NCBI GenBank assembly: GCA_044368575.1
Contig: JBIPPH010000007.1
Location: 1,180-65,179 of the forward strand
Length of the DNA: 64,000 nucleotides
DNA from: Bacteroidia bacterium
GTDB lineage: Bacteria; Bacteroidota; Bacteroidia; NS11-12g; UBA955
Direction: 5' to 3'
This document shows, one piece after another, positions 1 through 64,000 of the stretch. Numbering within the stretch: position 1 is the first letter of the stretch; the number at the start of each line of letters is the position of its first letter. The translations under genes were made by a program, and so were the position numbers. The notes under the pieces were generated by a model. That model searched no databases. It worked only from the letters and a program-made list of their open reading frames with translations, and was not told where the DNA came from.

Positions 1-10
1 AGTGCCTTTT

Positions 11-475
11 TTATGCCCCAAATTGTCTTAAATGGTGGTCAAGGTGTTTGTATAACATATTGCTCCATTCCTTGGCAGTCAGAGGGCCTAGGGTAATTTG
101 AGGCTTCATTTCAAAAGCTTCTGAACCAAGCTGACAAACCTTTAAAACATTGTCAATTAAAGCGGTTTTGTGCAGTTCAAAATCTGGTTCATCTTTAACC
201 ACAAAAACTGGGGCTGTACGCAAATTTTGTTTGTATGGAGTAGTGTCAACCATAGATTGTTTATAAAACCATTTCAACAACAAACGCATCATCAGTGGTG
301 CTTTAGGAAAATGAGGATCAAAAATTTGATGGTAGGGAATACTGCAGTGTTTAAGCATTTGGGCAACAGTCATTTTACCCCAAAGTCTCTGTGTATTGGG
401 TTGTAAACTGTTAATACGCTCAACTATGGTTGCGCAATCTTGAGGGTTGAAACAATCTAAGGCCATAATTTTCAT
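11..475 (-). CDS. Hypothetical protein; possibly a DinB/DUF1569-like helical-bundle protein
   Basis: Complete 154-aa ORF. His-rich C-terminal motif HLDHHLRQFG. No strong family motif that I can name with confidence. Confidence 0.45.
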   Translation of the reverse strand: MKIMALDCFNPQDCATIVERINSLQPNTQRLWGKMTVAQMLKHCSIPYHQIFDPHFPKAPLMMRLLLKWFYKQSMVDTTPYKQNLRTAPVFVVKDEPDFELHKTALIDNVLKVCQLGSEAFEMKPQITLGPLTAKEWSNMLYKHLDHHLRQFGA

Positions 476-511
476 GCAAACTTAGTACAATTTTGAATTA
501 AATTCGCAAAC

Positions 512-1519
512 ATGCTTAAGCGCATTTTACTTTTGTTTTTAATTGTTTCAGCCATTGCAGAGGCAGCTCAAAAACCAAGGGTATTAAAAGGATATGCTCA
601 AGGGAGTACCTTTCAAATCACTTATTACGGCAAGCCCAAAAAACCAATTGATCAGTCCATTTTAAACTTGCTCAGTCAAATCGATTCTTCAGTTTCAACT
701 TATCAAGCAAATTCCATTATTTCTAAAATTAATGCCGGTCAACACGGTATAAAAACAGATACTATTTTCAGGGCCTGTTTTAGAAAAGCGAAGGCCATTT
801 GGAGTAGTTCTAATGGCGCCTTTGATCCAACCGTTATGCCCTTAGTCAACGCGTGGGGATTTGGTCAAAAGAAAACTTCAAAACCAAGTAAGGGTTACAT
901 AGATAGCCTCATGCCTTCAATAGGTTTTAATTTAATAGCATTAAACGCAGATACCATTGTTAAACATCACCCCAATGTGAGTTTAGACTTTAATGCCTTT
1001 GCCCAAGGTTACTCAGTTGATTTAGTAGCCAACTTACTCAAACAAGCGGGCCTCAAGCATTTTGTTGTTGAAATAGGAGGAGAGGTCTATGCAAATGGCC
1101 ACAAGCCCAAAAAAGAACAATGGCAATTGGGCATAGAACAACCCATTGATAATCCTAACCGCATCAATCCTAATTTACAAACTGTGTATCTTCAAAATCA
1201 AGCCATTTCAAGTTCTGGTAACTACCGTAAATTCTTTATTCAAGATGGGGTTAAATATGCGCATCACATAGATCCTAAAACAGGTTACCCAGCTCAGAAT
1301 AATTTATTGAGTGTATCAGTCGTAGCATCAGAATGCATTACCACAGATGCCACTGCTACTGCATTACTGGTGATAGGATTAGAGGCTTCTAAAACCTATT
1401 TAAACCAACACCCTGAATTGCAAGCCATGTTGGTGTATGCTAATGCCTCAGGCCGATTAGAGCTATACAAAACCCCAGGATTTTACGCTCTTGAAGACAT
1501 AAAAAAAGCAAGCCGTTAA
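512..1519 (+). CDS. apbE: FAD:protein FMN transferase (ApbE family lipoprotein)
   Basis: 335 aa with an N-terminal signal peptide. Internal AFDPTV and GYSVD(L) motifs, and a C-terminal region typical of the ApbE flavin-transferase fold. Confidence 0.8.
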   Translation: MLKRILLLFLIVSAIAEAAQKPRVLKGYAQGSTFQITYYGKPKKPIDQSILNLLSQIDSSVSTYQANSIISKINAGQHGIKTDTIFRACFRKAKAIWSSSNGAFDPTVMPLVNAWGFGQKKTSKPSKGYIDSLMPSIGFNLIALNADTIVKHHPNVSLDFNAFAQGYSVDLVANLLKQAGLKHFVVEIGGEVYANGHKPKKEQWQLGIEQPIDNPNRINPNLQTVYLQNQAISSSGNYRKFFIQDGVKYAHHIDPKTGYPAQNNLLSVSVVASECITTDATATALLVIGLEASKTYLNQHPELQAMLVYANASGRLELYKTPGFYALEDIKKASR

Positions 1520-1528
1520 AGCTTGCTT
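1500..1528 (-). terminator. Putative rho-independent terminator for the convergent minus-strand gene, embedded in the apbE 3' end
   Basis: 8-bp perfect inverted repeat AAGCAAGC(1506-1513)/GCTTGCTT(1521-1528). On the minus strand it is followed by a 7-nt U-run (complement of A-run 1501-1507). It overlaps the apbE stop codon. Confidence 0.4.
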
Positions 1529-1550
1529 AAGGATGTTTAGTTGGGCTGAA

Positions 1551-2357
1551 TTAGTTTTGTAATACCAATTTGTAACTACTGCTCAAGTGGCCATTCATTA
1601 CCATAACGTTGTACAAGCCATTGTTTAAATGAGATAAATCTATAGTTTCAGAACCATCTATTACTTCACTTGGTGAGGTTTCATACACCATTTCACCTAA
1701 AATATTATAGACTTTTATAGCGGTTGCTTTAGAATAATCAATCGTTACTTTACCGCAAGATGGATTGGGAAATACATCAATCACTGGGGCAATTTCAACA
1801 CTGTTTATGCCTGTGCCATTAGGTACCCAATTTATGCTCATGCTTTTAAAATCGGCATCGTCTGCAGGTGTTTGATTATCTGCACTTGGTCCTTTTGTAA
1901 ATGAATATGATCTTGTAGTGGTGCTAGTTGGGCTATGGTTCCAAGTCTCTTGAATAGTGATTTTGTAAATCCCGTCAGCAACTGTTGAACCATTCACTGC
2001 GCCATTCACATCTTTACCATCCCAAGTAATGGTGTGTGTGCCAAAACCAGATAGTGTGGCACCAGTTATAGCATCAGTTACATTGCATAAACTTGACATA
2101 CAGTTGCCTGCGGGGCCACCTGAATTAACTGCCCAAGTTGGTAAATGATCTGAAGTGACATTACCTGCATTGCGCATTTTGGTTTTAATGAATTTACCAG
2201 TATTGTCTTGTATCCAAACTGCCATTACATTTTTTGTGCCTTGGTAACAAGGTGATTTGGCTACTTGGGTAAAGGTAAAGGTCATGCTGCCATTGGTTTG
2301 CGCCATTAGCTGTATACCACTTAAAAGGAAAACCAAGCTTAGTAATTTTATTTTCAT
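1551..2357 (-). CDS. Secreted protein with a T9SS (Por) C-terminal sorting domain
   Basis: Signal peptide MKIKLLSLVFLLSGIQLMAQ. The C-terminal ~80 aa carry the CTD signature (VFPNPSCGKVTIDY...KVYNILGEMVY...GLYNVMV...). Confidence 0.75.
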   Translation of the reverse strand: MKIKLLSLVFLLSGIQLMAQTNGSMTFTFTQVAKSPCYQGTKNVMAVWIQDNTGKFIKTKMRNAGNVTSDHLPTWAVNSGGPAGNCMSSLCNVTDAITGATLSGFGTHTITWDGKDVNGAVNGSTVADGIYKITIQETWNHSPTSTTTRSYSFTKGPSADNQTPADDADFKSMSINWVPNGTGINSVEIAPVIDVFPNPSCGKVTIDYSKATAIKVYNILGEMVYETSPSEVIDGSETIDLSHLNNGLYNVMVMNGHLSSSYKLVLQN

Positions 2358-2414
2358 AAATACAATTTTTCGGTAAAATAAATCAAAATTGTTTACTTAC
2401 ACAAATACCTGATT

Positions 2415-3905
2415 TTACTTTATCAGCATCCACTTATAAAATTCACTAGTGATAAGTATGTTGCAGGGTAGTTTTAATGCTTCAAAATCAGCCCATTGGT
2501 CTTTTAATATTAAAACACTTTGACCGCTTAAGAATGGATCATTCCGATGACTATTTTGAAAATGATAGCCTTTGGTATCCGTCCAAACATGTTTGTAAAA
2601 GGCTAGCGGATAATTAGAGCCCAAAGGTTCAAATAGACAAATATTTTTATTGTTCGGAAATTGTTTTTCCAAACGCTTTAATGCCTCTGGATACATGACT
2701 TGAGCAGAGGTTTCGTGGGTGTCCATGACTTTAGCGATGATCTCTGAATAAGGTACATAAAAGATGCTAACAGTTAAGATGAGCAAAGCTATAATTTGTG
2801 TCATGCGTTTCCATTGGCTTTTAATGATGGTCTCATACACTACATTTAGTCCCATAGCAATGATCAAAGCCATGAGAGGGATTAGGGGTAAATCATACCA
2901 AACATTGCTGCTACCTTTGGCTATGGCCAAATAAAACAACACAATTACACAAGCCAACATTTGCACTAGACGTTTGTAAAAGCCTTTGTAGTAGGCTAAG
3001 CTTAGAATAAAACTTGGCAACAACAACGGCAACCAATAGGCAAACTGCCACGTTTTTAATTGCTTCCAATAAAAATCCCATTCAGAAACTGTATAGGTAA
3101 ATCTATCAGATTGATTCAAGTAGCGCGGTAAAAATTCATTGTCCCAAACGGCTGTTAAATAGCCAGGAGCCATCATTTCTCTAGTGCCATAATAGCCTAG
3201 AATGATTAGTAAAAACAGGCCAAGTGCTTGCCAAAACGCTTTGTTTTTTAGGGTTGCCAATAATTGTTTTTGGACAAGCACATACAACAAAACACCAGGC
3301 AACACCATTAAGGCGGCAACGCTTTTAGTCAACACAGCTGCACTTAAACACAAGCTAGCCCACATTAAAGCCTTGTTCTGCTTGAACTCTAAATATTGAA
3401 ACACATTGAGTAAAAAGCCAATAGTAAAGGCAATCATTAAGGCATCATGATCGCCGGTTCTACTCCCGTGTTCATGTATAAATCCGTTGCTACAGACCAC
3501 TATCAAAGCGGCCAATATGCCAACTTGAAAGTCTTGAGTATGTTTGCGCAGCCATAGTATGATGAATACCAACATAACAAAACTGGCCAATGCTGATGGC
3601 AATCTCACGGCGAGTTCATTGTAACCAATGGTTTTAAATCCTATAATTTGCAACCATTCTAAAAAGGGGGGTTTGGTCTCCCATAAATCAGGTTCATAGT
3701 CATATGTTTTAACCAAGAATTGCCCTGTTTTTGACATTTCATAGGCGTTCACCGCATTGCGCGCTTCATCCCATTCTCTAAGAGGCCTAGTATCGAGTCT
3801 TAAAAACAAGGGAAAATATAAAAGCGCCAATGTTAAGAGCAGCACAAAGCCTTGCAACTTTGTTTGAATCAGTGGGCGCTTATTGGCTAGTTCATTCGCT
3901 GACAT
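2415..3905 (-). CDS. GT-C fold glycosyltransferase, family 39/83 (ArnT/PMT-like) polytopic membrane protein
   Basis: 496 aa with multiple TM helices. First periplasmic loop motif PLREWDEARNAVNAYEM (the DE motif of the ArnT/PMT family). Confidence 0.65.
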   Translation of the reverse strand: MSANELANKRPLIQTKLQGFVLLLTLALLYFPLFLRLDTRPLREWDEARNAVNAYEMSKTGQFLVKTYDYEPDLWETKPPFLEWLQIIGFKTIGYNELAVRLPSALASFVMLVFIILWLRKHTQDFQVGILAALIVVCSNGFIHEHGSRTGDHDALMIAFTIGFLLNVFQYLEFKQNKALMWASLCLSAAVLTKSVAALMVLPGVLLYVLVQKQLLATLKNKAFWQALGLFLLIILGYYGTREMMAPGYLTAVWDNEFLPRYLNQSDRFTYTVSEWDFYWKQLKTWQFAYWLPLLLPSFILSLAYYKGFYKRLVQMLACVIVLFYLAIAKGSSNVWYDLPLIPLMALIIAMGLNVVYETIIKSQWKRMTQIIALLILTVSIFYVPYSEIIAKVMDTHETSAQVMYPEALKRLEKQFPNNKNICLFEPLGSNYPLAFYKHVWTDTKGYHFQNSHRNDPFLSGQSVLILKDQWADFEALKLPCNILITSEFYKWMLIK

Positions 3906-6324
3906 AAATACGCTTGACCCTTTGTGAAATGGAGGTTAATACCTCATAAGGAATACTGTGTAATTGATCAGCAACTGCTTGAATAGGATAATCTTTACCA
4001 AACAAAATGGCTTCGTCACCAATTGCACAATCAATGCCAGTAACATCTATCATACACATATCCATACAAACATTGCCAACAATCGGCGCTTTTTGGCCTT
4101 TGATATAAAAACAACCTACACCATTACTTAATGCCCTGTTAAGCCCATCGGCATAACCCAATGCCAATACAGCAATAACTCGAGCGGTATTTGCTATGGC
4201 TTTTCGCGCATAGCCAACACTCTCATTAGGAGCTATGGTTTTAATCTGTGAAATATGAGATTTGAAAGTAAAAACTGGCTCCAATAAATGACCAAATAAA
4301 TGGGTAGGATCAATGCCATACAAACCAATGCCAATACGCACCATATTCAGGCCTTCTTGCTGAAAGCGTAGGGCGGCAGCTGTATTGCTGATATGTTTAA
4401 TCGTGTTAATTTGCAATGCTGCTTCAATCGTGTTGGCCCAAGTTTTAAAACGCTCAAATTGCAATTGAGTAAAGGCATCGTGTTCAGCTTCATCACTTGC
4501 AGATAAATGCGAAAAAATGGAGGCCACTTGAATAGATGTATGCGATTTTAAAAAGGCAATTAAAGGCTTGATTTGATCTTCTACAAATCCCAAACGGTGC
4601 ATGCCAGTATCCAATTCGATGTGGATTTTAATTGGGTTTTGAGTGGCATTATTAAACTGTTGGAGTTGCTCTAAATCGAAGACTACAGGTTCAAGCTGAT
4701 GCGTCATTAAAGCCTCCAGTTGATCAACATCTGCATTCATCACCATGATGGGTGCTACAACCCCTGATTGCCTCAATGCGACGCCTTCATCAGTGTAGGC
4801 TACAGCCAAATAATCTACTCGTTTTTCAATCAATTTAGCCATCTCGTAAGTACCACTGCCATAAGCAAACGCCTTTACCATAGCCATGATTTTCATGTCA
4901 TTCGGCAATTTGTTTTTAAACACATTTAAATTGTTAATGGCCGCATTTAAATTGATTTCAAGCACAGTATTGTGGTTATCCTTTTCAAGCTTTTTAACAA
5001 TGTGCTCAAACTCAAATTTGCGAGCACCTTTAATCAATATGCTTTCATCTTTAAAACTCATTTCATAAAAATGAGCCAAAAAGCTTGCTGTGTCAGGAAA
5101 GAAGGCAGCATCAAAAGTTTGCTTGAACAGTTTAGGGCCGTATTTATTGTATTGAGAACCAATGCCTATAACACGCTTAATCCCTTTATCGATAAGCATT
5201 TGCTTAACTTGAGTATATAGAATTTCTGGCGGTATACCAGAGCCTTCAATATCAGATAAGATAGCCGTTTTATTGGCGTGCATGGCCTGTTGTTTTAAAA
5301 ACGAAAGGGCATTGCTTAAGGCATTTAAATCATTGTTGTAACCATCGTTTACCAGTACACATTGGTGTATGCCTTTTTTTAATTCCATGCGCATACTCAC
5401 AGCTCTAAGCTGTTCAAAAGTACTGGCATCAAAAGCGTCAAAATGATTCATGACGAGGCAACACAGGCATGCATTTTCAATGGAGGCAGCATCTTTAAAT
5501 GGTAAATTAAACTGTAAGTCTTTGCCTTTGTATTGCCCGAATATTTTGCTGTGTTTTTCAGTTTGAACACAATCTATAATATTCAAATCGGCTTTAGGTT
5601 CATTGAATCCAAAGCTGATAAGTTTTTGGCCCAACAAGGCTTTGGTATGAGGCAAGTATTGAGCAAATACCAATTGACAATTATTAAACAGTCTTAATTT
5701 TTCTTGGAGTTTTTGTTCAGGACTATCAAACCCCTCATTGTGAGCCGGTCCTAAATGGGTTAATATGCCATAGCTAGGGTCAATGATATCAGCAAGTTGC
5801 TGCATCTCGCCTGTGGTTGAAATCCCTGCTTCAAAGATTCCCAATTCATGCGATTCGTTTAATTGCCATACACTCAGAGGCACACCAATTTGACTGTTGT
5901 AACTTTTAGGATTGGCGCATACGCTTTTACTGTGGCCAAATAATTGCAACAACCATTCCTTGACAACAGTTTTGCCATTGCTGCCAGTAATGCCAATTAC
6001 CGGTAAATTGAATTGGTGTCTGTGGTAGTTAGATAAGGCTTGAAGCGCTTTTAAGGTATTGTCAACTTTTAAAAACACTAAATCTTGTTGTTCTGGTGTT
6101 TTAAAATCAGCATTGACTACAAACCATTTTACCCCTTTTTCAATCAATTCAGGGATGTATTTATGCCCATCATTGACAGCAGTTTTCAAAGCAAAAAACA
6201 ATGCATCATGAGCAGTAGTAAGGGCTCTTGAATCGGTTAATAATTTAATAGACGCTCGAACATCATCATTTCCTTGCACCTGCGCATGGATGATTTTTGC
6301 GATATCATTAAGTGAATACGTCAA
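3892..6324 (-). CDS. murF: Bifunctional UDP-N-acetylmuramoyl-tripeptide--D-alanyl-D-alanine ligase (MurF) / alanine racemase (Alr)
   Basis: 810 aa. The N-terminal half has the Mur ligase P-loop GITGSNGKTVVKEW. The C-terminal half has the alanine racemase PLP-lysine motif VKAFAYGSG and an LAVAYTDEGVALRQ block. The fusion is typical of Bacteroidota. Confidence 0.85.
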   Translation of the reverse strand: MTYSLNDIAKIIHAQVQGNDDVRASIKLLTDSRALTTAHDALFFALKTAVNDGHKYIPELIEKGVKWFVVNADFKTPEQQDLVFLKVDNTLKALQALSNYHRHQFNLPVIGITGSNGKTVVKEWLLQLFGHSKSVCANPKSYNSQIGVPLSVWQLNESHELGIFEAGISTTGEMQQLADIIDPSYGILTHLGPAHNEGFDSPEQKLQEKLRLFNNCQLVFAQYLPHTKALLGQKLISFGFNEPKADLNIIDCVQTEKHSKIFGQYKGKDLQFNLPFKDAASIENACLCCLVMNHFDAFDASTFEQLRAVSMRMELKKGIHQCVLVNDGYNNDLNALSNALSFLKQQAMHANKTAILSDIEGSGIPPEILYTQVKQMLIDKGIKRVIGIGSQYNKYGPKLFKQTFDAAFFPDTASFLAHFYEMSFKDESILIKGARKFEFEHIVKKLEKDNHNTVLEINLNAAINNLNVFKNKLPNDMKIMAMVKAFAYGSGTYEMAKLIEKRVDYLAVAYTDEGVALRQSGVVAPIMVMNADVDQLEALMTHQLEPVVFDLEQLQQFNNATQNPIKIHIELDTGMHRLGFVEDQIKPLIAFLKSHTSIQVASIFSHLSASDEAEHDAFTQLQFERFKTWANTIEAALQINTIKHISNTAAALRFQQEGLNMVRIGIGLYGIDPTHLFGHLLEPVFTFKSHISQIKTIAPNESVGYARKAIANTARVIAVLALGYADGLNRALSNGVGCFYIKGQKAPIVGNVCMDMCMIDVTGIDCAIGDEAILFGKDYPIQAVADQLHSIPYEVLTSISQRVKRIYVSE

Positions 6325-6403
6325 TTCAGATACAAACCTATGAAGTTTTTCAGTATTTTAGCATGAATATCATAAATTTTATTTAGGTTCGATCATTCAA
6401 ACC

Positions 6404-7789
6404 ATGTCTAATACCCTTAAAGAAAAACTCGGTCTTTATTCTGCAATTATGGTAGTGATAAGTGCCATGATTGGCAGCGGTGTTTTCAAAAAAGTAAGTG
6501 CAATGAGTGCAGATTTACACAGCAGTAACTGGGTAATATTAGCTTGGATTTGTGCAGGTTTGGTAACCCTTATGGGCTCATTGAGCAATGCGGAAATAGC
6601 AGGGATAGTTGCCAAACCAGGCGGTCAGTATGTTTATTTTCAAACCATATACGGCAGATTGTTTGCGTTTTTGTACGGTTGGTCATCCTTCTCTGTAATT
6701 CAAACAGCCACAGCAGCTTCTGTAGCTTATGTGTTTGCCGAATCTTTAAACCAATTCGTTCACTTGCCAACTTTGTCTGCCACCTATGATCAGTTCACTT
6801 TGTTCACGGTATTCGATTTTCAATTTCAACCTCTGCATAATTTTGGGGTCAAAGCATTAGCCTGTGGCCTGGTGATGATATTATCTTTTATCAATTACAG
6901 AGGCATTGATTACGGTGAGCGTATTGGTAATATTTTTGGGGCTTTTGTAGTCATTGGTATTCTAGCCATTATTGTTTTAGCCTATGTGTATGGCAATGAA
7001 ACCAATGTATTAGGACAAACCTCCTCAGTTACAGAACCAATTAAAGCGTCTGCTTTTTTTGCTGCTATGATGGCCGCTTTTTGGGCTTTTGAAGGCTGGA
7101 ATAATGTAGGCTTTTTAGGGGGAGAAATCACTCAACCCAAAAAACACATACCTATAGCTCTCACCGTTGGTACAGCAGTGGTGATGTTGTTATATGTGTT
7201 GGTCAATACCGCTTATTTTAAATTGTGTTCAATCAGTTTTTTTGAAGCATTGAATCAAAAAGAAAATGCCATAGCTGCTGTAGCAGCCCTTGATACCACT
7301 ATTCAAGGTGGTGCTTGGATGATTTCAATACTCATTTTAGTGAGTACATTTAATTCTACCAATAACAGTTTAATGACGGCCCCGAGAATTTATTATGCTA
7401 TGGCCAATGATGGCTTATTTCACGCCTCAGCTGCCAAAGCCCATGATAAATTTTTAACCCCTCATAGAGCCATAGTCTATCAAATGATTTGGTGCTTGGT
7501 CTTAATCATCAGTGGCAGTTTTGATATGCTCACCGAAATGCTAGTGTTTGTAGCCTTTATGTTTTATGGTAGTGGAGCAATTGGGGTTATTCTGTTAAGA
7601 CGCCGAATGCCTGCAGTAGAAAGGCCTTTTAAAGTCCCTTTTTATCCCATTTTGCCGCTTGTATTTGCTGTATTCAGTGTGTTTTTAGTGGGGTATACCA
7701 TTGTTAATTCACCGGGCAATTCCCTTATAGGATTGGTTTTGGTGGCTTTAGGATTACCGCTCTATTGGTTAATGAATAAGCGCCCTTAA
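6404..7789 (+). CDS. Amino acid permease (APC superfamily)
   Basis: 461 aa with about 12 TM segments. N-terminal GSGVF-type APC consensus. Confidence 0.8.
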   Translation: MSNTLKEKLGLYSAIMVVISAMIGSGVFKKVSAMSADLHSSNWVILAWICAGLVTLMGSLSNAEIAGIVAKPGGQYVYFQTIYGRLFAFLYGWSSFSVIQTATAASVAYVFAESLNQFVHLPTLSATYDQFTLFTVFDFQFQPLHNFGVKALACGLVMILSFINYRGIDYGERIGNIFGAFVVIGILAIIVLAYVYGNETNVLGQTSSVTEPIKASAFFAAMMAAFWAFEGWNNVGFLGGEITQPKKHIPIALTVGTAVVMLLYVLVNTAYFKLCSISFFEALNQKENAIAAVAALDTTIQGGAWMISILILVSTFNSTNNSLMTAPRIYYAMANDGLFHASAAKAHDKFLTPHRAIVYQMIWCLVLIISGSFDMLTEMLVFVAFMFYGSGAIGVILLRRRMPAVERPFKVPFYPILPLVFAVFSVFLVGYTIVNSPGNSLIGLVLVALGLPLYWLMNKRP

Positions 7790-8679
7790 GGTTGAGTAGC
7801 TTTTAATTCAATTTTGTCTTCGAATTCTAAGAAGGCTGCTAAAATCAGTTGAGAGTAATTCTGAGAAGAGGTTTTAAATCTGCCTGCACTGGTATTCCAT
7901 AGCTGTTGAATGAGCGCAATGCCTGCCTGAGGCTCTGGAATAGCATTAACGGCTTCTCTCACATTGCCTGCCCCTGCATTGTATACATGCATCACAAATA
8001 ATTTAAACCAAAGGTCAGTTTCATAGAAAACAATCTGATGATCCGTTAATATTTGTTTGGCATAAGGTATACAAATGGTTTTGATGAGTTGACTTGCAGC
8101 ATAGGCCGAACGATCAAAATCAGCTCTTTCATCAATGTTTTTGTTGACCTTTAAACCATATTGCTTGGCAACTCCAGGCATTAATTGAAAAGCGCCATAG
8201 GCACCAGCGGTTGATTTTTGCAACTGATTAGGGCTTTCAATCAAAAGTATGGCTTTGGCATACCAACCATCAACCCCATTGTTTTCAAAGGCGGTCATGG
8301 CTAATGGCACTTTGTCTTTTACCTTTTCAAAATCATAGAAGAAACTCTTGCCCATAGTGCCTACTACTCTTGGGGAGTCCTCTATGCAATGTAGCTTTTT
8401 AAAACTATCAATGGTTTTTTGCTTGAAATCTTGAGTACTGCCATACCAATTTGATGCATTCATTGTGGTGAATATGGTTCGAGTGGCGTGCACATTGATT
8501 AAGCAACTGTCTTTATCTAAGTTCATGATTTTGCGCCAAAATATCACATTAGGATGCATGTGTAAGCCAAGCGCTTTGATTTCAGTAGTAGATGCAGCAT
8601 TGTCATTGACGCTAAAACCTGTGTTATACGCTACAATACTTAAAATTAATAATAACAATATCTTGGATCTTAATCTCAT
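7786..8679 (-). CDS. Lytic transglycosylase domain protein (SLT family), secreted
   Basis: Signal peptide. SLT catalytic motif ESPNQLQKSTAGAYGAFQLMP (E-S...AGA.G.MQ). The start overlaps the stop of the upstream C25 peptidase gene (ATGA). Confidence 0.75.
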   Translation of the reverse strand: MRLRSKILLLLILSIVAYNTGFSVNDNAASTTEIKALGLHMHPNVIFWRKIMNLDKDSCLINVHATRTIFTTMNASNWYGSTQDFKQKTIDSFKKLHCIEDSPRVVGTMGKSFFYDFEKVKDKVPLAMTAFENNGVDGWYAKAILLIESPNQLQKSTAGAYGAFQLMPGVAKQYGLKVNKNIDERADFDRSAYAASQLIKTICIPYAKQILTDHQIVFYETDLWFKLFVMHVYNAGAGNVREAVNAIPEPQAGIALIQQLWNTSAGRFKTSSQNYSQLILAAFLEFEDKIELKATQP

Positions 8680-11600
8680 TTTAAAAGCACAATTTTGCCT
8701 ATAGCTTGTTTGAATAATTGATTGTTGTTTTTATCCGCTTCAAGTAGAGCATTACCATCTGTATTATCTAACTGTTGAATGCGTTCTCCGTTTTGTTGAA
8801 TATTGACCACATACAAATACACGCCATTGGCTAGTCGATCGCCAAATTCATCTGTACCATCCCATACCACTTCGCTGATGTTGTTGCCAATTCTAATTGG
8901 GCCTAAATCTGCTTTGTGAATTTGTTTCACAATACGCCCTTGTATGGTCATGATATTGATGTCAATTTTTTCAGGTACCTCATCGCCGGTTAGTGTAAAC
9001 ACAAAGCGCATAGAGCTGGTAAATGGATTAGGATAAGGGTAAAAGTGAGTGCTTGAACTTTTGCCAATCACAGAAAATTGTATGCTGTATTCTGTAGGTG
9101 CAGCCCAATTACCACTGGCATCTATAGATTGCACTTTTAGGGTGTAAATCCCATCTTTTAGTTGAGTTGGTTGAAACTCTGCTCTTGCTAGGTTTTGTGC
9201 ATTCGTGGCCGGAAAATATTTAACATTAAAACTATCGAAATCAATTACCTCAAATTGGGTACTGTTTGGTTTTTTCAACCAAATTTTTATGCGACTAGTA
9301 TCAGATTGCCAGTTGAGTTTATTCTCATCCTTGCTGATAATATTGATCACAGGTTTAGCAGAAACAATCTCACCGTTCATAATGCGCTTACCATCAAAAG
9401 TAACTTCTAAAAGGGGGTTGATATTGTCTGCAATCACATAAAAATATTTAACCGCCGTATTGTTACTCAAAGATTGTTCTGGTAAAATGGCCTTTTGATA
9501 AGGGCTGAAATTAACTTTGATGGTGTAAGCATATCTGCCACTCATTTGTTTGGTTGAGTATTTAGCAGGTACCATAAAAAAGGCATTGGCTTTTAAACTG
9601 TCAGTGCTGGTATAGGTCTGATTAAATACAGTGTCTTTCGTATCAACTTGGTAAATGATCACTTGCTGTTGCAAACCTTTTGCAAATGGCATTTTGGAGA
9701 TGTTTTGAAAAGCCATTGAAAAATCAAAAGTTTCACCTTGTCTGAGGGTATCGCGCCATACTGAAGCATTGATGTTTGGATTTAAGCTGCCTTCGGGCAC
9801 ATCGCTGGCAGTTACGCGCCAATGTTTCAATTGTGGTGGGGTGTAGTATTGATTGTCTTTGAATTGCGCTTCCAAATAGATATTCGGAAACGTTTGAGCT
9901 GGAATGCTGCTGATATCAATGGGTTGTTGGGTTATGTTCTTAAACCACAAAGTATCTTTTCCGTTTTGATGGATGGCGTGCACCGTTATCTTTAAACTAT
10001 CGTAAGGATTAGGTTCTTGTGTATGGCTATGAAAATACACGGTATGCCATTGACTGGTTGGTCCAATCCATTCAGAACTTAAGCGGCCAAAACCTCTTTT
10101 ACCCAATAGGTTTTTTTCAAGTTCTATGTATCCGCCTTTACCATCGTAATAGTTGCCAGTGTCTTCCAAAGCTGTACCAATTGCACTGCCTTTTTTACCA
10201 ATCATGGCATAAGAGGTTAAGTTGCTGTTAATGTGTTGAACCAATTCAGCGCCCAATTTTTCAAAGGCATTTAAGACTTGAGGCGTAAAATAATTTGGCG
10301 GTATACCATTCACATTACAAAGGACCACATTGGTGCTATCTGGAATAGAATCAACCCAACGAATAAAGTTATTAGCATTACTCGGATCTAATGAAAAGTT
10401 ATAGGCTTTAAGGGCATTTTCATAATAGTCCATGCCATAGAATTTATTAGGATTAAAAATGCCGGGTAATTGTATTTGTTGCAGAGTGTTGCGATCAAAT
10501 AAAACTGCAACAATATTGTCTGAAGCACCAGGGTTTAAAGACATGGCCGCTTGCCCACCTTTTTTAATACCGAAGTTTGGTTTTTTATCGACGTAAGTAT
10601 TGACGTATACCTTTTCCGCAATTGCTGAAAATTCAAAAGTTTTGCGCTTAGTATTCAGTTCTATATTGTTTAATCGACTATTGTTAAATTGAGGGAAGTC
10701 AGATTGAGACCACCCATCTGCATGATTGAATACATGAACAAAACTTCTTTCTGACCAATAACCACCTTGCACTGTGCCGGTAGATATTCTACAACGCCAA
10801 TAATACACCGTGCTGTCTTTTTGACCAATGAGTTTAACCTTCCATGATTTTAACTGTCCTATAATGCTGCCAGCACTATCTTTTTTTAGCCATGGACTAT
10901 TAAAGTTCTGCACGGTATCAATTTCAAATACAAATTGGTAATTCTTTTCAAACAGATTGAGGGCTTGTGCTTTGAGTTCAACGGTATCATTGTTTAAATC
11001 ATGAACGATGTCAAAGCGTTTAGGCAAAATTAAATTGATGCCATTGCCAGGGATGTAGGGGTTAAAAGCCGCTCTGTTATTAGCGTAATTGCTCTCAGGT
11101 ACTTGCCAATCATAGTTAATATTCACTATGAATTGATTGATCCCAGCACTAGCCATGTCTTTGGATTTGATGTACAAGTAGAGGGTATCTCTAAATGCAA
11201 TAGGCGCTACTCTAAAACGATACGTATTAACAATAAAATTATTTGGATAATGCCTTTCAATTAACACGTTAAAAGAGTCTGCACTGTATTGACCTTTATT
11301 TTCAATTGGAATGCCAATAGCAAACGAATCACTAACCGCTGTTGCATTATTCGGGTATAAGAACAATGTTGGATCTGAAACTGCGTAATCTGCCTCAGTT
11401 GGTTGATAGAATCTAACCGAAGGATCGCCTTGTAGAAACAATTCTCTGGCTTGAATTCTACTAAGTATCCAAGTGTAATTGTTGGTGGCATACAACATGT
11501 CTTGAATGGCTTCGCCAATAGTATAATTGCCATTGTAATTCAAGGCGTAAGCTTGTCTATACAAATTGTTGATTTGTTGATCTACCAAGCCTAATTCAGA

Positions 11601-13769
11601 TAAACCCGTTTGACCTAAAAAGGCAATCGCACCTTTTTGATGACTCTTCACAAACAGTTCTCCTGAAAGTTTGATGTTGGCAGCCGGAGGGCCTAAACAA
11701 GGATTGCCAATGCTACAACCATTAAAATAAAAAATGGGGTATTTATTGGTGTTGCGGTATTCTGAAGTGTCGCCAATGTCAATGTCTGTAACGGCAGCTG
11801 AACCATGTCCTAAAAAGGTAATCATTTGCACACCTTGGTTCACATACTCAATCGCTTTTTCTTTTAAATAAGGTTCCGAAATACCAACTGCAGATTTTGT
11901 AAAAGTATTTACCGAACCACCAAGTGGTTTGCTCTTAACCCAATTGGCAGAGGCGTCAAGTTTGTTTTTAATGAGATTGGTTTGAAATAAGTTATCACCA
12001 CCAGCTAAGTGCAGGCACTGTTTACGCCATAAAGCATCTTGTTGTGCATCGTATGTTTTGAGTTTATTTAAATAAATGCTCAGGTCTTTTTCTTGATCTA
12101 TAGACAATCTGCCGGTAGCAATTGCAGGCACCAAATTAGAATCTTTTTGCATGCAAGAAAAAAGATTGTCAGAGGCTGGTACACCTATAGCAGGCACTAA
12201 ATTTTTATTGAGATTATTAGAACGCACCAAATTACTTTGATAACCTCTTCCTACCAATAGCATGAACTTCAAAGTTGTGTCGCCTTGTTTGAGCAAATAC
12301 TGAATATATCGCTGAAGCGCAATTGGATGCGGAATGCCATAACTAAAATGGTTGTACAAGGTTTGTATACTGATGCTTTTGCAAGGACTTGTATGCGCAG
12401 TTGTGTTTTTATAAGCCACAAAGTCTTGCATGGTTTCGCCCATAAGTTTTGGATGCGATACCACTATCATTTTGTTTTGATTGATGCTGTTTTTCGGATC
12501 AAATGTTAGCAGGCTATCATAAGTGGTTTCTGAACTTATACCAGCCGCAATTTGATATGGTTGAAGGTAGACAATGTCTGAACTATCACAGATCCAATAT
12601 TGACTTAATCCATTACTAGGAGGTACTATGCAGCGCGCACTATTGCTATTGTATTTTTCTGTACGAATGCGCACACCGTTGTTTAAATCGTATACAATGG
12701 CTGATTTAAAATTGTTGGGTAAATTTTTCCAATCCAAATGCCTAGGGCTATTATTGCCGTATAATGCAAAACCTAAGCGCGGCAAATTATCGAGATCCAA
12801 TTGTCTTGGATATTGAAGTTTGGCATAGTTGATAGCATGTGCTTGATAGGTAACTCCACTAATGAATTGACTTTCAAACTTAAAATAAGTGCTTTGATTG
12901 CTTAAACGGTTCAATGGCAAATCAAGGCTTTTTTTAATGATATCAAACCCTTCGTAAGTGGTATCAAATTCTGTTTGAAAACTGAAATTATCAGTGCTGC
13001 TGTATAATTTAAGATGGTGGTCGTTTTGAATAGCAAGCTGATTACTGCCACCTACAACTGAAAAATTCAGTTTGGCCATTGGCCCAGAGTTGGCTAATAG
13101 TTTTGTGTTAAGAGCAAGATTCAAAGCAGTATAATTATTGCCATTGCCAAAATACTGACTGCAATAACCTTCAGCCCTTGTATAGTCTGGGTTTTCTGAT
13201 TCAGAACTCGATACCAATGCTTTTTGACCTCGGTTGTATTCATCAGTATATTTAACCAATGACTCAACCCAACAATAAGGTTCAACTGTGAAATTCGCAT
13301 AAGCGCTGTTGCGGTATTGGGTCATGTGCCAAGGCGTGCTAGCACTTGATCCTGGCAAACAGGTTAAAAAATAATAAGCAGTATCTGTGTACATACTGCC
13401 GGCTGTATTGGCTAAATCATTCGGGTTTTCGAATAAGGCTTGATCAAGTGAACCGTCATTGCCTTTTCCGAAGAACTCAATAAAATCTGAGCTATTAAAA
13501 ATGTTGTCTGACTCACCGGCTACATAAATGGGTACTTCAATACCGTTGCAATACATTTGCCATTTTTTAGGATTGACTGTGGTCAAATCCATTTTCATAT
13601 CAGTAGCTGCGTTTATGAGCGAAGAAAAATCCAATCTGTAAATGCCATTTTTGGCCACAGGAATTTTAAAATATTTTTGATTGGGCAATATCCATTCATT
13701 CCCCATGGTCTGCGCCATTGACACTATACCAACAAGGTAAAACAAACATAATATTGAGGTTTTTTTCAT
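8676..13769 (-). CDS. Large C25 (gingipain-like) cysteine peptidase domain protein with T9SS C-terminal domain
   Basis: About 1697 aa from the first ATG (the ORF-track start is TTG). Signal peptide. His/Cys dyad context FLGHGSAAV...(about 37 aa)...YFNGCSIGNPC resembles peptidase C25. The C-terminus carries YPNPF...GVYLYVV CTD motifs. Confidence 0.65.
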   Translation of the reverse strand: MKKTSILCLFYLVGIVSMAQTMGNEWILPNQKYFKIPVAKNGIYRLDFSSLINAATDMKMDLTTVNPKKWQMYCNGIEVPIYVAGESDNIFNSSDFIEFFGKGNDGSLDQALFENPNDLANTAGSMYTDTAYYFLTCLPGSSASTPWHMTQYRNSAYANFTVEPYCWVESLVKYTDEYNRGQKALVSSSESENPDYTRAEGYCSQYFGNGNNYTALNLALNTKLLANSGPMAKLNFSVVGGSNQLAIQNDHHLKLYSSTDNFSFQTEFDTTYEGFDIIKKSLDLPLNRLSNQSTYFKFESQFISGVTYQAHAINYAKLQYPRQLDLDNLPRLGFALYGNNSPRHLDWKNLPNNFKSAIVYDLNNGVRIRTEKYNSNSARCIVPPSNGLSQYWICDSSDIVYLQPYQIAAGISSETTYDSLLTFDPKNSINQNKMIVVSHPKLMGETMQDFVAYKNTTAHTSPCKSISIQTLYNHFSYGIPHPIALQRYIQYLLKQGDTTLKFMLLVGRGYQSNLVRSNNLNKNLVPAIGVPASDNLFSCMQKDSNLVPAIATGRLSIDQEKDLSIYLNKLKTYDAQQDALWRKQCLHLAGGDNLFQTNLIKNKLDASANWVKSKPLGGSVNTFTKSAVGISEPYLKEKAIEYVNQGVQMITFLGHGSAAVTDIDIGDTSEYRNTNKYPIFYFNGCSIGNPCLGPPAANIKLSGELFVKSHQKGAIAFLGQTGLSELGLVDQQINNLYRQAYALNYNGNYTIGEAIQDMLYATNNYTWILSRIQARELFLQGDPSVRFYQPTEADYAVSDPTLFLYPNNATAVSDSFAIGIPIENKGQYSADSFNVLIERHYPNNFIVNTYRFRVAPIAFRDTLYLYIKSKDMASAGINQFIVNINYDWQVPESNYANNRAAFNPYIPGNGINLILPKRFDIVHDLNNDTVELKAQALNLFEKNYQFVFEIDTVQNFNSPWLKKDSAGSIIGQLKSWKVKLIGQKDSTVYYWRCRISTGTVQGGYWSERSFVHVFNHADGWSQSDFPQFNNSRLNNIELNTKRKTFEFSAIAEKVYVNTYVDKKPNFGIKKGGQAAMSLNPGASDNIVAVLFDRNTLQQIQLPGIFNPNKFYGMDYYENALKAYNFSLDPSNANNFIRWVDSIPDSTNVVLCNVNGIPPNYFTPQVLNAFEKLGAELVQHINSNLTSYAMIGKKGSAIGTALEDTGNYYDGKGGYIELEKNLLGKRGFGRLSSEWIGPTSQWHTVYFHSHTQEPNPYDSLKITVHAIHQNGKDTLWFKNITQQPIDISSIPAQTFPNIYLEAQFKDNQYYTPPQLKHWRVTASDVPEGSLNPNINASVWRDTLRQGETFDFSMAFQNISKMPFAKGLQQQVIIYQVDTKDTVFNQTYTSTDSLKANAFFMVPAKYSTKQMSGRYAYTIKVNFSPYQKAILPEQSLSNNTAVKYFYVIADNINPLLEVTFDGKRIMNGEIVSAKPVINIISKDENKLNWQSDTSRIKIWLKKPNSTQFEVIDFDSFNVKYFPATNAQNLARAEFQPTQLKDGIYTLKVQSIDASGNWAAPTEYSIQFSVIGKSSSTHFYPYPNPFTSSMRFVFTLTGDEVPEKIDINIMTIQGRIVKQIHKADLGPIRIGNNISEVVWDGTDEFGDRLANGVYLYVVNIQQNGERIQQLDNTDGNALLEADKNNNQLFKQAIGKIVLLK

Positions 13770-13826
13770 CAATTGATACAGCTCTCTACAAAATTACTGA
13801 ATATTGTAACAGAATTTCAGAATTTT

Positions 13827-14537
13827 ATGCCATTAGCCTATAAAAGTGTGTTGTATTTAGTGCCCATTCCAATCAATGAGGCAGATGTTCATTGGAGCAT
13901 TCCTCAAAAAGTGATTGAAAAGATACAATCTATCCCTTGTTTTATTGTTGAAAACGCCAAAACAGCTAGGCATTATTTAAAACGCGTTCACCCCGGAATA
14001 GTATGGGATAAGGTCCATATAGAAGAAATGGACAAACACAACATGGCGCAGCAAATGAACACCTTTAAGACCTTGTTTAAAACCTATCCTGAAATTGGTT
14101 TAATGTCTGAGGCTGGTTTACCTTGTATAGCAGATCCTGGCAATAGCATAGTGCAATTGGCGCATGCGCAACAAGTGAGAGTAAGTCCTTTAACAGGGCC
14201 ATCATCTATTGTATTGGCCCTAATCGCAAGCGGTTTGAACGGACAATCATTCAAGTTTAATGGCTACTTGCCAAGTAAAACAGAGGAAAAACGCAAGCAA
14301 TTATTGCTGTTAGAAAAACAATGTATTCATACCACACAATTGTTTATTGAAGCGCCCTACAGAAATGAACAAATGCTCAAAGACTTGACCCAAATGTTAC
14401 AAGCTAATACTAAATTGCTCATTGCTTTTGATATTGGTGGCGAACAAGAAATGATCATTTGTCAACCTGTTCAATGGTATAGAAACAATACCATTCAATT
14501 GGGCAAAACACCTTGTATGTTTGGAATAGGCAATTAA
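13827..14537 (+). CDS. SAM-dependent methyltransferase, tetrapyrrole-methylase (RsmI-like) family
   Basis: N-terminus KSVLYLVPIPI(N) matches the RsmI LYLVPTPIGN pattern. GLPCIADPG matches the TP-methylase GLP.ISDPG motif. I moved the start to the internal ATG at 13827, because the ORF-track TTG at 13773 abuts the divergent gene. Confidence 0.65.
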   Translation: MPLAYKSVLYLVPIPINEADVHWSIPQKVIEKIQSIPCFIVENAKTARHYLKRVHPGIVWDKVHIEEMDKHNMAQQMNTFKTLFKTYPEIGLMSEAGLPCIADPGNSIVQLAHAQQVRVSPLTGPSSIVLALIASGLNGQSFKFNGYLPSKTEEKRKQLLLLEKQCIHTTQLFIEAPYRNEQMLKDLTQMLQANTKLLIAFDIGGEQEMIICQPVQWYRNNTIQLGKTPCMFGIGN

Positions 14538-16232
14538 TTAAACACTGGTAATGGCGTTTATAACGCCCTCAAGTGTTAATTGAATGAACACATTTCTGAA
14601 CCTTAGAGACCAAAGGGCAAAAATCACTAATCCAGTCAATAGACTTATAATAAGGCCTTTGCTAAACAAAGGATTTTGATAGCTTAAACTGCCTTTCCCT
14701 GAGGCTTGCTGTATGGCCAATAAGCCATTGTGATTGGTTAATTTACCCTGGCCTTTCAGTTGCCATTGAGATTGGTAACGCATATTCAATATTACCATAG
14801 AATCTGTGGCAGTGTAGTCTATTTTCTTAGGGCTAAATGATTGAAGACTTGCTCCGGAAATGAAGGTGTTTAGGGTGTCGCCCACTGGTTTTAAGTGCAA
14901 AGGCTCATACGCATTGACAACGAAATTTTGCTGCTGAATTTGTGGAAACATCAAGTCCTTTTCGGTTTTCAATTTAACCACTGCGTGTTTAGACTGCACA
15001 CTGGCAATAGTCTCTATTCTTGGGCTAAAAACCATGCCATTGCTGATAGAAAAATAATTTAAACCTTGGCTCAAAGTAAAACCAATTAAAATAATGTAAA
15101 TCAGTTTTTTATCATGGTATAACGATAGGGTTTTAACACAGAGGACTGCGCCAGCAAATAAACTGATTAATCCGATGCGATAAGGGGCTCGAATACCATC
15201 AAAAATACCGACAAAATGATGCAAAACGTACCAAGGATTCACCATGCTCGGAAAATTGCCTAAATTGATCCATACTACCGCAATTGAAAGTATCAACCAT
15301 GTTTTAAAGCCTTTAATGGCTTTGATTTTATACAAGGCTAAGAGTATAAGTATGAGTGGAAATCCGATACTGATTTCATGCCATTGATGAGGGGTTTTGC
15401 TGTCTATAGGGTAATCTAACCAAGCGCATAGCCAAACCAAAGGAGATATACTGCTATCATCAGTTACCAATCTGGGTTGGGTTTGCCATAAATCCATGGC
15501 GGGTATAATCTTCCAGGCGTTTAATAACAAGGCCACCACAAAGGCAAAACACATATACAGTAACCATTTGCTTTTAACGGTTTTATTCAACCACAAACCA
15601 ATGCTCCACAAACACAAACTCAATACAATGAAGATGAATATTAAAGGCGCACCGCCAGCTATCGGTAAGGCTAATATCAAACTGCCTTTTATCCAGGCAT
15701 TGAATTTCCCAGATTGTTTAAACACATCAAACCAATAGAAACACCATGGTAACCAATAAGCATGCATAAAATTAGAATGCCCAGCCTCCCAAATATGCCT
15801 GCTAAAGTATGAGGCGCTTAGGGTAATTAAACTCATGCAAAGGTTAATGAATTGATCTGATTGCAAACGATTAAACCATTTGAAAAAGCCCCAGAAGCCA
15901 ATCAACATAGATAGGAATACACTGAACTTCAATCCGTAAAATGTGCCCAATAACAAAACAGGAATAAAGTAAATGGAAACCACTACAGACTGTGGGTTGG
16001 CATCCATATCGCTACCAAAGGCTGCATAAGGCTGATAACTCGGCCATTGATGGTAATCAACAATGCTTGACCTTGCCATTTCAAAGGTTGAATAGGTTAG
16101 ATCCCAGTCACCTTTGCCATAAAATCCCCATTGACGCGGCACAATCAAATTGCTGATCAAAAGGCACCAAAGCAGGGCAATGGCCCAAATCTTTGCCTTT
16201 GAATCTATGGCTTTGTGAATGCGCTCAATCAT
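14538..16232 (-). CDS. Polytopic integral membrane protein, function unknown (possibly GT-C-like)
   Basis: 564 aa with more than 10 hydrophobic helices, followed by a hydrophilic C-terminal domain of about 150 aa. No diagnostic motif recognised. Confidence 0.55.
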   Translation of the reverse strand: MIERIHKAIDSKAKIWAIALLWCLLISNLIVPRQWGFYGKGDWDLTYSTFEMARSSIVDYHQWPSYQPYAAFGSDMDANPQSVVVSIYFIPVLLLGTFYGLKFSVFLSMLIGFWGFFKWFNRLQSDQFINLCMSLITLSASYFSRHIWEAGHSNFMHAYWLPWCFYWFDVFKQSGKFNAWIKGSLILALPIAGGAPLIFIFIVLSLCLWSIGLWLNKTVKSKWLLYMCFAFVVALLLNAWKIIPAMDLWQTQPRLVTDDSSISPLVWLCAWLDYPIDSKTPHQWHEISIGFPLILILLALYKIKAIKGFKTWLILSIAVVWINLGNFPSMVNPWYVLHHFVGIFDGIRAPYRIGLISLFAGAVLCVKTLSLYHDKKLIYIILIGFTLSQGLNYFSISNGMVFSPRIETIASVQSKHAVVKLKTEKDLMFPQIQQQNFVVNAYEPLHLKPVGDTLNTFISGASLQSFSPKKIDYTATDSMVILNMRYQSQWQLKGQGKLTNHNGLLAIQQASGKGSLSYQNPLFSKGLIISLLTGLVIFALWSLRFRNVFIQLTLEGVINAITSV

Positions 16233-16236
16233 ATCG

Positions 16237-16261
16237 TAAAAAAGGGGCCTTGTGAGCCCCT
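16237..16261 (-). terminator. Rho-independent terminator after metK
   Basis: On the minus strand: stem GGGGC(U)/..GCCCC with a 7-nt loop, followed by a U-run (complement of A-run 16237-16243). It lies directly 3' of metK. Confidence 0.6.
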
Positions 16262-16266
16262 TGATC

Positions 16267-17520
16267 TTATTTCAATTTGAAAGCTTTTTTTACTTTATCA
16301 ACGTAATCTAGTTTTTCCCAAGTGAATAATTCAACCTTAACAGATTTGGTTTTTCCTTCAGGAGATTTAAACGTTTTGGTAACCACTTTAGATTCTCTAC
16401 CCATGTGACCATATGCTGCAGTCTCACTGTAGATAGGGTTTCTTAACTTTAAACGTTGTTCGATAAAGTATGGACGCATGTCAAAAATCTCAGCAACGAT
16501 TTTGCCGATTTCGCCATCAGTCATTTTAACTTTAGAGGTACCGTAAGTATTGACATTGATACTGGTTGGTTTTGCTACACCAATGGCATAACTCACTTGA
16601 ACCAATACTTCTTTACATAAACCTGCAGCCACTAAGTTTTTAGCAATGTGACGTGTTGCATAGGCAGCGCTTCTATCAACCTTTGAAGGATCTTTTCCGC
16701 TGAAAGCACCACCACCATGAGCACCTTTGCCACCGTATGTATCAACAATAATTTTACGACCTGTTAAACCAGTATCGCCATGCGGACCACCAATCACAAA
16801 TTTGCCAGTAGGGTTAATGTGATAAGTGATTTTATCATTGAATAATTTCTTGTATTTAGGGTATTTGGCTTTTACTCTTGGGATAAGAATATCAACCATG
16901 TCCTTTTTGATTTTAGCCAACATCTTAGCTTCTGAATCGAAGTCATCGTGTTGAGTTGAAATCACTATGGCATCAATTCTAACGGGTTCGTTTTTATCAT
17001 TATACTCAAGGGTTACTTGGCTTTTAGCATCAGGTCTTAAGTATTTAATGGCTTTGTTTTCTCTTCTTAACGCTGCTAATTCAATTAGAATTTTATGCGA
17101 TAAATCAAGGGCTAACGGCATGTAGTTATCCGTTTCAACTGAGGCATAACCAAACATCATACCTTGGTCACCAGCACCTTGTTCTTCTTTTTTCTTTTTA
17201 TCAACGCCTTGGTTAATGTCTGAAGATTGTTCGTGAATGGCAGACAATACACCACAAGAATTGGCTTCAAACATGTATTCACTTTTGGTGTAACCGATTT
17301 TCTTGATCACATCTCTAGCGATGGTTTGAACATCGAGGTAAGCTGATGATTTTACCTCACCAGCTAAAACCACTTGTCCTGTTGTTACCAGGGTTTCACA
17401 AGCCACTTTACTTTGTGGGTCAAACGCAAGAAAATTGTCAATGAGGGCATCACTGATTTGGTCGGCCACTTTATCTGGGTGTCCTTCTGATACCGATTCT
17501 GAGGTAAATAAATAAGGCAT
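16267..17520 (-). CDS. metK: S-adenosylmethionine synthetase
   Basis: GHPDK, GAGDQG and [16 protein letters not shown] signature motifs. 417 aa. Confidence 0.95.
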
Positions 17521-17587
17521 AAGTTTTACAAATAGTTGTGCAAAAGTAAGCGATTAATTGAATGTTTGCAAAGAAGTAATCCGCGGC

Positions 17588-18820
17588 TTAATGATGAATG
17601 GTTTCACCTTCCATTTTACTAACGGCTACAGTGGCTACAGCGTTTCCAACCACGTTAGTGGCTGTTCTGCCCATGTCTAAAAACTGATCAATAGGCAACA
17701 ACAAGGCTAAGCCTGCCTCTGGTATACCAAATCCTGCAACAGTGGCAGCAATCACTACTAAAGAGGCTCTGGGCACACCAGCAATCCCTTTACTGGTTAC
17801 CATCAGCACCAATAGCATGGTGATTTGTTGTGATATACTCAAGTCAATACCATAAGCTTGCGCTATCAATAATGAACCGAAGGTCATATACATCATGCTG
17901 CCATCGAGGTTAAATGAATACCCCAGTGGTAAAACAAAACTGCTGATTTTTTCTTTGACGCCAAATCGATCTAATTGGTTCAATAATTTTGGGTAAGCAG
18001 ACTCACTGCTAGCAGTCGCAAAGGCTAGCATCAAAGGCTCTTTAATATGGCTTAATAAAGACCAAGTTTTTTGCTTGATCATGAGATAACAAAAGCCGAT
18101 TAATACCACCCAAAGGAGCGCTAAACCGCCGTAAAAAACAGCAATCAATTTGCTGTAATCCGCCAAGATGCCAATTCCTTTTTCAGCAATTACTACTGAA
18201 ATAGAAGAAAATACAGCAAGTGGGGCCAACCACATAATGTAATTGGTAAGTTTAAGCATTGCATGGGCCAATGAATCCATCATGGCAATCATAGGTTTGC
18301 CTTTTTCGCCAGTGGCAGATAAGGCCAAGCCAAAAAACACTGAAAATACAACGATTTGCAAGACTGTTTTGTGGGTTGATAAAGCCACTACAATATTTTC
18401 AGGGAACAATTGATCAATGAAGTGTAATAAGGTAAATTCCTGGGTTTGAATTTGACTGCTACTTAGGTGTTGTACCTGATCGGTAAAGGCTGCTCCAGGC
18501 TGAAGCGTGTTGACTAAAACCAAGCCCAAGGTTAAAGACATTAAACTCGCAAATACAAACCAAGCTATGGTTTTTACGCCCATTCGGCCAACTGATTTAG
18601 CATCGCCAATATTGGCCACACCAACTACCAAGGTGCTTAATACCAAAGGTCCAATAATGAGCTTGATGAGTTTAAGAAACACATAGCTACCCAGTTTAGT
18701 GTTGTCAATATACAATTGCAAACTGCTAGGGTCATTATGGAATAAATGGTTAACAATGGCGCCAGCAATTATACCGCCAATAAGTCCTGCTAAAATCCAA
18801 TAGGTGAGTTTGTTTTTCAT
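17588..18820 (-). CDS. Dicarboxylate/amino acid:cation symporter (DAACS/GltP family)
   Basis: About 410 aa with multiple TMs and a re-entrant-loop serine-rich motif (SSESAYP..., LPLGYSFNLDGS). I chose the ATG at 18820; the track start at 18844 is TTG. Confidence 0.8.
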   Translation of the reverse strand: MKNKLTYWILAGLIGGIIAGAIVNHLFHNDPSSLQLYIDNTKLGSYVFLKLIKLIIGPLVLSTLVVGVANIGDAKSVGRMGVKTIAWFVFASLMSLTLGLVLVNTLQPGAAFTDQVQHLSSSQIQTQEFTLLHFIDQLFPENIVVALSTHKTVLQIVVFSVFFGLALSATGEKGKPMIAMMDSLAHAMLKLTNYIMWLAPLAVFSSISVVIAEKGIGILADYSKLIAVFYGGLALLWVVLIGFCYLMIKQKTWSLLSHIKEPLMLAFATASSESAYPKLLNQLDRFGVKEKISSFVLPLGYSFNLDGSMMYMTFGSLLIAQAYGIDLSISQQITMLLVLMVTSKGIAGVPRASLVVIAATVAGFGIPEAGLALLLPIDQFLDMGRTATNVVGNAVATVAVSKMEGETIHH

Positions 18821-18824
18821 AGCG

Positions 18825-20192
18825 TTATCCGAATAAATATTCAAAGGCTTCTTCTATTTTGCCAATTTGTACCAATTCAATTTTATTGGCGTTACTCTGA
18901 ATGCCTTTGTTGTATTTTGAAATCATAATGGCTTTGAAGCCCAGTTTTTCTGCCTCTAATATCCTTTGCTCAATTCTGGCAACCGCTCTTACTTCACCAC
19001 TCAAGCCTACCTCGCCAGCAAAGGCAATGTGTTTGTCAATGGCAATGTTTTGGTAAGAAGATAAGATAGAAGCCACTATGCCTAAATCCAGCCCAGGGTC
19101 TTCTAATTTCATACCGCCAGCAATGTTGATGAACACATCTTTCACGCCCAATTGAAAGCCACAGCGTTTTTCAAGTACGGCCAACAACATACTCAATCGT
19201 CTTAAATCAAAACCGTTTGAGGTTCTTTGCGGTGTACCATAAACAGCTGAGCTCACCAAAGCTTGTGTTTCAAGTAAGATGGGTCTTATGCCTTCTACTG
19301 CACAACTAATTGATATGCCACTCAATACTTCATCGCGCTCACTGATTAGGATTTCGGAAGGGTTCTCAATGGCTCTTAGACCATTGCCTTTCATTTCATA
19401 GATGCCAATTTCACTGGCAGATCCAAATCTGTTTTTAAGGGTTCGAAGTATGCGGTAGTTGTAATGTCTGTCGCCTTCAAATTGCAGCACAGTATCAACC
19501 ATATGCTCTAACACTTTCGGACCTGCAATATTGCCATCTTTATTGATGTGTCCGATTAAGAATACCGGAATGCCTGTGGTTTTAGCAAAGCGCAATAACT
19601 CTGCAGTGCATTCTTTTATTTGACTGATACTGCCCGGAGGAGAATCAATTAATTCGCTTGATAAAGTTTGAACGGAATCAATAATAAGCAATTCTGGCAA
19701 GTCGCCATTTAGCAGGGTCAATAAATTGCTCAGTGAGGTTTCACAAATCACATAGCAATCACTGTTTTGAATGCCTATGCGCTCTGCCCTCATTTTAAGC
19801 TGGGTCTCACTTTCTTCGCCGCTCACGTAATACACTTTCTTGTGCATTTGCAAGGCTAGCTGAAGTAATAATGTTGATTTGCCAATGCCGGGTTCACCAC
19901 CAATTAACGTGATGGAGCCTGCAACTAATCCGCCACCTAAAACTCTGTTGAGTTCGTTGTCTGTTAAGTTGTAGCGCTGTTCTTCACCTTCTACTATGCT
20001 TTGTATGTTTTTGGCTTCTGCTTTTTGTTGGCTTGATTTGCCCCAAAGTTGTTTGGCAGATCCGTTGTTACTTTTTTGAACCACTTCTTCGGTGAAACTG
20101 TTCCAAGCCTCACAAGCCGGACATTTTCCTAACCATTTACTAGCAGAATGACCACAGTTTTTACAAAAATATTTTACAACAGCCTTAGACAT
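18825..20192 (-). CDS. radA: DNA repair protein RadA/Sms
   Basis: N-terminal Zn-ribbon CKNCG...KCPACEAWN, Walker A GGEPGIGKST, and a Lon-like C-terminal domain. Start set at MSKAVVKYFC (ATG at 20192), consistent with the canonical RadA N-terminus. Confidence 0.9.
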   Translation of the reverse strand: MSKAVVKYFCKNCGHSASKWLGKCPACEAWNSFTEEVVQKSNNGSAKQLWGKSSQQKAEAKNIQSIVEGEEQRYNLTDNELNRVLGGGLVAGSITLIGGEPGIGKSTLLLQLALQMHKKVYYVSGEESETQLKMRAERIGIQNSDCYVICETSLSNLLTLLNGDLPELLIIDSVQTLSSELIDSPPGSISQIKECTAELLRFAKTTGIPVFLIGHINKDGNIAGPKVLEHMVDTVLQFEGDRHYNYRILRTLKNRFGSASEIGIYEMKGNGLRAIENPSEILISERDEVLSGISISCAVEGIRPILLETQALVSSAVYGTPQRTSNGFDLRRLSMLLAVLEKRCGFQLGVKDVFINIAGGMKLEDPGLDLGIVASILSSYQNIAIDKHIAFAGEVGLSGEVRAVARIEQRILEAEKLGFKAIMISKYNKGIQSNANKIELVQIGKIEEAFEYLFG

Positions 20193-20328
20193 AATCAGCC
20201 TTACAAAAGTGCAAGATAAATTGTAAAGCAGCATCATTTTTAATGGAATTGTTTAAAACTATTTTGTCGTTTTTTACTCAGCGATATCAGTAAATAATTG
20301 CCTACATTTGAAATTGAATTGTTGCGCC

Positions 20329-21081
20329 ATGAAATTTAGATTATTGACCCTATTCTTACTGTTTTTAGTCAGTTTGCAGTTAAGCTCTGCACAAACACCA
20401 TCGACTTCACAAACGACAGTCAACTCCATTGAAAACACTGTTGATGCGCCTTCGAGCCATCAGATGATCAAAGAAAAATTTATTGAGGGTGACCCCATTT
20501 GGATGACGCCTGTATTGATCTGTTTATTACTGGGTTTAACCATAGTAATTGAACGCATTATGACCCTGTATGCAGCCAATATTCAAGTGGAAACTTTTTA
20601 TAATGATTTTGAAAAAACCCTTCAAACTCAGGGACTTGATGCCGCCAAAACACTGTGTCAAACTACCAAAGGTCCTGTGGCTAAAATCTATTATGAGGGC
20701 ATAGACCGTTTGCCAGAAGGCGTTGAGAAGGTCGAAGCCGCCATGCAAGCGCATGGTTCTGTTCAAATGGGTCAGATGGAAAAGGGTTTGGTATGGATTT
20801 CTTTGTTTATTGCCTTATCGCCTATGCTAGGATTTTTAGGTACTGTAGTAGGGATGATTCAAGCTTTTGATACCATTGCGAGTGTGGGTGATATTTCACC
20901 AACCATAGTAGCTGACGGTATTAAAGTTGCTTTGTTAACCACCGTTGCAGGTTTAATTGTAGCCATTATTTTACAAGTGTTTTACAATTTAATTGTGTCT
21001 AAAATTGACAGCATAGCCAATGATATGGAACAAGCTTCAATCAAATTAATTGACATCGTGGTTAAAAATAAATTGGCATGA
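20329..21081 (+). CDS. exbB: MotA/TolQ/ExbB proton channel family protein
   Basis: Signal-like N-terminal extension, then three TM helices with the conserved C-terminal ExbB block (LGFLGTVVGMIQAF...). Start set at the ATG at 20329; the track start is TTG. Confidence 0.8.
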   Translation: MKFRLLTLFLLFLVSLQLSSAQTPSTSQTTVNSIENTVDAPSSHQMIKEKFIEGDPIWMTPVLICLLLGLTIVIERIMTLYAANIQVETFYNDFEKTLQTQGLDAAKTLCQTTKGPVAKIYYEGIDRLPEGVEKVEAAMQAHGSVQMGQMEKGLVWISLFIALSPMLGFLGTVVGMIQAFDTIASVGDISPTIVADGIKVALLTTVAGLIVAIILQVFYNLIVSKIDSIANDMEQASIKLIDIVVKNKLA

Positions 21082-21503
21082 AGCTGCGCTTAAATAAGTC
21101 ATTTTTAATAGGGCTTTTGATTGCCTTTATTGCAGTGTTAATCTTATGGATATACAACAGTGCATACAAGGCTCAAGAACTACCTATTCAAATAGGATTG
21201 TACGTTATGTATGGCCTATTGATACTTGCTATAATAGCTGCAATTGGATTGTTTTCCAAGGGTTTTCAATTATCAGGTTGGAGTAAAATTAGTATTTATG
21301 TGTTATCGCTCTTGTTGTTTTTGTTGGTCTTAGGATATGCCCTAGATGCCGGTGAATTAAACCCTGAGTATTTGAAATATGGCATCGATACAGTCTTTGA
21401 ATCGAAATGTGTGGGTGCGGTTGTATTTACCAGTAAATTAATGATCGTATTGGCTGCTCTTACTGCAGTTTTAGCCTCTATTAGAGCATTCATAAAACAA
21501 TAG
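21078..21503 (+). CDS. Small 4-TM membrane protein inside the exbB-exbD operon, function unknown
   Basis: 141 aa. The start overlaps the exbB stop and the gene is 7 nt upstream of exbD. Strongly hydrophobic. Confidence 0.5.
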   Translation: MKLRLNKSFLIGLLIAFIAVLILWIYNSAYKAQELPIQIGLYVMYGLLILAIIAAIGLFSKGFQLSGWSKISIYVLSLLLFLLVLGYALDAGELNPEYLKYGIDTVFESKCVGAVVFTSKLMIVLAALTAVLASIRAFIKQ

Positions 21504-21510
21504 TTAATCA

Positions 21511-22050
21511 ATGCCAAGACAAAGACGATCTATACCTGAAATCAATGCCGGCTCTATGGCTGATATTGCTTTTTTGTTATTGATCTTCTTTTTAGTGACC
21601 ACCAGCATCATCGATGAGAAAGGTTTAAGCGTCAAATTACCGGCCTTACCAAAAGCCCAGCAATCGCCGCCCATAGTTCAAAAACGCAATGTTTATGAAG
21701 TATACATCAATGATCAAAACCAATTCATGGTGCAAGGCCAAGTTCAAACTTTAACTGCCATTCAAAAGCAAGTTATTCAGTTCATTGATAACCCTCAACA
21801 AGACCCGAATTTGAGCGTTTCTCCTCAAGAGGCAGTACTGCTTATACATACGGATGCCAAAGCCAGTTATGGTCAATACATTGCCTTGCAAAACGGCCTC
21901 AAAACAGTCTATCAAACCTTAAGAGAACAATACAGTAAAACGACTTTTGACAAACATTATAACGATTTGCCAAACGCTAGTGCCGAGCGTTTAAAAGTCG
22001 ATCAAGTTTACCCAATGAATATTGCTGAATCAGATTTAACCAATCCCTAA
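21511..22050 (+). CDS. exbD: ExbD/TolR biopolymer transport protein
   Basis: N-terminal motif RRRSIPEINAGSMADIAFLLLIFFLV, which is the ExbD TM consensus. Confidence 0.8.
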   Translation: MPRQRRSIPEINAGSMADIAFLLLIFFLVTTSIIDEKGLSVKLPALPKAQQSPPIVQKRNVYEVYINDQNQFMVQGQVQTLTAIQKQVIQFIDNPQQDPNLSVSPQEAVLLIHTDAKASYGQYIALQNGLKTVYQTLREQYSKTTFDKHYNDLPNASAERLKVDQVYPMNIAESDLTNP

Positions 22051-22515
22051 ATGAGTAAGTTTAGAAGAAGACATAGTTCGGATCAACCCAGTATCAATAC
22101 GGCATCTTTGCCAGATATTGTGTTCATGCTCTTGTTCTTCTTCATGGTGGTAACTAAACTAAAAAAAGACGATGTTAAAGTTGCTGTCGCTTTGCCAAAA
22201 GCCTCAGAGTCGGTTAAGTTTGAAAACAAACAGAACGGCGCCTATATTCACATTGGCAAACCAGTTGATACAACTATGTTTGGCAGTGCTATAAGGGTGC
22301 AAATCAACGATGCATTTATTGAGCCTAATGCTCTGGCGCATTGGATACAAGAAGACATGAAACGCTTGCCTAAAACGGCATTAGCAACCTATACAGTAGC
22401 CATTAGAGCAGATGCTGATGTACCAATGGGGATGGTATCAGAAATCAAGCAACAGCTGAGAACAGCAAATGCGCTGCAAGTAGTTTATTCGACTCAAAAA
22501 GCAATTACCAAATAA
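22051..22515 (+). CDS. exbD: ExbD/TolR biopolymer transport protein (second copy)
   Basis: N-terminal INTASLPDIVFMLLFFFMV consensus. It immediately follows the first exbD. Confidence 0.75.
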   Translation: MSKFRRRHSSDQPSINTASLPDIVFMLLFFFMVVTKLKKDDVKVAVALPKASESVKFENKQNGAYIHIGKPVDTTMFGSAIRVQINDAFIEPNALAHWIQEDMKRLPKTALATYTVAIRADADVPMGMVSEIKQQLRTANALQVVYSTQKAITK

Positions 22516-24580
22516 CCACTCTTTGGTTTTCTGGAATCCACATTTTGTCGCCCTCTTTAATACCAAACGCTTCATAAAAAGGTTGGAAATGTTTTAATGG
22601 ACCATTGATTCTGTATCTGGCAGGAGAGTGTGGATCTGTTTGAAGTCTATTGCGCAATTCTTCATCTTTAATGTTGTTGTGCCATACTTGAGCCCAACTC
22701 AGGAAGAATCTTTGTTGCCAAGTAAAACCATCAATTTTAGCTGGCTCAGGCTTGCCATCTAATGATTTTTTAAGCGCGTAATAAGCCAATGTTATACCTC
22801 CAAGGTCAGCAATGTTTTCACCAATGGTTAAAGCGCCATTCACATGTATACCCTTAAGTGGTTCAAATTGATTGAAATAAGTAATGTATTGATCACCTAA
22901 AGTTTTAAAGTTTTTAGCATCTTCTTCAGACCACCAGTTTTTTAAATTGCCTTTTGCATCGTATTGTGCGCCCTGGTCATCAAAACCGTGGGTAAATTCA
23001 TGGCCGATTACCGCAATGATACCGCCATAATTAATGGCATCGTCTGCAGTTGGGTTGAAAAATGGCGCTTGCAAAATACCTGCAGGGAACACAATCTCAT
23101 TGTTCAAAGGATTGTAATAAGCATTAACCGTTTGAGGCGGCATCAACCATCTTTTTTTATCAACTGGAGCACCAACATCTTTGAGCATTTTATTATGACT
23201 CCACAAGGTATTGCTGATCACATTTTCAATCAAAGTGCTTTTATTAACTGCAATCTTGCTGTAGTCTTCCCATTGATCAGGGTATCCAATTTTATAAACG
23301 AAAGTGCTTAGTTTTTCAAGCGCTTTGGTTTTGGTGTTATCAGTCATCCATGGCAATTTTGTTTTAACCCTTTCGCTGAATACGGCGCGCACATTCTCAA
23401 TCATTTCAGCTACTTTTTTCTTGGATGATTCCGGAAAATAAGCTTTGGTGTAAAGTCTACCAAGGATATTGCCTTCGCCTAAAGATTCAGCCACATCAAT
23501 GGCTTGAATGGCTCTGGTTTTTTGTTGTTTAATGCCCCCTTTAACTTGACCATAAAAATGGAAAAATTCGTTTTTGTAGCCGGCAGGTAAATACTTGCTG
23601 AAACTTGAAATTAATTTATAGTAAGTAAATAATTTTAAGGTGTTTACATCTGTTTTGCTCAATAAAGTATTTAATTTAGTAAAGTAGGCTTTATTCTGAA
23701 CAATAATGCTATCGGTTTGAATGCCCTGAGCTACTGAAAAACTTGACCAATCACAATTTTTAGAAAGTGATTTTAAGTCATTCATGTGAAGCTTATTATA
23801 AGTTTTAATAGGATCTCTTAATTCAACATTGCTTAATTGACAAGTAGCCAATTGGCTTTCAAAATCTAATAAGCGTTTGCCGGATTGAACACTGTCAAAA
23901 TATTGGCTTAAGCCCATAATCTGATTCACATGCGCAACAAACTCTGTTCGGATGGTTTGCATGCGTTCATCTTTGCCAGAGTAATAACTTTTTTCGCCAA
24001 GACTCAAGCCGCTTTGTCCCCACTTTACAGCATTCATGGCGCTGTTGCGGTCATCTGCATCGACGTATACACCTAAAACAGACGATACACCAATGCGTTG
24101 TAATTCACCATTGATTTTAATCCAATCTGCCAAGTTGCTTACACCCATAATTTGATTGATGTATTGGTTCAATGGTTTCAAGCCTTGTTGTTCAATCCCT
24201 AAAGAATCCATAAAGGCAGTATACATATCGGCTATGCGTTGTTCATCAGAACCTGCTTTGTGGTCTTTGGTTTTTAGTACACCATCAATAATTCCTTTTA
24301 ATTTAACCTCGCTGTTCTCTTTGTCAATAATGCCAAAGGCGCCCCAATTGCCTTCAGTTGCAGGCACTGGATTGTTCTTTTTCCAACCGCCATTAACAAA
24401 ACTATCAAAGTCATCTTGTGGGCGGTATCTTCTGTCTAAAGAGTTGGTGTCAAAGGCTGGAATTACGGCAATGCTGTCAGATTTACTAGCATTGTTTTCG
24501 GTTTTTGGCGCAGCGTTACAAGCGGCTAAAAGGGTAGTAACAGCAGCAGATACAAGGGTTAAAAAACGCAAACTTTTCAT
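22505..24580 (-). CDS. M13 family metallo-endopeptidase (neprilysin/PepO-like) lipoprotein
   Basis: 691 aa. HEFTHGFDD (HExxH) zinc site, GENIADLGG and NAYY motifs. Lipoprotein-type signal ...LLAAC. Confidence 0.9.
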   Translation of the reverse strand: MKSLRFLTLVSAAVTTLLAACNAAPKTENNASKSDSIAVIPAFDTNSLDRRYRPQDDFDSFVNGGWKKNNPVPATEGNWGAFGIIDKENSEVKLKGIIDGVLKTKDHKAGSDEQRIADMYTAFMDSLGIEQQGLKPLNQYINQIMGVSNLADWIKINGELQRIGVSSVLGVYVDADDRNSAMNAVKWGQSGLSLGEKSYYSGKDERMQTIRTEFVAHVNQIMGLSQYFDSVQSGKRLLDFESQLATCQLSNVELRDPIKTYNKLHMNDLKSLSKNCDWSSFSVAQGIQTDSIIVQNKAYFTKLNTLLSKTDVNTLKLFTYYKLISSFSKYLPAGYKNEFFHFYGQVKGGIKQQKTRAIQAIDVAESLGEGNILGRLYTKAYFPESSKKKVAEMIENVRAVFSERVKTKLPWMTDNTKTKALEKLSTFVYKIGYPDQWEDYSKIAVNKSTLIENVISNTLWSHNKMLKDVGAPVDKKRWLMPPQTVNAYYNPLNNEIVFPAGILQAPFFNPTADDAINYGGIIAVIGHEFTHGFDDQGAQYDAKGNLKNWWSEEDAKNFKTLGDQYITYFNQFEPLKGIHVNGALTIGENIADLGGITLAYYALKKSLDGKPEPAKIDGFTWQQRFFLSWAQVWHNNIKDEELRNRLQTDPHSPARYRINGPLKHFQPFYEAFGIKEGDKMWIPENQRVVIW

Positions 24581-24619
24581 AGTGGCAAGATTACTAATTT
24601 TTTAGTAATTTCGTATCTT

Positions 24620-25027
24620 GTGTCTTTGAAAAAAATCTTCATATTACTTCTTAGCTATTGGGCTTGCCCTGTGTATGCTCAGTTTGGAGATTCATTTCCG
24701 GTATTAAAGTTTGATCAAGACACAGTGGATTTTGGAACGGTTGTAGAAGGGGATACGGTGCGTTATGATTTTAATTTCACCAATGTCGGTAACAGACCGC
24801 TTGTCATCAAACAAGCCTATCCAGCTTGCGGCTGTACCTATCCAACCTTTACACAAGGTCCGATATTGCCCGGTCAAAGAGGGGTAATTCATGTTGCCTT
24901 TTACAGTCAGGGTTGGGGCGGACAATCCGTTCTCAAAGAAGTGATAGTGATATTAGGAAATGGGCCCGAAAATTACGCTCGATTTAAGGCTAAAATCATC
25001 AAACGATCTGAGCTGCCAATCAAGTGA
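24620..25027 (+). CDS. DUF1573 domain protein
   Basis: Signal peptide. Conserved YPACGCTYP motif and FNFTNVGN...PG.RG.I.V.F pattern. GTG start with no nearby ATG. Confidence 0.6.
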   Translation: MSLKKIFILLLSYWACPVYAQFGDSFPVLKFDQDTVDFGTVVEGDTVRYDFNFTNVGNRPLVIKQAYPACGCTYPTFTQGPILPGQRGVIHVAFYSQGWGGQSVLKEVIVILGNGPENYARFKAKIIKRSELPIK

Positions 25028-25077
25028 ATTAGGTATCAGTCAACAAGTAAAAAGAGAAGACGTCAAAATAAATAACC

Positions 25078-25986
25078 GTGAAGAAAATTATCATAACAGG
25101 CGCCAATGGTTTATTAGGCCAAAAGCTAATTGATCTTTATTTAAGTCAGTCAGATAAACAAATATTGGCTACAGGTATAGGTCCATGCAGGCACCCTAGG
25201 CGCAATGAAATAGCCTATCAAGCATTAGACATTACTCAGGCAGATCAAGTTGAACAAGTCTTTGAAGCCTTTCAACCTGATTGTTTGATTCACACAGCAG
25301 CTATGACCAATGTTGATGCTTGTGAATCTGAACATGAGCAATGCGACGCTTTAAATGTGCATGCGGTCGATCATTTAGCAAAGGCTTGTAATCGATACAA
25401 TGTGCATATGGTGCATGTGTCTACTGATTTTATTTTTGATGGCAGCCATGGCCCCCTTGATGAGCAAGCAACGCCAAACCCATTGAGTTATTATGGGGCA
25501 TCAAAATTGAAAGGCGAGCAAATTGTTCAAGAGCAATTAAGCCATTGGGCAATTTTAAGAACGGTTTTAGTATACGGTGTAGTAAGCGATATGAGTCGAA
25601 GTAATATTGTGTTATGGGCTAAGTCTGCACTAGAAAAACAGCAGCCAATGAAAGTGGTTGATGACCAATTCAGAACCCCAACATTGGCTGAGGATTTGGC
25701 AATGGGATGTTTTTTGGCTGAGGATCAAAATGCGCAAGGGATTTACAACATTTCAGGCAAAGACTTTATGAGTATTTTTGAATTGGTTAACCGAGTGGCC
25801 CAATTCTTTGAATTAGAGGCTAATGGTGTTGAACGCAGTAGTTCTAGCACTTTGAATCAGGCCGCCAAACGCCCACCGATTACAGGGTTTATTATTGATA
25901 AAGCACAAAAAGAATTAGGATATGCCCCTCACAGTTTTGAAGAAGGATTGGCCTTGGTGCAATCGCAATTATTAAGTCATTCATGA
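25078..25986 (+). CDS. SDR-family NAD(P)-dependent oxidoreductase, dTDP-4-dehydrorhamnose reductase (RmlD)-like
   Basis: N-terminal Rossmann motif KKIIITGANGLLGQKL, the YGASK catalytic Tyr/Lys motif, and the RmlD substrate-binding-domain architecture. GTG start. Confidence 0.65.
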   Translation: MKKIIITGANGLLGQKLIDLYLSQSDKQILATGIGPCRHPRRNEIAYQALDITQADQVEQVFEAFQPDCLIHTAAMTNVDACESEHEQCDALNVHAVDHLAKACNRYNVHMVHVSTDFIFDGSHGPLDEQATPNPLSYYGASKLKGEQIVQEQLSHWAILRTVLVYGVVSDMSRSNIVLWAKSALEKQQPMKVVDDQFRTPTLAEDLAMGCFLAEDQNAQGIYNISGKDFMSIFELVNRVAQFFELEANGVERSSSSTLNQAAKRPPITGFIIDKAQKELGYAPHSFEEGLALVQSQLLSHS

Positions 25987-26348
25987 ATGTAGTATTGGTA
26001 TTTTTAGGCGGCGGTATTGGTGCAGTTTTGCGCTGGTTAATACAATTGTTATTGGGCAAATCTGATGGCAATGGCTTTGCTTGGGCTACCTTTACTGTAA
26101 ATTGTTTTGGCAGTTTATTGATTGGTCTTTTAGCTGCCCTTGCCTTAAAATTTAAGTGGTCGGAGGCCAGTGTACTCTTGTTAATGACTGGTGTTTTGGG
26201 TGGTTTTACTACTTACTCTGCCTTTGCAATGGATAGCCTTCAAATGCTGAAACAACAGCAGTGGGCATTGGCTATTCAATACATGCTTTCAACCAATATT
26301 ATGGCCTTGCTTTGTTGTGCTTTAGGATTTTATCTGGTTAAACTATGA
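25983..26348 (+). CDS. crcB: Fluoride ion channel CrcB/FluC
   Basis: 121 aa with 4 TMs. GGGIGAVLRW and GFTTYSAF motifs. Confidence 0.8.
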   Translation: MNVVLVFLGGGIGAVLRWLIQLLLGKSDGNGFAWATFTVNCFGSLLIGLLAALALKFKWSEASVLLLMTGVLGGFTTYSAFAMDSLQMLKQQQWALAIQYMLSTNIMALLCCALGFYLVKL

Positions 26349-27610
26349 GGTATTTAAAATTATATGGTCTATTGCTTTGCTTGTTTTGGACAACAAGTGC
26401 ATTTGCTTTAAAGATCATTTTACCCATGGATGTTACACAAAAAAACCATTTAAAAGCTTATGGGCTTACTTATTGGGTCTTGAACAAAGGGGCGGAAGCT
26501 GATTGGTTGTTGAATTACCAAGGTGGCAGCTTCATGTTTGACTTTGATGTGCTATACGAAAATGAATGTAAAATCAGAGGCGTTAGCTATGAAGTTATTA
26601 CAGAAAGCAAAGCCAATAGCATTGTTGCAGAGGTCATCAATCCTGAAGTCAATATGGAGGATGTTAAGTTGCTGAAGGCGCCTAAAATTGCAGTCTATAC
26701 TCCTAAGAACAAACAACCGTGGGACGATGCTGTAACCATGGTACTTGAGTACGCTGAAATTCCTTATGAAAAGGTTTTTGATGATGAAGTCTTAGAAGAT
26801 AAACTACTCACTTATGATTGGTTGCATTTGCACCATGAGGATTTTACAGGTCAATACGGCAAGTTTTGGTACAGCCATAGAAACACTGCTTGGTATGCTG
26901 AAGATGTTAGAACCAATGAGGCTTGTGCTGCTAAACACGGCTTTAGTAAAGTGTCTCAATTGAAATTATCTGTGGCCAAAAAAATCAGAGACTTTTGTTT
27001 GGGTGGTGGATTTTTGTTTGCTATGTGCAGCGCTACAGACACCTATGACATAGCTCTTGCCGCTGATGGCATCGATATTTGTGAATCCATGTTCGACGGC
27101 GATGGCATGGATCCTGAAGCCCAAGAAAAATTGAATTTTAAAAACACATTTGCCTTTAAAGACTTTTCGCTTGAGACCAGTCCAATAGCTTATGAGCACG
27201 CCAGTATTGATAATACCTTGGCTCATCAATCGGTTTTAGAAAACAACGATGTATTTACCCTATTTGATTTCAGTGCTAAGTGGGATGTTGTGCCATCTAT
27301 GTTGTGTCAGAATCACACCCAAACCATTAAGGGCTTTATGGGTCAAACCACTGCCTTTAAAAAGCAGTTCATTAAAAGTGAAGTTTTGATTTTAGGCGAA
27401 AATAAAACCCTGAATGAAGCCCGCTACATACATGGTAATATGGGCAAGGGCACTTGGACGTTTTACAGTGGACATGATCCGGAAGATTACCAGCATTTAA
27501 TCAACGAACCGCCAACCAATTTGGCATTGTTTCCAAATAGTCCCGGATTTAGATTAATTTTGAACAATATTCTTTTTCCAAGTGCTAAAAAGAAAAAACT
27601 AAAAACGTGA
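26345..27610 (+). CDS. Secreted hypothetical protein; possibly a class I glutamine-amidotransferase-like (DJ-1/ThuA-like) fold
   Basis: 421 aa with a signal peptide. Candidate nucleophile elbow GGGFLFAMCSATD. The fold assignment is weak. Confidence 0.5.
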   Translation: MRYLKLYGLLLCLFWTTSAFALKIILPMDVTQKNHLKAYGLTYWVLNKGAEADWLLNYQGGSFMFDFDVLYENECKIRGVSYEVITESKANSIVAEVINPEVNMEDVKLLKAPKIAVYTPKNKQPWDDAVTMVLEYAEIPYEKVFDDEVLEDKLLTYDWLHLHHEDFTGQYGKFWYSHRNTAWYAEDVRTNEACAAKHGFSKVSQLKLSVAKKIRDFCLGGGFLFAMCSATDTYDIALAADGIDICESMFDGDGMDPEAQEKLNFKNTFAFKDFSLETSPIAYEHASIDNTLAHQSVLENNDVFTLFDFSAKWDVVPSMLCQNHTQTIKGFMGQTTAFKKQFIKSEVLILGENKTLNEARYIHGNMGKGTWTFYSGHDPEDYQHLINEPPTNLALFPNSPGFRLILNNILFPSAKKKKLKT

Positions 27611-27611
27611 T

Positions 27612-27836
27612 ATGCCTATTCAACTTTTTAAAACGGTAATTGAAAAAACTGCCTATGGGGTTTGTACCAAGATAGGCGACAAAATAGGAATTGGCACAAA
27701 GCGCATTCGTTTGTTTTTTATTTATACAAGCTTTTTAACTTTGGGTTCACCCATCATCATTTACATGATTTTGGCGTTTTGGATGAATATGAAAAACTAC
27801 GTCAAAGAGAAGCGCAATGCAGTCTGGGATTTATAG
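27612..27836 (+). CDS. PspC-domain membrane protein
   Basis: 74 aa. N-terminal YGVCTKIGDKIGIGTKRIRLFFI matches the PspC domain consensus, followed by a TM helix. Confidence 0.55.
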   Translation: MPIQLFKTVIEKTAYGVCTKIGDKIGIGTKRIRLFFIYTSFLTLGSPIIIYMILAFWMNMKNYVKEKRNAVWDL

Positions 27837-28448
27837 TCAGACAATTTCAACTTTACTGATACCACTTACTCTGTATTCTTTGTTACTTGGCTGTTCGAAG
27901 CATTGAAACCAAGTTCTCAATTGTTTACCTTTTTTAAATATCCTGCCGGTTTCAAGTTTAAATAAACTGCCTTCTGGAATTTGTTCGAGTAATAGTTTAG
28001 CATCTTTATCATATTTAGCTAATACCTTCATAAGGTTTTTGTCGCTACAACTACTGGCCTTTAAATGATTGGTATAACTGTGTAATGCTTGCTGAATATC
28101 GTTTGGCAATTGGTGGTGCAAGACAATTGGTTTCAACAACTCACTAAAACAGGCCTTCCATTCTTTGCCATGGGGATCAATGGTGTTGCGGTATTGTTCA
28201 AACGCAATTAGATGCGCAATTTCATGCAATAAGGTAGTTAAAAAGGCGTAAGGATTTAAGTCTTTGTTAACGGTTATGCGATGGTAGTTGTCGTGTTTAT
28301 GAGGAGAGCGGTAATCGCCAAACTTACTGCTGCGCGGCTTATTTAATTTTAATTGAACCTTGTGTTGAATCATTAACTCTACTACATAAGTAGCAGTGCC
28401 TTCTGGCAAATACTGAGATAATTTTTCAATCAGTTCGGATTTTGTCAC
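27837..28448 (-). CDS. SprT-like zinc metalloprotease family protein
   Basis: HExxH in LLHEIAHLIAFEQY and a KFGDYR block typical of the SprT-like family. GTG start. Confidence 0.65.
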   Translation of the reverse strand: MTKSELIEKLSQYLPEGTATYVVELMIQHKVQLKLNKPRSSKFGDYRSPHKHDNYHRITVNKDLNPYAFLTTLLHEIAHLIAFEQYRNTIDPHGKEWKACFSELLKPIVLHHQLPNDIQQALHSYTNHLKASSCSDKNLMKVLAKYDKDAKLLLEQIPEGSLFKLETGRIFKKGKQLRTWFQCFEQPSNKEYRVSGISKVEIV

Positions 28449-28451
28449 ACC

Positions 28452-29036
28452 CTAGGAGCGGTTAAAAGTAGTTTGATAAGCTTGATATACTTCTTCAAGT
28501 TCTGCATACCAGGCCTCGCCAAATCTTCTGATCAATGGCGCTTTTAAAAATTGAAAGACAGATACATTGTTGGCTTTTCCCAATGTACATGCAGCCGAGC
28601 ATATATCCCATTCGTGGTAATTCACAGTAACCATATCATTGATTTGACCCAATCTAATAGGGTATAAATGACAACTGATCGGTTTGTTAATAGATATGGC
28701 GCCACTGTTGTAGGCCTTTTCAATGGCGCAGCCTAATTGACCATTCTCTCTGTATACAAAAACACATTCACCGGTTTCCAAACAAGTTGTTGCGGCATCA
28801 TCTATTTCTAATCCTTCATGAAAGCCTATTGCATTATAAAGTGCAATGCCTTTTGGATCCATAAATGGTTTGATCTGTTCAATCTCAGACTCAATGGCTT
28901 CTATCTCTGCTAGTTCAATAGGAGCACCTCTATCACCTTCAATACAACATGCGCCTTTACAAGCGTCTAAATTGCATATAAACTTTTGTGTAAAGACCTC
29001 ATCAGACACTAAGGTGTCTTGAATCTCTAATATCAT
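28452..29036 (-). CDS. Cys-rich DUF3109-like protein
   Basis: 194 aa with a CKGACCIEGDRG cluster plus four further conserved Cys. This family is restricted to Bacteroidota. Assigned from memory, moderate confidence. Confidence 0.5.
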   Translation of the reverse strand: MILEIQDTLVSDEVFTQKFICNLDACKGACCIEGDRGAPIELAEIEAIESEIEQIKPFMDPKGIALYNAIGFHEGLEIDDAATTCLETGECVFVYRENGQLGCAIEKAYNSGAISINKPISCHLYPIRLGQINDMVTVNYHEWDICSAACTLGKANNVSVFQFLKAPLIRRFGEAWYAELEEVYQAYQTTFNRS

Positions 29037-29545
29037 TTTTGTTCGAGGTAGTTTTTGAATCCTTTGTCTTCAAGTGCGGTTGCTTTGTTAAGCACCTCAT
29101 GCTCTTGATTTTTCATAAAGTTACTAATGCTCGCCCATACTTCAGGCTTGCCTACAGCAACGATTTTAGCGGCATATAAACCTGCGTTTTTAGCGCCGTT
29201 AATAGCCATAGTACCCACCGGAATACCAGGAGGCATTTGAACGATGCTGTATAATGAATCAACACCAGATAGGTTAGAAGATTTAATTGGTACACCAATT
29301 ACAGGGAGTTCAGTCATGCTAGCTGCCATGCCTGGTAAATGGGCTGCGCCACCTGCACCCGCAATGATACATGAGTAACCGTTGGCTTTGGCATTACTTG
29401 CACTTTCAAACAATCTGTTCGGTGTTCTGTGGGCGCTTACAATGGTTAAATCATAAGTGATTTTAAATTGATCTAAGATTTCAGCGGCTTCTTTCATCAC
29501 TGGAAGATCGCTGTCTGAGCCCATAATGATTAATACATCTTTCAT
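29033..29545 (-). CDS. purE: N5-carboxyaminoimidazole ribonucleotide mutase
   Basis: KDVLIIMGSDSDLPVM and GAGGAAHLPGM signature. Confidence 0.95.
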   Translation of the reverse strand: MKDVLIIMGSDSDLPVMKEAAEILDQFKITYDLTIVSAHRTPNRLFESASNAKANGYSCIIAGAGGAAHLPGMAASMTELPVIGVPIKSSNLSGVDSLYSIVQMPPGIPVGTMAINGAKNAGLYAAKIVAVGKPEVWASISNFMKNQEHEVLNKATALEDKGFKNYLEQK

Positions 29546-29583
29546 GCCTATTGATGGATTTATGTTTACAAAGATAGCGGAAA

Positions 29584-30747
29584 TTAAGCATTTGGAGCAG
29601 CAGCTCGCATGCCTAAATACTGTTTTATGGTTTTGAGTTTGTTTAACACAGCCTCTAAATCTTCACCCATAATGGTAATATGACCCATTTTACGCATAGG
29701 TTTAGTTTCTGCTTTATTGTATAGATGCACAAACACGCCTGGCATTGGTAGAATATGTTCTAAGCCGGTTAATTCATAAGGGCCATTCACAGATTCAAAG
29801 CCTAAAATATTCATCATAGCCGCTGCTTGAATCAAGCTTGTATCGCCCAAGGGCATGCCCAATAAAATCCTGTTCAATTGTTCGTATTGACTGGTGTAAC
29901 AGGCTTCAATTGTATGGTGGCCACTGTTGTGCGGTCTTGGTGCAATTTCATTCACTAAAATTTGACCATCTTGACTTAAAAACATTTCAACGGCAAAGAT
30001 GCCAACCCCATTAAGGCATTCTATACATTTTTGAGCTATGGCTTTGGCTGTCTGCTCTGTCGCTTCACTGATATTCGCCGGTGCAAATAAGATATCTACT
30101 AAATTGGCTTTAGGATCAAAGGCCATTTCAACTGTAGGGAAAGTGCAGATTTCGCCCTGCTCATTTCTGGCAACTATCACAGATAATTCTATGGCATTCT
30201 CAACAAATTCTTCAAGCACTACTGCACCTTCAAATGGTATTTTACCGTGTTGTTCAATATCAACCTTATTCACCAATTCAACGCCTTTGCCATCGTAGCC
30301 ACCTTTTCGGAGTTTGGCAGCCACTTTATGCCCTTTCAAAGCTGGTAATTTTGCGGCCCATTCACTTGCATTGTCAACCAATTCAAAAGGACTGCTCGGA
30401 ATGTTATTGGCTTTGAAAAACAATTTCTGTAAACCTTTGTCTTGAATGATGCTTAGTATTTTAGGCGATGGAATGATTTTATGTCCTTGCGCCTCAAGTT
30501 CAAGCAAAGCCTCTACATTAATGTGTTCGATTTCATAGGTTAAAACATCAGACTGCAAAGCCAATGCTTTTATTTTTTCAGCATCTTGCAGAGACCCAAC
30601 AATATGCTGATTGGCAATGTCTTTAGCCGGGGCATTGTCCATTTCTAAAATGGTGTAATGAATGTTCCATGGTTGGCCTGCTTCAATGAGCATTTTGCCC
30701 AATTGTCCGCCACCAATAATGCCTATAGAAGTTTTAGAGGGTAACAT
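29584..30747 (-). CDS. purK: N5-carboxyaminoimidazole ribonucleotide synthase
   Basis: GIIGGGQLGKML N-terminus, ATP-grasp motifs, and a location just upstream of purE. Confidence 0.9.
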   Translation of the reverse strand: MLPSKTSIGIIGGGQLGKMLIEAGQPWNIHYTILEMDNAPAKDIANQHIVGSLQDAEKIKALALQSDVLTYEIEHINVEALLELEAQGHKIIPSPKILSIIQDKGLQKLFFKANNIPSSPFELVDNASEWAAKLPALKGHKVAAKLRKGGYDGKGVELVNKVDIEQHGKIPFEGAVVLEEFVENAIELSVIVARNEQGEICTFPTVEMAFDPKANLVDILFAPANISEATEQTAKAIAQKCIECLNGVGIFAVEMFLSQDGQILVNEIAPRPHNSGHHTIEACYTSQYEQLNRILLGMPLGDTSLIQAAAMMNILGFESVNGPYELTGLEHILPMPGVFVHLYNKAETKPMRKMGHITIMGEDLEAVLNKLKTIKQYLGMRAAAPNA

Positions 30748-30770
30748 GAATGTGCAGCAAAAATAACCTT

Positions 30771-32204
30771 TTATTGTTTTGGTAGAATCTGATACAGGTA
30801 ATTTTCTCCATATAAACTTTCAAAGGAGTCTACAGCTTGCAATGTATGGTGTTCAAACACTTGTGTTTTTTGATCAAGCCAGGCAGCCCTTGACCACTTA
30901 CTCATGCGATACCCATAATCTGTATAAGCCTTGTTGTTTGAAGTACTATCTATACCATCAAACGCGGTTATGGGATGTAATTTATAAGTGTGATGGAATC
31001 CAAATTTTTCACAGAGTCTATTGTCAATCAAAGGTTTTTGGGTTAAATAATAATCAGCTTGCGGCGCTCGCTCAATAAAATTAATGATCTGAGCAATCGG
31101 TTGTGTATTCAAAAAAGCGTTGGGCCACAAACCAAAAACAGTGTTCCAGGTTAATAACCCAATGATCAGCATGGTATGGCTTTGACTTATTGGAGCGTCA
31201 AAGTGTTGAACCAGGTAAAAGACAAATAGGCAAGGCAACATGGCTAAAAATTCTGCATTGCCATCAGATACAAATGCAAATAATATATGCAATACTATGG
31301 CGATCACAATCCAAGGTCTACTTATATGCTCTGTCTTATTTTTATGCGTTGACTTCAGTATTTTAATGCTGTTAATGCCGATTGCGGTCAAGGCTGGTAA
31401 AGCAATACAGGCTAAGCCGGCATGTTGTTCTAGAATAGTCCAAATAAGCCCGTGAATCTGAATAAATGATCTTACACAATTAATGCCTGTTAGGGCCAAG
31501 TTATTCATCGACCAATGGATATGGGCGTGCTCATTTAAATACTCACCCAATACCAAAGATTGAAGTGTCCATGCATTCGAAAAATAAGCGACTAAAGCAT
31601 AGGAGAGGGGCACCAATGTCAATCCTAATACAAAGGCAAGACTTTTCTTTGTTAGGCCATCTGCATACAAGGTAGTGCTCAATAGGGCCAAGGTCCACCA
31701 AATTTGAACCTGATGCAACAGTATACTCATACTGCATAGAAGACCTGTCACCAACAAATAAAGGAATGGTCTGTTCTGCTGTTTATCATAGTAATAGGTT
31801 GCCAGCAAACTAAAGCAAATGGGTAAAATATAAGTTTCAGCAGAGCTGGCAAATCGCATCATTGAAAAACAAGCGCCTACAAAGGCCATAGATACAAGCG
31901 CTGTTTTGTAGGACTTCCCCCACTGCAACAAAATGGCGTATACCGTGTATAGTGCAACGCCCGCGCCTAAACTATTTAACAATTGAATGCTTCTGAGTGG
32001 AGCAATGGGTAGTTTTATAAAGCATAAGCATTTCCAAAAACACCATTGAACGGCATTGAACAATAAATGATGCGCTTGCCAAATTTGATCTTGATGTTTT
32101 ATGCTGGCCGCGTAAAACCAAGCATCAATACCCTCGTTTTGATTGGCAAATATCCCATACAGGATTGCAAAACCAATTGCCAATATTAAGGGTAGGGGTT
32201 TCAT
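30771..32204 (-). CDS. 12-TM integral membrane protein of unknown function, translationally coupled to the GGGPS-family gene
   Basis: 477 aa, highly hydrophobic. Its ATG overlaps the TAA of the upstream pcrB-like gene (TAATG at 32202-32206). Confidence 0.6.
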   Translation of the reverse strand: MKPLPLILAIGFAILYGIFANQNEGIDAWFYAASIKHQDQIWQAHHLLFNAVQWCFWKCLCFIKLPIAPLRSIQLLNSLGAGVALYTVYAILLQWGKSYKTALVSMAFVGACFSMMRFASSAETYILPICFSLLATYYYDKQQNRPFLYLLVTGLLCSMSILLHQVQIWWTLALLSTTLYADGLTKKSLAFVLGLTLVPLSYALVAYFSNAWTLQSLVLGEYLNEHAHIHWSMNNLALTGINCVRSFIQIHGLIWTILEQHAGLACIALPALTAIGINSIKILKSTHKNKTEHISRPWIVIAIVLHILFAFVSDGNAEFLAMLPCLFVFYLVQHFDAPISQSHTMLIIGLLTWNTVFGLWPNAFLNTQPIAQIINFIERAPQADYYLTQKPLIDNRLCEKFGFHHTYKLHPITAFDGIDSTSNNKAYTDYGYRMSKWSRAAWLDQKTQVFEHHTLQAVDSFESLYGENYLYQILPKQ

Positions 32205-32947
32205 TAAGCAATCGAATCAATCAATGCTTGTTTAGCGTTCGCAATACTTTGAATCAATTGGTGATTGTCTTCTACACCATTACCTATCACTAAAACATCG
32301 GCACCAGCTTTATATAGTTGAATAGCTGTTTCTGCGCTACGAATACCACCGCCAATAATCAAAGGTAAACCTGTGTTTTGTTTAACTTTTTCAATCATTT
32401 TTGGTGCAATTGGTGCAAAGGCGCCACTGCCGGCATCCATGTATATACATTGCATGCCCAACATTTTACCCGCTAGAGCAGTTGCTACTGCAATATTGTA
32501 TTTGTCTGCAGGAATTGGTTTGGTATTGCTCATATAGCTTACACTGGTTTCTCTTCCGCCATCTATCAATAGATAAGCGGTAGGCAGAATATCCAAATTG
32601 GTTTGAGCCAAATATGGAGCAGCCACTACTTGTTTGCCAATTAAATATTCTGGATTGCGACCACTCAATAAAGATAAAAAGAGAATACCATCTGCATTGG
32701 GGTCAACCATCATCTCATTCCCAGGAAATAAATACACCAATCCTTTATAATAGGTTTTGATGGTTTGTATACACTTGGTCAATTGATTGCCTCCCACCAA
32801 GCTGCCACCTACAAAAATAAAATCCACTTGATTGTCTGCACAGAGTTGTGCAATATTTGCTACAGCTTCTGCGTTTTGATCTGGGTCAATTAATATGGCC
32901 AGTGATTTTTTTAGTGATGCTTGTACTTCCAATAAAAATGTTTTCAT
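32204..32947 (-). CDS. Geranylgeranylglyceryl/heptaprenylglyceryl phosphate synthase family protein (PcrB/GGGPS)
   Basis: C-terminal phosphate-binding block PLIIGGGIRSAETAIQLYKAGADVLVIGN and the (beta/alpha)8 GGGPS pattern. Start set at the MKTFLLEV ATG at 32947; the ORF-track extension to 33007 is probably spurious. Confidence 0.75.
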   Translation of the reverse strand: MKTFLLEVQASLKKSLAILIDPDQNAEAVANIAQLCADNQVDFIFVGGSLVGGNQLTKCIQTIKTYYKGLVYLFPGNEMMVDPNADGILFLSLLSGRNPEYLIGKQVVAAPYLAQTNLDILPTAYLLIDGGRETSVSYMSNTKPIPADKYNIAVATALAGKMLGMQCIYMDAGSGAFAPIAPKMIEKVKQNTGLPLIIGGGIRSAETAIQLYKAGADVLVIGNGVEDNHQLIQSIANAKQALIDSIA

Positions 32948-33196
32948 AAAACTCAGAAACACTATATTTAATGAGGGTAAAGGTAATGCAAAAAATGAAA
33001 ATATCAAGTAAATATTGGGCCTTTTTTGTTTTCAACATTGCCCTTATATAGAAGGATTGGGGTTTTACCAATTCTGTGGAAAAGTCCTTTTCATTTTCTA
33101 GTTTTAGTATGACTAGATTTGAAGGACTTCTTTGCAAAAAATGCATCGAAGTCATTTTTGTTTTTACAACTATTTATACAATAACAACTACCATAT

Positions 33197-36100
33197 ATGC
33201 AGCCAAATTTTGACCAAATGAAGAAGGGCCTCAAGTTCACCAGGCTCAACACAAAGGAGAATGTGTCTCCTTTCGATCAGTTTACTTACGAGTACCGCAC
33301 ATCGGTGATTAAAAACCCTACCGGTGATGTTGTATTTGAAATGAAGAACGTAGAGATTCCTAGTAGCTGGAGTCAAGTAGCAACAGACATCGTTGCTCAA
33401 AAATATTTTAGAAAAGCTGGGGTACCTCAAGCAGACGGAACGCTTGGTGGCGAAACCAGTGTTAAACAAGTAGCTCATCGTTTAGCTGACTGTTGGAGAC
33501 AATGGGGCGAAAAGTATGGTTACTTTGCATCTACAGAGGATGCTCAAATTTTTTATGAAGAATTGGTGTACTCTATTTTGGCTCAACAGTCTGCACCAAA
33601 CTCTCCACAATGGTTCAATACAGGTTTGCACAGCACATATGGTATTACTGGCAAACCACAAGGACACTATTACGTAGACCCTGACACTGAAAAGTTGATG
33701 CGTTCTACATCTGCATATGAAAGACCACAACCACATGCTTGTTTTATATTATCAGTTGATGACGACTTAGTGAACGAAGGCGGTATCATGGATTTATGGG
33801 TACGTGAAGCAAGAATTTTTAAATATGGTAGCGGTGTTGGTACTAACTTCTCTAGAATCAGAGGTGCTGGTGAAAAATTATCAGGTGGTGGAACATCATC
33901 TGGCTTAATGTCATTCCTTAAAATTGGTGACAGAGCAGCTGGTGCTATCAAATCTGGTGGTACTACAAGAAGAGCAGCTAAAATGGTTTGCTTGGATTTA
34001 GATCACCCTGAAATCATGAACTTCGTTAACTGGAAAAAGCATGAAGAGCGCAAAGTTGCTGCTTTAATTGCTGCTGGTTACCCAAGCGATTATGAAGGCG
34101 AAGCATATGCAACTGTTTCTGGTCAAAACTCTAACAACTCAGTTCGTATTCCAAATAAATTCTTTGAAGCATTAAAACAAAATAGCAACTGGGATTTAAT
34201 TGGTAGAAGCAACAATCAACCAGTAGCCAGCTTGCCTGCTAAAGAAGTATGGGATGCAATCGGCGATGCTGCTTGGGCTTGTGCTGACCCTGGTGTACAA
34301 TACGATGATACCATCAACGAATGGCATACTTGTCCTGAAGGTGGTAGAATCAATGCTTCTAACCCATGTTCAGAATACATGTTCCTTGACAACACAGCTT
34401 GTAACTTAGCTTCATTGAATTTAATGAAATTCTTTGATGCTGATAAATTGGAATTTGATATCGTATCTTATGAATATGCTATCCGCTTATGGACAGTAGT
34501 ATTAGAAGTATCAGTATTGATGGCTCAGTTCCCTAGCCAAGAAGTGGCTCAATTGAGTTATGACTATAGAACTTTAGGTTTAGGTTATGCCAACTTAGGC
34601 GCCTTGTTAATGGTGTCTGGTATTCCTTATGATAGCCCTAAAGCATCTGCTATTTGTGGTGCTTTAACCTCTATCTTAACTGGTCAAGCATATGCTACAA
34701 GTGCTGAAATGGCTGCCGCTAAGGGTCCATTCAGAATGTATGAAAAGAACAAAAAGCACATGATGCGTGTAATGCGTAACCACCGTTATGCTGCCTATAA
34801 CACACCATTGGCTTACGAAGGATTAAGCGTACCAGCAGTTGGTATCGATCCTCAATACTGTCCAGAGGATTTGTTAAGATCAGCTTGCAATGCATGGGAT
34901 AAAGCTTTAATGTTCGGTGAAAAATTTGGTTACAGAAATGCTCAATCAACAGTAATCGCACCAACAGGTACTATTGGTTTAGTAATGGATTGTGATACCA
35001 CTGGTATTGAACCTGACTTCGCCTTGGTTAAATTCAAAAAATTAAGTGGTGGTGGTTATTTCAAAATCATCAACCAAGCTGTACCTGCAGCCTTAAAAAC
35101 TTTGGGTTACACTACTGAAGAATCTGAAGCCATCATCAATTATGCTAAAGGTCACGCAACACTTAAAAATGCCCCTTTCATTAACCATGAAACATTGGCA
35201 GCAAAAGGCTTTACTGCTAAAGACATCGAATTAATTGAAAGCCAATTAGAGCGTGCATTTGATATTGATTTCGTATTCAACGTATTCACTCTAGGCGAAG
35301 AGACTATTAGCCGTTTAGGTTTCTCTGAAGCACAATACAATGAAAATAGCTTCAACTTGTTAAGAGCACTTGGCTTTAAAGCTGCCGAAATTGAAGCTGC
35401 TAACGAATACGTTACTGGTACTATGACCATCGAAGGTGCACCATTCTTAAAAGAAGAGCACTACCCAGTGTTTGATACTGCTAATAAGTGTGGCAATAAA
35501 GGAACTCGTTTCTTACATGCACATTCTCACATCAGAATGATGGCTGCTGCTCAACCATTCATTTCAGGTGCCATTTCTAAAACCATCAATTTGCCAAATG
35601 AGGCTTCAGTTGAAGACATCAAATCTTGCTACGAATTGAGCTGGAGATTAGGCTTAAAAGCCAATGCATTGTACAGAGATGGTTGTAAATTATCTCAACC
35701 ATTGTCAAACAAATCTGATAAGAAGGTTGAAGAATCTACTCCAGTGAGCGATACAGTTGAAGCTGTTGAAAAAGCAGTAGGCGTATCAGGTAGCACTCGT
35801 GTAGAAGATTTGACGCCAGAAATCGTATTAGAAGCCGCTCGTTTAATCATTAACAGCAGCAATAACCAAGCTTTCAAACAACAGTTGTCAAATATTGCTA
35901 CTCGTAAAGTATTGCCAAACAAACGCAAAGGCTTTACGCAAAAATCAAAAATTGATGGCAACACAGTTTTTGTTAGAACTGGTGAATACGAAGATGGCAC
36001 ATTAGGTGAAGTATTCATTGATATGCACAAAGAAGGCGCTAGCTTCCGTTCATTGATGAACTGTTTTGCTATTGCTGTATCAATCGGTTTACAGTACGGT

Positions 36101-36517
36101 GTTCCATTGGAAGAGTACTACGACAAGTTCACATTCAGCAGATTTGAACCAAGTGGTATGGTTGAAGGTCACGCCAACATCAAATCATCAACTTCAGTGG
36201 TTGACTATATTTTCAGATTGTTAGGTTTTGAATACTTAGACCGTCAAGAAGCATTACACATTAAACCAAAAGTAGTTGATGAAGTAACGCCAGTTGACAC
36301 CAATTACAACTTAGCTCAAAACGAAATTGCACCTGTTGTTGTTGAAGCCAGTGTTGCGATTCCATCTGCAGCTACTTCACCAAAAGCAGTTAAGAAAACC
36401 AATTTGCCTCCTAGTATGGGCGATGCCCCAGCATGTAAGAGCTGCGGAAACATCACCGTAAGATCAGGCACTTGTTATACCTGTTTGACTTGTGGTACTA
36501 CTAGCGGATGTAGCTAA
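33197..36517 (+). CDS. nrdJ: Adenosylcobalamin-dependent ribonucleotide reductase (class II, NrdJ)
   Basis: 1106 aa. Active-site NPCSEYMFLDNTACNLASLNL block and a C-terminal Zn-ribbon CKSCG...CYTCLTCG. Confidence 0.85.
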   Translation: MQPNFDQMKKGLKFTRLNTKENVSPFDQFTYEYRTSVIKNPTGDVVFEMKNVEIPSSWSQVATDIVAQKYFRKAGVPQADGTLGGETSVKQVAHRLADCWRQWGEKYGYFASTEDAQIFYEELVYSILAQQSAPNSPQWFNTGLHSTYGITGKPQGHYYVDPDTEKLMRSTSAYERPQPHACFILSVDDDLVNEGGIMDLWVREARIFKYGSGVGTNFSRIRGAGEKLSGGGTSSGLMSFLKIGDRAAGAIKSGGTTRRAAKMVCLDLDHPEIMNFVNWKKHEERKVAALIAAGYPSDYEGEAYATVSGQNSNNSVRIPNKFFEALKQNSNWDLIGRSNNQPVASLPAKEVWDAIGDAAWACADPGVQYDDTINEWHTCPEGGRINASNPCSEYMFLDNTACNLASLNLMKFFDADKLEFDIVSYEYAIRLWTVVLEVSVLMAQFPSQEVAQLSYDYRTLGLGYANLGALLMVSGIPYDSPKASAICGALTSILTGQAYATSAEMAAAKGPFRMYEKNKKHMMRVMRNHRYAAYNTPLAYEGLSVPAVGIDPQYCPEDLLRSACNAWDKALMFGEKFGYRNAQSTVIAPTGTIGLVMDCDTTGIEPDFALVKFKKLSGGGYFKIINQAVPAALKTLGYTTEESEAIINYAKGHATLKNAPFINHETLAAKGFTAKDIELIESQLERAFDIDFVFNVFTLGEETISRLGFSEAQYNENSFNLLRALGFKAAEIEAANEYVTGTMTIEGAPFLKEEHYPVFDTANKCGNKGTRFLHAHSHIRMMAAAQPFISGAISKTINLPNEASVEDIKSCYELSWRLGLKANALYRDGCKLSQPLSNKSDKKVEESTPVSDTVEAVEKAVGVSGSTRVEDLTPEIVLEAARLIINSSNNQAFKQQLSNIATRKVLPNKRKGFTQKSKIDGNTVFVRTGEYEDGTLGEVFIDMHKEGASFRSLMNCFAIAVSIGLQYGVPLEEYYDKFTFSRFEPSGMVEGHANIKSSTSVVDYIFRLLGFEYLDRQEALHIKPKVVDEVTPVDTNYNLAQNEIAPVVVEASVAIPSAATSPKAVKKTNLPPSMGDAPACKSCGNITVRSGTCYTCLTCGTTSGCS

Positions 36518-36541
36518 ACCACAACGCACTTAAAAATTAAA

Positions 36542-36567
36542 GGAGCATAGTTTATGCTCCTTTTTTT
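36542..36567 (+). terminator. Rho-independent terminator after nrdJ
   Basis: Perfect 8-bp stem GGAGCATA/TATGCTCC with a 3-nt loop, followed by a T7 run. Confidence 0.85.
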
Positions 36568-36582
36568 ATGTAAATTGCTATT

Positions 36583-38463
36583 GTGAAACACTTCATATTA
36601 CTACTAACTTGGCTTTCGGTTGGCTGTTTGCAGGCTGTATTGGTGCCCAATGTGGATTCCATAAAAATGGCTGATGGTAAATCCTTAGCCGCTGATGTTT
36701 ACATCCCAAATGGCATGACTCAGGGGCCTGTAATACTTATTCAAACGCCCTACAATCGTCAAGCCTACAGATTTGGGGGTTTACCTTTGGGCATAGGAAT
36801 GAATCTCCAAAACAGTGCTTATATTATTGTGATTACAGATTGGCGTGGTTTTTACGGCTCCGCAAAATCGGCCTATTTAGGCAGTCCTGATAGAACATCA
36901 GACGCCTATGCAACAGTAGAATGGATAGCAGCACAAACATGGAGCAATGGCAAAGTGGGTACTTGGGGGCCTTCAGCTTTAGGTAAGATACAATTTCAAA
37001 CCGCTAAACGACAACCCCCTCATTTAACTTGTATTTGTCCTTTGGTGGCTGCGCCTCAATTCAATTATTCAGAATACTATCCCAATGGTTGTTTAAGAAC
37101 AGAATATGTTGAACAATTGGATCAATTGGGCTTTGGCTTAAGCAATTTTTTATTGTCTCATCCCTATAAAGACAACCTTTGGAATTATACTGAAGCGGTT
37201 AATACCTATCCAGACAGCATTCAAGTACCTTGTTTGATGATTGGCGGATGGTATGATCACAATACTGATTTAATGCTTGATTTTTTTGGGCAATTACAAC
37301 AAAAATCACCGTTGAATGTTAGAGATAAGCACCGTTTAATTATGGGCCCTTGGGCACATGGAGGCCACGGCACAGCAAAGGTTGGCTCAAAGAATCAAGG
37401 TGAGCTTAACTATCCCAATGCTGAGAATTACAGCGATAGTATGGCCCTACTGTTTTTTGATTATTATTTAAGAGGCTTGAACAATATGTGGCGGAACACA
37501 ACTGCTTTTACTTGCTACGATTTGGGTACTATGTCATGGACTAAATCTAATCAATGGCCAGAAGTGCCTACGTCAATTAATACCTGGTATTTCAATAAAA
37601 ATGGGCGATTAACACTAGCAAAACCACAAACTAATCAAGACAGTTTTAAGTATCAGTTCAATCCTTTACAGCCTTCAAATACTTTAGGCGGCTCCACCCT
37701 CAGAACGGATTTAGATCAAGGTCCCTATGATCAAAGACCTATAGAAGACAACCTGACTGCTTTTAGTTTCGAAACGGATGCACTCACAGATTTTGTCGCT
37801 TTATCTGGAGCTGTTAAAGTCCACTTAAAAGTCAGTTCAGATCAATTGGACACTGATTTTGATATCAGATTGGTGGATGTTTACCCTGATGGCCGTTCAA
37901 TGTTATTGAATGATGCTGCTTATCGTATGCGGTTTAGAAATGGGTTTACTGCAGCAGCAGTGAGTATGATGCAAGCCGGTAAGGTATACGATTGTACCAT
38001 CACTTTACCCAATACCAACAATGTCTTTTTGAAGGGGCATAGAATCAAAATTATTCTTTCATCGAGCAATTACCCCAAATACAATCGCAATATGAACAAT
38101 GGTGCAGAGATGTATCCAGGCAAAAGCACGGATTCTTTACTCAATCCATTAACCGCCAACAATGTGATTTATATGAATGCCGTTCAGTCTTCTTACATTG
38201 AAATGCCTTGTAAGCCCAATATTAGTGGACTAGAAGCTGATCACTTGGAAGCCTATTCGATTTATCCAGTTCCTGTATCAAATACCTTAACTATCAATAT
38301 AGATAATATACAACAAAATGCTTATTATCAATTATATAACGCATATGGTCAATGTATTGCAACAGGACTATTACAAGACCAAACTTTAGATTGTAGTTTA
38401 CTTCATGCTGGCCAATATTGGATCAATATTCAAGGTCAGTCTTTAAGATTTATAAAATTATAA
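36583..38463 (+). CDS. CocE/NonD family alpha/beta hydrolase (S15 X-Pro dipeptidyl-peptidase-like) with T9SS C-terminal domain
   Basis: 626 aa with a signal peptide. Hydrolase core with a GPWAHGGHG region. C-terminal CTD (YSIYPVPVSNTLTINI...GQYWINI...). GTG start. Confidence 0.7.
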   Translation: MKHFILLLTWLSVGCLQAVLVPNVDSIKMADGKSLAADVYIPNGMTQGPVILIQTPYNRQAYRFGGLPLGIGMNLQNSAYIIVITDWRGFYGSAKSAYLGSPDRTSDAYATVEWIAAQTWSNGKVGTWGPSALGKIQFQTAKRQPPHLTCICPLVAAPQFNYSEYYPNGCLRTEYVEQLDQLGFGLSNFLLSHPYKDNLWNYTEAVNTYPDSIQVPCLMIGGWYDHNTDLMLDFFGQLQQKSPLNVRDKHRLIMGPWAHGGHGTAKVGSKNQGELNYPNAENYSDSMALLFFDYYLRGLNNMWRNTTAFTCYDLGTMSWTKSNQWPEVPTSINTWYFNKNGRLTLAKPQTNQDSFKYQFNPLQPSNTLGGSTLRTDLDQGPYDQRPIEDNLTAFSFETDALTDFVALSGAVKVHLKVSSDQLDTDFDIRLVDVYPDGRSMLLNDAAYRMRFRNGFTAAAVSMMQAGKVYDCTITLPNTNNVFLKGHRIKIILSSSNYPKYNRNMNNGAEMYPGKSTDSLLNPLTANNVIYMNAVQSSYIEMPCKPNISGLEADHLEAYSIYPVPVSNTLTINIDNIQQNAYYQLYNAYGQCIATGLLQDQTLDCSLLHAGQYWINIQGQSLRFIKL

Positions 38464-39063
38464 ATTCAAATATTCGTCTTCTTGAGCAGACGCTTCTCCC
38501 TCATAAATAGGCTCATGGTTTTGGGGGCCTTGATGCCTATAGGCAATAGCTAGGAAGCTCCCAACAATGCCTCCCATTAAATGACTTTCCCAACTGATGC
38601 TTTCTTCCAATGGAAATACACCCCAAATTAAGCCGCTCTGAAACACCAAACAGATCAGGGCAAATACGCTTAGTTTTTTGTTTTTTCTAATCACCCCACT
38701 GATTACTACAAAAAACACCAAAGCGTAAACCATACCACTGGCGCCAATATGAAAGGCTGAACGGGCAAAGCACCAAGTGAGTATACCGGTGCCCAAATGG
38801 GCTATCAGGGTAACTTTAAGGGCAATGTTTTTATAGAAATAAAACAAACCAATGATGGCTACGAAAAACGGCAAGTAATTAGAACTCAAATGCTCTAGAT
38901 CCTTGTGCACAAAAATGGTTGTAATGATGCCAAGCAAATAATGAAAAGATCTAGGAAACAAGGCAAATTGGTGTTTAAGGTCTGGCCATAAAATCCCCAT
39001 AGGAAAGGCCATTAGCAAAGCCATTAAATAGAGCGTAGGCCAGATAAAACTGTTTTTAGACAA
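38458..39063 (-). CDS. Rhomboid family intramembrane serine protease
   Basis: 6 TMs. GASGMVYAL catalytic Ser motif with a downstream His (WESHLMGG) in the last TM. Confidence 0.75.
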   Translation of the reverse strand: MSKNSFIWPTLYLMALLMAFPMGILWPDLKHQFALFPRSFHYLLGIITTIFVHKDLEHLSSNYLPFFVAIIGLFYFYKNIALKVTLIAHLGTGILTWCFARSAFHIGASGMVYALVFFVVISGVIRKNKKLSVFALICLVFQSGLIWGVFPLEESISWESHLMGGIVGSFLAIAYRHQGPQNHEPIYEGEASAQEDEYLNL

Positions 39064-39115
39064 CTGTGACCAATTTTAATTGGCAATATAGAATTATTTT
39101 CTGAATATTGAATGA

Positions 39116-39964
39116 GTGAAACACCCAATACACATAGTCCGTCCGGTCAATTTATTACTGATTGTTTTTACCATGTTTGTAGTGGTTTTTAAATACCGCG
39201 ATGAAACAAATTCAGAGTATTGGCTTCAAGCCTTTTATTTAATTGCTGCAGCCACTTTAACTGCTGCGGCTGGTTATGTAATCAATGAGATCATGGATGT
39301 TGATACAGATGCCATCAATAAACCCAATGATTGTATAGTTGGAAAGTCTTTGTCCAAAACCAATGCTTGGCTATTGTATGGCTTATTATCTACAGTTTCG
39401 CTTTTTATTGCTTATTTATTCAGTGAGGTGTTTTTGATGCTGAATCTTTGTATAACGGTGATATTGTATCTATATGCCTATATGCTAAAAGGTATGCCAC
39501 TCATTGGCAATATAATGGTGGCAGTTTGTAGTGCCGCTGTAATTGCTTGTTGTATACTTTTGATTGCATTTGAAACTGAAGCGGCAGGCTTTAACTTTAT
39601 TGGCTACATCGTGTTTGCATTTGTTATCAGTTTAATCAGAGAAATCGTCAAAGACATTCAAGACATTGAGGGGGATCAAGCAGTTGGCCTCAAAACCTAT
39701 CCTATAGTATTTGGTATTACCGGCGCCAAAATCATGATTTATATTTTAACGGGCATTGAAATTGTTGTTTGTGCCCTGTATGCCTTTTTGGCTTGGGGTT
39801 TAGATTTGTATTTGGCTTCAATCTTCATGGGCCTTATAACAGTCTTACTTTTATTGTTCATTAATCATATTTCCAAAACCCATCAAAAACATGAGTTTCA
39901 AGTGTCAAGCAAATGGCTTAAATACATCATGTTTGCCGGTGTTATTACCTTGATTTTTGCCTAA
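39116..39964 (+). CDS. UbiA-family prenyltransferase (DGGGP-synthase-like)
   Basis: 282 aa with about 8 TMs. First Asp-rich motif NEIMDVDTDAINKPN, second DIQDIEGD. N-terminal RPVNLLLI. GTG start. Confidence 0.65.
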   Translation: MKHPIHIVRPVNLLLIVFTMFVVVFKYRDETNSEYWLQAFYLIAAATLTAAAGYVINEIMDVDTDAINKPNDCIVGKSLSKTNAWLLYGLLSTVSLFIAYLFSEVFLMLNLCITVILYLYAYMLKGMPLIGNIMVAVCSAAVIACCILLIAFETEAAGFNFIGYIVFAFVISLIREIVKDIQDIEGDQAVGLKTYPIVFGITGAKIMIYILTGIEIVVCALYAFLAWGLDLYLASIFMGLITVLLLLFINHISKTHQKHEFQVSSKWLKYIMFAGVITLIFA

Positions 39965-40551
39965 TGACTAATTCGTTTTTCACGCCACAATTATTTTTGG
40001 CCTCTAAAAGCCCAAGACGCAGACAATTGCTCGTTGATAGCGGGTTTAAAGTTGATTTTGTTGATATAGATGTCGAAGAAGATTTTAATGAACAACTCAA
40101 AGCGCAAGCTATACCAGAGTTTTTAGCAGTTAAAAAAAGCAGGGCCTTTGATCAAACACTTAAAGCCAATGAATTGTTAGTAACCGCTGATACTGTTGTT
40201 TGGATAAATGATCATGTATTGAACAAACCCAATACAATAACTGAAGCTAAAGCCATGCTTATGGAATTATCTGCTTCTAAACACACTGTTTATACGGCTG
40301 TTTGTGTAAGAACTGAGTCAAAGGAAATCGTTTTTTCTGAAGCAAGTGACGTGCATTTTAACGCGCTCAGCGAATCAATGATAGACTATTATTTAGATAC
40401 CTATTCTCCATTAGACAAAGCAGGCGCTTATGGTATTCAAGAGTTTATAGGTTATGTAGGCATTAAAAAAATAGAGGGCTGCTATTATAATGTGATGGGC
40501 TTTCCTGTGAGTCGATTTATCTCGGAACTCAGCCACCATGCTATCATTTAA
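39964..40551 (+). CDS. maf: Maf-family nucleoside triphosphate pyrophosphatase
   Basis: LASKSPRRRQLL N-terminal signature and a C-terminal AGAYGIQE block. Confidence 0.9.
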   Translation: MTNSFFTPQLFLASKSPRRRQLLVDSGFKVDFVDIDVEEDFNEQLKAQAIPEFLAVKKSRAFDQTLKANELLVTADTVVWINDHVLNKPNTITEAKAMLMELSASKHTVYTAVCVRTESKEIVFSEASDVHFNALSESMIDYYLDTYSPLDKAGAYGIQEFIGYVGIKKIEGCYYNVMGFPVSRFISELSHHAII

Positions 40552-40556
40552 TTATC

Positions 40557-41660
40557 ATGAAAAGATTTAAATCATTACTTACATTGTTTTTACTGCTGCT
40601 TTTGGCAAGTGCATTAAAAGCCCAAACGCCTTGCACTTTGTCTTTAGATAGCATCTATCTTGATACTGTATTAAGCAATTGTAACCATTTGTATTTTAAA
40701 TATAAATACTCTGGCGGAACACCAGCTTCCTATAAGTGGACATATGGCGATGGCAATAGCTGTGGTTGTTTTAAACCGCATAATGCCTATAATAAAAATG
40801 CTACTTATACGGTTTGTGGCAAAATCCAAGACATCAATGGTTGTGCAGATTCTTTGTGCTTGCCCTTTACGGTTAACTGCAGCAATCCTTGTGATTTGAG
40901 CGAAATTGGTATTTATTCATATGATACCGTTAGTTATAATTGTCGAGACTACGAATTTGTGGCTTGGATCAGTGCAAATGCCAAGCGCAAAGTATGGCTT
41001 TTCGGAGATGGAGACAGCGCCAACACCACATTTGCCACCCATACTTATTTCAAGAATGGCCAATACCAAGCAAAAATGATTGTTCAAGACTCCATTGGTT
41101 GTGCAGATACCGCTAATGTGCTTGTCAATGTAGATTGTATTTCTAATTTGCCTTGCCCTTTATCTATACTTTCAATGGATACATTGAGCCTAGCTGATTG
41201 TTGGACCAAACAATTCACAGCTAAATGTTCTAAGCAACCCCTCAATGCTTGGTGGCAATATGGCGATAATGTGTCTGGAATGGCACCGCTTATTACTCAG
41301 CATACCTATAAAGATACTGGCCTATACGCAATCGCTTTGTATGTAAAAGACAGCAGTGGTTGTGCTGATACGATGTTTACCCATATGCCAGTATATTGCT
41401 CGAAAAACAATCAAGCAATTATTGGTATAAATGAAGACCATACCCTGTTGTTGTATCCGATGCCAGTTACTGATGAATTACAAATTTCTGGTGCCTATGA
41501 AGGCCAAGTTATTATTACTGATATTACAGGAAAAATCGTTTTACAGAGCACGCTCAATCAAGCTAAAGCAATACCATGTGTGCAACTTAAAGCAGGACTT
41601 TATTTAATCAATTTAGCAACAGAAAAAAGGACATATAAGTCCAAATTCATAAAGCTTTAA
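40557..41660 (+). CDS. Cys-rich PKD-like repeat protein with T9SS C-terminal domain
   Basis: Three repeats ending (I/V)QDxxGCADx. Signal peptide. CTD (LLLYPMPVTDEL...GLYLINL...). Confidence 0.65.
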   Translation: MKRFKSLLTLFLLLLLASALKAQTPCTLSLDSIYLDTVLSNCNHLYFKYKYSGGTPASYKWTYGDGNSCGCFKPHNAYNKNATYTVCGKIQDINGCADSLCLPFTVNCSNPCDLSEIGIYSYDTVSYNCRDYEFVAWISANAKRKVWLFGDGDSANTTFATHTYFKNGQYQAKMIVQDSIGCADTANVLVNVDCISNLPCPLSILSMDTLSLADCWTKQFTAKCSKQPLNAWWQYGDNVSGMAPLITQHTYKDTGLYAIALYVKDSSGCADTMFTHMPVYCSKNNQAIIGINEDHTLLLYPMPVTDELQISGAYEGQVIITDITGKIVLQSTLNQAKAIPCVQLKAGLYLINLATEKRTYKSKFIKL

Positions 41661-42262
41661 ATTTGATAAGGGACACGGGCAATAAGCGATCTGCCTAAAG
41701 TAATTTCATCTGTGTATTCCAATTCGCTACCGACGGAAATACCCTTACTGATGGTGCTTAATTTTACAGATGTGTTTTGAAGTCTTCGAGCAATGTAAAA
41801 AGCTGTTGTGTCACCCTCAACATTGGCATTAAGGGCCATAATGATTTCTTGAACAGCATCGCCTTCTAAGCGATTGATTAAGGCATCAAGATTGAGGTCT
41901 TCTGGGCCAACGCCATCTATAGGAGAGATTAAGCCGCCCAAAACATGATAAACCCCATTGTATTGACCAGTGTTTTCAATGGCCATAACATCCATGATGT
42001 CTTCTACAACACAAATGGTTTGGTGTTGTCTGTTCACACTGCTACAAATATTGCATATGGGTGTATCGCTAATATTACAGCATACAGAGCATTGCATTAA
42101 TTGGGTTTTGAGTTGAACTAAGGCCTCAGACAAGGCTTCTACCTCAGTATTTGGTCTTCTTAATAAATGCATAACCATGCGAAGAGCACTGCGTTTTCCA
42201 ACACCAGGAAATCCAGATAAGGCTTCAACCGCTTTTTCTATGGTCTTGGAAGAGAAGTGCAT
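41657..42262 (-). CDS. recR: Recombination protein RecR
   Basis: HhH N-terminus (LSGFPGVGKRSALR), C4 zinc finger (CSVCCNISDTPICNIC), and a Toprim domain. Confidence 0.9.
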   Translation of the reverse strand: MHFSSKTIEKAVEALSGFPGVGKRSALRMVMHLLRRPNTEVEALSEALVQLKTQLMQCSVCCNISDTPICNICSSVNRQHQTICVVEDIMDVMAIENTGQYNGVYHVLGGLISPIDGVGPEDLNLDALINRLEGDAVQEIIMALNANVEGDTTAFYIARRLQNTSVKLSTISKGISVGSELEYTDEITLGRSLIARVPYQI

Positions 42263-42265
42263 ACA

Positions 42266-42838
42266 CTATGGGTAAATGAAATCGAAACGACCTTCTATAC
42301 TTTTAGAATAACTGCTAGAATTAAACGTATAATAGAAAGTGGAATTACAGAACACCATGTTGTATGAGTTATTCCAACTGTTGAAATTCATATGTAAGGT
42401 GTCTGTATTGGCGGTAGCATTCAATTTAGTGCTGCCTAAACTATTGCCATTAATATTGATATAGGCTTTATTGACTCCCAAAACAGGATTGTAATTGATC
42501 ACATAATTACATGATTTGCCTTGTACAAATGGCTTTAAGCCTATAGTAACCACATCGCTATTGCTATTGGTATAAGTTATTTTGGCCTCATCGCCAGTTA
42601 AAACTATTGTTGGTTGATAGCTTGAGCCCCCATAGCTCAAATTAAAGTTCAGTAAGGCAGAACAATAAGTTGAATTCACTGAAGGGTTGCAATTTGGAAA
42701 AGTATAAGCAAGGGTGTTAGGGCTTGTGCCGCCTCCGCCAATACTGGTCATAGATGAGGCAGGTCTTGTATCTTGAATGTTATCGCATCCGAAGATTAAA
42801 CCACAGAGCATTCCAATGTAAAATAGTTGTTTTTTCAT
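42266..42838 (-). CDS. Hypothetical lipoprotein
   Basis: Lipobox LIFGC followed by DN. Asn/Ser/Thr-rich. 3 nt upstream of recR. Confidence 0.5.
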   Translation of the reverse strand: MKKQLFYIGMLCGLIFGCDNIQDTRPASSMTSIGGGGTSPNTLAYTFPNCNPSVNSTYCSALLNFNLSYGGSSYQPTIVLTGDEAKITYTNSNSDVVTIGLKPFVQGKSCNYVINYNPVLGVNKAYININGNSLGSTKLNATANTDTLHMNFNSWNNSYNMVFCNSTFYYTFNSSSYSKSIEGRFDFIYP

Positions 42839-42843
42839 AGGTA

Positions 42844-43605
42844 TTAAAAGGCTAGGCCAACACTTAAGTGAAATTGTACGGTTCTGTTTTTGGACATGTA
42901 ATAGTTCATGTGTGTTTCGTTAAAGTCTTCAATACTGCTGTATTTTGTGTCACTACTTGTATGCCAAAAATTATTAGGCAGATTAAAGGCCACTGATTTT
43001 TCTATAAACAGGTTTTTATTGAAAAAGCGTTTGCGACCAAACTCAAGACCAAATGATGATGTGTTTTGTGTTTTGTACAAGCTGTTGCCATTTGGATTTT
43101 TTTTCGTAGTAACGCCATTGCCATACTCCATTTCATCGTTGGTTACTTTTTGCCAATGTAAATTGTATTTGAATCGCATATAGGCTCCTTGAGGGGCAAT
43201 AGAGCCTAAGGCTAGGTGGTAATAGGTTTTAGCAATAAAGAAATGGTTTTCAGCAAATGAAATTCTGCCTTTGTAGGAGGTATAGCCATATGAGTTCCAT
43301 GCTGGCACAAACAAATCATTGTCTTTGTAATGAAATGCATCAAAAGAATATTCATCAATTGTTATGTTCTGGTTAGTATAACCAAAACTCACAGAGCCTC
43401 TTCTGCTAGTTACCCTTTCAAATTGAATACCTTTGCTTGGGCTGAATAATTGAAGAAAGAAATCCATATTGGGATTGACATTGGCTTGTGCAGTGAGGCT
43501 AATACAATTTTTAGACCCCAAAAAACCAGGTATGCTTTTGCCATTTTGGGCTATTATAGCATTAGGAGCAATGACGATGAAGAGAAGGGCTATAAACTTA
43601 TTCAT
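42844..43605 (-). CDS. Hypothetical outer-membrane beta-barrel protein
   Basis: Signal peptide. Alternating aromatic/polar pattern. The C-terminal residue is Phe (…SVGLAF), typical of OMPs. Confidence 0.5.
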   Translation of the reverse strand: MNKFIALLFIVIAPNAIIAQNGKSIPGFLGSKNCISLTAQANVNPNMDFFLQLFSPSKGIQFERVTSRRGSVSFGYTNQNITIDEYSFDAFHYKDNDLFVPAWNSYGYTSYKGRISFAENHFFIAKTYYHLALGSIAPQGAYMRFKYNLHWQKVTNDEMEYGNGVTTKKNPNGNSLYKTQNTSSFGLEFGRKRFFNKNLFIEKSVAFNLPNNFWHTSSDTKYSSIEDFNETHMNYYMSKNRTVQFHLSVGLAF

Positions 43606-45880
43606 GAGCTGGTTTGGTTTTAATTTGGTTAAACAAGGCGTAAATCTGGTTATTTAAATAGTCTTTGCGGTTGTATTTAAATCTAAAGGTGTTATTACTG
43701 CTGTATAGGATTTTACTTGTCTCGACGTCGAAAACAACCGATGACAAATTAAAGCGGTAGATTTTTTTGAATTGGTCGTAGAGGTAAAATGGTAAGGTTG
43801 GGTAAAGAATTAAACTGTAAACCAAAGTTACACCGTTAAATTCATTCTTTTCAATGGTATAATTGATCCCGGAAATAAACACTTTAGAAGTGCCAATGGT
43901 TTTAGCTGTTGCTTGCGTTTCTTTAGCATTAAACAATACTAATTTAGGCGCAGTATTGTTCATGCGTTCGGTTAACCATTCCATTAAAATGGTAAAGTGA
44001 TTAAGGGTGGTAGTGTTGAGGTTCTTTTTGTCTGCAATGTTTAAGGGGAAAGCTGAGATTTCATTGGTTTTAGCCATGTCTTCATACAATTTACCCAATT
44101 TAATTTCTTCACTTTCGTTGAACATTAAATCTTGTTTTGCAGAAGATGAAATGGTGACTTTAGTGAAGTTAGGACTCACTAAAATCATAGAATCAATGCC
44201 GCCTAAAATACCATTGCGTTTACGCCAACGTCTGATTTTATTTTCATTAATATCTTTGTTTTTTTCTCCCTCATCAGCAGTTTTAGCTTCAGTAACAAAT
44301 ATGGAAGCTGATTTTAATGTTTTGCGGAAGGATTCGTTCTTCAATTGCTCAAAGAAGCCCCACTTAGCGTAGTCTTTATTAGTGGTAGAAGCAATAATAG
44401 CGTTGTCTTCGTTATCGGTCTGCTCCTGGATTTTTTGCTTTAATTTTAGTTTTTCAACCTTGCTCAAGCCATCAATATTGATATTGGTATCATTGAGGCT
44501 AACAGTGCTTTTTGCGGAGTCCAGTTTGTCTCTAAAAAAGCTGAATTTTAAATCTGTTTCAGAAAATAAATTCTGACAAGCCTGATCAAATAGTTGTTGG
44601 CAGAAGGCATCATTTGGATTCAATTGAAGCGCTTTCCAAGTTTCTCTTACCGTTAAAACATGCAATTCTTCCTCATTCAGTTTGTTAAAGAAGTAGGTCA
44701 CATTGTAAAATGCCCCTTCAGCATTGTCGCTGAATTCTTCGCCCAAGTTGTTCTTATCACTTTTGTTCTTTTTCAAACTCTTAGCGTAAATACTATAGGC
44801 AGCAATTTTGGACGCAAAGGCATTGTCTTTGTATATGTTTTGATAAAGGAAAGCTAAATAATAGGCCTTCTTGTATTGCGCATGGTTGAATAGGATGTAA
44901 AACAACTCAATTCTGGCTTGTTGTTGAATCGCTTTGAAATAGTCATTACCCAAGAATTCATTTACATTGCTTTTGTTGTTTTCGATTTGCAATAAATCTT
45001 CAACATTGGCTCTGCGTTTGCGTACGTTAGGGTGGGTTGATTTTTCATCATCCTCTGCTTCGTCTGCGCTAATTTCTTTTGATTTTTTGGGCGTATAACT
45101 CACTGGGAATTTATACAAAGAATCTTCTAATAGTTGTTTGCCCCAATCAATTTCATCATAAGGTAAATAAGAGTAGAGCAACATATCAAAACTACTAAGG
45201 GCAGCTTTAGCTGAGTAACCGGCCTCTAAATATAGTTTTAAGCCTTCTTTGTCGGCTTCAAATTCATTTTCTTTAGAATAGTTGTAGAGCTGTTCAATTT
45301 TTTCATCAAAATCTAAACTCTTGAATTTGCCTTTGCCCTTTATAACATCATTCTTTTTCTTAAAGCTTTCTAAAGTGTGTTTTTTTGTATAGTGCGATAT
45401 TTCATGACACAAGACATAAGCCAACTGGGCTTCATTTTCTATTTGACTTAAAAAACCAACGGTTACAAATATGATGCCTTGGTTGGTCGAAAACGCATTA
45501 ACACTGTAAGATTTTAAAACATAAAAACGCAGCTCAGATCTTAATTTAGGTTGGTCTTTTAAAACCTTATCGGCTACTTTGTTGATGTAAATACTCAAAG
45601 GGTCGCCATATAGCACCTTGCCGCTGAATAAAATATCATCAATGCCAAAATTGGAGTTTAATGCAAATTCTTTTTCAATGGCTTTCTCTTTTTTAGAAAT
45701 CTTCTTACTGTTGATTTTTCTTTGTTCATTGATGACTTTGTCAGTGCTGAGTTTGAGAAAATCATTAGGAATAGTGCCAGAGCAACGCAATGCATTGTAT
45801 TGAACTGTGTGCTGGGCAGATAAGTTTAGCTGCACTGTAAACAGGGCTAAAAACATCAAAAATAGTGATCTGTTTTTCAT
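43598..45880 (-). CDS. M48-like zinc metallopeptidase domain protein with a long C-terminal extension
   Basis: Signal peptide. HEISH (HExxH) at about residue 160 and a downstream NEFEAD third-ligand Glu, as in the M48/Ste24 family. The C-terminal domain of about 550 aa is unassigned. Start set at the ATG at 45880. Confidence 0.6.
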   Translation of the reverse strand: MKNRSLFLMFLALFTVQLNLSAQHTVQYNALRCSGTIPNDFLKLSTDKVINEQRKINSKKISKKEKAIEKEFALNSNFGIDDILFSGKVLYGDPLSIYINKVADKVLKDQPKLRSELRFYVLKSYSVNAFSTNQGIIFVTVGFLSQIENEAQLAYVLCHEISHYTKKHTLESFKKKNDVIKGKGKFKSLDFDEKIEQLYNYSKENEFEADKEGLKLYLEAGYSAKAALSSFDMLLYSYLPYDEIDWGKQLLEDSLYKFPVSYTPKKSKEISADEAEDDEKSTHPNVRKRRANVEDLLQIENNKSNVNEFLGNDYFKAIQQQARIELFYILFNHAQYKKAYYLAFLYQNIYKDNAFASKIAAYSIYAKSLKKNKSDKNNLGEEFSDNAEGAFYNVTYFFNKLNEEELHVLTVRETWKALQLNPNDAFCQQLFDQACQNLFSETDLKFSFFRDKLDSAKSTVSLNDTNINIDGLSKVEKLKLKQKIQEQTDNEDNAIIASTTNKDYAKWGFFEQLKNESFRKTLKSASIFVTEAKTADEGEKNKDINENKIRRWRKRNGILGGIDSMILVSPNFTKVTISSSAKQDLMFNESEEIKLGKLYEDMAKTNEISAFPLNIADKKNLNTTTLNHFTILMEWLTERMNNTAPKLVLFNAKETQATAKTIGTSKVFISGINYTIEKNEFNGVTLVYSLILYPTLPFYLYDQFKKIYRFNLSSVVFDVETSKILYSSNNTFRFKYNRKDYLNNQIYALFNQIKTKPAHE

Positions 45881-45922
45881 TAAAAAATAAGCTAACAATG
45901 ATACTTAAAAAAGCTGTAAAAT

Positions 45923-47068
45923 TTAGCGGTCAATAAAATATTCTTTGCCTTTAGTATCTATAAATCCAAAACGGCCATTCAATACAACCAAAGCAACATT
46001 GTTTTTAAATGGATTGATAGCAGTGTATTTAGGCGCAATAACGGTTTTACCAGATTGATTAATGAATCCCCAATAGCCTTCTTTATTTTTAAAGGCTAAC
46101 AAGCCATTGTTGAATTGGCCTACTTGCAATGGTTTTTGTTGAAATTGACTCATCACCCAATAGTCTTTATCCACTATTCTAATATCGGACATATACACCC
46201 CAAGCGCTCCTAAAAACAGAGAGTCACCCAATTGTTTTGCAGCTGAATACAGAGGCGAAAACCTTTTTTTTCTATCAATAAAATAGTAATCCCAACCCAA
46301 TTCATTTCGGCTTTTTACTATGGCTTTTCCATCTTTAAAACCTGCCTCAATGTCAATGTATTCAGAATAGTCAATGGAGTCATTTACAAAGTGACTCATT
46401 GCAATTTGGCCATTGCTATCAATGAATTCTAGAAAATAAGTGGGTATTTTTTGGTGCAAACAGTTGTATTGTTTTTTCACATAAACTGGCGCCAAGCCTT
46501 CGCTGAATAGCCCTGCTATCTGTATAGAATCTGCTAATTTTAAGAGGTTACCATTCTTTTTAATCAAATGGTATTTACCTTGTTTCATCACCATTAAATG
46601 TCCATCTTGGAAATGGCCATTTGAGGTATCAAAAGCAATGGTTGGTACAATGTTGCCAAAGCTATTGATGATGTGTAAAGTCTTATTGAAAGAGACTACA
46701 GCCAAACCTTCAGAGAAGGATTCTGCAGCATCAAATGTTCTATTAAATACAACTTGACCTTGGTGGTTGATATATTCACATTGATCATTGGCTAAAACCA
46801 CATTACAAAAACCATTGGCAAATTGACCGTGGGCTTTATAGGTGTTTGATATTTTTTCGCCCTTCTCATTGATGAGGTGGTACAAACTATCCTTATAAAC
46901 AAAGGCTGATCCATTCTCGAATCTGTCTGTAAAGTCATAAACCATGGGGATTTTAAGCCGCAGATTGCTATCAGCATAACCCCAGATATTATTGATTCTA
47001 AAAGGAATTAATTGGGCCATACATTGGCCACCAACAATCAAACATAAAAACAGAATGCGGAAGTTCAT
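45923..47068 (-). CDS. WG-repeat containing protein
   Basis: Repeated GxWGFI(N/D)xxGK units (IWGYADSN, GYWGFINQSGK, GRFGFIDTKGK). Signal peptide. Confidence 0.6.
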   Translation of the reverse strand: MNFRILFLCLIVGGQCMAQLIPFRINNIWGYADSNLRLKIPMVYDFTDRFENGSAFVYKDSLYHLINEKGEKISNTYKAHGQFANGFCNVVLANDQCEYINHQGQVVFNRTFDAAESFSEGLAVVSFNKTLHIINSFGNIVPTIAFDTSNGHFQDGHLMVMKQGKYHLIKKNGNLLKLADSIQIAGLFSEGLAPVYVKKQYNCLHQKIPTYFLEFIDSNGQIAMSHFVNDSIDYSEYIDIEAGFKDGKAIVKSRNELGWDYYFIDRKKRFSPLYSAAKQLGDSLFLGALGVYMSDIRIVDKDYWVMSQFQQKPLQVGQFNNGLLAFKNKEGYWGFINQSGKTVIAPKYTAINPFKNNVALVVLNGRFGFIDTKGKEYFIDR

Positions 47069-47092
47069 GGAGTATAAGACCCGTTTTTTACA

Positions 47093-47500
47093 TTAAGGTT
47101 GCTTGATGGCGGAACAAATCTCAACTAAAACACTGTTGGTACTTTTGGGGTGAATAAAAGCAATGGATTGTTGATCTGCGCCAGGCTTAGCTGCTGAATG
47201 AATCATGTCAAAACCTTGGCCCAAAAGGCGTTCAATTTCAGTGTTTGTATCGTTTACGCCAAAGGCAATATGGTGAATGCCTTCGCCTTTTTTTTCAATA
47301 AATTTGGCAATTGGACTTTCAGCATGGGTGGCCTGAAGCAATTCTATTTTGGTTTCGCCTACCATAAAAAAACTGGTGATCACACCTTCGCTCTCAACGA
47401 TTTCCATTTTATAGGGTTGGACGTTCAGCAGTTGGCTAAATAAGGCATTGGATTGTTCAATATCTTTTACAGCTATTCCAATGTGCTCAATTTTATTCAT
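47093..47500 (-). CDS. mce: Methylmalonyl-CoA epimerase (VOC/glyoxalase family)
   Basis: N-terminus KIEHIGIAVKDIE and C-terminal HIAF..D motifs. Start set at the internal ATG (135 aa, canonical length). The ORF-track extension is hydrophobic junk. Confidence 0.75.
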   Translation of the reverse strand: MNKIEHIGIAVKDIEQSNALFSQLLNVQPYKMEIVESEGVITSFFMVGETKIELLQATHAESPIAKFIEKKGEGIHHIAFGVNDTNTEIERLLGQGFDMIHSAAKPGADQQSIAFIHPKSTNSVLVEICSAIKQP

Positions 47501-47660
47501 AGTACAAAAATGCTCTAATCCTATTGGATTTACAAGCAGAATCGGAATTTTTAAACCAGTCAATTTTATAGATATTCTCGATAAAGATTTCAATAAAAAT
47601 TGTTGATTTTTAAGTTCTTTGGCTTAAATTTGCATGTTAGAATTAGTCTAAATAAGAATT

Positions 47661-48875
47661 ATGTTAAAACTGCCAATATACCTTGACAACAATGCTACCA
47701 CACCCATGGACCCAAGAGTACTTGAGGCCATGTTGCCATATTTTACAGAGCATTTTGGCAATGCGGCTAGCCGAAATCACAGTTTTGGTTGGCAGGCAGA
47801 AGAGGCAGTTGATTATGCCAGAGAGCAAATAGCTAAATTGATTCATGCGGATGCTAAAGAAATCATTTTCACTAGCGGTGCTACAGAATCTAATAACTTA
47901 GCCATCAAAGGTGTTTTTGAAATGTATGCTGAGAAAGGCAATCATTTTATCACCGTTACGACTGAACACAAAGCCATTTTGGACACCTGTAAACACATTG
48001 AAAAATTAGGGGCAGAGGTAACTTACTTAGAACCTGCAACTGATGGCTTAATTACAGTTGAACAAGTAGCAAGTGCTATAAAACCTAATACAGTATTGGT
48101 AACAGTCATGTATGCCAATAACGAAATAGGGGTCATTCAACCAATCAAAGCCATTGCTGAATTGTGTAAATCAAAAGGTATATTATTTCATACCGATGCC
48201 ACTCAAGCAGTAGGCAAAATTCCTGTAGATGTTATGGCCGATGGCATAGATTTGATGAGTTTTACGGCTCACAAAATGTATGGTCCTAAAGGCGTAGGTG
48301 CATTGTACGTTAGACGCAAAAATCCAAGGGTTAAAGTAACAGCCCAAATGGATGGTGGCGGCCACGAACGTGGTATGCGAAGTGGTACAATCAATGTGAC
48401 TGGTATAGTAGGTTTTGGCAAAGCATGCGAATTGTGCCAACAAGATATGGCGCAAGACACTGAACGCATCATTAAAATGCGCAACAGACTTGAAGCTTCT
48501 CTTTCTGAATTAGAAGAATCATACATCAATGGCAATATTGAGCACCGTCTACCACATCTTAGCAATATGTCTTTCAAGTATGTTGAAGGCGAAGGCTTAA
48601 TTATGGGTGTAAAAAACATTGCAGTTTCTTCTGGTTCAGCTTGTACCAGTGCTAGTTTAGAGCCAAGTTACGTATTAAAAGCATTGGGCCTTGATGATGA
48701 ATTGGCGCACTCTTCACTCAGATTTGGTCTTAGCAGATTTACTACAGACGAAGAAATTGACTACGCTATCAATCACGTTAAAGAAGCGGTTATTAAACTC
48801 AGAGAAATGAGCCCACTTTGGGAAATGTTTAAAGAGGGCATTGACCTCAAAACCATTCAATGGGCAGAACATTAA
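47661..48875 (+). CDS. iscS: Cysteine desulfurase IscS
   Basis: [24 protein letters not shown] (PLP-Lys) and SSGSACTS (active Cys) motifs. Confidence 0.9.
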
Positions 48876-48903
48876 TTAACAATACTATTAAAACAAAAAC
48901 ATT

Positions 48904-49320
48904 ATGGCATATTCAGAAAAAGTCATCGATCATTATAGCAATCCAAGAAACATTGGAACACTTGACAAAGCTAGCAAACAAGTAGGAACTGGTTTGGTTG
49001 GCGCACCAGAGTGTGGCGACGTTATGCGTTTGCAAATTGAAGTAGATGAAGTGACTGGCATCATCAAAGATGCTAAATTCAAAACCTTTGGTTGCGGAAG
49101 TGCAATTGCTTCTTCAAGTTTAGCTACTGAGTGGTTAAAAGGTAAAAGCGTTGATGAAGCTTTGCAAATTGATAACATGGACATCGTTGAAGAGTTAGCT
49201 TTGCCACCGGTTAAAATCCATTGCAGTGTATTGGCAGAAGATGCCATTAAATCCGCTATTAACGATTACAGAGCTAAGAATGGATTAAGTCCAATAGAAG
49301 ACAACAAAAAACATTATTAA
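48904..49320 (+). CDS. iscU: Fe-S cluster scaffold IscU
   Basis: GAPECGDVMRLQ and FKTFGCGSAIASSS motifs, and the LPPVKIHCS conserved Cys. Confidence 0.9.
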   Translation: MAYSEKVIDHYSNPRNIGTLDKASKQVGTGLVGAPECGDVMRLQIEVDEVTGIIKDAKFKTFGCGSAIASSSLATEWLKGKSVDEALQIDNMDIVEELALPPVKIHCSVLAEDAIKSAINDYRAKNGLSPIEDNKKHY

Positions 49321-49324
49321 TCAC

Positions 49325-49660
49325 ATGTCAGCTGGAATTACAATTACAGAAAGTGCAGTGAATAAAGTGCACCAATTAATGGCCGAAGAAAACATGGGCC
49401 CAGATTATTTTGTAAGGGTATCTGTTAAAGGGGGTGGTTGCAGTGGCTTGAGCTATGATCTAGATTTTGATAATGAATCAAAAGACAATGATCAGACCTT
49501 TATTCACGGCGATGTTAAAATCGTTTGCGACCTCAAAAGCTATTTGTATTTAGCGGGTACAGAATTAGATTTTACCGATGGTTTAAATGGCAAGGGTTTC
49601 AACTTTATTAACCCTAATGCTAAAAGAACTTGTGGTTGCGGTGAAAGTTTTGCTGTATAA
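49325..49660 (+). CDS. iscA: Fe-S cluster assembly A-type carrier (IscA/HesB family)
   Basis: GGGCSGLSY and C-terminal CGCGESF motifs. Confidence 0.8.
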   Translation: MSAGITITESAVNKVHQLMAEENMGPDYFVRVSVKGGGCSGLSYDLDFDNESKDNDQTFIHGDVKIVCDLKSYLYLAGTELDFTDGLNGKGFNFINPNAKRTCGCGESFAV

Positions 49661-49667
49661 TTGAAAC

Positions 49668-50396
49668 ATGAAACCATTTAACATTAAAAAGCTAAGTGTT
49701 TTACTTAGCTTTTTTTTATGTTTTAAATCTTCTCTCTACGCGCAATATACGCTTAAGCCAAAGGCTGATATTGGCTTAGGCCTAAGTTCAGGTTTGAGCC
49801 TAACTGGCGCCTTGTATTTGCAACAAAAAACCCCTGGACTTACAGCTCAACAAATTCAATCGTTGAATGTTAATCAGGTTAATGCATTCGATCGCTTTGC
49901 TTGTTCTCAATGGCATCCTCAAGCAGCAAAAGTAAGTGATGCTTTAGCCGTCGGAACTGCCTGTTTGTATGCCTATTTTTTAGTCGATAATAGTACAAAA
50001 AAGGATGCAGTTAAAATTACTGCAGTGGGTTTGCAATCGGTATTGATGACCCATGCTTTATCCAATATCTTTAAGTTGTCTTTAAGACCGAGGCCTTATA
50101 ATTATAATGCTCAAGTTGATTTGCATACTAAAATGAAACCAGATGCCAGGATGTCTTTTTTCTCAGCTCATACAGGCACTGTATCTGCTTTAAGCTTTAG
50201 TTTTGCCTATGCCTATCAAACGTATCATCCTAATCAAAAAAATATTGGAATGTGGGCTGCCTCAGCCACTTTGCCGGCCATTCAAGGGTATTTGAGAGTG
50301 AGGGCCGGAAAACATTTCCCCACAGATGTTATAACCGGTTATTTAGTAGGACTAGGGAGTGCTTGGTTCATGCATAAAATGCATGCGCCAAATTGA
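49668..50396 (+). CDS. PAP2 family phosphatase
   Basis: The three PAP2 motifs: KLSLRPRP, SFFSAHT (PSGH-like) and RVRAGKHFPTDV. Confidence 0.7.
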   Translation: MKPFNIKKLSVLLSFFLCFKSSLYAQYTLKPKADIGLGLSSGLSLTGALYLQQKTPGLTAQQIQSLNVNQVNAFDRFACSQWHPQAAKVSDALAVGTACLYAYFLVDNSTKKDAVKITAVGLQSVLMTHALSNIFKLSLRPRPYNYNAQVDLHTKMKPDARMSFFSAHTGTVSALSFSFAYAYQTYHPNQKNIGMWAASATLPAIQGYLRVRAGKHFPTDVITGYLVGLGSAWFMHKMHAPN

Positions 50397-50840
50397 TTAC
50401 GACAGTAAAGTTTTAAGGGCATCATTAATGGCCTTGCCATCCGTTTTGCCTGCTAAGGATTTCATTGCTACCGGCATAACTTTTCCAATATCTTTCATGC
50501 TGCTAGCACCAGTGCTGGCAATAATATCTTTTAACGCAGCAATCAAGTCTTGTTCTGACATAGAAGGCGGCAAATATTGTTCAATGACCACTAGTTCTTC
50601 TTGTTCTTTTTTAGCCAAATCTTGACGATTCTCTTTTAAGAAAATATCGATACTATCTTTTCTTTGTTTGGCCATTTTTTGCATGGCTTTAATGGCAGTT
50701 TCATCGTTAATGTCTTTGCTACCAGTTTCTGTACCTGCTAATAAAAAGGCTGATTTGATAGCCCTGATGGCTCTTAATTTGACCTCATCTTTTGCCTTCA
50801 TGGCATCAATTAAGTCTTTATTAATTTGTTCAACTAACAT
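50397..50840 (-). CDS. GatB/YqeY domain protein
   Basis: N-terminus LVEQINKDLIDAMKAKDEVKLRAIRAIKSAF is the canonical YqeY motif. Confidence 0.8.
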   Translation of the reverse strand: MLVEQINKDLIDAMKAKDEVKLRAIRAIKSAFLLAGTETGSKDINDETAIKAMQKMAKQRKDSIDIFLKENRQDLAKKEQEELVVIEQYLPPSMSEQDLIAALKDIIASTGASSMKDIGKVMPVAMKSLAGKTDGKAINDALKTLLS

Positions 50841-50843
50841 GGT

Positions 50844-51614
50844 TTATGCGTTTAAAAAGAAATTGAAACTATCGCCTCTAAGGCCTAAACGAAGGGTTTC
50901 TAATGCGATTAATTCAGTAGGAGCAATATTACCTAAGTTGATATTAGCACCATACAATTTAATGAACCATACTTGTTGGGCTTTCAATGGGGCTTCCCAA
51001 ATGATTTTCTCCAAAGGTATTTTTCTGATGATTTCAGCAACTAAGCCTGAACGCACTTCGCCAGAACCTCTAAAAACGCCAACAGTGCCACTTTCTCTGG
51101 CCTCTGCAATCACTTTCCAAACACCAGCTTGAATTTCCTTTTCCATCATATCTATCCATTCATATGGCGGAATGATTTTTTCTGCATCTTTAGATCCAAC
51201 TTCAGAAATAACTGTAAAATCTTTGGCTAAAGTTCTGATGTATTCGCACTTGTCTTCGTGGGCTATTTCCATTGAACCATCGCTCACTTCAACATGATCA
51301 ATGCCGAAGGTGTCTAGAACTCTTCTATAATCATCAAACTGATTTCTGATCGCATATGCTTCAAATAAGGTGCCGCCGAAATACACTTTAAATCCGGCAT
51401 CTTTATACAATTTGATCTTCTCTTTTAATTGTGGGGTAACGACAGCTGTGCCAAAACCTAATTTGAGTAAATCAATTAAGTGTTGTCCGTTTTCTATAAG
51501 TGCTTCAGCCTCTCTTAAACTTAGGCCTTTGTCCATTACCATGGTTAAACCACTTTCGCGAGGCTTAACAGTCCTGTCAGGTAAATTTGAAATATTAAAT
51601 ATATCCTTATTCAT
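50844..51614 (-). CDS. (2R)-phospho-3-sulfolactate synthase (ComA) family protein
   Basis: 256 aa. N-terminal PDRTVKPRESGLTMVMDKG matches the ComA-family opening block (KPR..GLT.V.DKG). TIM-barrel-like periodicity. Recognised from memory. Confidence 0.6.
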   Translation of the reverse strand: MNKDIFNISNLPDRTVKPRESGLTMVMDKGLSLREAEALIENGQHLIDLLKLGFGTAVVTPQLKEKIKLYKDAGFKVYFGGTLFEAYAIRNQFDDYRRVLDTFGIDHVEVSDGSMEIAHEDKCEYIRTLAKDFTVISEVGSKDAEKIIPPYEWIDMMEKEIQAGVWKVIAEARESGTVGVFRGSGEVRSGLVAEIIRKIPLEKIIWEAPLKAQQVWFIKLYGANINLGNIAPTELIALETLRLGLRGDSFNFFLNA

Positions 51615-53061
51615 TGTTTTGGTTCTGATAAATAATGATGAGTTGATGTATGTCTTCGTCTGCTAATAGTTCGGCATCAAACCATTTTAGGGTGTCGATT
51701 CCGTCTTCAAAGTTATGAATTAATTGTGAAAGCAAACGCTCTTTGTTTTGTTTACTTGGGTTTTCAATAAAATTAATGGCGCCATGAACAATGTCTAGCT
51801 CTTCTTGGTAGTTTTTGGTTTTATCGACAATTTGAAAAATATCTTCTAATAAATCTGTGTAAAGCTCTCTAAAGAAGAAGCCCGCTAGTTCGACCCAGTG
51901 TTGCAGAATGAGATTAGGAGAGGTTCTTTTAAGGTTATTATAAATGTGTTCTAATTTTAAGTACTCTAGATTAAAAGCAAGACATTGGAATAAGCAGAAG
52001 ATATTTTCGAAGTCATCCTTGTCAATTTTAAAAACACTGTTAAAAAATACACTTGCTTTTAAATAGTCGTGTTCAAGCATGTAAGATTTACCTTTTAAAA
52101 ACAAGTATTCAGAAATCAGGTTTTCCATTTCTTTTGCTTGATCTAAGTAATAACGGGCTTTAAGAGGCTCTTCTGCTTTAATGTAACATCTAGCGGCGCA
52201 TACATATGGATACAAATCATCTTGGTCTTTAAAGGATGACAAGAAATGATCAACAGCTAATTGATAAGCTGCTTTTTCTTCGTATAAAGCCCCTAAATTA
52301 AAATGCGCATTCTTGGCTTCACTGCTAGATAAAGTTGCATACTCATATGCAGATTCAGCTTCTAGTTTATTGCCAGTGATTTCATGAAATTTACCCAGGT
52401 TAAACCAACTGTAGTGATCGTAAGGATTAAGATCTATCCTTTTTTTGAAATAGTCAATCGCTTGTTCATATTGATTAATTGCAATAAAATTAAAAGCCAA
52501 TTGCTCGTATAATGATTCGTTTTTTGGGTAGCTCTGCAAACCTTTTTCTATTAATAGATTGGCTTGTTTGATTTGGTTGTTCTGACACAACATTTGAGCA
52601 TATGAAGTATAAATATCTACCACATATTCTTCATCGTCAAATTCAGAGTATTCTAGCGCCAATTTGAAGGATTCTTCTGCTTCATTAATTCTGTCTAATT
52701 CTAAAAGTGTTTCAGCTTCAACTTTTAAGATGAATGAATTATAGGGTTCGTAAAGTTTTGCAGTTTTAATGTAGTCAAGCGCTTCTTCATATTCGTGAGC
52801 ATGAGATAATATATGCGCTTTTTCAAGCAATACACTTGACTTATTTGGATATAGCATAAGACCATGGTCTACAATTTTGACATGGTTATTATGCTGACCT
52901 GAAAAGAAAAAATGATTGGAAAGAATTTCAATATCCTCTTCAGAAAAATAAACAGAATCATCTTGCTCTAGTAATTTAAATCGCTCCAGACAATCCTTAA
53001 CGCGCTCTTTGGCAGCCATGTCATCATACTCCATTTCGCTATCATCGTAGTCGCCAAACAT
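51607..53061 (-). CDS. TPR-repeat protein
   Basis: 484 aa, all-helical, with multiple 34-residue W/L-G-Y-A-F-P-type repeats (e.g. AYEYATLSS..., LGALYEEKAAYQLAVDHF). Confidence 0.7.
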   Translation of the reverse strand: MFGDYDDSEMEYDDMAAKERVKDCLERFKLLEQDDSVYFSEEDIEILSNHFFFSGQHNNHVKIVDHGLMLYPNKSSVLLEKAHILSHAHEYEEALDYIKTAKLYEPYNSFILKVEAETLLELDRINEAEESFKLALEYSEFDDEEYVVDIYTSYAQMLCQNNQIKQANLLIEKGLQSYPKNESLYEQLAFNFIAINQYEQAIDYFKKRIDLNPYDHYSWFNLGKFHEITGNKLEAESAYEYATLSSSEAKNAHFNLGALYEEKAAYQLAVDHFLSSFKDQDDLYPYVCAARCYIKAEEPLKARYYLDQAKEMENLISEYLFLKGKSYMLEHDYLKASVFFNSVFKIDKDDFENIFCLFQCLAFNLEYLKLEHIYNNLKRTSPNLILQHWVELAGFFFRELYTDLLEDIFQIVDKTKNYQEELDIVHGAINFIENPSKQNKERLLSQLIHNFEDGIDTLKWFDAELLADEDIHQLIIIYQNQNNE

Positions 53062-53131
53062 GTTGTTATTTGAAACAAATCTATGAAATGAAGAGCAGAC
53101 TTATTCCACCACCTATCCACCAAAAGACAAT

Positions 53132-53163
53132 AAAAAAACCGTATCAATCGATACGGTTTTTTT
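53132..53163. terminator. Bidirectional rho-independent terminator, 3' of the H1-like gene
   Basis: A7 run, then CCGTATC, AATC loop, GATACGG, then a T7 run. Perfect 7-bp stem flanked by A- and T-runs. Confidence 0.85.
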
Positions 53164-53184
53164 GAGAGGTTAACAGTTAAAGAA

Positions 53185-53490
53185 TTACTTCTTTTTAGCT
53201 GATTTTTTTGCTTTAGCTTTTGCTTTTGGAGCAGCTTTAGCTTTAGCCTTTGGAGCAGCTTTAGCTTTAGCTTTTGCTTTTGGAGCAGCTTTAGCTTTAG
53301 CTTTAGCCTTTGGAGCAGCTTTAGCTTTTGGAGCAGCTTTAGCTTTCGCTTTAGGAGCAGCTTTTGCTTTAGCTTTTGCTTTTGGAGCAGCTTTAGCTTT
53401 CGCTTTTGGAGCAGCTTTCGCTTTAGCTTTTGCTTTCGGTGCTGCTTTAGTAGCTTTTGCTTTAGCAGCTGGTTTTTTGGTTGTTGCCAT
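53185..53490 (-). CDS. Lysine/alanine-rich histone H1-like protein (KAKAAP repeat)
   Basis: 101 aa, about 45% Lys and 45% Ala. Imperfect tandem AAPKAKAKAK repeats. ATG start. 24 nt downstream of the SET-domain gene. Confidence 0.75.
   Translation of the reverse strand: MATTKKPAAKAKATKAAPKAKAKAKAAPKAKAKAAPKAKAKAKAAPKAKAKAAPKAKAAPKAKAKAKAAPKAKAKAKAAPKAKAKAAPKAKAKAKKSAKKK
53200..53470. repeat. Nucleotide tandem-repeat tract (imperfect 6/12/30-nt units GCTTTAGC/CTTTGGAGCAGCT) encoding the KA repeats
   Basis: Direct reading shows the same 27-30-nt block repeated at least 8 times along the gene. Confidence 0.8.
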
Positions 53491-53514
53491 ATTATATATT
53501 AATTAATGGGTTTT

Positions 53515-53895
53515 TTAATTGAGATCGGCATGCATGTCACCGTAATCAATGGTGATTTCTTCACCAGCTTTGATTGTTTTTAGTGCTGTAAATTCCATCA
53601 TACCTGTTTTTAAATTTATGTTGTAATCTGCATTCGATTTTTTCGAATGGTTGTATAAAGATCCAAATCCAAGAAGTAGTGCCACACTTTTTTTTCTAGA
53701 GTTCCAAACAAAAGTATAGTTCTCTAAAATATGTCCTACTAGTTGTTGATGTTCTTTACGCGTCAACTCGATTACAGGGCAAAGTTCAATAAGATCACCT
53801 TTCTTTAAAACTTTAGATGTAAACACACCCCTTCCTTTGTGTCCTGCATTCGATACAATTAAAAAATCGTTTTTAACCAATTGTTCTTTTTTCAC
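53515..53895 (-). CDS. Minimal SET-domain protein-lysine N-methyltransferase
   Basis: 126 aa. GHKGRGVFTSKVLKKGDLI (SET N-terminal GxG block), YNHSKKSNADYN (the NHSCxPN equivalent) and GEEITIDYGDM (the ELxFDY equivalent). Similar in size to viral vSET. GTG start. Confidence 0.8.
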   Translation of the reverse strand: MKKEQLVKNDFLIVSNAGHKGRGVFTSKVLKKGDLIELCPVIELTRKEHQQLVGHILENYTFVWNSRKKSVALLLGFGSLYNHSKKSNADYNINLKTGMMEFTALKTIKAGEEITIDYGDMHADLN

Positions 53896-53913
53896 TTATT
53901 TAGTATATCGGTT

Positions 53914-53921
53914 CAAAATTA
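53914..53921 (-). promoter_or_regulatory. Candidate Bacteroidota sigma-A -7 element (TAnnTTTG) for the SET-H1 operon
   Basis: The minus strand reads TAATTTTG, ending about 18 nt upstream of the SET start codon. No convincing -33 TTG was found. Confidence 0.3.
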
Positions 53922-54020
53922 TAGAACATTCCGAAACTATTGTGAATGCTATAAAATATCTATTAACAACTTATCAAAAACGACTTGTAAAAGAAGTCAA
54001 ATTAGTTGACTAAATATTTT

Positions 54021-54066
54021 AAAAAATAATTCACATTAGCATTTCAATTCACTTTTAATGTGAATA
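54021..54066 (-). terminator. Putative terminator or operator: 10/11-bp inverted repeat with an internal direct repeat
   Basis: AATTCACATTA (54028-38) pairs with TAATGTGAATA (54056-66) across a 17-nt loop that itself contains AATTCAC. On the minus strand the hairpin is followed by AUUUUUU. It lies 3' of the PepC-GNAT operon and 5' of SET. Confidence 0.35.
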
Positions 54067-54101
54067 AAATCTAAAATAAATTGAAAAATTTGAAGAATAA
54101 A

Positions 54102-54611
54102 TTAACAAGACTGGATAAGCTTCTTCATGATAAAATCATTCATAACATATCCATTTCCAATATCAAAATCTGCAACAGATTCTATTGTAAATCCATTTTT
54201 AAAATAGAAGTTTATACTTTTAAAATTTTGTCTGTTAACTGTTAATTTGAAACAATTAAAACTTGATTTTGAATCTTTATTGATGGTAATTTCAAGTAAG
54301 TTCAAACTTTTGCTACCTACTGATTTTCCTTGATATTCAGGCAATATGTAATACTTATTGATGAAACATATTTGATCTGCTTGAAGGGTATAGGCAATAA
54401 ATCCAACGGCTTGTTCATGGCTCATTATAAAATTAAAAACTTGCCCTTCATTTACTTGTTTGATCAAAGCATCATGGCTGTAAAATTTATTCAGCATGTA
54501 TTGAACTTGAGCTTCACCTATGATATCAATATAATGGTGTTGCCAAATGATTTTAGCCATAGCGGCTATGTCATCTAATGCAGCATCAGATGTTTTTAAA
54601 AGGCTAATCAT
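54102..54611 (-). CDS. GNAT family N-acetyltransferase
   Basis: 169 aa. Acetyl-CoA-binding-like Q/R-x-x-G-x-G/A region (YQGKSVGSKSL) and GNAT beta-strand periodicity. 7 nt downstream of pepC. Confidence 0.55.
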   Translation of the reverse strand: MISLLKTSDAALDDIAAMAKIIWQHHYIDIIGEAQVQYMLNKFYSHDALIKQVNEGQVFNFIMSHEQAVGFIAYTLQADQICFINKYYILPEYQGKSVGSKSLNLLEITINKDSKSSFNCFKLTVNRQNFKSINFYFKNGFTIESVADFDIGNGYVMNDFIMKKLIQSC

Positions 54612-54618
54612 TTAAGAT

Positions 54619-55809
54619 TTAGTTAATGCCTAATTTTTTTGCAATGTCTTTTGGAATTGCATTTTTATGAATAAAAATATTGAGTGTTTTGTATCTGAAA
54701 TACGGCATAGAACAATACAAATATCCACCACAGTCATTACCAGTTCCCCAACTATTTTTTATTTTAAAGTAGGTATTGCCATTTTGATCTTTCACCAAAC
54801 CAGTAGCATGCATGCCATGGTCATCAGTGGTTTGATAATTATCAAAGGCAATTTGTCTGAGTGAATCATTGATGATTTTTTCAGCCATAGGTTTATCAAA
54901 TGCTGAACCTGATCTTAATGCGCCAGCATCATTAAAAGCTTTGTTGTCTTTGCCAACTTGAGTAATTAAAGAATCGTGAACAGGCACAATTGCAACACCA
55001 TTTTTAAATGAAAATCCTTTTTCACTTACGTCTGCACCCCAAGCCCAAGTGTAACCATTCATTAGTGAAGATTCAGCTACCTTCTGAAGTTCATCAAGTG
55101 GTAAATTATAGCTTTGCATCATGGCCCAATTGTCTTGAACTTCAATTGCAAAACTGCTGTAATAAGGGTGGTGAGTAAAAGAAGTTAAAGACACATAGTC
55201 CTTCATATTTAATCCTAAATATTGAGCATAAGTTTGCGGTGTATAGGTTTTGTTGTCAACTGTAAATGTTTTAGGAACGGCACCTAAATAGGCATCAATA
55301 GCGCCTTCGAAGGCTGGTTTCCATGCAGTTGTTAATTTGCCTTGAGGGTTGTTTTTTACAGCATCAACTATACCTTTTAATACAGCATCCATTTCAGCAT
55401 GATTGTGTTTATCATAACCATAATTTAAACCTTTGTATGCTGATTCAGGCACTATACCATAATGTTGAATCACCCATGGTAAATCTAAAAATGCACCGCC
55501 TGGTCCAAAATTATGAAGGCCATTCATACGCACATACATGTCTGCTTTTCCAACATAGGCATTGCGCACAACAAACATTTCACTCAAATTGAATTTACCT
55601 TTTCCCATTCTCATCAATTCACTTTCAAAAAAGGATAAACTTGAAAAGCTCCAACATGTACTAGTTCTGCTTTGATCTTGCACATCTTGAGCATCAAGAT
55701 TGGCCATTACTTTGAATAAGTAGCCGCCGTTCTTTTTGTTTCTTAAAGTGTCTTGAGCGTTTGATTGAGCACAGATTAGTGTGGTAAGGCAAATGAATAA
55801 GTATTTCAT
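54619..55809 (-). CDS. C1 family cysteine peptidase (aminopeptidase C / bleomycin-hydrolase-like), secreted
   Basis: Catalytic Cys in QSRTSTCWSFSS, His in TDDHGMHATG, Asn/Trp in KIKNSWG. Signal peptide. Confidence 0.75.
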   Translation of the reverse strand: MKYLFICLTTLICAQSNAQDTLRNKKNGGYLFKVMANLDAQDVQDQSRTSTCWSFSSLSFFESELMRMGKGKFNLSEMFVVRNAYVGKADMYVRMNGLHNFGPGGAFLDLPWVIQHYGIVPESAYKGLNYGYDKHNHAEMDAVLKGIVDAVKNNPQGKLTTAWKPAFEGAIDAYLGAVPKTFTVDNKTYTPQTYAQYLGLNMKDYVSLTSFTHHPYYSSFAIEVQDNWAMMQSYNLPLDELQKVAESSLMNGYTWAWGADVSEKGFSFKNGVAIVPVHDSLITQVGKDNKAFNDAGALRSGSAFDKPMAEKIINDSLRQIAFDNYQTTDDHGMHATGLVKDQNGNTYFKIKNSWGTGNDCGGYLYCSMPYFRYKTLNIFIHKNAIPKDIAKKLGIN

Positions 55810-55845
55810 GGTTAACTCTTAATTAATGCTCAAATTTGCATAAAA

Positions 55846-56307
55846 ATGGAGAATAAGACAAATAATATTGAAGCCTTAAATTTTGAATGTAAAGTATTAG
55901 TGTTTGGTTCAGAAGATCAGCAACTAAGTTTACGATTAAGAGAGCAGGTTTTAAGAGCACCTCTAGGTTTAACATTTTCAGAACAAGATCTTCTGCATGA
56001 AGATGAACAAATTCACATAGCGGGGTATTCAAACAATAGCTTATGTGCCATACTATTACTTAAACCAGATGGCCATGCGCTTAAGATGAGACAAGTTGCT
56101 GTAGAACCAATATTTCAAGGCAAAGGCATTGGTAAAACATTGGTTCGATTTGCAGAGCAGTTGGCTCAAATGGAAGGCTATTCCAAAATCCATTTGCATG
56201 CACGAGATACTGCCATTCCCTTTTATTTGAGTTTGCGTTATCATCTGCAAGGAGAAGGGTTCTCTGAAGTTGGCATTCCGCACCACTACATGTATAAAGA
56301 TCTTTAA
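55846..56307 (+). CDS. GNAT family N-acetyltransferase
   Basis: Motif A QGKGIGKTLVRFAEQ (Q/RxxGxG/A). 153 aa. Confidence 0.7.
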   Translation: MENKTNNIEALNFECKVLVFGSEDQQLSLRLREQVLRAPLGLTFSEQDLLHEDEQIHIAGYSNNSLCAILLLKPDGHALKMRQVAVEPIFQGKGIGKTLVRFAEQLAQMEGYSKIHLHARDTAIPFYLSLRYHLQGEGFSEVGIPHHYMYKDL

Positions 56308-56388
56308 CTTGTAAATGCAGGCTTTCATGGAATTTTTCTGACAACATCACATTTTTAATTATTTTTGACCTTCTATACTTTTCGACAA

Positions 56389-59313
56389 ATGAAACAATTA
56401 AGTTTATTCTTATTAATGGTATTGGGCTTGAACCTATCGGCTCAAGTTAACTACAATACCTATGGCAAACGAACTCACGGTAATTACACCTATTCTGTAG
56501 TTACAGGTGATCCTACCCAATCAAGATGGTATGTATTGCCAAATGGTTTGACAGTGATTTTAGCAGTCAACAAAGACATGCCTAGAATTCAAACTATGGT
56601 GGTTACCAAAGCTGGTAGCAAAAACGATCCTTCAGACAACACGGGTTTAGCACACTATTTAGAGCACATGTTGTTCAAGGGTACAGATAAATATGGTACT
56701 CAAGACTATGCTAAAGAAAAAGTATACTTAGATCAAATTGATGCTTTGTATGAACAATATAACAAAACACAAGATCCAAGCAAACGTCAATCCATCTACA
56801 GACAAATCGACTCAGTGAGTGGTTTGGCTTCAAAATACAGTGTTGCCAATGAGTTTGATAAAATGTGTCAAGGTATTGGCGCTCAAGGTACCAATGCTTT
56901 TACCAGTGTAGAACAAACTGTTTATATTAATGATATTCCATCCAACAGAATACACCAATGGATAGAAATTGAATCAGAAAGATACAGAAATCCAGTTTTG
57001 AGATTGTTCCATACTGAGCTTGAAGCTGTGTATGAAGAGAAAAATATTTCATTAGACAATGATGGAGAAGAAGCCTATGAAAAAATGATGGCCTCATTAT
57101 TTAAAGCACATCCTTATGGCACACAAACCACAATTGGTACAGTTGAGCACCTTAAAAATCCATCTTTGATTAAAATTAGAAATTACTTCAACACGTATTA
57201 TGTGCCTAATAATATGGCAGTGATTATGGTGGGTGATTTTGTGCCGGAAGAAGTGATTGAAATGGTTGACAAACATTTTTCATACATGCAAGCTAAACCA
57301 GTTCCGCCTTTCAATTTCCAAATGGAATATCCTAGAGGAAGACCTGATAGTATTTCTGTGGTAGGTCCTGATGCAGCCAATTTAATGTTGGGCTGGCGTT
57401 TTGATGGCGCTGCTTCAAGACAAGCCATATTATTACGCATAGTAGACTTATTGCTTAACAACAGCAAAGCAGGTTTAATTGATTTGAATTTGGTGAAGGA
57501 GCAAAAAGTATTAAGCGCGAATTCTTCTCCTGAAATCATGAAAGATTATTCTGTTCATTTCTTAATGGGTAAACCAAAAGAAGGTCAAACTTTAGAAGAG
57601 GTTAAAGAGCTTTTATTGGCTCAAATCAATAAAATCAAAAAAGGTGAATTCGACGAAAATTTACTTAAAGGTATCATCGCCAACGCAATGGTTGAGAATA
57701 TTCAAAAGTATGAAGACAACCAAGGGGTAGCATTTGATTTATTAGATGCTTTTGTTACCGATAGAGCATGGAAAGATGTTTTGAATATCAATTACGAAAT
57801 GTCTCAAGTGAAGAAGCAAGAAATTGTAGATTTTGTCAATGAATTTTACACCAATGGCTATACAGTTGTCTATAAGCGCACAGGTGAAGATACTAAGCAA
57901 AATAAGATTGAAAAACCTGCTATCACTGAAGTAGAGTTAAACCGCGATAAATCATCTCAATTTGTAATTGATTTATTGTCAGAAGAGGTAGATTCTATCC
58001 ATCCTGCTTACTTAGATTTCAATAAAGATTTGTCTAAAGGAAAAATTGGCAATGTTGAATTGTTATACAAAAAGAATGACAAGAACCAATTATTCAATTT
58101 GTATTACTTAGTAGATATGGGTAGATATAATTTCAAAAAATTACCACTTGCCTTAGAATACTTGCAATTTTTAGGTACCGATAAATATTCGGCCAATGAA
58201 TTAAGTATGAAGTTTTATCAGTTGGCTTGTAATTTTAGTATCAGTGCTGGCGAAGATCAAAGCTATTTAACTTTAACAGGTCCTCAACAAAATTTCAATG
58301 AGGCCTTGGCTTTATTCGAAGATTTATTACAAAATGCAAAACCAGATAATAAAGCTTTAAAAGAGTATGTAGGCAGAATTTTAAAATCAAGGGAAGATGC
58401 TAAATTAAACAAACGCATGGTGTCTTCAGCCTTAAGTACATATGCTTTATATGGTGCTAATAATCCTAGAACCTATATTTTATCTAATGAAGAATTAAAG
58501 GCCTTGACTGCTACTGAATTGGTAGGTATAATCAAAGGCTTCTGCAATTTCAAACATCAAATTTTATACTATGGCCCATCAGATCAAACAGTCATTTCAG
58601 CTGATATAGCCAAATTACATAAGCAACCAAGCCAGTTCTTACCAACCCCTAAAGCTGTTGAATTTAAACCACTTCAATACACTAAAAATACAGTGTACTT
58701 TACCCATTTTGATATGGTTCAGGCTGAAATTAATTGGCGCTCTGGTGCTAATGCGTTTGATTTAAATAGATTGCCAATTGTATCAGCTTATAATGAATAT
58801 TTTGGTGGAGGAATGAGTAGTGTTGTTTTCCAAGAAATCAGAGAATCTAGAGCATTGGCTTATTCTACTTATTCAGTATATAGTGCGGCAAGCGAAAAAA
58901 ATAAAAATGATATTGCATTAGCTTATGTTGGCACCCAAGCCGATAAACTTAATGATGCCATCAAAGCGATGACAGAATTACTTACCAATATGCCTGAAAA
59001 CGAAGAGAGTTTTAATCAAGCTAAGCAGGCTATTTTAAGCAATATAGAATCTGAAAGAATCATTAAAAGTGGCATCCTATTCCAATATCTTGATGCCCAA
59101 GATAAAGGGGTAGACTATGACTACAGAAAAATGGTTTATGAAACAGTTAAGACCATAACTTTTGATCAAGTAAAAGCCTTTCAGATGCAGAACATTAAAA
59201 GCCGTAATTGGGGCATTGCTGTAGTTGGTTCTAAAGACAAAATCAAAGAAGCAGATTTAAAACAATATGGTGAGTTTAAAGCCGTAAGTTTAAAAGAGAT
59301 TTTTGGTTATTAA
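56389..59313 (+). CDS. M16 family (pitrilysin/insulinase-like) zinc peptidase, secreted
   Basis: HxxEH zinc motif in GLAHYLEHMLFKGT. About 975 aa, consistent with tandem active and inactive M16 halves. Signal peptide from the ATG at 56389. Confidence 0.8.
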   Translation: MKQLSLFLLMVLGLNLSAQVNYNTYGKRTHGNYTYSVVTGDPTQSRWYVLPNGLTVILAVNKDMPRIQTMVVTKAGSKNDPSDNTGLAHYLEHMLFKGTDKYGTQDYAKEKVYLDQIDALYEQYNKTQDPSKRQSIYRQIDSVSGLASKYSVANEFDKMCQGIGAQGTNAFTSVEQTVYINDIPSNRIHQWIEIESERYRNPVLRLFHTELEAVYEEKNISLDNDGEEAYEKMMASLFKAHPYGTQTTIGTVEHLKNPSLIKIRNYFNTYYVPNNMAVIMVGDFVPEEVIEMVDKHFSYMQAKPVPPFNFQMEYPRGRPDSISVVGPDAANLMLGWRFDGAASRQAILLRIVDLLLNNSKAGLIDLNLVKEQKVLSANSSPEIMKDYSVHFLMGKPKEGQTLEEVKELLLAQINKIKKGEFDENLLKGIIANAMVENIQKYEDNQGVAFDLLDAFVTDRAWKDVLNINYEMSQVKKQEIVDFVNEFYTNGYTVVYKRTGEDTKQNKIEKPAITEVELNRDKSSQFVIDLLSEEVDSIHPAYLDFNKDLSKGKIGNVELLYKKNDKNQLFNLYYLVDMGRYNFKKLPLALEYLQFLGTDKYSANELSMKFYQLACNFSISAGEDQSYLTLTGPQQNFNEALALFEDLLQNAKPDNKALKEYVGRILKSREDAKLNKRMVSSALSTYALYGANNPRTYILSNEELKALTATELVGIIKGFCNFKHQILYYGPSDQTVISADIAKLHKQPSQFLPTPKAVEFKPLQYTKNTVYFTHFDMVQAEINWRSGANAFDLNRLPIVSAYNEYFGGGMSSVVFQEIRESRALAYSTYSVYSAASEKNKNDIALAYVGTQADKLNDAIKAMTELLTNMPENEESFNQAKQAILSNIESERIIKSGILFQYLDAQDKGVDYDYRKMVYETVKTITFDQVKAFQMQNIKSRNWGIAVVGSKDKIKEADLKQYGEFKAVSLKEIFGY

Positions 59314-59332
59314 TTCACACATTCAATACAAT

Positions 59333-59365
59333 AAAAAAAGGGGTTATTAATTAACCCCTTTTTTT
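59333..59365. terminator. Bidirectional rho-independent terminator between convergent genes
   Basis: A7 run, then GGGGTTA, TTAAT loop, TAACCCC, then a T7 run. Perfect 7-bp stem. Confidence 0.85.
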
Positions 59366-59390
59366 ATGCTTTTAATTATCGGCAATTACA

Positions 59391-59819
59391 TTAAAATCTG
59401 CTCCAAGGAATGCCAGCTAATAAGCAAACCATTGAAATGCCTATAAAGATCAAACTAAATTTTTTAACTAAGGCTTGTTGGTCAGTGTTTTTGATTTTAG
59501 CATAGGCAACATGAGCCATTACAAATGCCACTAACATTAATACAAAATGCTCAACTGCTATTTTTCTAATAGCAGAGGTTGACATAACGTGTCCCATGCC
59601 TTCAGAAAAGGCTTTAATGCCAAATGGGCTATCACCAAAATACAATAAAAATCCGAGCGTTAACTGTAAATCACAAATTATCATAAAGATCAGAGCTGGC
59701 AATTTACTTTTGCTGCTGTGTTCTTGGTTCAATTGAGGCAGAACCATAGCCAATGCACCTGCCACTAATACCAACCATCTGGTATGTGAGTGTGCGCCAA
59801 GTAAAACTGAATAATCCAT
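59391..59819 (-). CDS. Small 4-TM membrane protein, function unknown
   Basis: 142 aa, hydrophobic, several conserved His. No family assigned. Confidence 0.5.
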   Translation of the reverse strand: MDYSVLLGAHSHTRWLVLVAGALAMVLPQLNQEHSSKSKLPALIFMIICDLQLTLGFLLYFGDSPFGIKAFSEGMGHVMSTSAIRKIAVEHFVLMLVAFVMAHVAYAKIKNTDQQALVKKFSLIFIGISMVCLLAGIPWSRF

Positions 59820-59839
59820 AATGTTTAAAATGTATAGGT

Positions 59840-61585
59840 TTAATTGTTGAGTAAGTTAATCGCTTTTTCCTTGATGTCTGAAACGCTCAAATGGGTATTT
59901 TGATAGAGGCTGTCCATGCTACCATGTTGTACAAAGCTATCTGGAATGCCCATAGAGTCAACAAGTATATCTGAATTTTGTTTGCTTACGTATTGAGCAA
60001 TGTGAGAACCAACGCCTCCAATTTGACTGTTTTCTTCAACGATTAACAAGGTTTGGTGTTTACACATTAAATCATCTATAAAAGCTAAATTAAGGGGTTT
60101 TATACAAAACAAATCATATACCGCAACCTCGATATCTTTCAAGGCTTCAAGGCAATGTTTAACCATACTGCCTACCGCTATTACGCCCAAAGTACTTGTT
60201 TTGTTTTGTACACAAAAAGATGCTTGCAAATCAATGCTTTTAAAAGGCGAATATTGGTACTCGTTACCAGCATTACCTCTTGGATAACGAATCACAATCG
60301 GTCCAGTTGTATGAGTTACTGCAGTATATAAAGTTTGTCTTAATTGTTCTGCATTGCTTGGGCAAATAATATGGGTATTGGGTATACTTTGTAGCATAGC
60401 CAAATCAAATATACCATGATGTGTTGGGCCATCTTCACCTACTAATCCTGAGCGATCAACCGCTAAAATTACAGGTAAGTTTTGAAGGGCAATGTCGTGA
60501 ATCCATTGGTCCATACCTCTTTGTAAAAAGGTTGAGTAAATAGAGCATACCGGCTTTAAACCCGAAGCTGCAAGGCCTGCTGAAAAGGTCAATGCATGCT
60601 GTTCTGCAATGCCAACATCAAATACTCTATCAGGCATTTTTTCTTGCATATAGTGCAAAGAACTACCCGATATCATTGCTGGTGTTACAGCAACAATTTT
60701 TGAATCGAGTTCTGCCAATTCACTTAATGTTTGACCAAACACATCTTGATACTTTATGCCTTTTCCAATATTGGAAGTTGCCTTACCAGTAAGTTTGTCG
60801 AACTGAGAGGTGCTGTGCCATTTAGTTTGCTCCATTTCGGCTGGTGCGTAACCTTTGCCTTTAATGGTTTTTATGTGAATGATTTTAGGGCCTTTGACTG
60901 TTTTGCTGGTCTCAAAAACTGCAAGTAAGTCTGCAATAGAATGCCCATCAACAGGTCCCCAATACTGCAATCCTAAGTCAGTAAAAAAGTTATCATTCTG
61001 GGCATTTAGGTGATTGAGGTAATCGCCCAATGCCCCTTGACTTGGATCAATGCCAATGTGATTGTCATTTAAAATAATCGTAATATTAGAAAGCGAAGTG
61101 CCTGCATTATTGAGTGCTTCAAAGGCTTGACCTGCACTTAAGGCACCATCGCCAATAATGGCAATATGTGCTCTATCAATGCCTTGTAATTTGGCCGCTT
61201 CAGCATAGCCTAATACCGCAGAAATAGAGGTTGAAGAATGCCCCGTTCCAAAGGCATCATAAGCGCTTTCGCTCATTTTAGGGAAGCCACTTAGGCCTCC
61301 AAATTGTCTGAGTGTATTGAATTCAGATTTTCTGCCAGTCAACCATTTGTGAGCGTAGGCCTGATGTCCAACATCCCAAACCATAATATCATGAGGTGCA
61401 TTGAAGCTTTTGTGCAAGGCAATGCTCAATTCAATAACGCCTAAATTGGCGGCAAAATGACCGCCTGTTACAGCAATCTGTTCTATGAGTGCTTGCCTTA
61501 AATGTGACGCATATTGGGTCAATTCAGGCAAGGATAATGATTGAATATCTTGAGGTGATTGTATGTTATCAAAAACAGATTTCAC
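59840..61585 (-). CDS. dxs: 1-deoxy-D-xylulose-5-phosphate synthase
   Basis: GGHFAANLGVIEL, DVGHQAY and IIGDGALSAGQAFEALNNAG (TPP-binding) signature. 581 aa. GTG start. Confidence 0.95.
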   Translation of the reverse strand: MKSVFDNIQSPQDIQSLSLPELTQYASHLRQALIEQIAVTGGHFAANLGVIELSIALHKSFNAPHDIMVWDVGHQAYAHKWLTGRKSEFNTLRQFGGLSGFPKMSESAYDAFGTGHSSTSISAVLGYAEAAKLQGIDRAHIAIIGDGALSAGQAFEALNNAGTSLSNITIILNDNHIGIDPSQGALGDYLNHLNAQNDNFFTDLGLQYWGPVDGHSIADLLAVFETSKTVKGPKIIHIKTIKGKGYAPAEMEQTKWHSTSQFDKLTGKATSNIGKGIKYQDVFGQTLSELAELDSKIVAVTPAMISGSSLHYMQEKMPDRVFDVGIAEQHALTFSAGLAASGLKPVCSIYSTFLQRGMDQWIHDIALQNLPVILAVDRSGLVGEDGPTHHGIFDLAMLQSIPNTHIICPSNAEQLRQTLYTAVTHTTGPIVIRYPRGNAGNEYQYSPFKSIDLQASFCVQNKTSTLGVIAVGSMVKHCLEALKDIEVAVYDLFCIKPLNLAFIDDLMCKHQTLLIVEENSQIGGVGSHIAQYVSKQNSDILVDSMGIPDSFVQHGSMDSLYQNTHLSVSDIKEKAINLLNN

Positions 61586-61714
61586 TGCACAAAAATAACT
61601 AAATTAACGATTTTATAAGGTTTTATTTATAATTCGATTTTGCTAGTATTTACTTGGGTTTAAGCGCTTTAAATTCGGTTTTGTCAAATGCCCATATAAT
61701 TGTAATTTTGCGCC

Positions 61715-64000
61715 ATGTCAGTCAGCAAGGCAAAAGACAAAAAAAATATGGATTTTTCAGACTTCAAAGCAGAAGTATTAAACGATTATAAATTGGTATT
61801 TGAAAGCCGTCAAGCAAGTTTACTGGGTAGAAAAGAAGTGCTTACCGGTAAAGCCAAATTCGGCATTTTTGGAGATGGTAAAGAAGTGGCTCAAATAGCC
61901 ATGGCCAAAGCGTTTCAAAAAGGGGATACCAGAAGTGGTTATTACAGAGATCAAACCTTCATGTTTGCTACTGGTATGAATACCATTCAACAGTTCTTTG
62001 CTCAATTGTATGCCCATACTGACGCAGAAGCAGAACCTAACAGCGGAGGCAGAAGTATGAATGGCCATTTTGGTTCAAGACAATTGGATCAAAACGGTGA
62101 GTGGTTACCTCAAACTGACCGCTACAATTCTTCTTCAGATATTTCTCCAACTGCAGGTCAAATGCCACGTTTATTGGGCTTGGCCTTAGCCTCAAAATTG
62201 TATAAACAAAACCCAGAGTTACATGCTTTCACTGAGTTTTCAAATAAAGGGAATGAAGTCGCATTTGGAACCATTGGCAATGCCAGTACCAGTGAGGGTG
62301 GTTTTTGGGAAGTGATCAATGCTGCGGGTGTTTTACAAGTGCCTTTAGCGATGAGTGTATGGGACGATGGTTACGGTATTTCTGTACCTGCTAAATACCA
62401 AACCACTAAAGAAAACATCAGTGCTATTTTGTCTGGTTTTCATACAGACGAAAATGGTGTTGGTGTAGATATTTATAAAGCAAAAGGTTGGGACTACGCT
62501 GAGTTGTGTAAGGTATACCAAGAAGCCATTCAACATTGTCGCAATAACCACAGGCCAGTACTCATTCATATCACTGAAGTTACTCAACCACAAGGTCACA
62601 GTACTTCAGGTTCTCACGAGCGTTACAAATCAAAAGAGCGTTTACAATGGGAAGCTGATTTTGATTGTGTAAAGCAAATGCGCGAGTGGATTGAGAAAAA
62701 ACAATTGGCTACCGCTGCTGAACTTGACGCCTTAGAAGCTGATGCAATAGAGTATGTGAATCAAGCAAAGAAACAAGCTTGGGAAGCCTATTTGGCGCCA
62801 ATTAAACAAGATTTGGCAGCCGCCCTTGAGGTCTTGTCAAACATTGATCATGCCTCAGCTACTGCCGCCATTCAGCAACTTAAAAGCATCAAAGATCCTA
62901 TCCGTAAAGACATAGGCATGGCTGTGGTGAAAGTACTCACCGAAACCCTTCATGACAATAGCCCATCAAGAGCCGCATTAAAAGCCTTTTATGAGCAGTT
63001 TTTGCAAGATAACTTCAAGCGCTATTCTTCACACTTACACAGTGAATCGTTTAAAAATGCCTTATCTATTCCTGAAGTAAAAGCAGAGTATAACGATGCC
63101 AAAATGGTAGATGGTAGAGAAGTGGTTTTGGCTTGTTTTGACGCAGCACTTGAGAGAGATCCTAGAGTGTTTGCATTTGGTGAAGACGTTGGTACCATTG
63201 GTGATGTGAATCAAGGTTTTGCCGGTATGCAAGAAAAATACGGTGAAATCAGAGTGAGTGATACCGGTATCAGAGAGTTAAGCATTATTGGTCAAGGTAT
63301 TGGTGCCGCCATGAGAGGCTTAAGACCAATTGCTGAAATTCAATACTTAGATTATTTGTTGTATGCGCTTCAAATTATGAGCGATGACATTGCCACCCTT
63401 CAATACAGAACCAAAGGTGGTCAAAAGGCGCCAATCATCATTAGAACCAGAGGACACAGATTAGAAGGAATTTGGCACAGTGGTTCTCCTATGGGCATGA
63501 TCATTCACGCAGTTAGAGGTATGCATGTATGTGTTCCAAGAAACATGACTCAAGCAGCTGGTATGTATAATTTATTATTACAAGCAGACGAACCTGCATT
63601 AGTAGTGGAGTGTTTAAATGGTTACCGATTGAAAGAAGCTTTACCAACAAACATTGCTGAGTTTACGGTACCACTGGGTCAACCAGAAGTTTTAAATGAA
63701 GGTAGTGATGTTACCATCGTTAGTTATGGCAGTACTTTAAGAGTGATTCAAGACGCTATGCAAAAATTGCAAGCGGTAGGTATCAATTGCGAATTAATAG
63801 ATGTTCAAACTTTATTGCCTTTTGACATCAACCACAGCATTGTGGAATCTGTAAAGAAAACCAATAAAGTTGTGTTCATTGATGAGGATGTTCCAGGCGG
63901 TGCAAGTTCATACATGATGCAAAAAGTATTGGAAGAACAACAAGCCTATAGGTTCTTAGACGCCTCTCCAATGAGCATCTCAGCTAAAGCCCACAGACCA
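61715..64000 (+). CDS. Fused alpha/beta E1 component of a 2-oxoacid (branched-chain/pyruvate-type) dehydrogenase; 3' end runs off the window
   Basis: The ORF from the ATG at 61715 is open to the window end (762 codons in frame). It is absent from the supplied ORF track, apparently because there is no in-window stop. The alpha part has the TPP motif ...EGGFWEVINAAGVLQVPLAMSVWDDGYGISVP. The beta part has ...VVLACFDAALERDPRVFAFGEDVG... and a transketolase-C-like end. Confidence 0.85.
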   Translation, partial: MSVSKAKDKKNMDFSDFKAEVLNDYKLVFESRQASLLGRKEVLTGKAKFGIFGDGKEVAQIAMAKAFQKGDTRSGYYRDQTFMFATGMNTIQQFFAQLYAHTDAEAEPNSGGRSMNGHFGSRQLDQNGEWLPQTDRYNSSSDISPTAGQMPRLLGLALASKLYKQNPELHAFTEFSNKGNEVAFGTIGNASTSEGGFWEVINAAGVLQVPLAMSVWDDGYGISVPAKYQTTKENISAILSGFHTDENGVGVDIYKAKGWDYAELCKVYQEAIQHCRNNHRPVLIHITEVTQPQGHSTSGSHERYKSKERLQWEADFDCVKQMREWIEKKQLATAAELDALEADAIEYVNQAKKQAWEAYLAPIKQDLAAALEVLSNIDHASATAAIQQLKSIKDPIRKDIGMAVVKVLTETLHDNSPSRAALKAFYEQFLQDNFKRYSSHLHSESFKNALSIPEVKAEYNDAKMVDGREVVLACFDAALERDPRVFAFGEDVGTIGDVNQGFAGMQEKYGEIRVSDTGIRELSIIGQGIGAAMRGLRPIAEIQYLDYLLYALQIMSDDIATLQYRTKGGQKAPIIIRTRGHRLEGIWHSGSPMGMIIHAVRGMHVCVPRNMTQAAGMYNLLLQADEPALVVECLNGYRLKEALPTNIAEFTVPLGQPEVLNEGSDVTIVSYGSTLRVIQDAMQKLQAVGINCELIDVQTLLPFDINHSIVESVKKTNKVVFIDEDVPGGASSYMMQKVLEEQQAYRFLDASPMSISAKAHRP

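Follow-up and report, generated by a model that had tools for sequence, protein, structure and literature searches.

The geranylgeranylglyceryl-phosphate synthases (GGGPS) of Bacteroidetes belong to group II, and that of Flavobacterium johnsoniae is presumably the protein of PDB entry 4jej. In Bacillus, we take pcrB (yerE) to stand with pcrA-ligA and yvoF to lie elsewhere on the chromosome, and no enzymes processing heptaprenylglyceryl phosphate (HepGP) are known to be encoded next to pcrB. The product of B. subtilis PcrB has been described as an archaeal-type monoether lipid of unknown function, and YvoF as a processing enzyme without an operon link to pcrB (PMC9179154). Group II GGGPS of Bacteroidetes make geranylgeranylglyceryl phosphate (GGGP) from GGPP and sn-glycerol-1-phosphate (G1P) in vitro (PMC7852524, PMC7888582), and what Bacteroidota do with GGGP, and what it serves for, is an open question (PMC7888582). 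A DGGGPS-like UbiA family has already been proposed in the literature for the step that follows GGGPS. [quoted passage not shown] A conserved partner gene of GGGPS would have been a useful lead on the fate of GGGP.

We analysed a stretch of DNA of 64,000 nucleotides from a Bacteroidia bacterium (the window), in which a GGGPS gene stands directly upstream of a gene for a 477-aa membrane protein (Table 1). A sequence-only reading of this locus had named the membrane protein as the prime candidate for the next step after GGGPS, be it dephosphorylation, a second prenylation or head-group transfer, on the premise that the enzymes processing HepGP in Bacillus are encoded next to pcrB. This premise is probably wrong, given where pcrB and yvoF are located.

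Table 1. Features of the window discussed in the text, with their coordinates, strand and the matches on which each assignment is based.
Feature	Coordinates	Strand	Basis
Predicted group II geranylgeranylglyceryl-phosphate synthase (GGGPS), 247 aa	32204..32947	-	PF01884, NF003198, TIGR01769 and PDB 4jej matches
477-aa membrane protein of an uncharacterised family, predicted GT-C-fold glycosyltransferase	30771..32204	-	AF2 model, Foldseek, profile search
purK	29584..30747	-	TIGR01161, 375.8 bits
purE	29033..29545	-	PF00731, E = 1.4e-64; TIGR01162, 211 bits
DUF3109 protein	28452..29036	-	PF11307, E = 2.2e-67
SprT-like metalloprotease, last gene of the co-directional array	27837..28448	-	PF10263, E = 6.9e-9
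Large ribonucleotide reductase (RNR), divergent from GGGPS	33197..36517	+	Window ORF; Pfam domains on orthologues
DGGGPS-like UbiA prenyltransferase, outside the operon	39116..39964	+	PF01040, NF009513, NF009512, 6m31

GGGPS opens a tightly packed and functionally mixed array that continues through the genes for the GT-C protein, PurK, PurE, DUF3109 and the SprT-like protein. The TAATG overlap between the first two genes, which had been noted before, was read directly from the sequence at 32202..32206 on the minus strand, where the GGGPS stop codon TAA (32206-32204) and the following ATG (32204-32202) have one base in common, corresponding to a spacing of -1 nt. As had also been described, the pair runs on into purK and purE, with 23 nt between the GT-C gene and purK and 38 nt between purK and purE. 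The coupling is, however, not specific to these two genes as had been claimed, since purE and the DUF3109 gene overlap by 4 nt (spacing of -4 nt) and a gap of 3 nt separates the latter from the SprT-like gene. Orthologues of the divergent RNR carry the Pfam domains Ribonuc_red_2_N, Ribonuc_red_lgC and TSCPD. A sigma-70 promoter and terminator scan of positions 27500-33300 found sites that were not above those in shuffled sequence, and Bacteroidota promoters lay outside the scope of the scan; the limits of the transcription unit were therefore deduced from gene spacing. No tRNA or Rfam features were found in the window.

Assignment of the upstream gene to the PcrB/GGGPS family was upheld. PF01884 matched the protein in the Pfam search (E = 5.8e-36, 124.5 bits, cut-off 23.9), and two NCBIfam models scored above their curated cut-offs, NF003198 with 266.5 bits (cut-off 247) and TIGR01769 with 186.8 bits (cut-off 161.55). 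Both parts of the phosphate-binding block reported earlier, GGGIRS and GADVLVIGN, are found in the translation and have aligned counterparts in 4jej, the best solved relative (E = 6.9e-55, 189 bits, residues 5-231), and the two proteins have the same (beta-alpha)8 PcrB-family domain. 4jej is from another species. A second entry, 4mm1, scored 141 bits. B. subtilis PcrB falls in the same family PF01884, but the Bacillus-type heptaprenylglyceryl phosphate synthase (HepGPS) 3vzx matched with only 33 bits (E = 4.6e-7), the HepGPS model NF003197 reached 34 bits, under its cut-off of 260, and no YvoF-like acetyltransferase was seen near the window gene. By sequence, then, the window protein is far nearer to the GGGPS type specific for C20 chains than to the HepGPS type of Bacillus, and is probably an ordinary Bacteroidota group II GGGPS, an already known enzyme that is predicted to convert GGPP and sn-glycerol-1-phosphate to GGGP. 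The start codon best supported is the ATG at 32947, which gives 247 aa; it was preferred to the TTG at 33007 of the sequence-only reading, which would give 267 aa, because homologues are 245-251 aa long and alignments start at about residue 5 of the shorter form.

The product of the downstream gene had been described as a polytopic membrane protein with no recognisable family. That it is polytopic and unannotated was confirmed, and no match was found in Pfam, NCBIfam or PDB sequences; phmmer and hmmsearch against the latter returned nothing meaningful. The 477-aa ORF is nevertheless a real gene. In an exhaustive HMM profile search, its family comprised 631 cluster representatives at E <= 1e-3, of which 241 reached E <= 1e-30, and almost all of these matches were full length. 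All 631 carry the label 'hypothetical protein'. We had also considered the protein as an orphan, a word-indexed search having given three close relatives, and rejected this on the result of the exhaustive search. The family, unannotated before and belonging to a known superfamily, has so far been found only in Bacteroidota.

Structure prediction with AF2 using an alignment of 118 sequences gave a model with a pLDDT of 95.2 and a pTM of 0.94, as against a pLDDT of 35 with an alignment of four sequences. The best 39 matches of this model in a Foldseek comparison with the PDB were all GT-C glycosyltransferases (ALG12, PglB, ArnT, PMT, PimE and others), with probabilities of ~1.0, TM values of 0.39-0.57 and, in 18 of the 39, E <= 1e-3. 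The model thus predicts a GT-C fold, one of those that had been listed for testing with AlphaFold and Foldseek; the CarS-like and phosphatase folds also listed there received no match. In common with ArnT (GT83), PMT/PMT_2 (GT39), ALG9/ALG12 (GT22) and PglB/STT3 (GT66), the protein has the overall fold (Foldseek probability 1.0), an acidic residue that is conserved in the first loop outside the cytoplasm and, after the polytopic N-terminal module, a C-terminal domain that is extracytoplasmic. It differs from these enzymes in that it shares 10-13% identity with each of the solved GT-C enzymes, Pfam and NCBIfam models do not match, and the family has a motif set of its own (PHHLLYN, MRFAxxxETY, LFHQIH and GNAEF). 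PF13231 (PMT_2) matched 12 of 60 relatives weakly (best E = 1.5e-7) and did not match the window protein even at E <= 1; against a gathering score of 26.1 bits, P0228 scored 15.8 bits. Alignment of the family profile with the window's own PMT_2 protein by hhalign was not significant (probability 0.8%). We therefore filed the 477-aa protein at the level of the superfamily (fold) only.

Eight residues, D27, H46, E123, Y125, H164, E318, F319 and N354, are invariant in the 118 sequences, and those among them that are polar fall in predicted periplasmic loops. D27 is found at the start of the helix after TM1, in a loop predicted to lie outside, and may be the counterpart of the catalytic Asp of solved GT-C enzymes, as judged from secondary structure and not from a residue-level superposition. 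The model and hydropathy suggest ~11 TM helices, instead of the 12 counted previously, and a C-terminal domain of ~110 aa outside the membrane. Neither a polyprenyl-phosphate sugar synthase gene nor a GtrA-like gene is adjacent to the GT-C gene in the window.

Co-conservation of the pair was counted in 70 evaluable species-level Bacteroidota loci that carry the GT-C family, with flanks of up to 6 kb. GGGPS was directly upstream in 14 of these, all from one syntenic lineage, and the flanks of the remaining 56 lacked it. In other Bacteroidota lineages, GGGPS genes at 54-58% identity stand next to different genes, with no GT-C gene beside them. Conservation of the pair wherever the family occurs, which the sequence-only reading had suggested checking, was hence not observed. 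Of 73 evaluable loci of the GT-C family, 22 have purK as the next gene downstream, and at seven loci GT-C-purK is kept with GGGPS not upstream, five of them having Fe/Mn SOD in its place and the rest other genes. Conversely, in L088, a close relative, RNR stays beside GGGPS in the absence of the GT-C gene, and a convergent shikimate dehydrogenase-like gene follows. The pair-bearing lineage is syntenic over ~20 kb, so that the adjacency of GGGPS and GT-C is not above background synteny. Within this lineage the pair is kept despite divergence of the GT-C protein to 31-37% identity, and the two genes overlap or are at most ~12 nt apart in 17 related pair loci (of which 14 came from the genome scan and two were duplicate fetches, the last being L089); gene calls give longer gaps in L094 (43 nt) and L095 (165 nt). 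[quoted passage not shown] Elsewhere the GT-C family stands beside a variety of genes (infB-nusA, gcvH, a Wzy_C/Wzz cluster, cdsA-psd), and clustering of ORFs from 81 loci revealed no neighbour recurring in more than 8 loci outside the purK lineage. The adjacency thus appears to be a lineage-specific juxtaposition of synteny blocks and not a conserved functional pairing. What had been named as evidence against the original proposal, a neighbour from a well-known family with no co-conservation with GGGPS, corresponds to what we found: a GT-C superfamily member that is paired with GGGPS in one lineage.

A candidate for the step after GGGPS is present in the window, 6.2 kb from GGGPS, with RNR, peptidase and rhomboid genes in between. 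Its UbiA-family product scored 102.3 bits with PF01040 (cut-off 34.2), and the first Asp-rich motif, NEIMDVDTD, is seen in the translation. The DGGGPS-type models gave the best NCBIfam scores by a wide margin (NF009513, 164 bits; NF009512, 147 bits; the next, ChlG, 59 bits), but these are under the DGGGPS equivalog cut-offs of 288 and 278, respectively, and we therefore call the protein DGGGPS-like and not DGGGPS. The best PDB sequence was the DGGGPS of M. jannaschii (6m31, E = 4.8e-11), homologues from Flavobacterium, Pontibacter and Hymenobacter bear the NCBI name 'geranylgeranylglycerol-phosphate geranylgeranyltransferase', and L092 and L093 have the gene in synteny. On homology, this prenyltransferase is the candidate for the reaction following GGGPS. 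The arrangement resembles that of Ca. Cloacimonetes, in which GGGPS and DGGGPS genes are co-localised (Villanueva et al., 2020), in that an FCB-group bacterium encodes GGGPS and a DGGGPS-like UbiA protein. It differs in that 6.2 kb separate the two window genes, which lie on opposite strands, and in that the UbiA protein is under the equivalog cut-offs.

The presence of this separate DGGGPS-type UbiA gene bears on the roles originally envisaged for the 477-aa protein. That it is a GGGP phosphatase, a second prenyltransferase, a CarS-like enzyme or a head-group transferase, for which adjacency to GGGPS is the one argument, is extremely improbable: the confident model matches GT-C glycosyltransferases alone, no similarity to PAP2, UbiA, CarS or CDP-alcohol transferases was detected, and Pfam, NCBIfam, PDB sequence and fold searches gave no match to DGGGPS/UbiA, CarS, phosphatase or YvoF. 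The phosphatase, CarS and second-prenyltransferase roles were dropped on the fold, and with the pair not co-conserved and the UbiA candidate nearby, the protein can no longer be regarded as the prime candidate for the next step. The GT-C enzyme might still act on the GGGPS product in the pair-bearing lineage. At the periplasmic face it might glycosylate geranylgeranylglycerol left by dephosphorylation, or the diether product of the DGGGPS-like enzyme, to yield a glyco-ether lipid, and the operon link would then be functional. This is chemically conceivable, as some GT-C enzymes have lipid acceptors, including ArnT and PimE, both structural matches here, and it would fit with the TAATG overlap or very short junction at the 17 loci, with retention of the pair during divergence of the GT-C protein, and with a DGGGPS-like gene less than 7 kb off in the same syntenic block. 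We nevertheless consider it quite unlikely, because at 56 of the 70 loci the family lies far from any GGGPS (flanks of up to 6 kb), GGGPS of other Bacteroidota lineages lack a GT-C neighbour, the point at which synteny breaks is precisely between GGGPS and the GT-C gene (five loci have SOD-GT-C-purK, and L088 has RNR|GGGPS and no GT-C gene), and purK, purE and the DUF3109 and SprT genes are packed equally tightly in the same array. If true, it would mean that bacteria form glyco-ether lipids by GT-C glycosylation of a lipid derived from GGGPS/DGGGPS.

A different reading is that the family is a housekeeping glycosyltransferase of the envelope with a specific and important role throughout Bacteroidota, perhaps as the O-oligosaccharyltransferase (O-OTase) of their general protein O-glycosylation or as a modifier of LPS/lipid A. 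The O-OTase of Bacteroidota was still unidentified as of 2022 (PMC8729774). The best 80 loci are all from Bacteroidota, with the family spread across genomes labelled Bacteroidales, Cytophagales, Chitinophagales and Flavobacteriales; the GT-C fold with its periplasmic C-terminal domain would be suitable, and at 5-6 loci the family is inside a Wzy_C/Wzz/flippase-like cluster. However, the known bacterial O-OTases are of the Wzy_C-type PglL/PilO family and not GT-C. B. fragilis, T. forsythia and P. gingivalis, in which O-glycosylation is proven, are not among the best 80 loci, and the neighbourhood of the family is heterogeneous, making this reading very unlikely. More broadly, that the 477-aa protein founds a Bacteroidota GT-C family with an important envelope role, whether ether-lipid glycosylation in the lineage or phylum-wide O-oligosaccharyl transfer, is unlikely.

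The explanation that we favour, and hold to be probable as a whole, is that an ordinary GGGPS stands beside a GT-C glycosyltransferase, the adjacency being lineage-specific. Two blocks, [RNR|GGGPS] and [GT-C-purK-purE-DUF3109-SprT], would have been juxtaposed in one lineage. The GT-C protein would have its N-terminus in the cytoplasm, D27 in the first periplasmic loop and, after ~11 TM helices, the domain of ~110 aa in the periplasm. By analogy with every characterised GT-C enzyme, it would most likely use a polyprenyl-phosphate-linked sugar donor on the periplasmic side of the inner membrane and may then pass the sugar to an envelope acceptor, which could be a lipid, a glycan or a protein. 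For the processing of GGGP in this genome, homology points to the DGGGPS-like UbiA prenyltransferase as the candidate.

Nothing in the window points to the GT-C neighbour as the missing next step of the lipid pathway, and the GGGPS/GT-C pair provides no lead on the fate of GGGP, since the adjacency is found in one lineage and does not exceed background synteny. For glycobiologists, a family of 631 representatives now has a confidently assigned fold and a list of its invariant residues. The occurrence of GGGPS and a DGGGPS-like prenyltransferase in one genome fits the published idea that FCB bacteria may make archaeal-type diether lipids.

No match to the 477-aa membrane protein was found in Pfam, NCBIfam or the PDB sequences, in agreement with the sequence-only reading, which had recognised no family, and a word-indexed search retrieved three close relatives only. 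An exhaustive profile search yielded 631 cluster representatives, 241 of them at E<=1e-30 and nearly all full length (~480-510 aa); in NCBI and JGI the members sampled go by the name 'hypothetical protein'. Residues D27, H46, E123, Y125, H164, E318, F319 and N354 were invariant in a 118-sequence alignment, whose conserved blocks include PHHLLYN, MRFAxxxETY, LFHQIH and GNAEF. AlphaFold2 with this alignment gave a model of pLDDT 95.2 and pTM 0.94, and no good model was obtained from 4 sequences. The first 39 Foldseek matches in the PDB were all GT-C enzymes (probabilities ~1.0, TM-scores up to 0.57), among them ALG12, PglB, ArnT, STT3, PMT4, ALG9, AftD, DPY19, AftB, ALG3, PimE and related proteins. 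PF13231 (PMT_2) was weakly matched by 12 of 60 relatives (best 1.5e-7) and had no match to the window protein itself.

From its model helices and hydropathy, the protein is predicted to begin on the inner side of the membrane, to span it with 11 TM helices and to end in a periplasmic domain of ~110 residues. D27, H45/H46, E123/Y125, H164, R245/Q249/H251 and N316/E318 are predicted to lie in or beside periplasmic loops. This layout is shared by GT-C enzymes, whose first external loop carries a conserved acidic residue. As modelled, the protein is a GT-C-fold glycosyltransferase of a family without annotation. By analogy with GT-C enzymes only, it would use a polyprenyl-phosphate sugar donor and some acceptor; the activities proposed for it earlier (phosphatase, second prenylation or head-group transfer) are contradicted by the GT-C fold.

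The upstream gene had been assigned to the GGGPS family, and its product indeed scored above the curated cut-offs of PF01884, NF003198 and TIGR01769. Its nearest solved relative is the GGGPS 4jej (E=6.9e-55), followed by archaeal group II GGGPS enzymes; the Bacillus PcrB-type heptaprenylglyceryl phosphate synthase ranked far lower (4.6e-7), so that the window enzyme is much nearer to GGGPS. The call is sound and the biology already known; the biological role of the products of such enzymes is still open (PMC7888582, PMC7852524, PMC9179154). The TTG start at 33007 chosen in the sequence-only reading would add a 20-residue hydrophobic extension that is absent from homologues (245-251 aa).

The stop/start overlap of the two genes was confirmed as TAATG, the GGGPS TAA and the GT-C ATG having one base in common. 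The spacings from GGGPS to the SprT-like gene are, in order, -1, 23, 38, -4 and 3 nt. Close packing, with a second stop/start overlap, is thus a trait of the entire functionally mixed array, and the coupling is not specific to the first pair, as had been claimed.

Features of the window and of related loci
Feature	Position	Strand	Remarks
Second, conventional GT-C enzyme	2415-3905	-	PF13231 PMT_2 64.7 bits, PF02366 PMT 55.3 bits
ORF with Mur-ligase and alanine-racemase domains	3892-5805		start overlapped by 3' end of gene 2415-3905
Predicted membrane protein	14538-16232	-	564 aa; no Pfam or NCBIfam match
421-aa protein	26345-27610	+	signal-peptide-like N-terminus; no family match
SprT-like protease	27837-28448	-	co-directional array
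DUF3109 protein	28452-29036	-	co-directional array
purE	29033-29545	-	co-directional array
purK	29584-30747	-	downstream of GT-C gene, co-directional
477-aa membrane protein (GT-C gene)	30771-32204	-	ATG shares one base with GGGPS TAA
GGGPS	32204-32947	-	247 aa from ATG at 32947
Large ribonucleotide reductase (RNR)	33197-36517	divergent	upstream of GGGPS
UbiA-family prenyltransferase	39116-39964	+	6.2 kb from GGGPS; PF01040 102 bits
Maf	39964-40551	+	start shares one base with UbiA gene stop
ComA, (2R)-phospho-3-sulfolactate synthase	50844-51614	-	PF02679, E=1.6e-92
GT-C gene, locus L003	1146-2753		disrupted or elongated
GT-C fragment, locus L005	1-600		residues 201-400
PF03706 LPG_synthase_TM, L083	11563-12585
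PF03706 LPG_synthase_TM, L084, L085, L086, L087	9733-10758
PF03706 LPG_synthase_TM, L091	8735-9739

ComA is another enzyme better known from archaea, where it serves coenzyme M biosynthesis. The 421-aa protein is conserved in syntenic relatives (ORF cluster f6, 14 loci).

We ran the family profile against a single genome of each species and analysed the best 80 loci of the 273 relatives. All 80 are from Bacteroidota, with record titles that include Bacteroidales, Chitinophagales and Cytophagales (e.g. Rufibacter, Sabulibacter) and MAGs titled Flavobacteriales, Sphingobacteriaceae and Saprospiraceae. Among the 70 of these with at least 800 nt upstream, GGGPS lay directly upstream of the GT-C homologue in 14 and was absent from the whole fetched flank (up to 6 kb) in the other 56; purK lay directly downstream in 22 of the 73 evaluable loci among the best 80. 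GT-C-purK was kept without an upstream GGGPS in seven loci, five of which have an Fe/Mn superoxide dismutase there. At locus L088 (GGGPS 65% identical), RNR adjoins GGGPS, a convergent shikimate dehydrogenase-like gene follows and there is no GT-C gene; GGGPS genes 54-58% identical have wholly different neighbours. GT-C-purK thus occurs without GGGPS, and RNR-GGGPS without GT-C, which places the rearrangement breakpoint precisely between GGGPS and the GT-C gene; these belong to separate synteny blocks, RNR-GGGPS and GT-C-purK-purE-DUF3109-SprT. In loci with the pair (L092, L093), ~20 kb around it is also syntenic, and the adjacency carries no signal above background synteny. In most paired loci the two genes overlap or are no more than 12 nt apart; as called, they are separated by 43 nt (L094) and 165 nt (L095). 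The shared pathway proposed for the pair falls by the sequence-only reading's own test: the neighbour is a GT-C superfamily member that shows no co-conservation with GGGPS (14/70).

In paired loci L006-L032, the GT-C protein is 31-37% identical to that of the window and evolves much faster than its neighbours (GGGPS 62-70%, purK 64-74%, RNR 87-92%). The near-identical MAG SFB_657D_100_53 (Bacteroidota bacterium, JAURIG01, 96-99% identity) has the disrupted or elongated GT-C gene of L003, and a separate 602-bp contig holds the L005 fragment; the disruption is probably an assembly artefact. Outside the lineage with the pair, neighbours of GT-C homologues are heterogeneous: several Bacteroidales have gcvH upstream and convergent infB-nusA-rimP, 5-6 Chitinophaga-like loci have a Wzy_C/Wzz/flippase-like polysaccharide cluster around the gene, and cdsA-psd lies beside it in three loci. 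In the Bacteroidales loci L025, L034, L038, L072 and L077, the gene is preceded by gcvH and a very large protein (~1030-1790 aa as called), putatively SprA as judged by eye, and infB-nusA-rimP converges on it; in L038 the gene just upstream is itself a GT-C gene, of PMT_2 type.

In naming the membrane protein prime candidate for the step after GGGPS, the sequence-only reading missed the DGGGPS-like UbiA gene nearby. The top NCBIfam models for its product are all of DGGGPS type (164 and 147 bits, under the equivalog cut-offs), well above ChlG at 59 bits, and the solved protein that matches it best is the DGGGPS of M. jannaschii (6m31, E=4.8e-11). NCBI gives the name 'geranylgeranylglycerol-phosphate geranylgeranyltransferase' to homologues from Flavobacterium, Pontibacter and Hymenobacter in culture, and the UbiA-Maf region is syntenic in L092 and L093. 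Close GGGPS and DGGGPS homologues co-occur in FCB (Fibrobacteres-Chlorobi-Bacteroidetes) genomes, the Cloacimonetes enzymes have been shown to form the diether, and true co-localisation seems limited to Cloacimonetes (Villanueva et al., PMC7852524); the window likewise has both genes in one syntenic region, not in one operon. Homology thus makes the UbiA gene a better candidate for this step than the GT-C gene. What is left of the original proposal, that the GT-C enzyme glycosylates an ether lipid in this lineage, is chemically conceivable, and we regard it as very improbable. The supporting analogy, processing enzymes beside pcrB in Bacillus, probably does not hold: pcrB sits with pcrA-ligA, and yvoF elsewhere. 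The pair is a known enzyme beside a new, uncharacterised GT-C superfamily member, and what joins them, within a mixed housekeeping array, is synteny specific to one lineage.

In another Bacteroidota lineage (L084-L087, L090, L091, ~4280-6020; GGGPS 55-57% identical), two small ORFs precede GGGPS, a PF07332 holin_3_6-like one (~133 aa) and one of ~126 aa with no family, the latter running into the start of GGGPS. All these loci retain the three genes together, and as partners of GGGPS the two small ORFs may be of greater interest than the GT-C gene. Two different lineages have a flippase-like PF03706 gene at a distance of 3-5 kb from GGGPS, adjoining a GT2 glycosyltransferase in L083; its proximity may be coincidence.

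The O-oligosaccharyltransferase of Bacteroidota had not yet been identified in 2022 (PMC8729774), and nothing linking it to the GT-C family was found in this analysis. The family is a reasonable target for glycobiology.

Follow-up and report, generated by a model that had tools for sequence, protein, structure and literature searches.

The window, by which we mean the whole 64-kb stretch of DNA that was analysed, carries two adjacent genes on the same strand, together with a set of non-coding elements around them (Table 1). The first gene encodes a small SET-domain protein and the second, a repeat protein that consists almost entirely of lysine, alanine, and proline (hereafter, the K/A protein). 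The initial annotation had described a 101-aa Lys/Ala ORF 24 nt downstream of the SET ORF and a 206-nt region upstream of the pair, and both were found as described. The K/A gene was also predicted by gene callers. Rfam families and tRNAs were not found anywhere in the 64-kb window. A defence-system or phage origin was considered and rejected, as there were no PADLOC or PHROG matches.

Table 1. Coordinates of the SET-K/A pair, its associated elements, and the following gene in the window
Feature	Position	Strand	Description
TPR gene	51607..53061	(-)	Next gene after the terminator, same strand as the pair
Intrinsic terminator, predicted	53132..53163	(-)	14-bp hairpin followed by a T-run, with an A-run on the other flank; predicted end of the SET-K/A transcript
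3'UTR motif ACTGTTAACCTCTC (consensus ACTTTTAACCTCTC)	53164..53177	(-)	Between the K/A stop codon and the terminator
K/A gene	53185..53490	(-)	101-aa Lys/Ala/Pro repeat protein, 9.9 kDa, pI 11.6, net charge +39.5
SET-K/A spacer	53491..53514	(-)	24 nt; conserved motif AACCCAwTTaATTAATATATAAT
SET gene	53515..53895	(-)	Predicted minimal SET-domain protein-lysine methyltransferase; 126 aa, GTG start, pI 9.2
Upstream intergenic region of the SET gene	53896..54101		206 nt
-7 promoter element TAATTTTG	53914..53921	(-)	Ends 18 nt before the SET GTG start
Upstream box TTTGATAAGTTGTTAATA (consensus TTTGATAAnnTGTkAATA)	53961..53978	(-)	Columns invariant or near-invariant in 15 loci
Palindrome TAGTCAACTAATTTGACT (AGTCAAC-n3/4-(T/G)TTGACT)	53995..54012	(-)	About 75 nt upstream of the -7 box

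Properties of the SET and K/A proteins

The SET ORF matched the Pfam family SET (PF00856) with an E-value of 8.3e-16 and 58.8 bits (cut-off 22.4) over profile positions 1-105 of 105. This match had been set in advance as a check on the claim that the 126-aa protein carries all the signature blocks, and the claim was borne out. The GRGVF (residues 21-25), NH (82-83; YNHS), and EEITIDY(118)G motifs are invariant across 30 homologues; in their alignment, G21, R22, G23, V24, F25, N82, H83, E112, E113, and the catalytic Tyr Y118 show no variation. In a PDB profile alignment, the motifs line up with GYGVF, FNHS, and EEITISY105 of vSET. A total of 612 homologues were retrieved and, where the source names them, they are called 'SET domain-containing protein-lysine N-methyltransferase'. 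The best PDB profile match was Set7 (5h6z, 6.8e-26), followed by vSET (1n3j, 2.5e-24).

The AF2 model of the SET protein had a pLDDT of 86.5. Its top Foldseek match was vSET (3kma; TM 0.74/0.88, 39% identity), and the best 50 of the 399 PDB matches at E<=0.001 were all SET-domain structures. At the level of a model match, the protein is predicted to have the SET beta-fold, the knot-like C-terminal arrangement included. It is of the minimal vSET type, as it consists of the core only, has a single Cys (C39), and lacks the Cys-rich pre-SET and post-SET regions and an i-SET insertion. The fold and the complete set of active-site motifs suggest that it is a catalytically competent enzyme. SET proteins of this clade are basic (net +3 to +8) and end in an invariant DMH(A/S)DLN. 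Out-group minimal SETs, in contrast, are mostly acidic (mean net -6). If a +39 substrate docked by simple electrostatics, an acidic rather than a basic enzyme would be expected. The relatives include homologues from Methanosarcina, Bacillus, and Halobacillus, at about 42-48% identity.

The K/A protein contains 39% K, 45% A, and 10% P (94% Lys/Ala/Pro overall). Its layout is MATTKKPAAKAKATK-(AAPKAKAK[AK])n-KKSAKKK, and the gene is made of 24/30/54-nt tandem units. A short N-terminus rich in K/A/T/P precedes the repeats, which start by about residue 16. Across the clade loci, the protein varies in length from 67 to 131 aa; the 67-101 aa spread among contigs with an identical SET may reflect assembly artefacts. 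An AF2 single-sequence model gave one long helix with a pTM of 0.22, which suggests that there is no compact fold.

The K/A protein had no Pfam or NCBIfam match at E<=0.1 and none in PHROG or PADLOC. At the same threshold, the winged-helix globular domain of linker histone H1/H5 (PF00538) was not found. The Hc1 (PF07432) and Hc2 models gave no match either, the Hc2 negative being a weak one for a low-complexity sequence. A structured N-terminal domain of the AlgP/PhaF type was looked for without a curated model and was not found; the repeat part is analogous. A homology search yielded one match at E<=0.001. The weaker matches share the repeat alone, as tails on L30, L21, L29, SWIB, and Hc1 proteins. 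Because the sequence is of low complexity, homology places the K/A protein in no family. The AAPKAKAK repeat is also found fused to an Hc1 (PF07432) domain (protein P0135) and to ribosomal-protein and SWIB domains, all of which are nucleic-acid binders; P0135 has only the repeat tail in common with the K/A protein of the window. The K/A protein is H1-like in composition only, and the likeness is limited to the H1 C-terminal tail. Its earlier description as 'histone-H1-like' can be kept for composition alone, given that no linker-histone, Hc1, or Hc2 family matched.

Coding strand and conserved non-coding elements

In the K/A ORFs, 2217 of 2400 codons (92%) encode K, A, or P. The first and second codon positions are so held and the third positions vary freely (T526/A371/G123/C33 in the Ala codons); in the N-terminus, the variable columns fall 2/2/7 by codon position. 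The K/A 'gene' could nevertheless be a non-coding or antisense-coded tandem DNA repeat misread by gene callers, since the composition forces two antisense frames open and some loci contain a 90-160-aa antisense ORF with a start codon. Since one antisense frame shares its third positions with the sense frame, the codon-position test does not tell the two apart by itself, and the strand was therefore called from the conservation of start codon, termini, and terminator. The sense ATG and the N-terminus (MAT[TSPK]KK in most loci; MATKKT in the subgroup L004/L005/L095/L096) are kept in every complete locus, as is a KKSAKKK-type C-terminus in the sense frame. By contrast, no antisense start codon spans the repeats in 12 of the 23 distinct loci, the window included; where antisense starts are present, they are mostly TTG or GTG and shift in position. 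The terminator and the spacer also point in the sense direction. An antisense or alternative-frame gene was rejected on these grounds, and misread repeat DNA is a very improbable account of the K/A ORF. As judged from these comparisons, the ORF is on the coding strand and under protein-level constraint, in agreement with the initial annotation, which had taken it for a protein-coding gene.

Several elements upstream of the SET gene are conserved together with the pair. The TA..TTTG columns of the -7 element TAATTTTG are invariant in 15 of 15 aligned loci, and a sigma-70-type scan flagged the same area. The -7 consensus of Bacteroidota sigma-A is TAnnTTTG, which we take TAATTTTG to fit. A conserved CAATAGTTTG element was considered as the -33 box and rejected, being no more than about 11 nt away from the -7 box. 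Further upstream, the palindrome TAGTCAACTAATTTGACT is nearly invariant in the alignment of 15 clade loci, irrespective of the upstream gene, and its half-sites co-vary (AGTAAAC/GTTTACT in loci L092/L093; AGTCAAT/ATTGACT in locus L097). It occurs once in the 64-kb window, as does the upstream box TTTGATAAGTTGTTAATA. The palindrome is not followed by a consistent T-run and hence does not serve the upstream gene as a terminator. A dimeric regulator may use it as an operator, and the upstream box is possibly a regulator site as well.

The spacer between the two genes is 12-49 nt long in 16 distinct loci, most of which contain (A)CCCAATTT...ATAAAT-ATG, a putative translation-initiation or processing region for the K/A gene. 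In the window, SET and K/A are in frame across the 24-nt spacer. Stop-codon read-through fusing the two was rejected, since the spacer length modulo 3 differs among loci and read-through is therefore not conserved. Downstream, 10 of the 13 distinct 3' regions from the clade contain the 3'UTR motif ACTGTTAACCTCTC. The terminator hairpin has a dG of -16.5 kcal/mol (z = -4.66), and none of 200 shuffles folds as well. A hairpin occupies the same position in 13 loci, with compensatory double changes in 7 of the 10 consensus pairs. It had been called a bidirectional terminator. A hairpin with an A-run and a T-run is indeed present, but it is bidirectional in shape only; with the next gene (TPR) transcribed from the strand of the pair, an evident use is seen for just one direction.

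Linkage of the pair and its changing neighbours

A K/A ORF lies directly downstream of the SET gene, on the same strand and 12-49 nt away, in 31 of 31 other clade loci (5 from species genomes, 20 from metagenomes, and 6 contigs with an identical SET). The species-genome scan covered 185,579 genomes, and the 5 clade loci are among those kept. Loss of either gene was seen in none of the clade loci. This recurrence makes the arrangement more than a product of chance. Co-orientation, the short spacer, the linkage in 31/31 loci, and the conserved upstream blocks and terminator argue for a conserved two-gene unit with its own promoter and terminator architecture. The SET clade is monophyletic, with identity of at least 56% within the clade and at most 51% between clades. 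In 81 loci whose minimal SETs are more remote (<=54% identical to the window SET), no K/A ORF was found beside the SET, and the nearest out-group SETs (P0040 and P0043) had no Lys/Ala-rich ORF beside them. Other basic partners next to out-group SETs were rejected as spurious ORFs. Because all the linked loci share one ancestor, the 31/31 linkage amounts to a single evolutionary gain, and given this single gain, function is argued only by the persistence of the pair through rearrangement. The module is limited to one narrow clade of Bacteroidia known only from MAGs. Synteny in related genomes, which had been named at the outset as a check, was found in every clade locus and is not general to Bacteroidota.

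The flanking genes were replaced on both sides of the pair, with at least four contexts upstream and at least four downstream. The upstream neighbour varies among a GNAT, a 490-aa membrane protein, a MarC-like protein, and a PurQ-like protein; the downstream neighbour varies among a TPR gene, a convergent gene for a 760-980-aa peptidase, and other genes. SET and K/A stay together where SET identity drops to about 60% and TPR identity to 45%. The promoter-region blocks, the spacer motif, and the terminator are kept with the pair while the neighbours change, which upholds the earlier view of a self-contained module. The TPR protein that often follows the pair is very acidic (net -45). A NASP-like identity for this protein was rejected, as it gave generic TPR matches only, beyond which there are its charge and position.

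Known relatives and proposed function of the pair

No earlier report of a SET-K/A operon was found in the literature, in keeping with its initial description as uncharacterised. PBCV-1 vSET (A612L; PDB 1n3j, 3kma), the best structural match, resembles the window SET in size (about 120 aa), in consisting of the SET core only without pre-SET/post-SET zinc clusters, and in its GxG, NH, and EEITI(S/D)YG motifs. It differs in being a viral H3K27 methyltransferase that acts on host histone H3 and has no linked substrate gene, and its tail has YW at the C-terminus, where the window clade ends in DMH(A/S)DLN instead. Schizosaccharomyces pombe Set7, an H3K37 methyltransferase, is likewise a minimal core and is the best profile match among solved structures; unlike the window SET, it is eukaryotic, has a nucleosomal histone substrate, and lacks an operon context.

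Prokaryotic SETs that act on histone-like proteins had been put forward as precedents, and these are on record. Methanosarcina mazei Go1-SET, a small prokaryotic SET, methylates its own chromatin protein MC1-alpha in vitro, and Chlamydophila pneumoniae cpnSET binds and methylates the endogenous Lys/Ala-rich, H1-like Hc1/Hc2 (PMC3980110, PMC10117894). Identity of the Methanosarcina SET homologues to the window SET is about 42-45%. Unlike the K/A protein, which is a repeat polycation, MC1 is folded, bends DNA, and is methylated at one lysine, and no K/A-rich ORF was found within 4 kb of the Methanosarcina SET loci. The chlamydial case is linked to the window by the AAPKAKAK repeat, which also tails the Hc1-domain protein P0135. 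However, cpnSET is larger than the window SET and is also regarded as a secreted effector, and the K/A protein has no counterpart of the defined Hc1 N-terminal domain (PF07432). In Chlamydia, SET and hct are not known to share an operon. According to a review (PMC3980110), eight lysines of histone H1 are trimethylated by Bacillus anthracis BaSET, a small bacterial SET. As described there, the substrate is H1-type and Lys/Ala/Pro-rich, like the K/A protein, but is the H1 of the host in infection, whereas the window organism is environmental and has its candidate substrate encoded by the adjacent gene. The window SET shares 44-48% identity with homologues from Bacillus and Halobacillus. For the K/A protein, the nearest parallels are the KPAA-type repeats of AlgP/PhaF, which are disordered, highly positive, DNA-binding, and unstable in repeat number (PMC9239181). 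These and the histone H1 tails share Lys/Ala/Pro tandem repeats with the K/A protein. H1 carries a winged helix and AlgP/PhaF carry helical N-terminal domains, whereas the K/A protein is repeat only. Unlike the K/A protein, none of the three is encoded with a methyltransferase.

The explanation that we favour, with a probability of roughly 0.55, is that SET-K/A is an operon of a lysine methyltransferase and its co-expressed polycation substrate, probably a DNA-binding one. The pair would be transcribed as a separately promoted and terminated two-gene operon. Its first product would be a minimal (vSET-type), catalytically competent SET lysine methyltransferase, and its second, an abundant-type, intrinsically unstructured polycation with about 39 lysines in AAPKAKAK repeats and the composition of the histone H1 tail, the AlgP/PhaF C-terminal domain, and the Hc1-family tails. 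The K/A protein would bind a polyanion, most probably chromosomal DNA, and SET would use S-adenosylmethionine to methylate the lysines of its partner. Methyl-lysine would keep its charge with altered hydration, hydrogen bonding, and bulk, and would block acylation and trypsin-like cleavage; methylation would thereby adjust the tightness of nucleic-acid condensation by the polycation, or the lifetime of the polycation itself. We infer the enzyme activity and the role of K/A as substrate from the linkage of the two genes and the known activities of homologous SETs; nucleoid or DNA binding of the K/A protein and a physiological consequence are presumed in the same way.

A different functional link is possible, although not likely. 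The K/A protein might not be the main substrate but a tether or cofactor bringing the basic SET to DNA, ribosomes, or RNA, where it would methylate other proteins, e.g., HU-like proteins, ribosomal proteins, or elongation factors. SET enzymes are well known to have substrates outside chromatin, the switch of the clade SETs to basic charge fits a nucleic-acid-associated enzyme, and K/A/P tails are common on the ribosomal proteins L30, L21, and L29. Yet a 39-lysine protein beside a lysine methyltransferase is the simplest substrate, relatives of the window SET methylate Lys-rich chromatin proteins, and no other candidate substrate gene is consistently linked in the loci read. The K/A protein may also be something other than a nucleoid protein and organise a different polyanion (RNA, or polyphosphate or storage granules), with SET methylation tuning the association. 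AlgP, with a KPAA-repeat C-terminal domain (net +55), is located at polyphosphate granules and spaces them, PhaF tethers PHA granules (PMC9239181), and their repeat composition is the same as in the K/A protein. We regard this as rather unlikely, because AlgP and PhaF owe their specificity to structured N-terminal domains whereas the K/A protein is pure repeat, and ppk or pha genes were not found nearby in the loci read; as AlgP also binds DNA, it overlaps with the favoured explanation.

Mere inheritance of gene order in a narrow clade, with SET and K/A acting independently, would agree with the presence of the module in one monophyletic clade only and with some wider synteny, namely a GNAT upstream and a TPR gene downstream in many loci. 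It appears quite improbable, as neighbours on both sides were replaced several times with the pair, spacer, upstream blocks, and terminator left intact and neither gene ever lost. The favoured substrate explanation can also be extended to a dedicated, regulated 'chromatin-state' module. A regulator at the conserved palindrome and box would turn on the polycation together with its own lysine-methyl writer, and graded multi-site methylation would set the degree of nucleoid compaction. Methylation would possibly be opposed by acetylation from the frequently adjacent GNAT, and the acidic TPR protein may chaperone the +39 polycation. That all these parts hold jointly is doubtful.

Whether bacteria deliberately modify their own DNA-packaging proteins was listed as an open question in a 2022 review (PMC10117894). 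The few known cases (cpnSET/Hc1 and Go1-SET/MC1-alpha) rest on in vitro work with guessed substrates. Here, the genome itself nominates the substrate, as an enzyme and a 39-lysine, H1-tail-like protein lie in one predicted transcription unit that was kept despite repeated rearrangement of its surroundings. SET-K/A is thus a likely bacterial writer-plus-substrate pair for chromatin-protein methylation. Because the clade is narrow and uncultured, work on it must be heterologous; the two-gene system is small and cloneable, at <800 bp in total. The pair raises the questions of how a minimal SET handles a repetitive multi-lysine substrate, how lysine methylation affects polycation-DNA condensation, and how such a module is regulated. 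If the chromatin-state reading were true, the pair would represent an independent bacterial invention of histone-tail-like control of genome packaging by post-translational modification.

The minimal SET enzyme

The gene pair proposed in the initial annotation is present: a SET ORF and the ORF of a Lys/Ala/Pro repeat protein (K/A) are separated by 24 nt, and 206 nt of intergenic DNA lie between SET and the preceding GNAT gene (stop at 54102). Features of the locus are listed in the table.

Features of the SET-K/A locus and its neighbours in the window
Feature	Position	Strand	Description
ComA-like gene	50844..51614	-	
TPR protein	51607..53061	-	484 aa; Asp/Glu-rich N-terminus, pI 4.63, net charge about -45
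Terminator hairpin	53132..53163	-	14 bp; A-run before, T-run after
3'UTR motif	53164..53177	-	ACTTTTAACCTCTC/ACTGTTAACCTCTC; between K/A stop codon and terminator; 10/13 loci
K/A ORF	53185..53490	-	101 aa; N-terminus MATTKKPAAKAKATK, then AAPKAKAK(AK) units, C-terminus KKSAKKK
SET ORF	53515..53895	-	GTG start, 126 aa
TAnnTTTG block	53914..53921	-	Invariant in 15 regions; ends 18 nt before SET start codon
Upstream box	53961..53978	-	TTTGATAAGTTGTTAATA (TTTGATAAnnTGTkAATA); conserved in 15 loci
Palindrome	53995..54012	-	TAGTCAACTAATTTGACT = TAGTCAAC-n3-TTTGACT; conserved in 15 loci
GNAT acetyltransferase	54102..54611	-	
C1-family aminopeptidase (Peptidase_C1_2)	54619..55809	-	
GNAT acetyltransferase	55846..56307	+	
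M16 peptidase	56365..59313	+	

The SET assignment of the 126-aa ORF was borne out by a Pfam SET match that covers the whole model (E 8.3e-16; 58.8 bits, cut-off 22.4). The database holds 612 relatives at E ≤ 0.001, and the named ones are SET domain-containing proteins or protein-lysine N-methyltransferases. In the alignment of 30 relatives (39-77% identity), the invariant residues are GRGVF (21-25), Y60, GFGSLYNH with N82-H83, and E112, E113, and Y118 of the EEITIDY motif. The best solved structures in a profile search were Schizosaccharomyces pombe Set7 (5h6z, E 6.8e-26) and PBCV-1 vSET (1n3j, E 2.5e-24), which led the rest by a wide margin. The AlphaFold2 model (pLDDT 86.5) superposed best on vSET (3kma; TM 0.74/0.88, 39% identity), with Set7 second. 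Because of the domain match, the invariant residues, and the agreement with Set7 and vSET in profile and model, SET is assigned to the known family of minimal SETs, to which it is a new addition, as a core-only enzyme with a catalytic apparatus complete by its motifs and a predicted activity. The SETs paired with a K/A ORF (hereafter, the clade) end in an invariant YGDMH(A/S)DLN that adjoins the catalytic Tyr; relatives instead carry a longer, W-containing tail. The clade tail could shape substrate entry.

The repeat-only K/A protein

K/A is a 9.9-kDa protein of 39% K, 45% A, and 10% P, with a pI of 11.6 and a net charge of +39.5. No match was found in Pfam, NCBIfam, PHROG, or PADLOC, and homology search is uninformative owing to low complexity. 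AlphaFold2 predicted a single featureless helix (pTM 0.22); K/A is therefore without a globular fold. The histone-H1-like label holds for composition and fails for family membership: K/A matches none of the linker-histone, Hc1, and Hc2 families, although for Hc2 low complexity weakens this negative. What K/A shares with the H1 C-terminal tail and the AlgP/PhaF repeat domain is composition alone; set beside H1 tails, Hc2, and AlgP/PhaF, it is a compositional analogue, but repeat-only. In weak matches, the AAPKAKAK repeat is appended to a protein with an Hc1 domain, to ribosomal proteins L30, L21, and L29, and to SWIB-domain proteins, all of which are nucleic-acid binders.

The 24 distinct orthologous ORFs use codons for K, A, or P at 2217 of 2400 positions (92%), and alanine third positions are T526/A371/G123/C33. 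The N-terminal 18 codons align without gaps, and variable columns there number 2/2/7 at the three codon positions. The codon test alone cannot fix the strand, since third positions coincide in the sense frame and one antisense frame; the repeat itself keeps two antisense frames open. An antisense start codon covering the repeats is absent in 12 of 23 distinct loci, the window included, and in the remaining loci it is a TTG or GTG at shifting positions. In all complete loci, the sense frame opens with an ATG and a conserved N-terminus (mostly MAT[TSPK]KK, but MATKKT in the subgroup L004/L005/L095/L096) and closes with a Lys-rich C-terminus, after which comes a sense-oriented terminator. These features fix the strand, speak against an antisense gene over the repeats, and show K/A to be conserved as a gene. 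Automatic gene callers also predict the sense ORF.

K/A length ranges from 67 to 131 aa across loci. The coding DNA in the window is a tandem array with units of 24/30/54 nt. Contigs with a SET identical to that of the window encode K/A proteins of 67, 91, 99, and 101 aa, and those with a SET 98-100% identical (L105-L110, L081-L084, L100) encode 67, 83, 91, 93, 95, 99, and 101 aa. This spread could reflect true slippage or a population polymorphic in repeat number, or else collapse of the repeats when short reads were assembled. In L003 (4359..4559), the ORF decays into KANAKANANANA repeats at the contig end, probably an artefact of assembly where the contig terminates in a repeat.

Persistence of the pair and its control regions

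The SET alignment was scanned against one genome per species (185,579 species), and 80 loci were kept. No locus from the window's own species, and none above 77% identity to its SET, is included. Of these 80, precisely the five with the most similar SET (L001-L005; SET 64-77% identical; all Bacteroidia/Bacteroidota MAGs) carry a K/A-rich ORF immediately downstream in the same orientation, against 0 of the 75 others (SET ≤47% identity), which include Saprospiraceae, Algoriphagus, Patescibacteria, Endozoicomonas, Methanosarcina, Halobacillus, and Bacillus. Clade-specific motifs searched in metagenomes retrieved 24 loci, with a K/A ORF in 20/20 clade-SET loci (≥61% identity) and 0/4 out-group loci; the ORF was also present in 6/6 further contigs with a SET identical to the window's. 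Downstream ORFs of the nearest out-group SETs, P0040 (53%) and P0043 (52%), are unrelated and not Lys/Ala-rich, and a search for another small basic partner beside out-group SETs found none. The linked SETs are monophyletic (identity at least 56% inside the group, at most 51% to outsiders). Conservation is not general to Bacteroidota: among the loci kept, the module is confined to a single clade, known only from MAGs. As this counts statistically as a single gain event, the argument for a SET-K/A function rests on the pair's persistence.

The neighbours vary. Upstream of SET lies a GNAT gene (window, L001, L002, L081-083, L085-089, L091), a 490-aa membrane protein gene behind a phosphatase-like gene (L004, L005, L095, L097), a MarC-like gene (L003), or a PurQ-like gene (L092). 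Downstream of K/A lies the TPR gene directly (the window's species, L082-084, L100, L088, L090, L099), a convergent 760-980-aa peptidase (L001, L002, L005, L087, L089, L091, L095), or other genes (L092, L093); in L001, L002, and L005, the TPR gene is about 3.4 kb further downstream, behind the peptidase. Across these contexts, identity goes as low as about 60% for SET and about 45% for TPR, and SET or K/A is lost or separated in no clade locus. The wider neighbourhood consists of ordinary housekeeping genes of the chromosome, followed by genes for Fe-S cluster assembly further along in matching contigs. No integrase, transposase, phage gene, tRNA, or Rfam family was found in the 64-kb window, and GC content is 33-40%.

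Three upstream blocks are constant in 15 aligned regions, whatever gene precedes SET. The palindrome, whose half-sites co-vary in L092/L093 and in L097, and the box are both unique in the 64-kb window and look like candidate regulator binding sites. The TAnnTTTG block matches the Bacteroidota -7 promoter consensus. The SET-K/A spacer is 12-49 nt and retains the motif ACCCAATTT...ATAAAT; a conserved read-through fusion is excluded because the spacer length departs freely from multiples of three. The 3'UTR motif is rich in pyrimidines, in which it is similar to the 3' end of 16S rRNA with its CCUC. A hairpin with a T-run follows K/A in all 13 loci, with compensatory double changes at 7/10 consensus pairs; as RNA, the window's hairpin has a dG of -16.5 kcal/mol (z = -4.66), and 0/200 shuffles fold as well. 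The terminator had been called bidirectional. Its flanking A-run and T-run fit that shape, but two-sided use is not evident here because the next gene, TPR, is on the same strand. The blocks, spacer motif, and terminator, kept with the pair while neighbours differ, appear to make the pair a regulated transcription unit, self-contained as had been proposed.

Proposed function of the SET-K/A operon

The best reading is that SET would methylate lysines of its co-expressed polycationic partner, and that K/A would bind DNA or another polyanion. It draws on the linkage, the 39 candidate lysines, and the activities of homologous small SETs. According to reviews, chlamydial Hc1 is both bound and methylated by cpnSET, MC1-alpha is a methylation substrate of Go1-SET, and histone H1 is trimethylated at eight lysines by BaSET (PMC3980110; PMC10117894). 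The Methanosarcina, Bacillus, and Halobacillus homologues are 42-48% identical to the window SET. In AlgP, the K/P/A repeats bind polyphosphate granules as well as DNA (PMC9239181), so either could be the polyanion of K/A.

The charge of the enzyme bears on this reading. SETs with a linked K/A gene are basic, at pI 8.8-9.5 and net +3 to +8 (n=14); most out-group minimal SETs are acidic (mean net -6, down to -14, n=16). Basic clade SETs do not fit simple electrostatic docking to K/A. Either SET may sit on nucleic acid and methylate K/A bound there, or K/A may be a tether rather than the substrate.

Two neighbours could belong to the same process. The acidic TPR protein, with generic TPR matches only in the databases, could be a chaperone or counter-ion partner of the K/A polycation. 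In more than 11 clade loci, a 169-aa GNAT immediately precedes the SET promoter region, but it is missing there in L003-L005 and L095-L097; its family matches are weak, RimI or spermidine-acetylase-like only. It is suggestive that a lysine acetyltransferase should adjoin both a polylysine protein and a lysine methyltransferase.

The observation of a SET and K/A gene pair is confirmed, and its interpretation as a writer/substrate module is supported as far as sequence evidence reaches. A 2022 review regards as still open whether bacteria specifically modify their own chromatin proteins (PMC10117894). The full-text literature searched, on SET domains, BaSET, and H1-like repeat proteins in Bacteroidota, held no description of an operon coupling SET to K/A; many subscription papers, notably comparative-genomic SET reviews, were outside its scope, and prior mention is possible. 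What seems new is the operon that joins a minimal SET enzyme and a repeat-only K/A protein.
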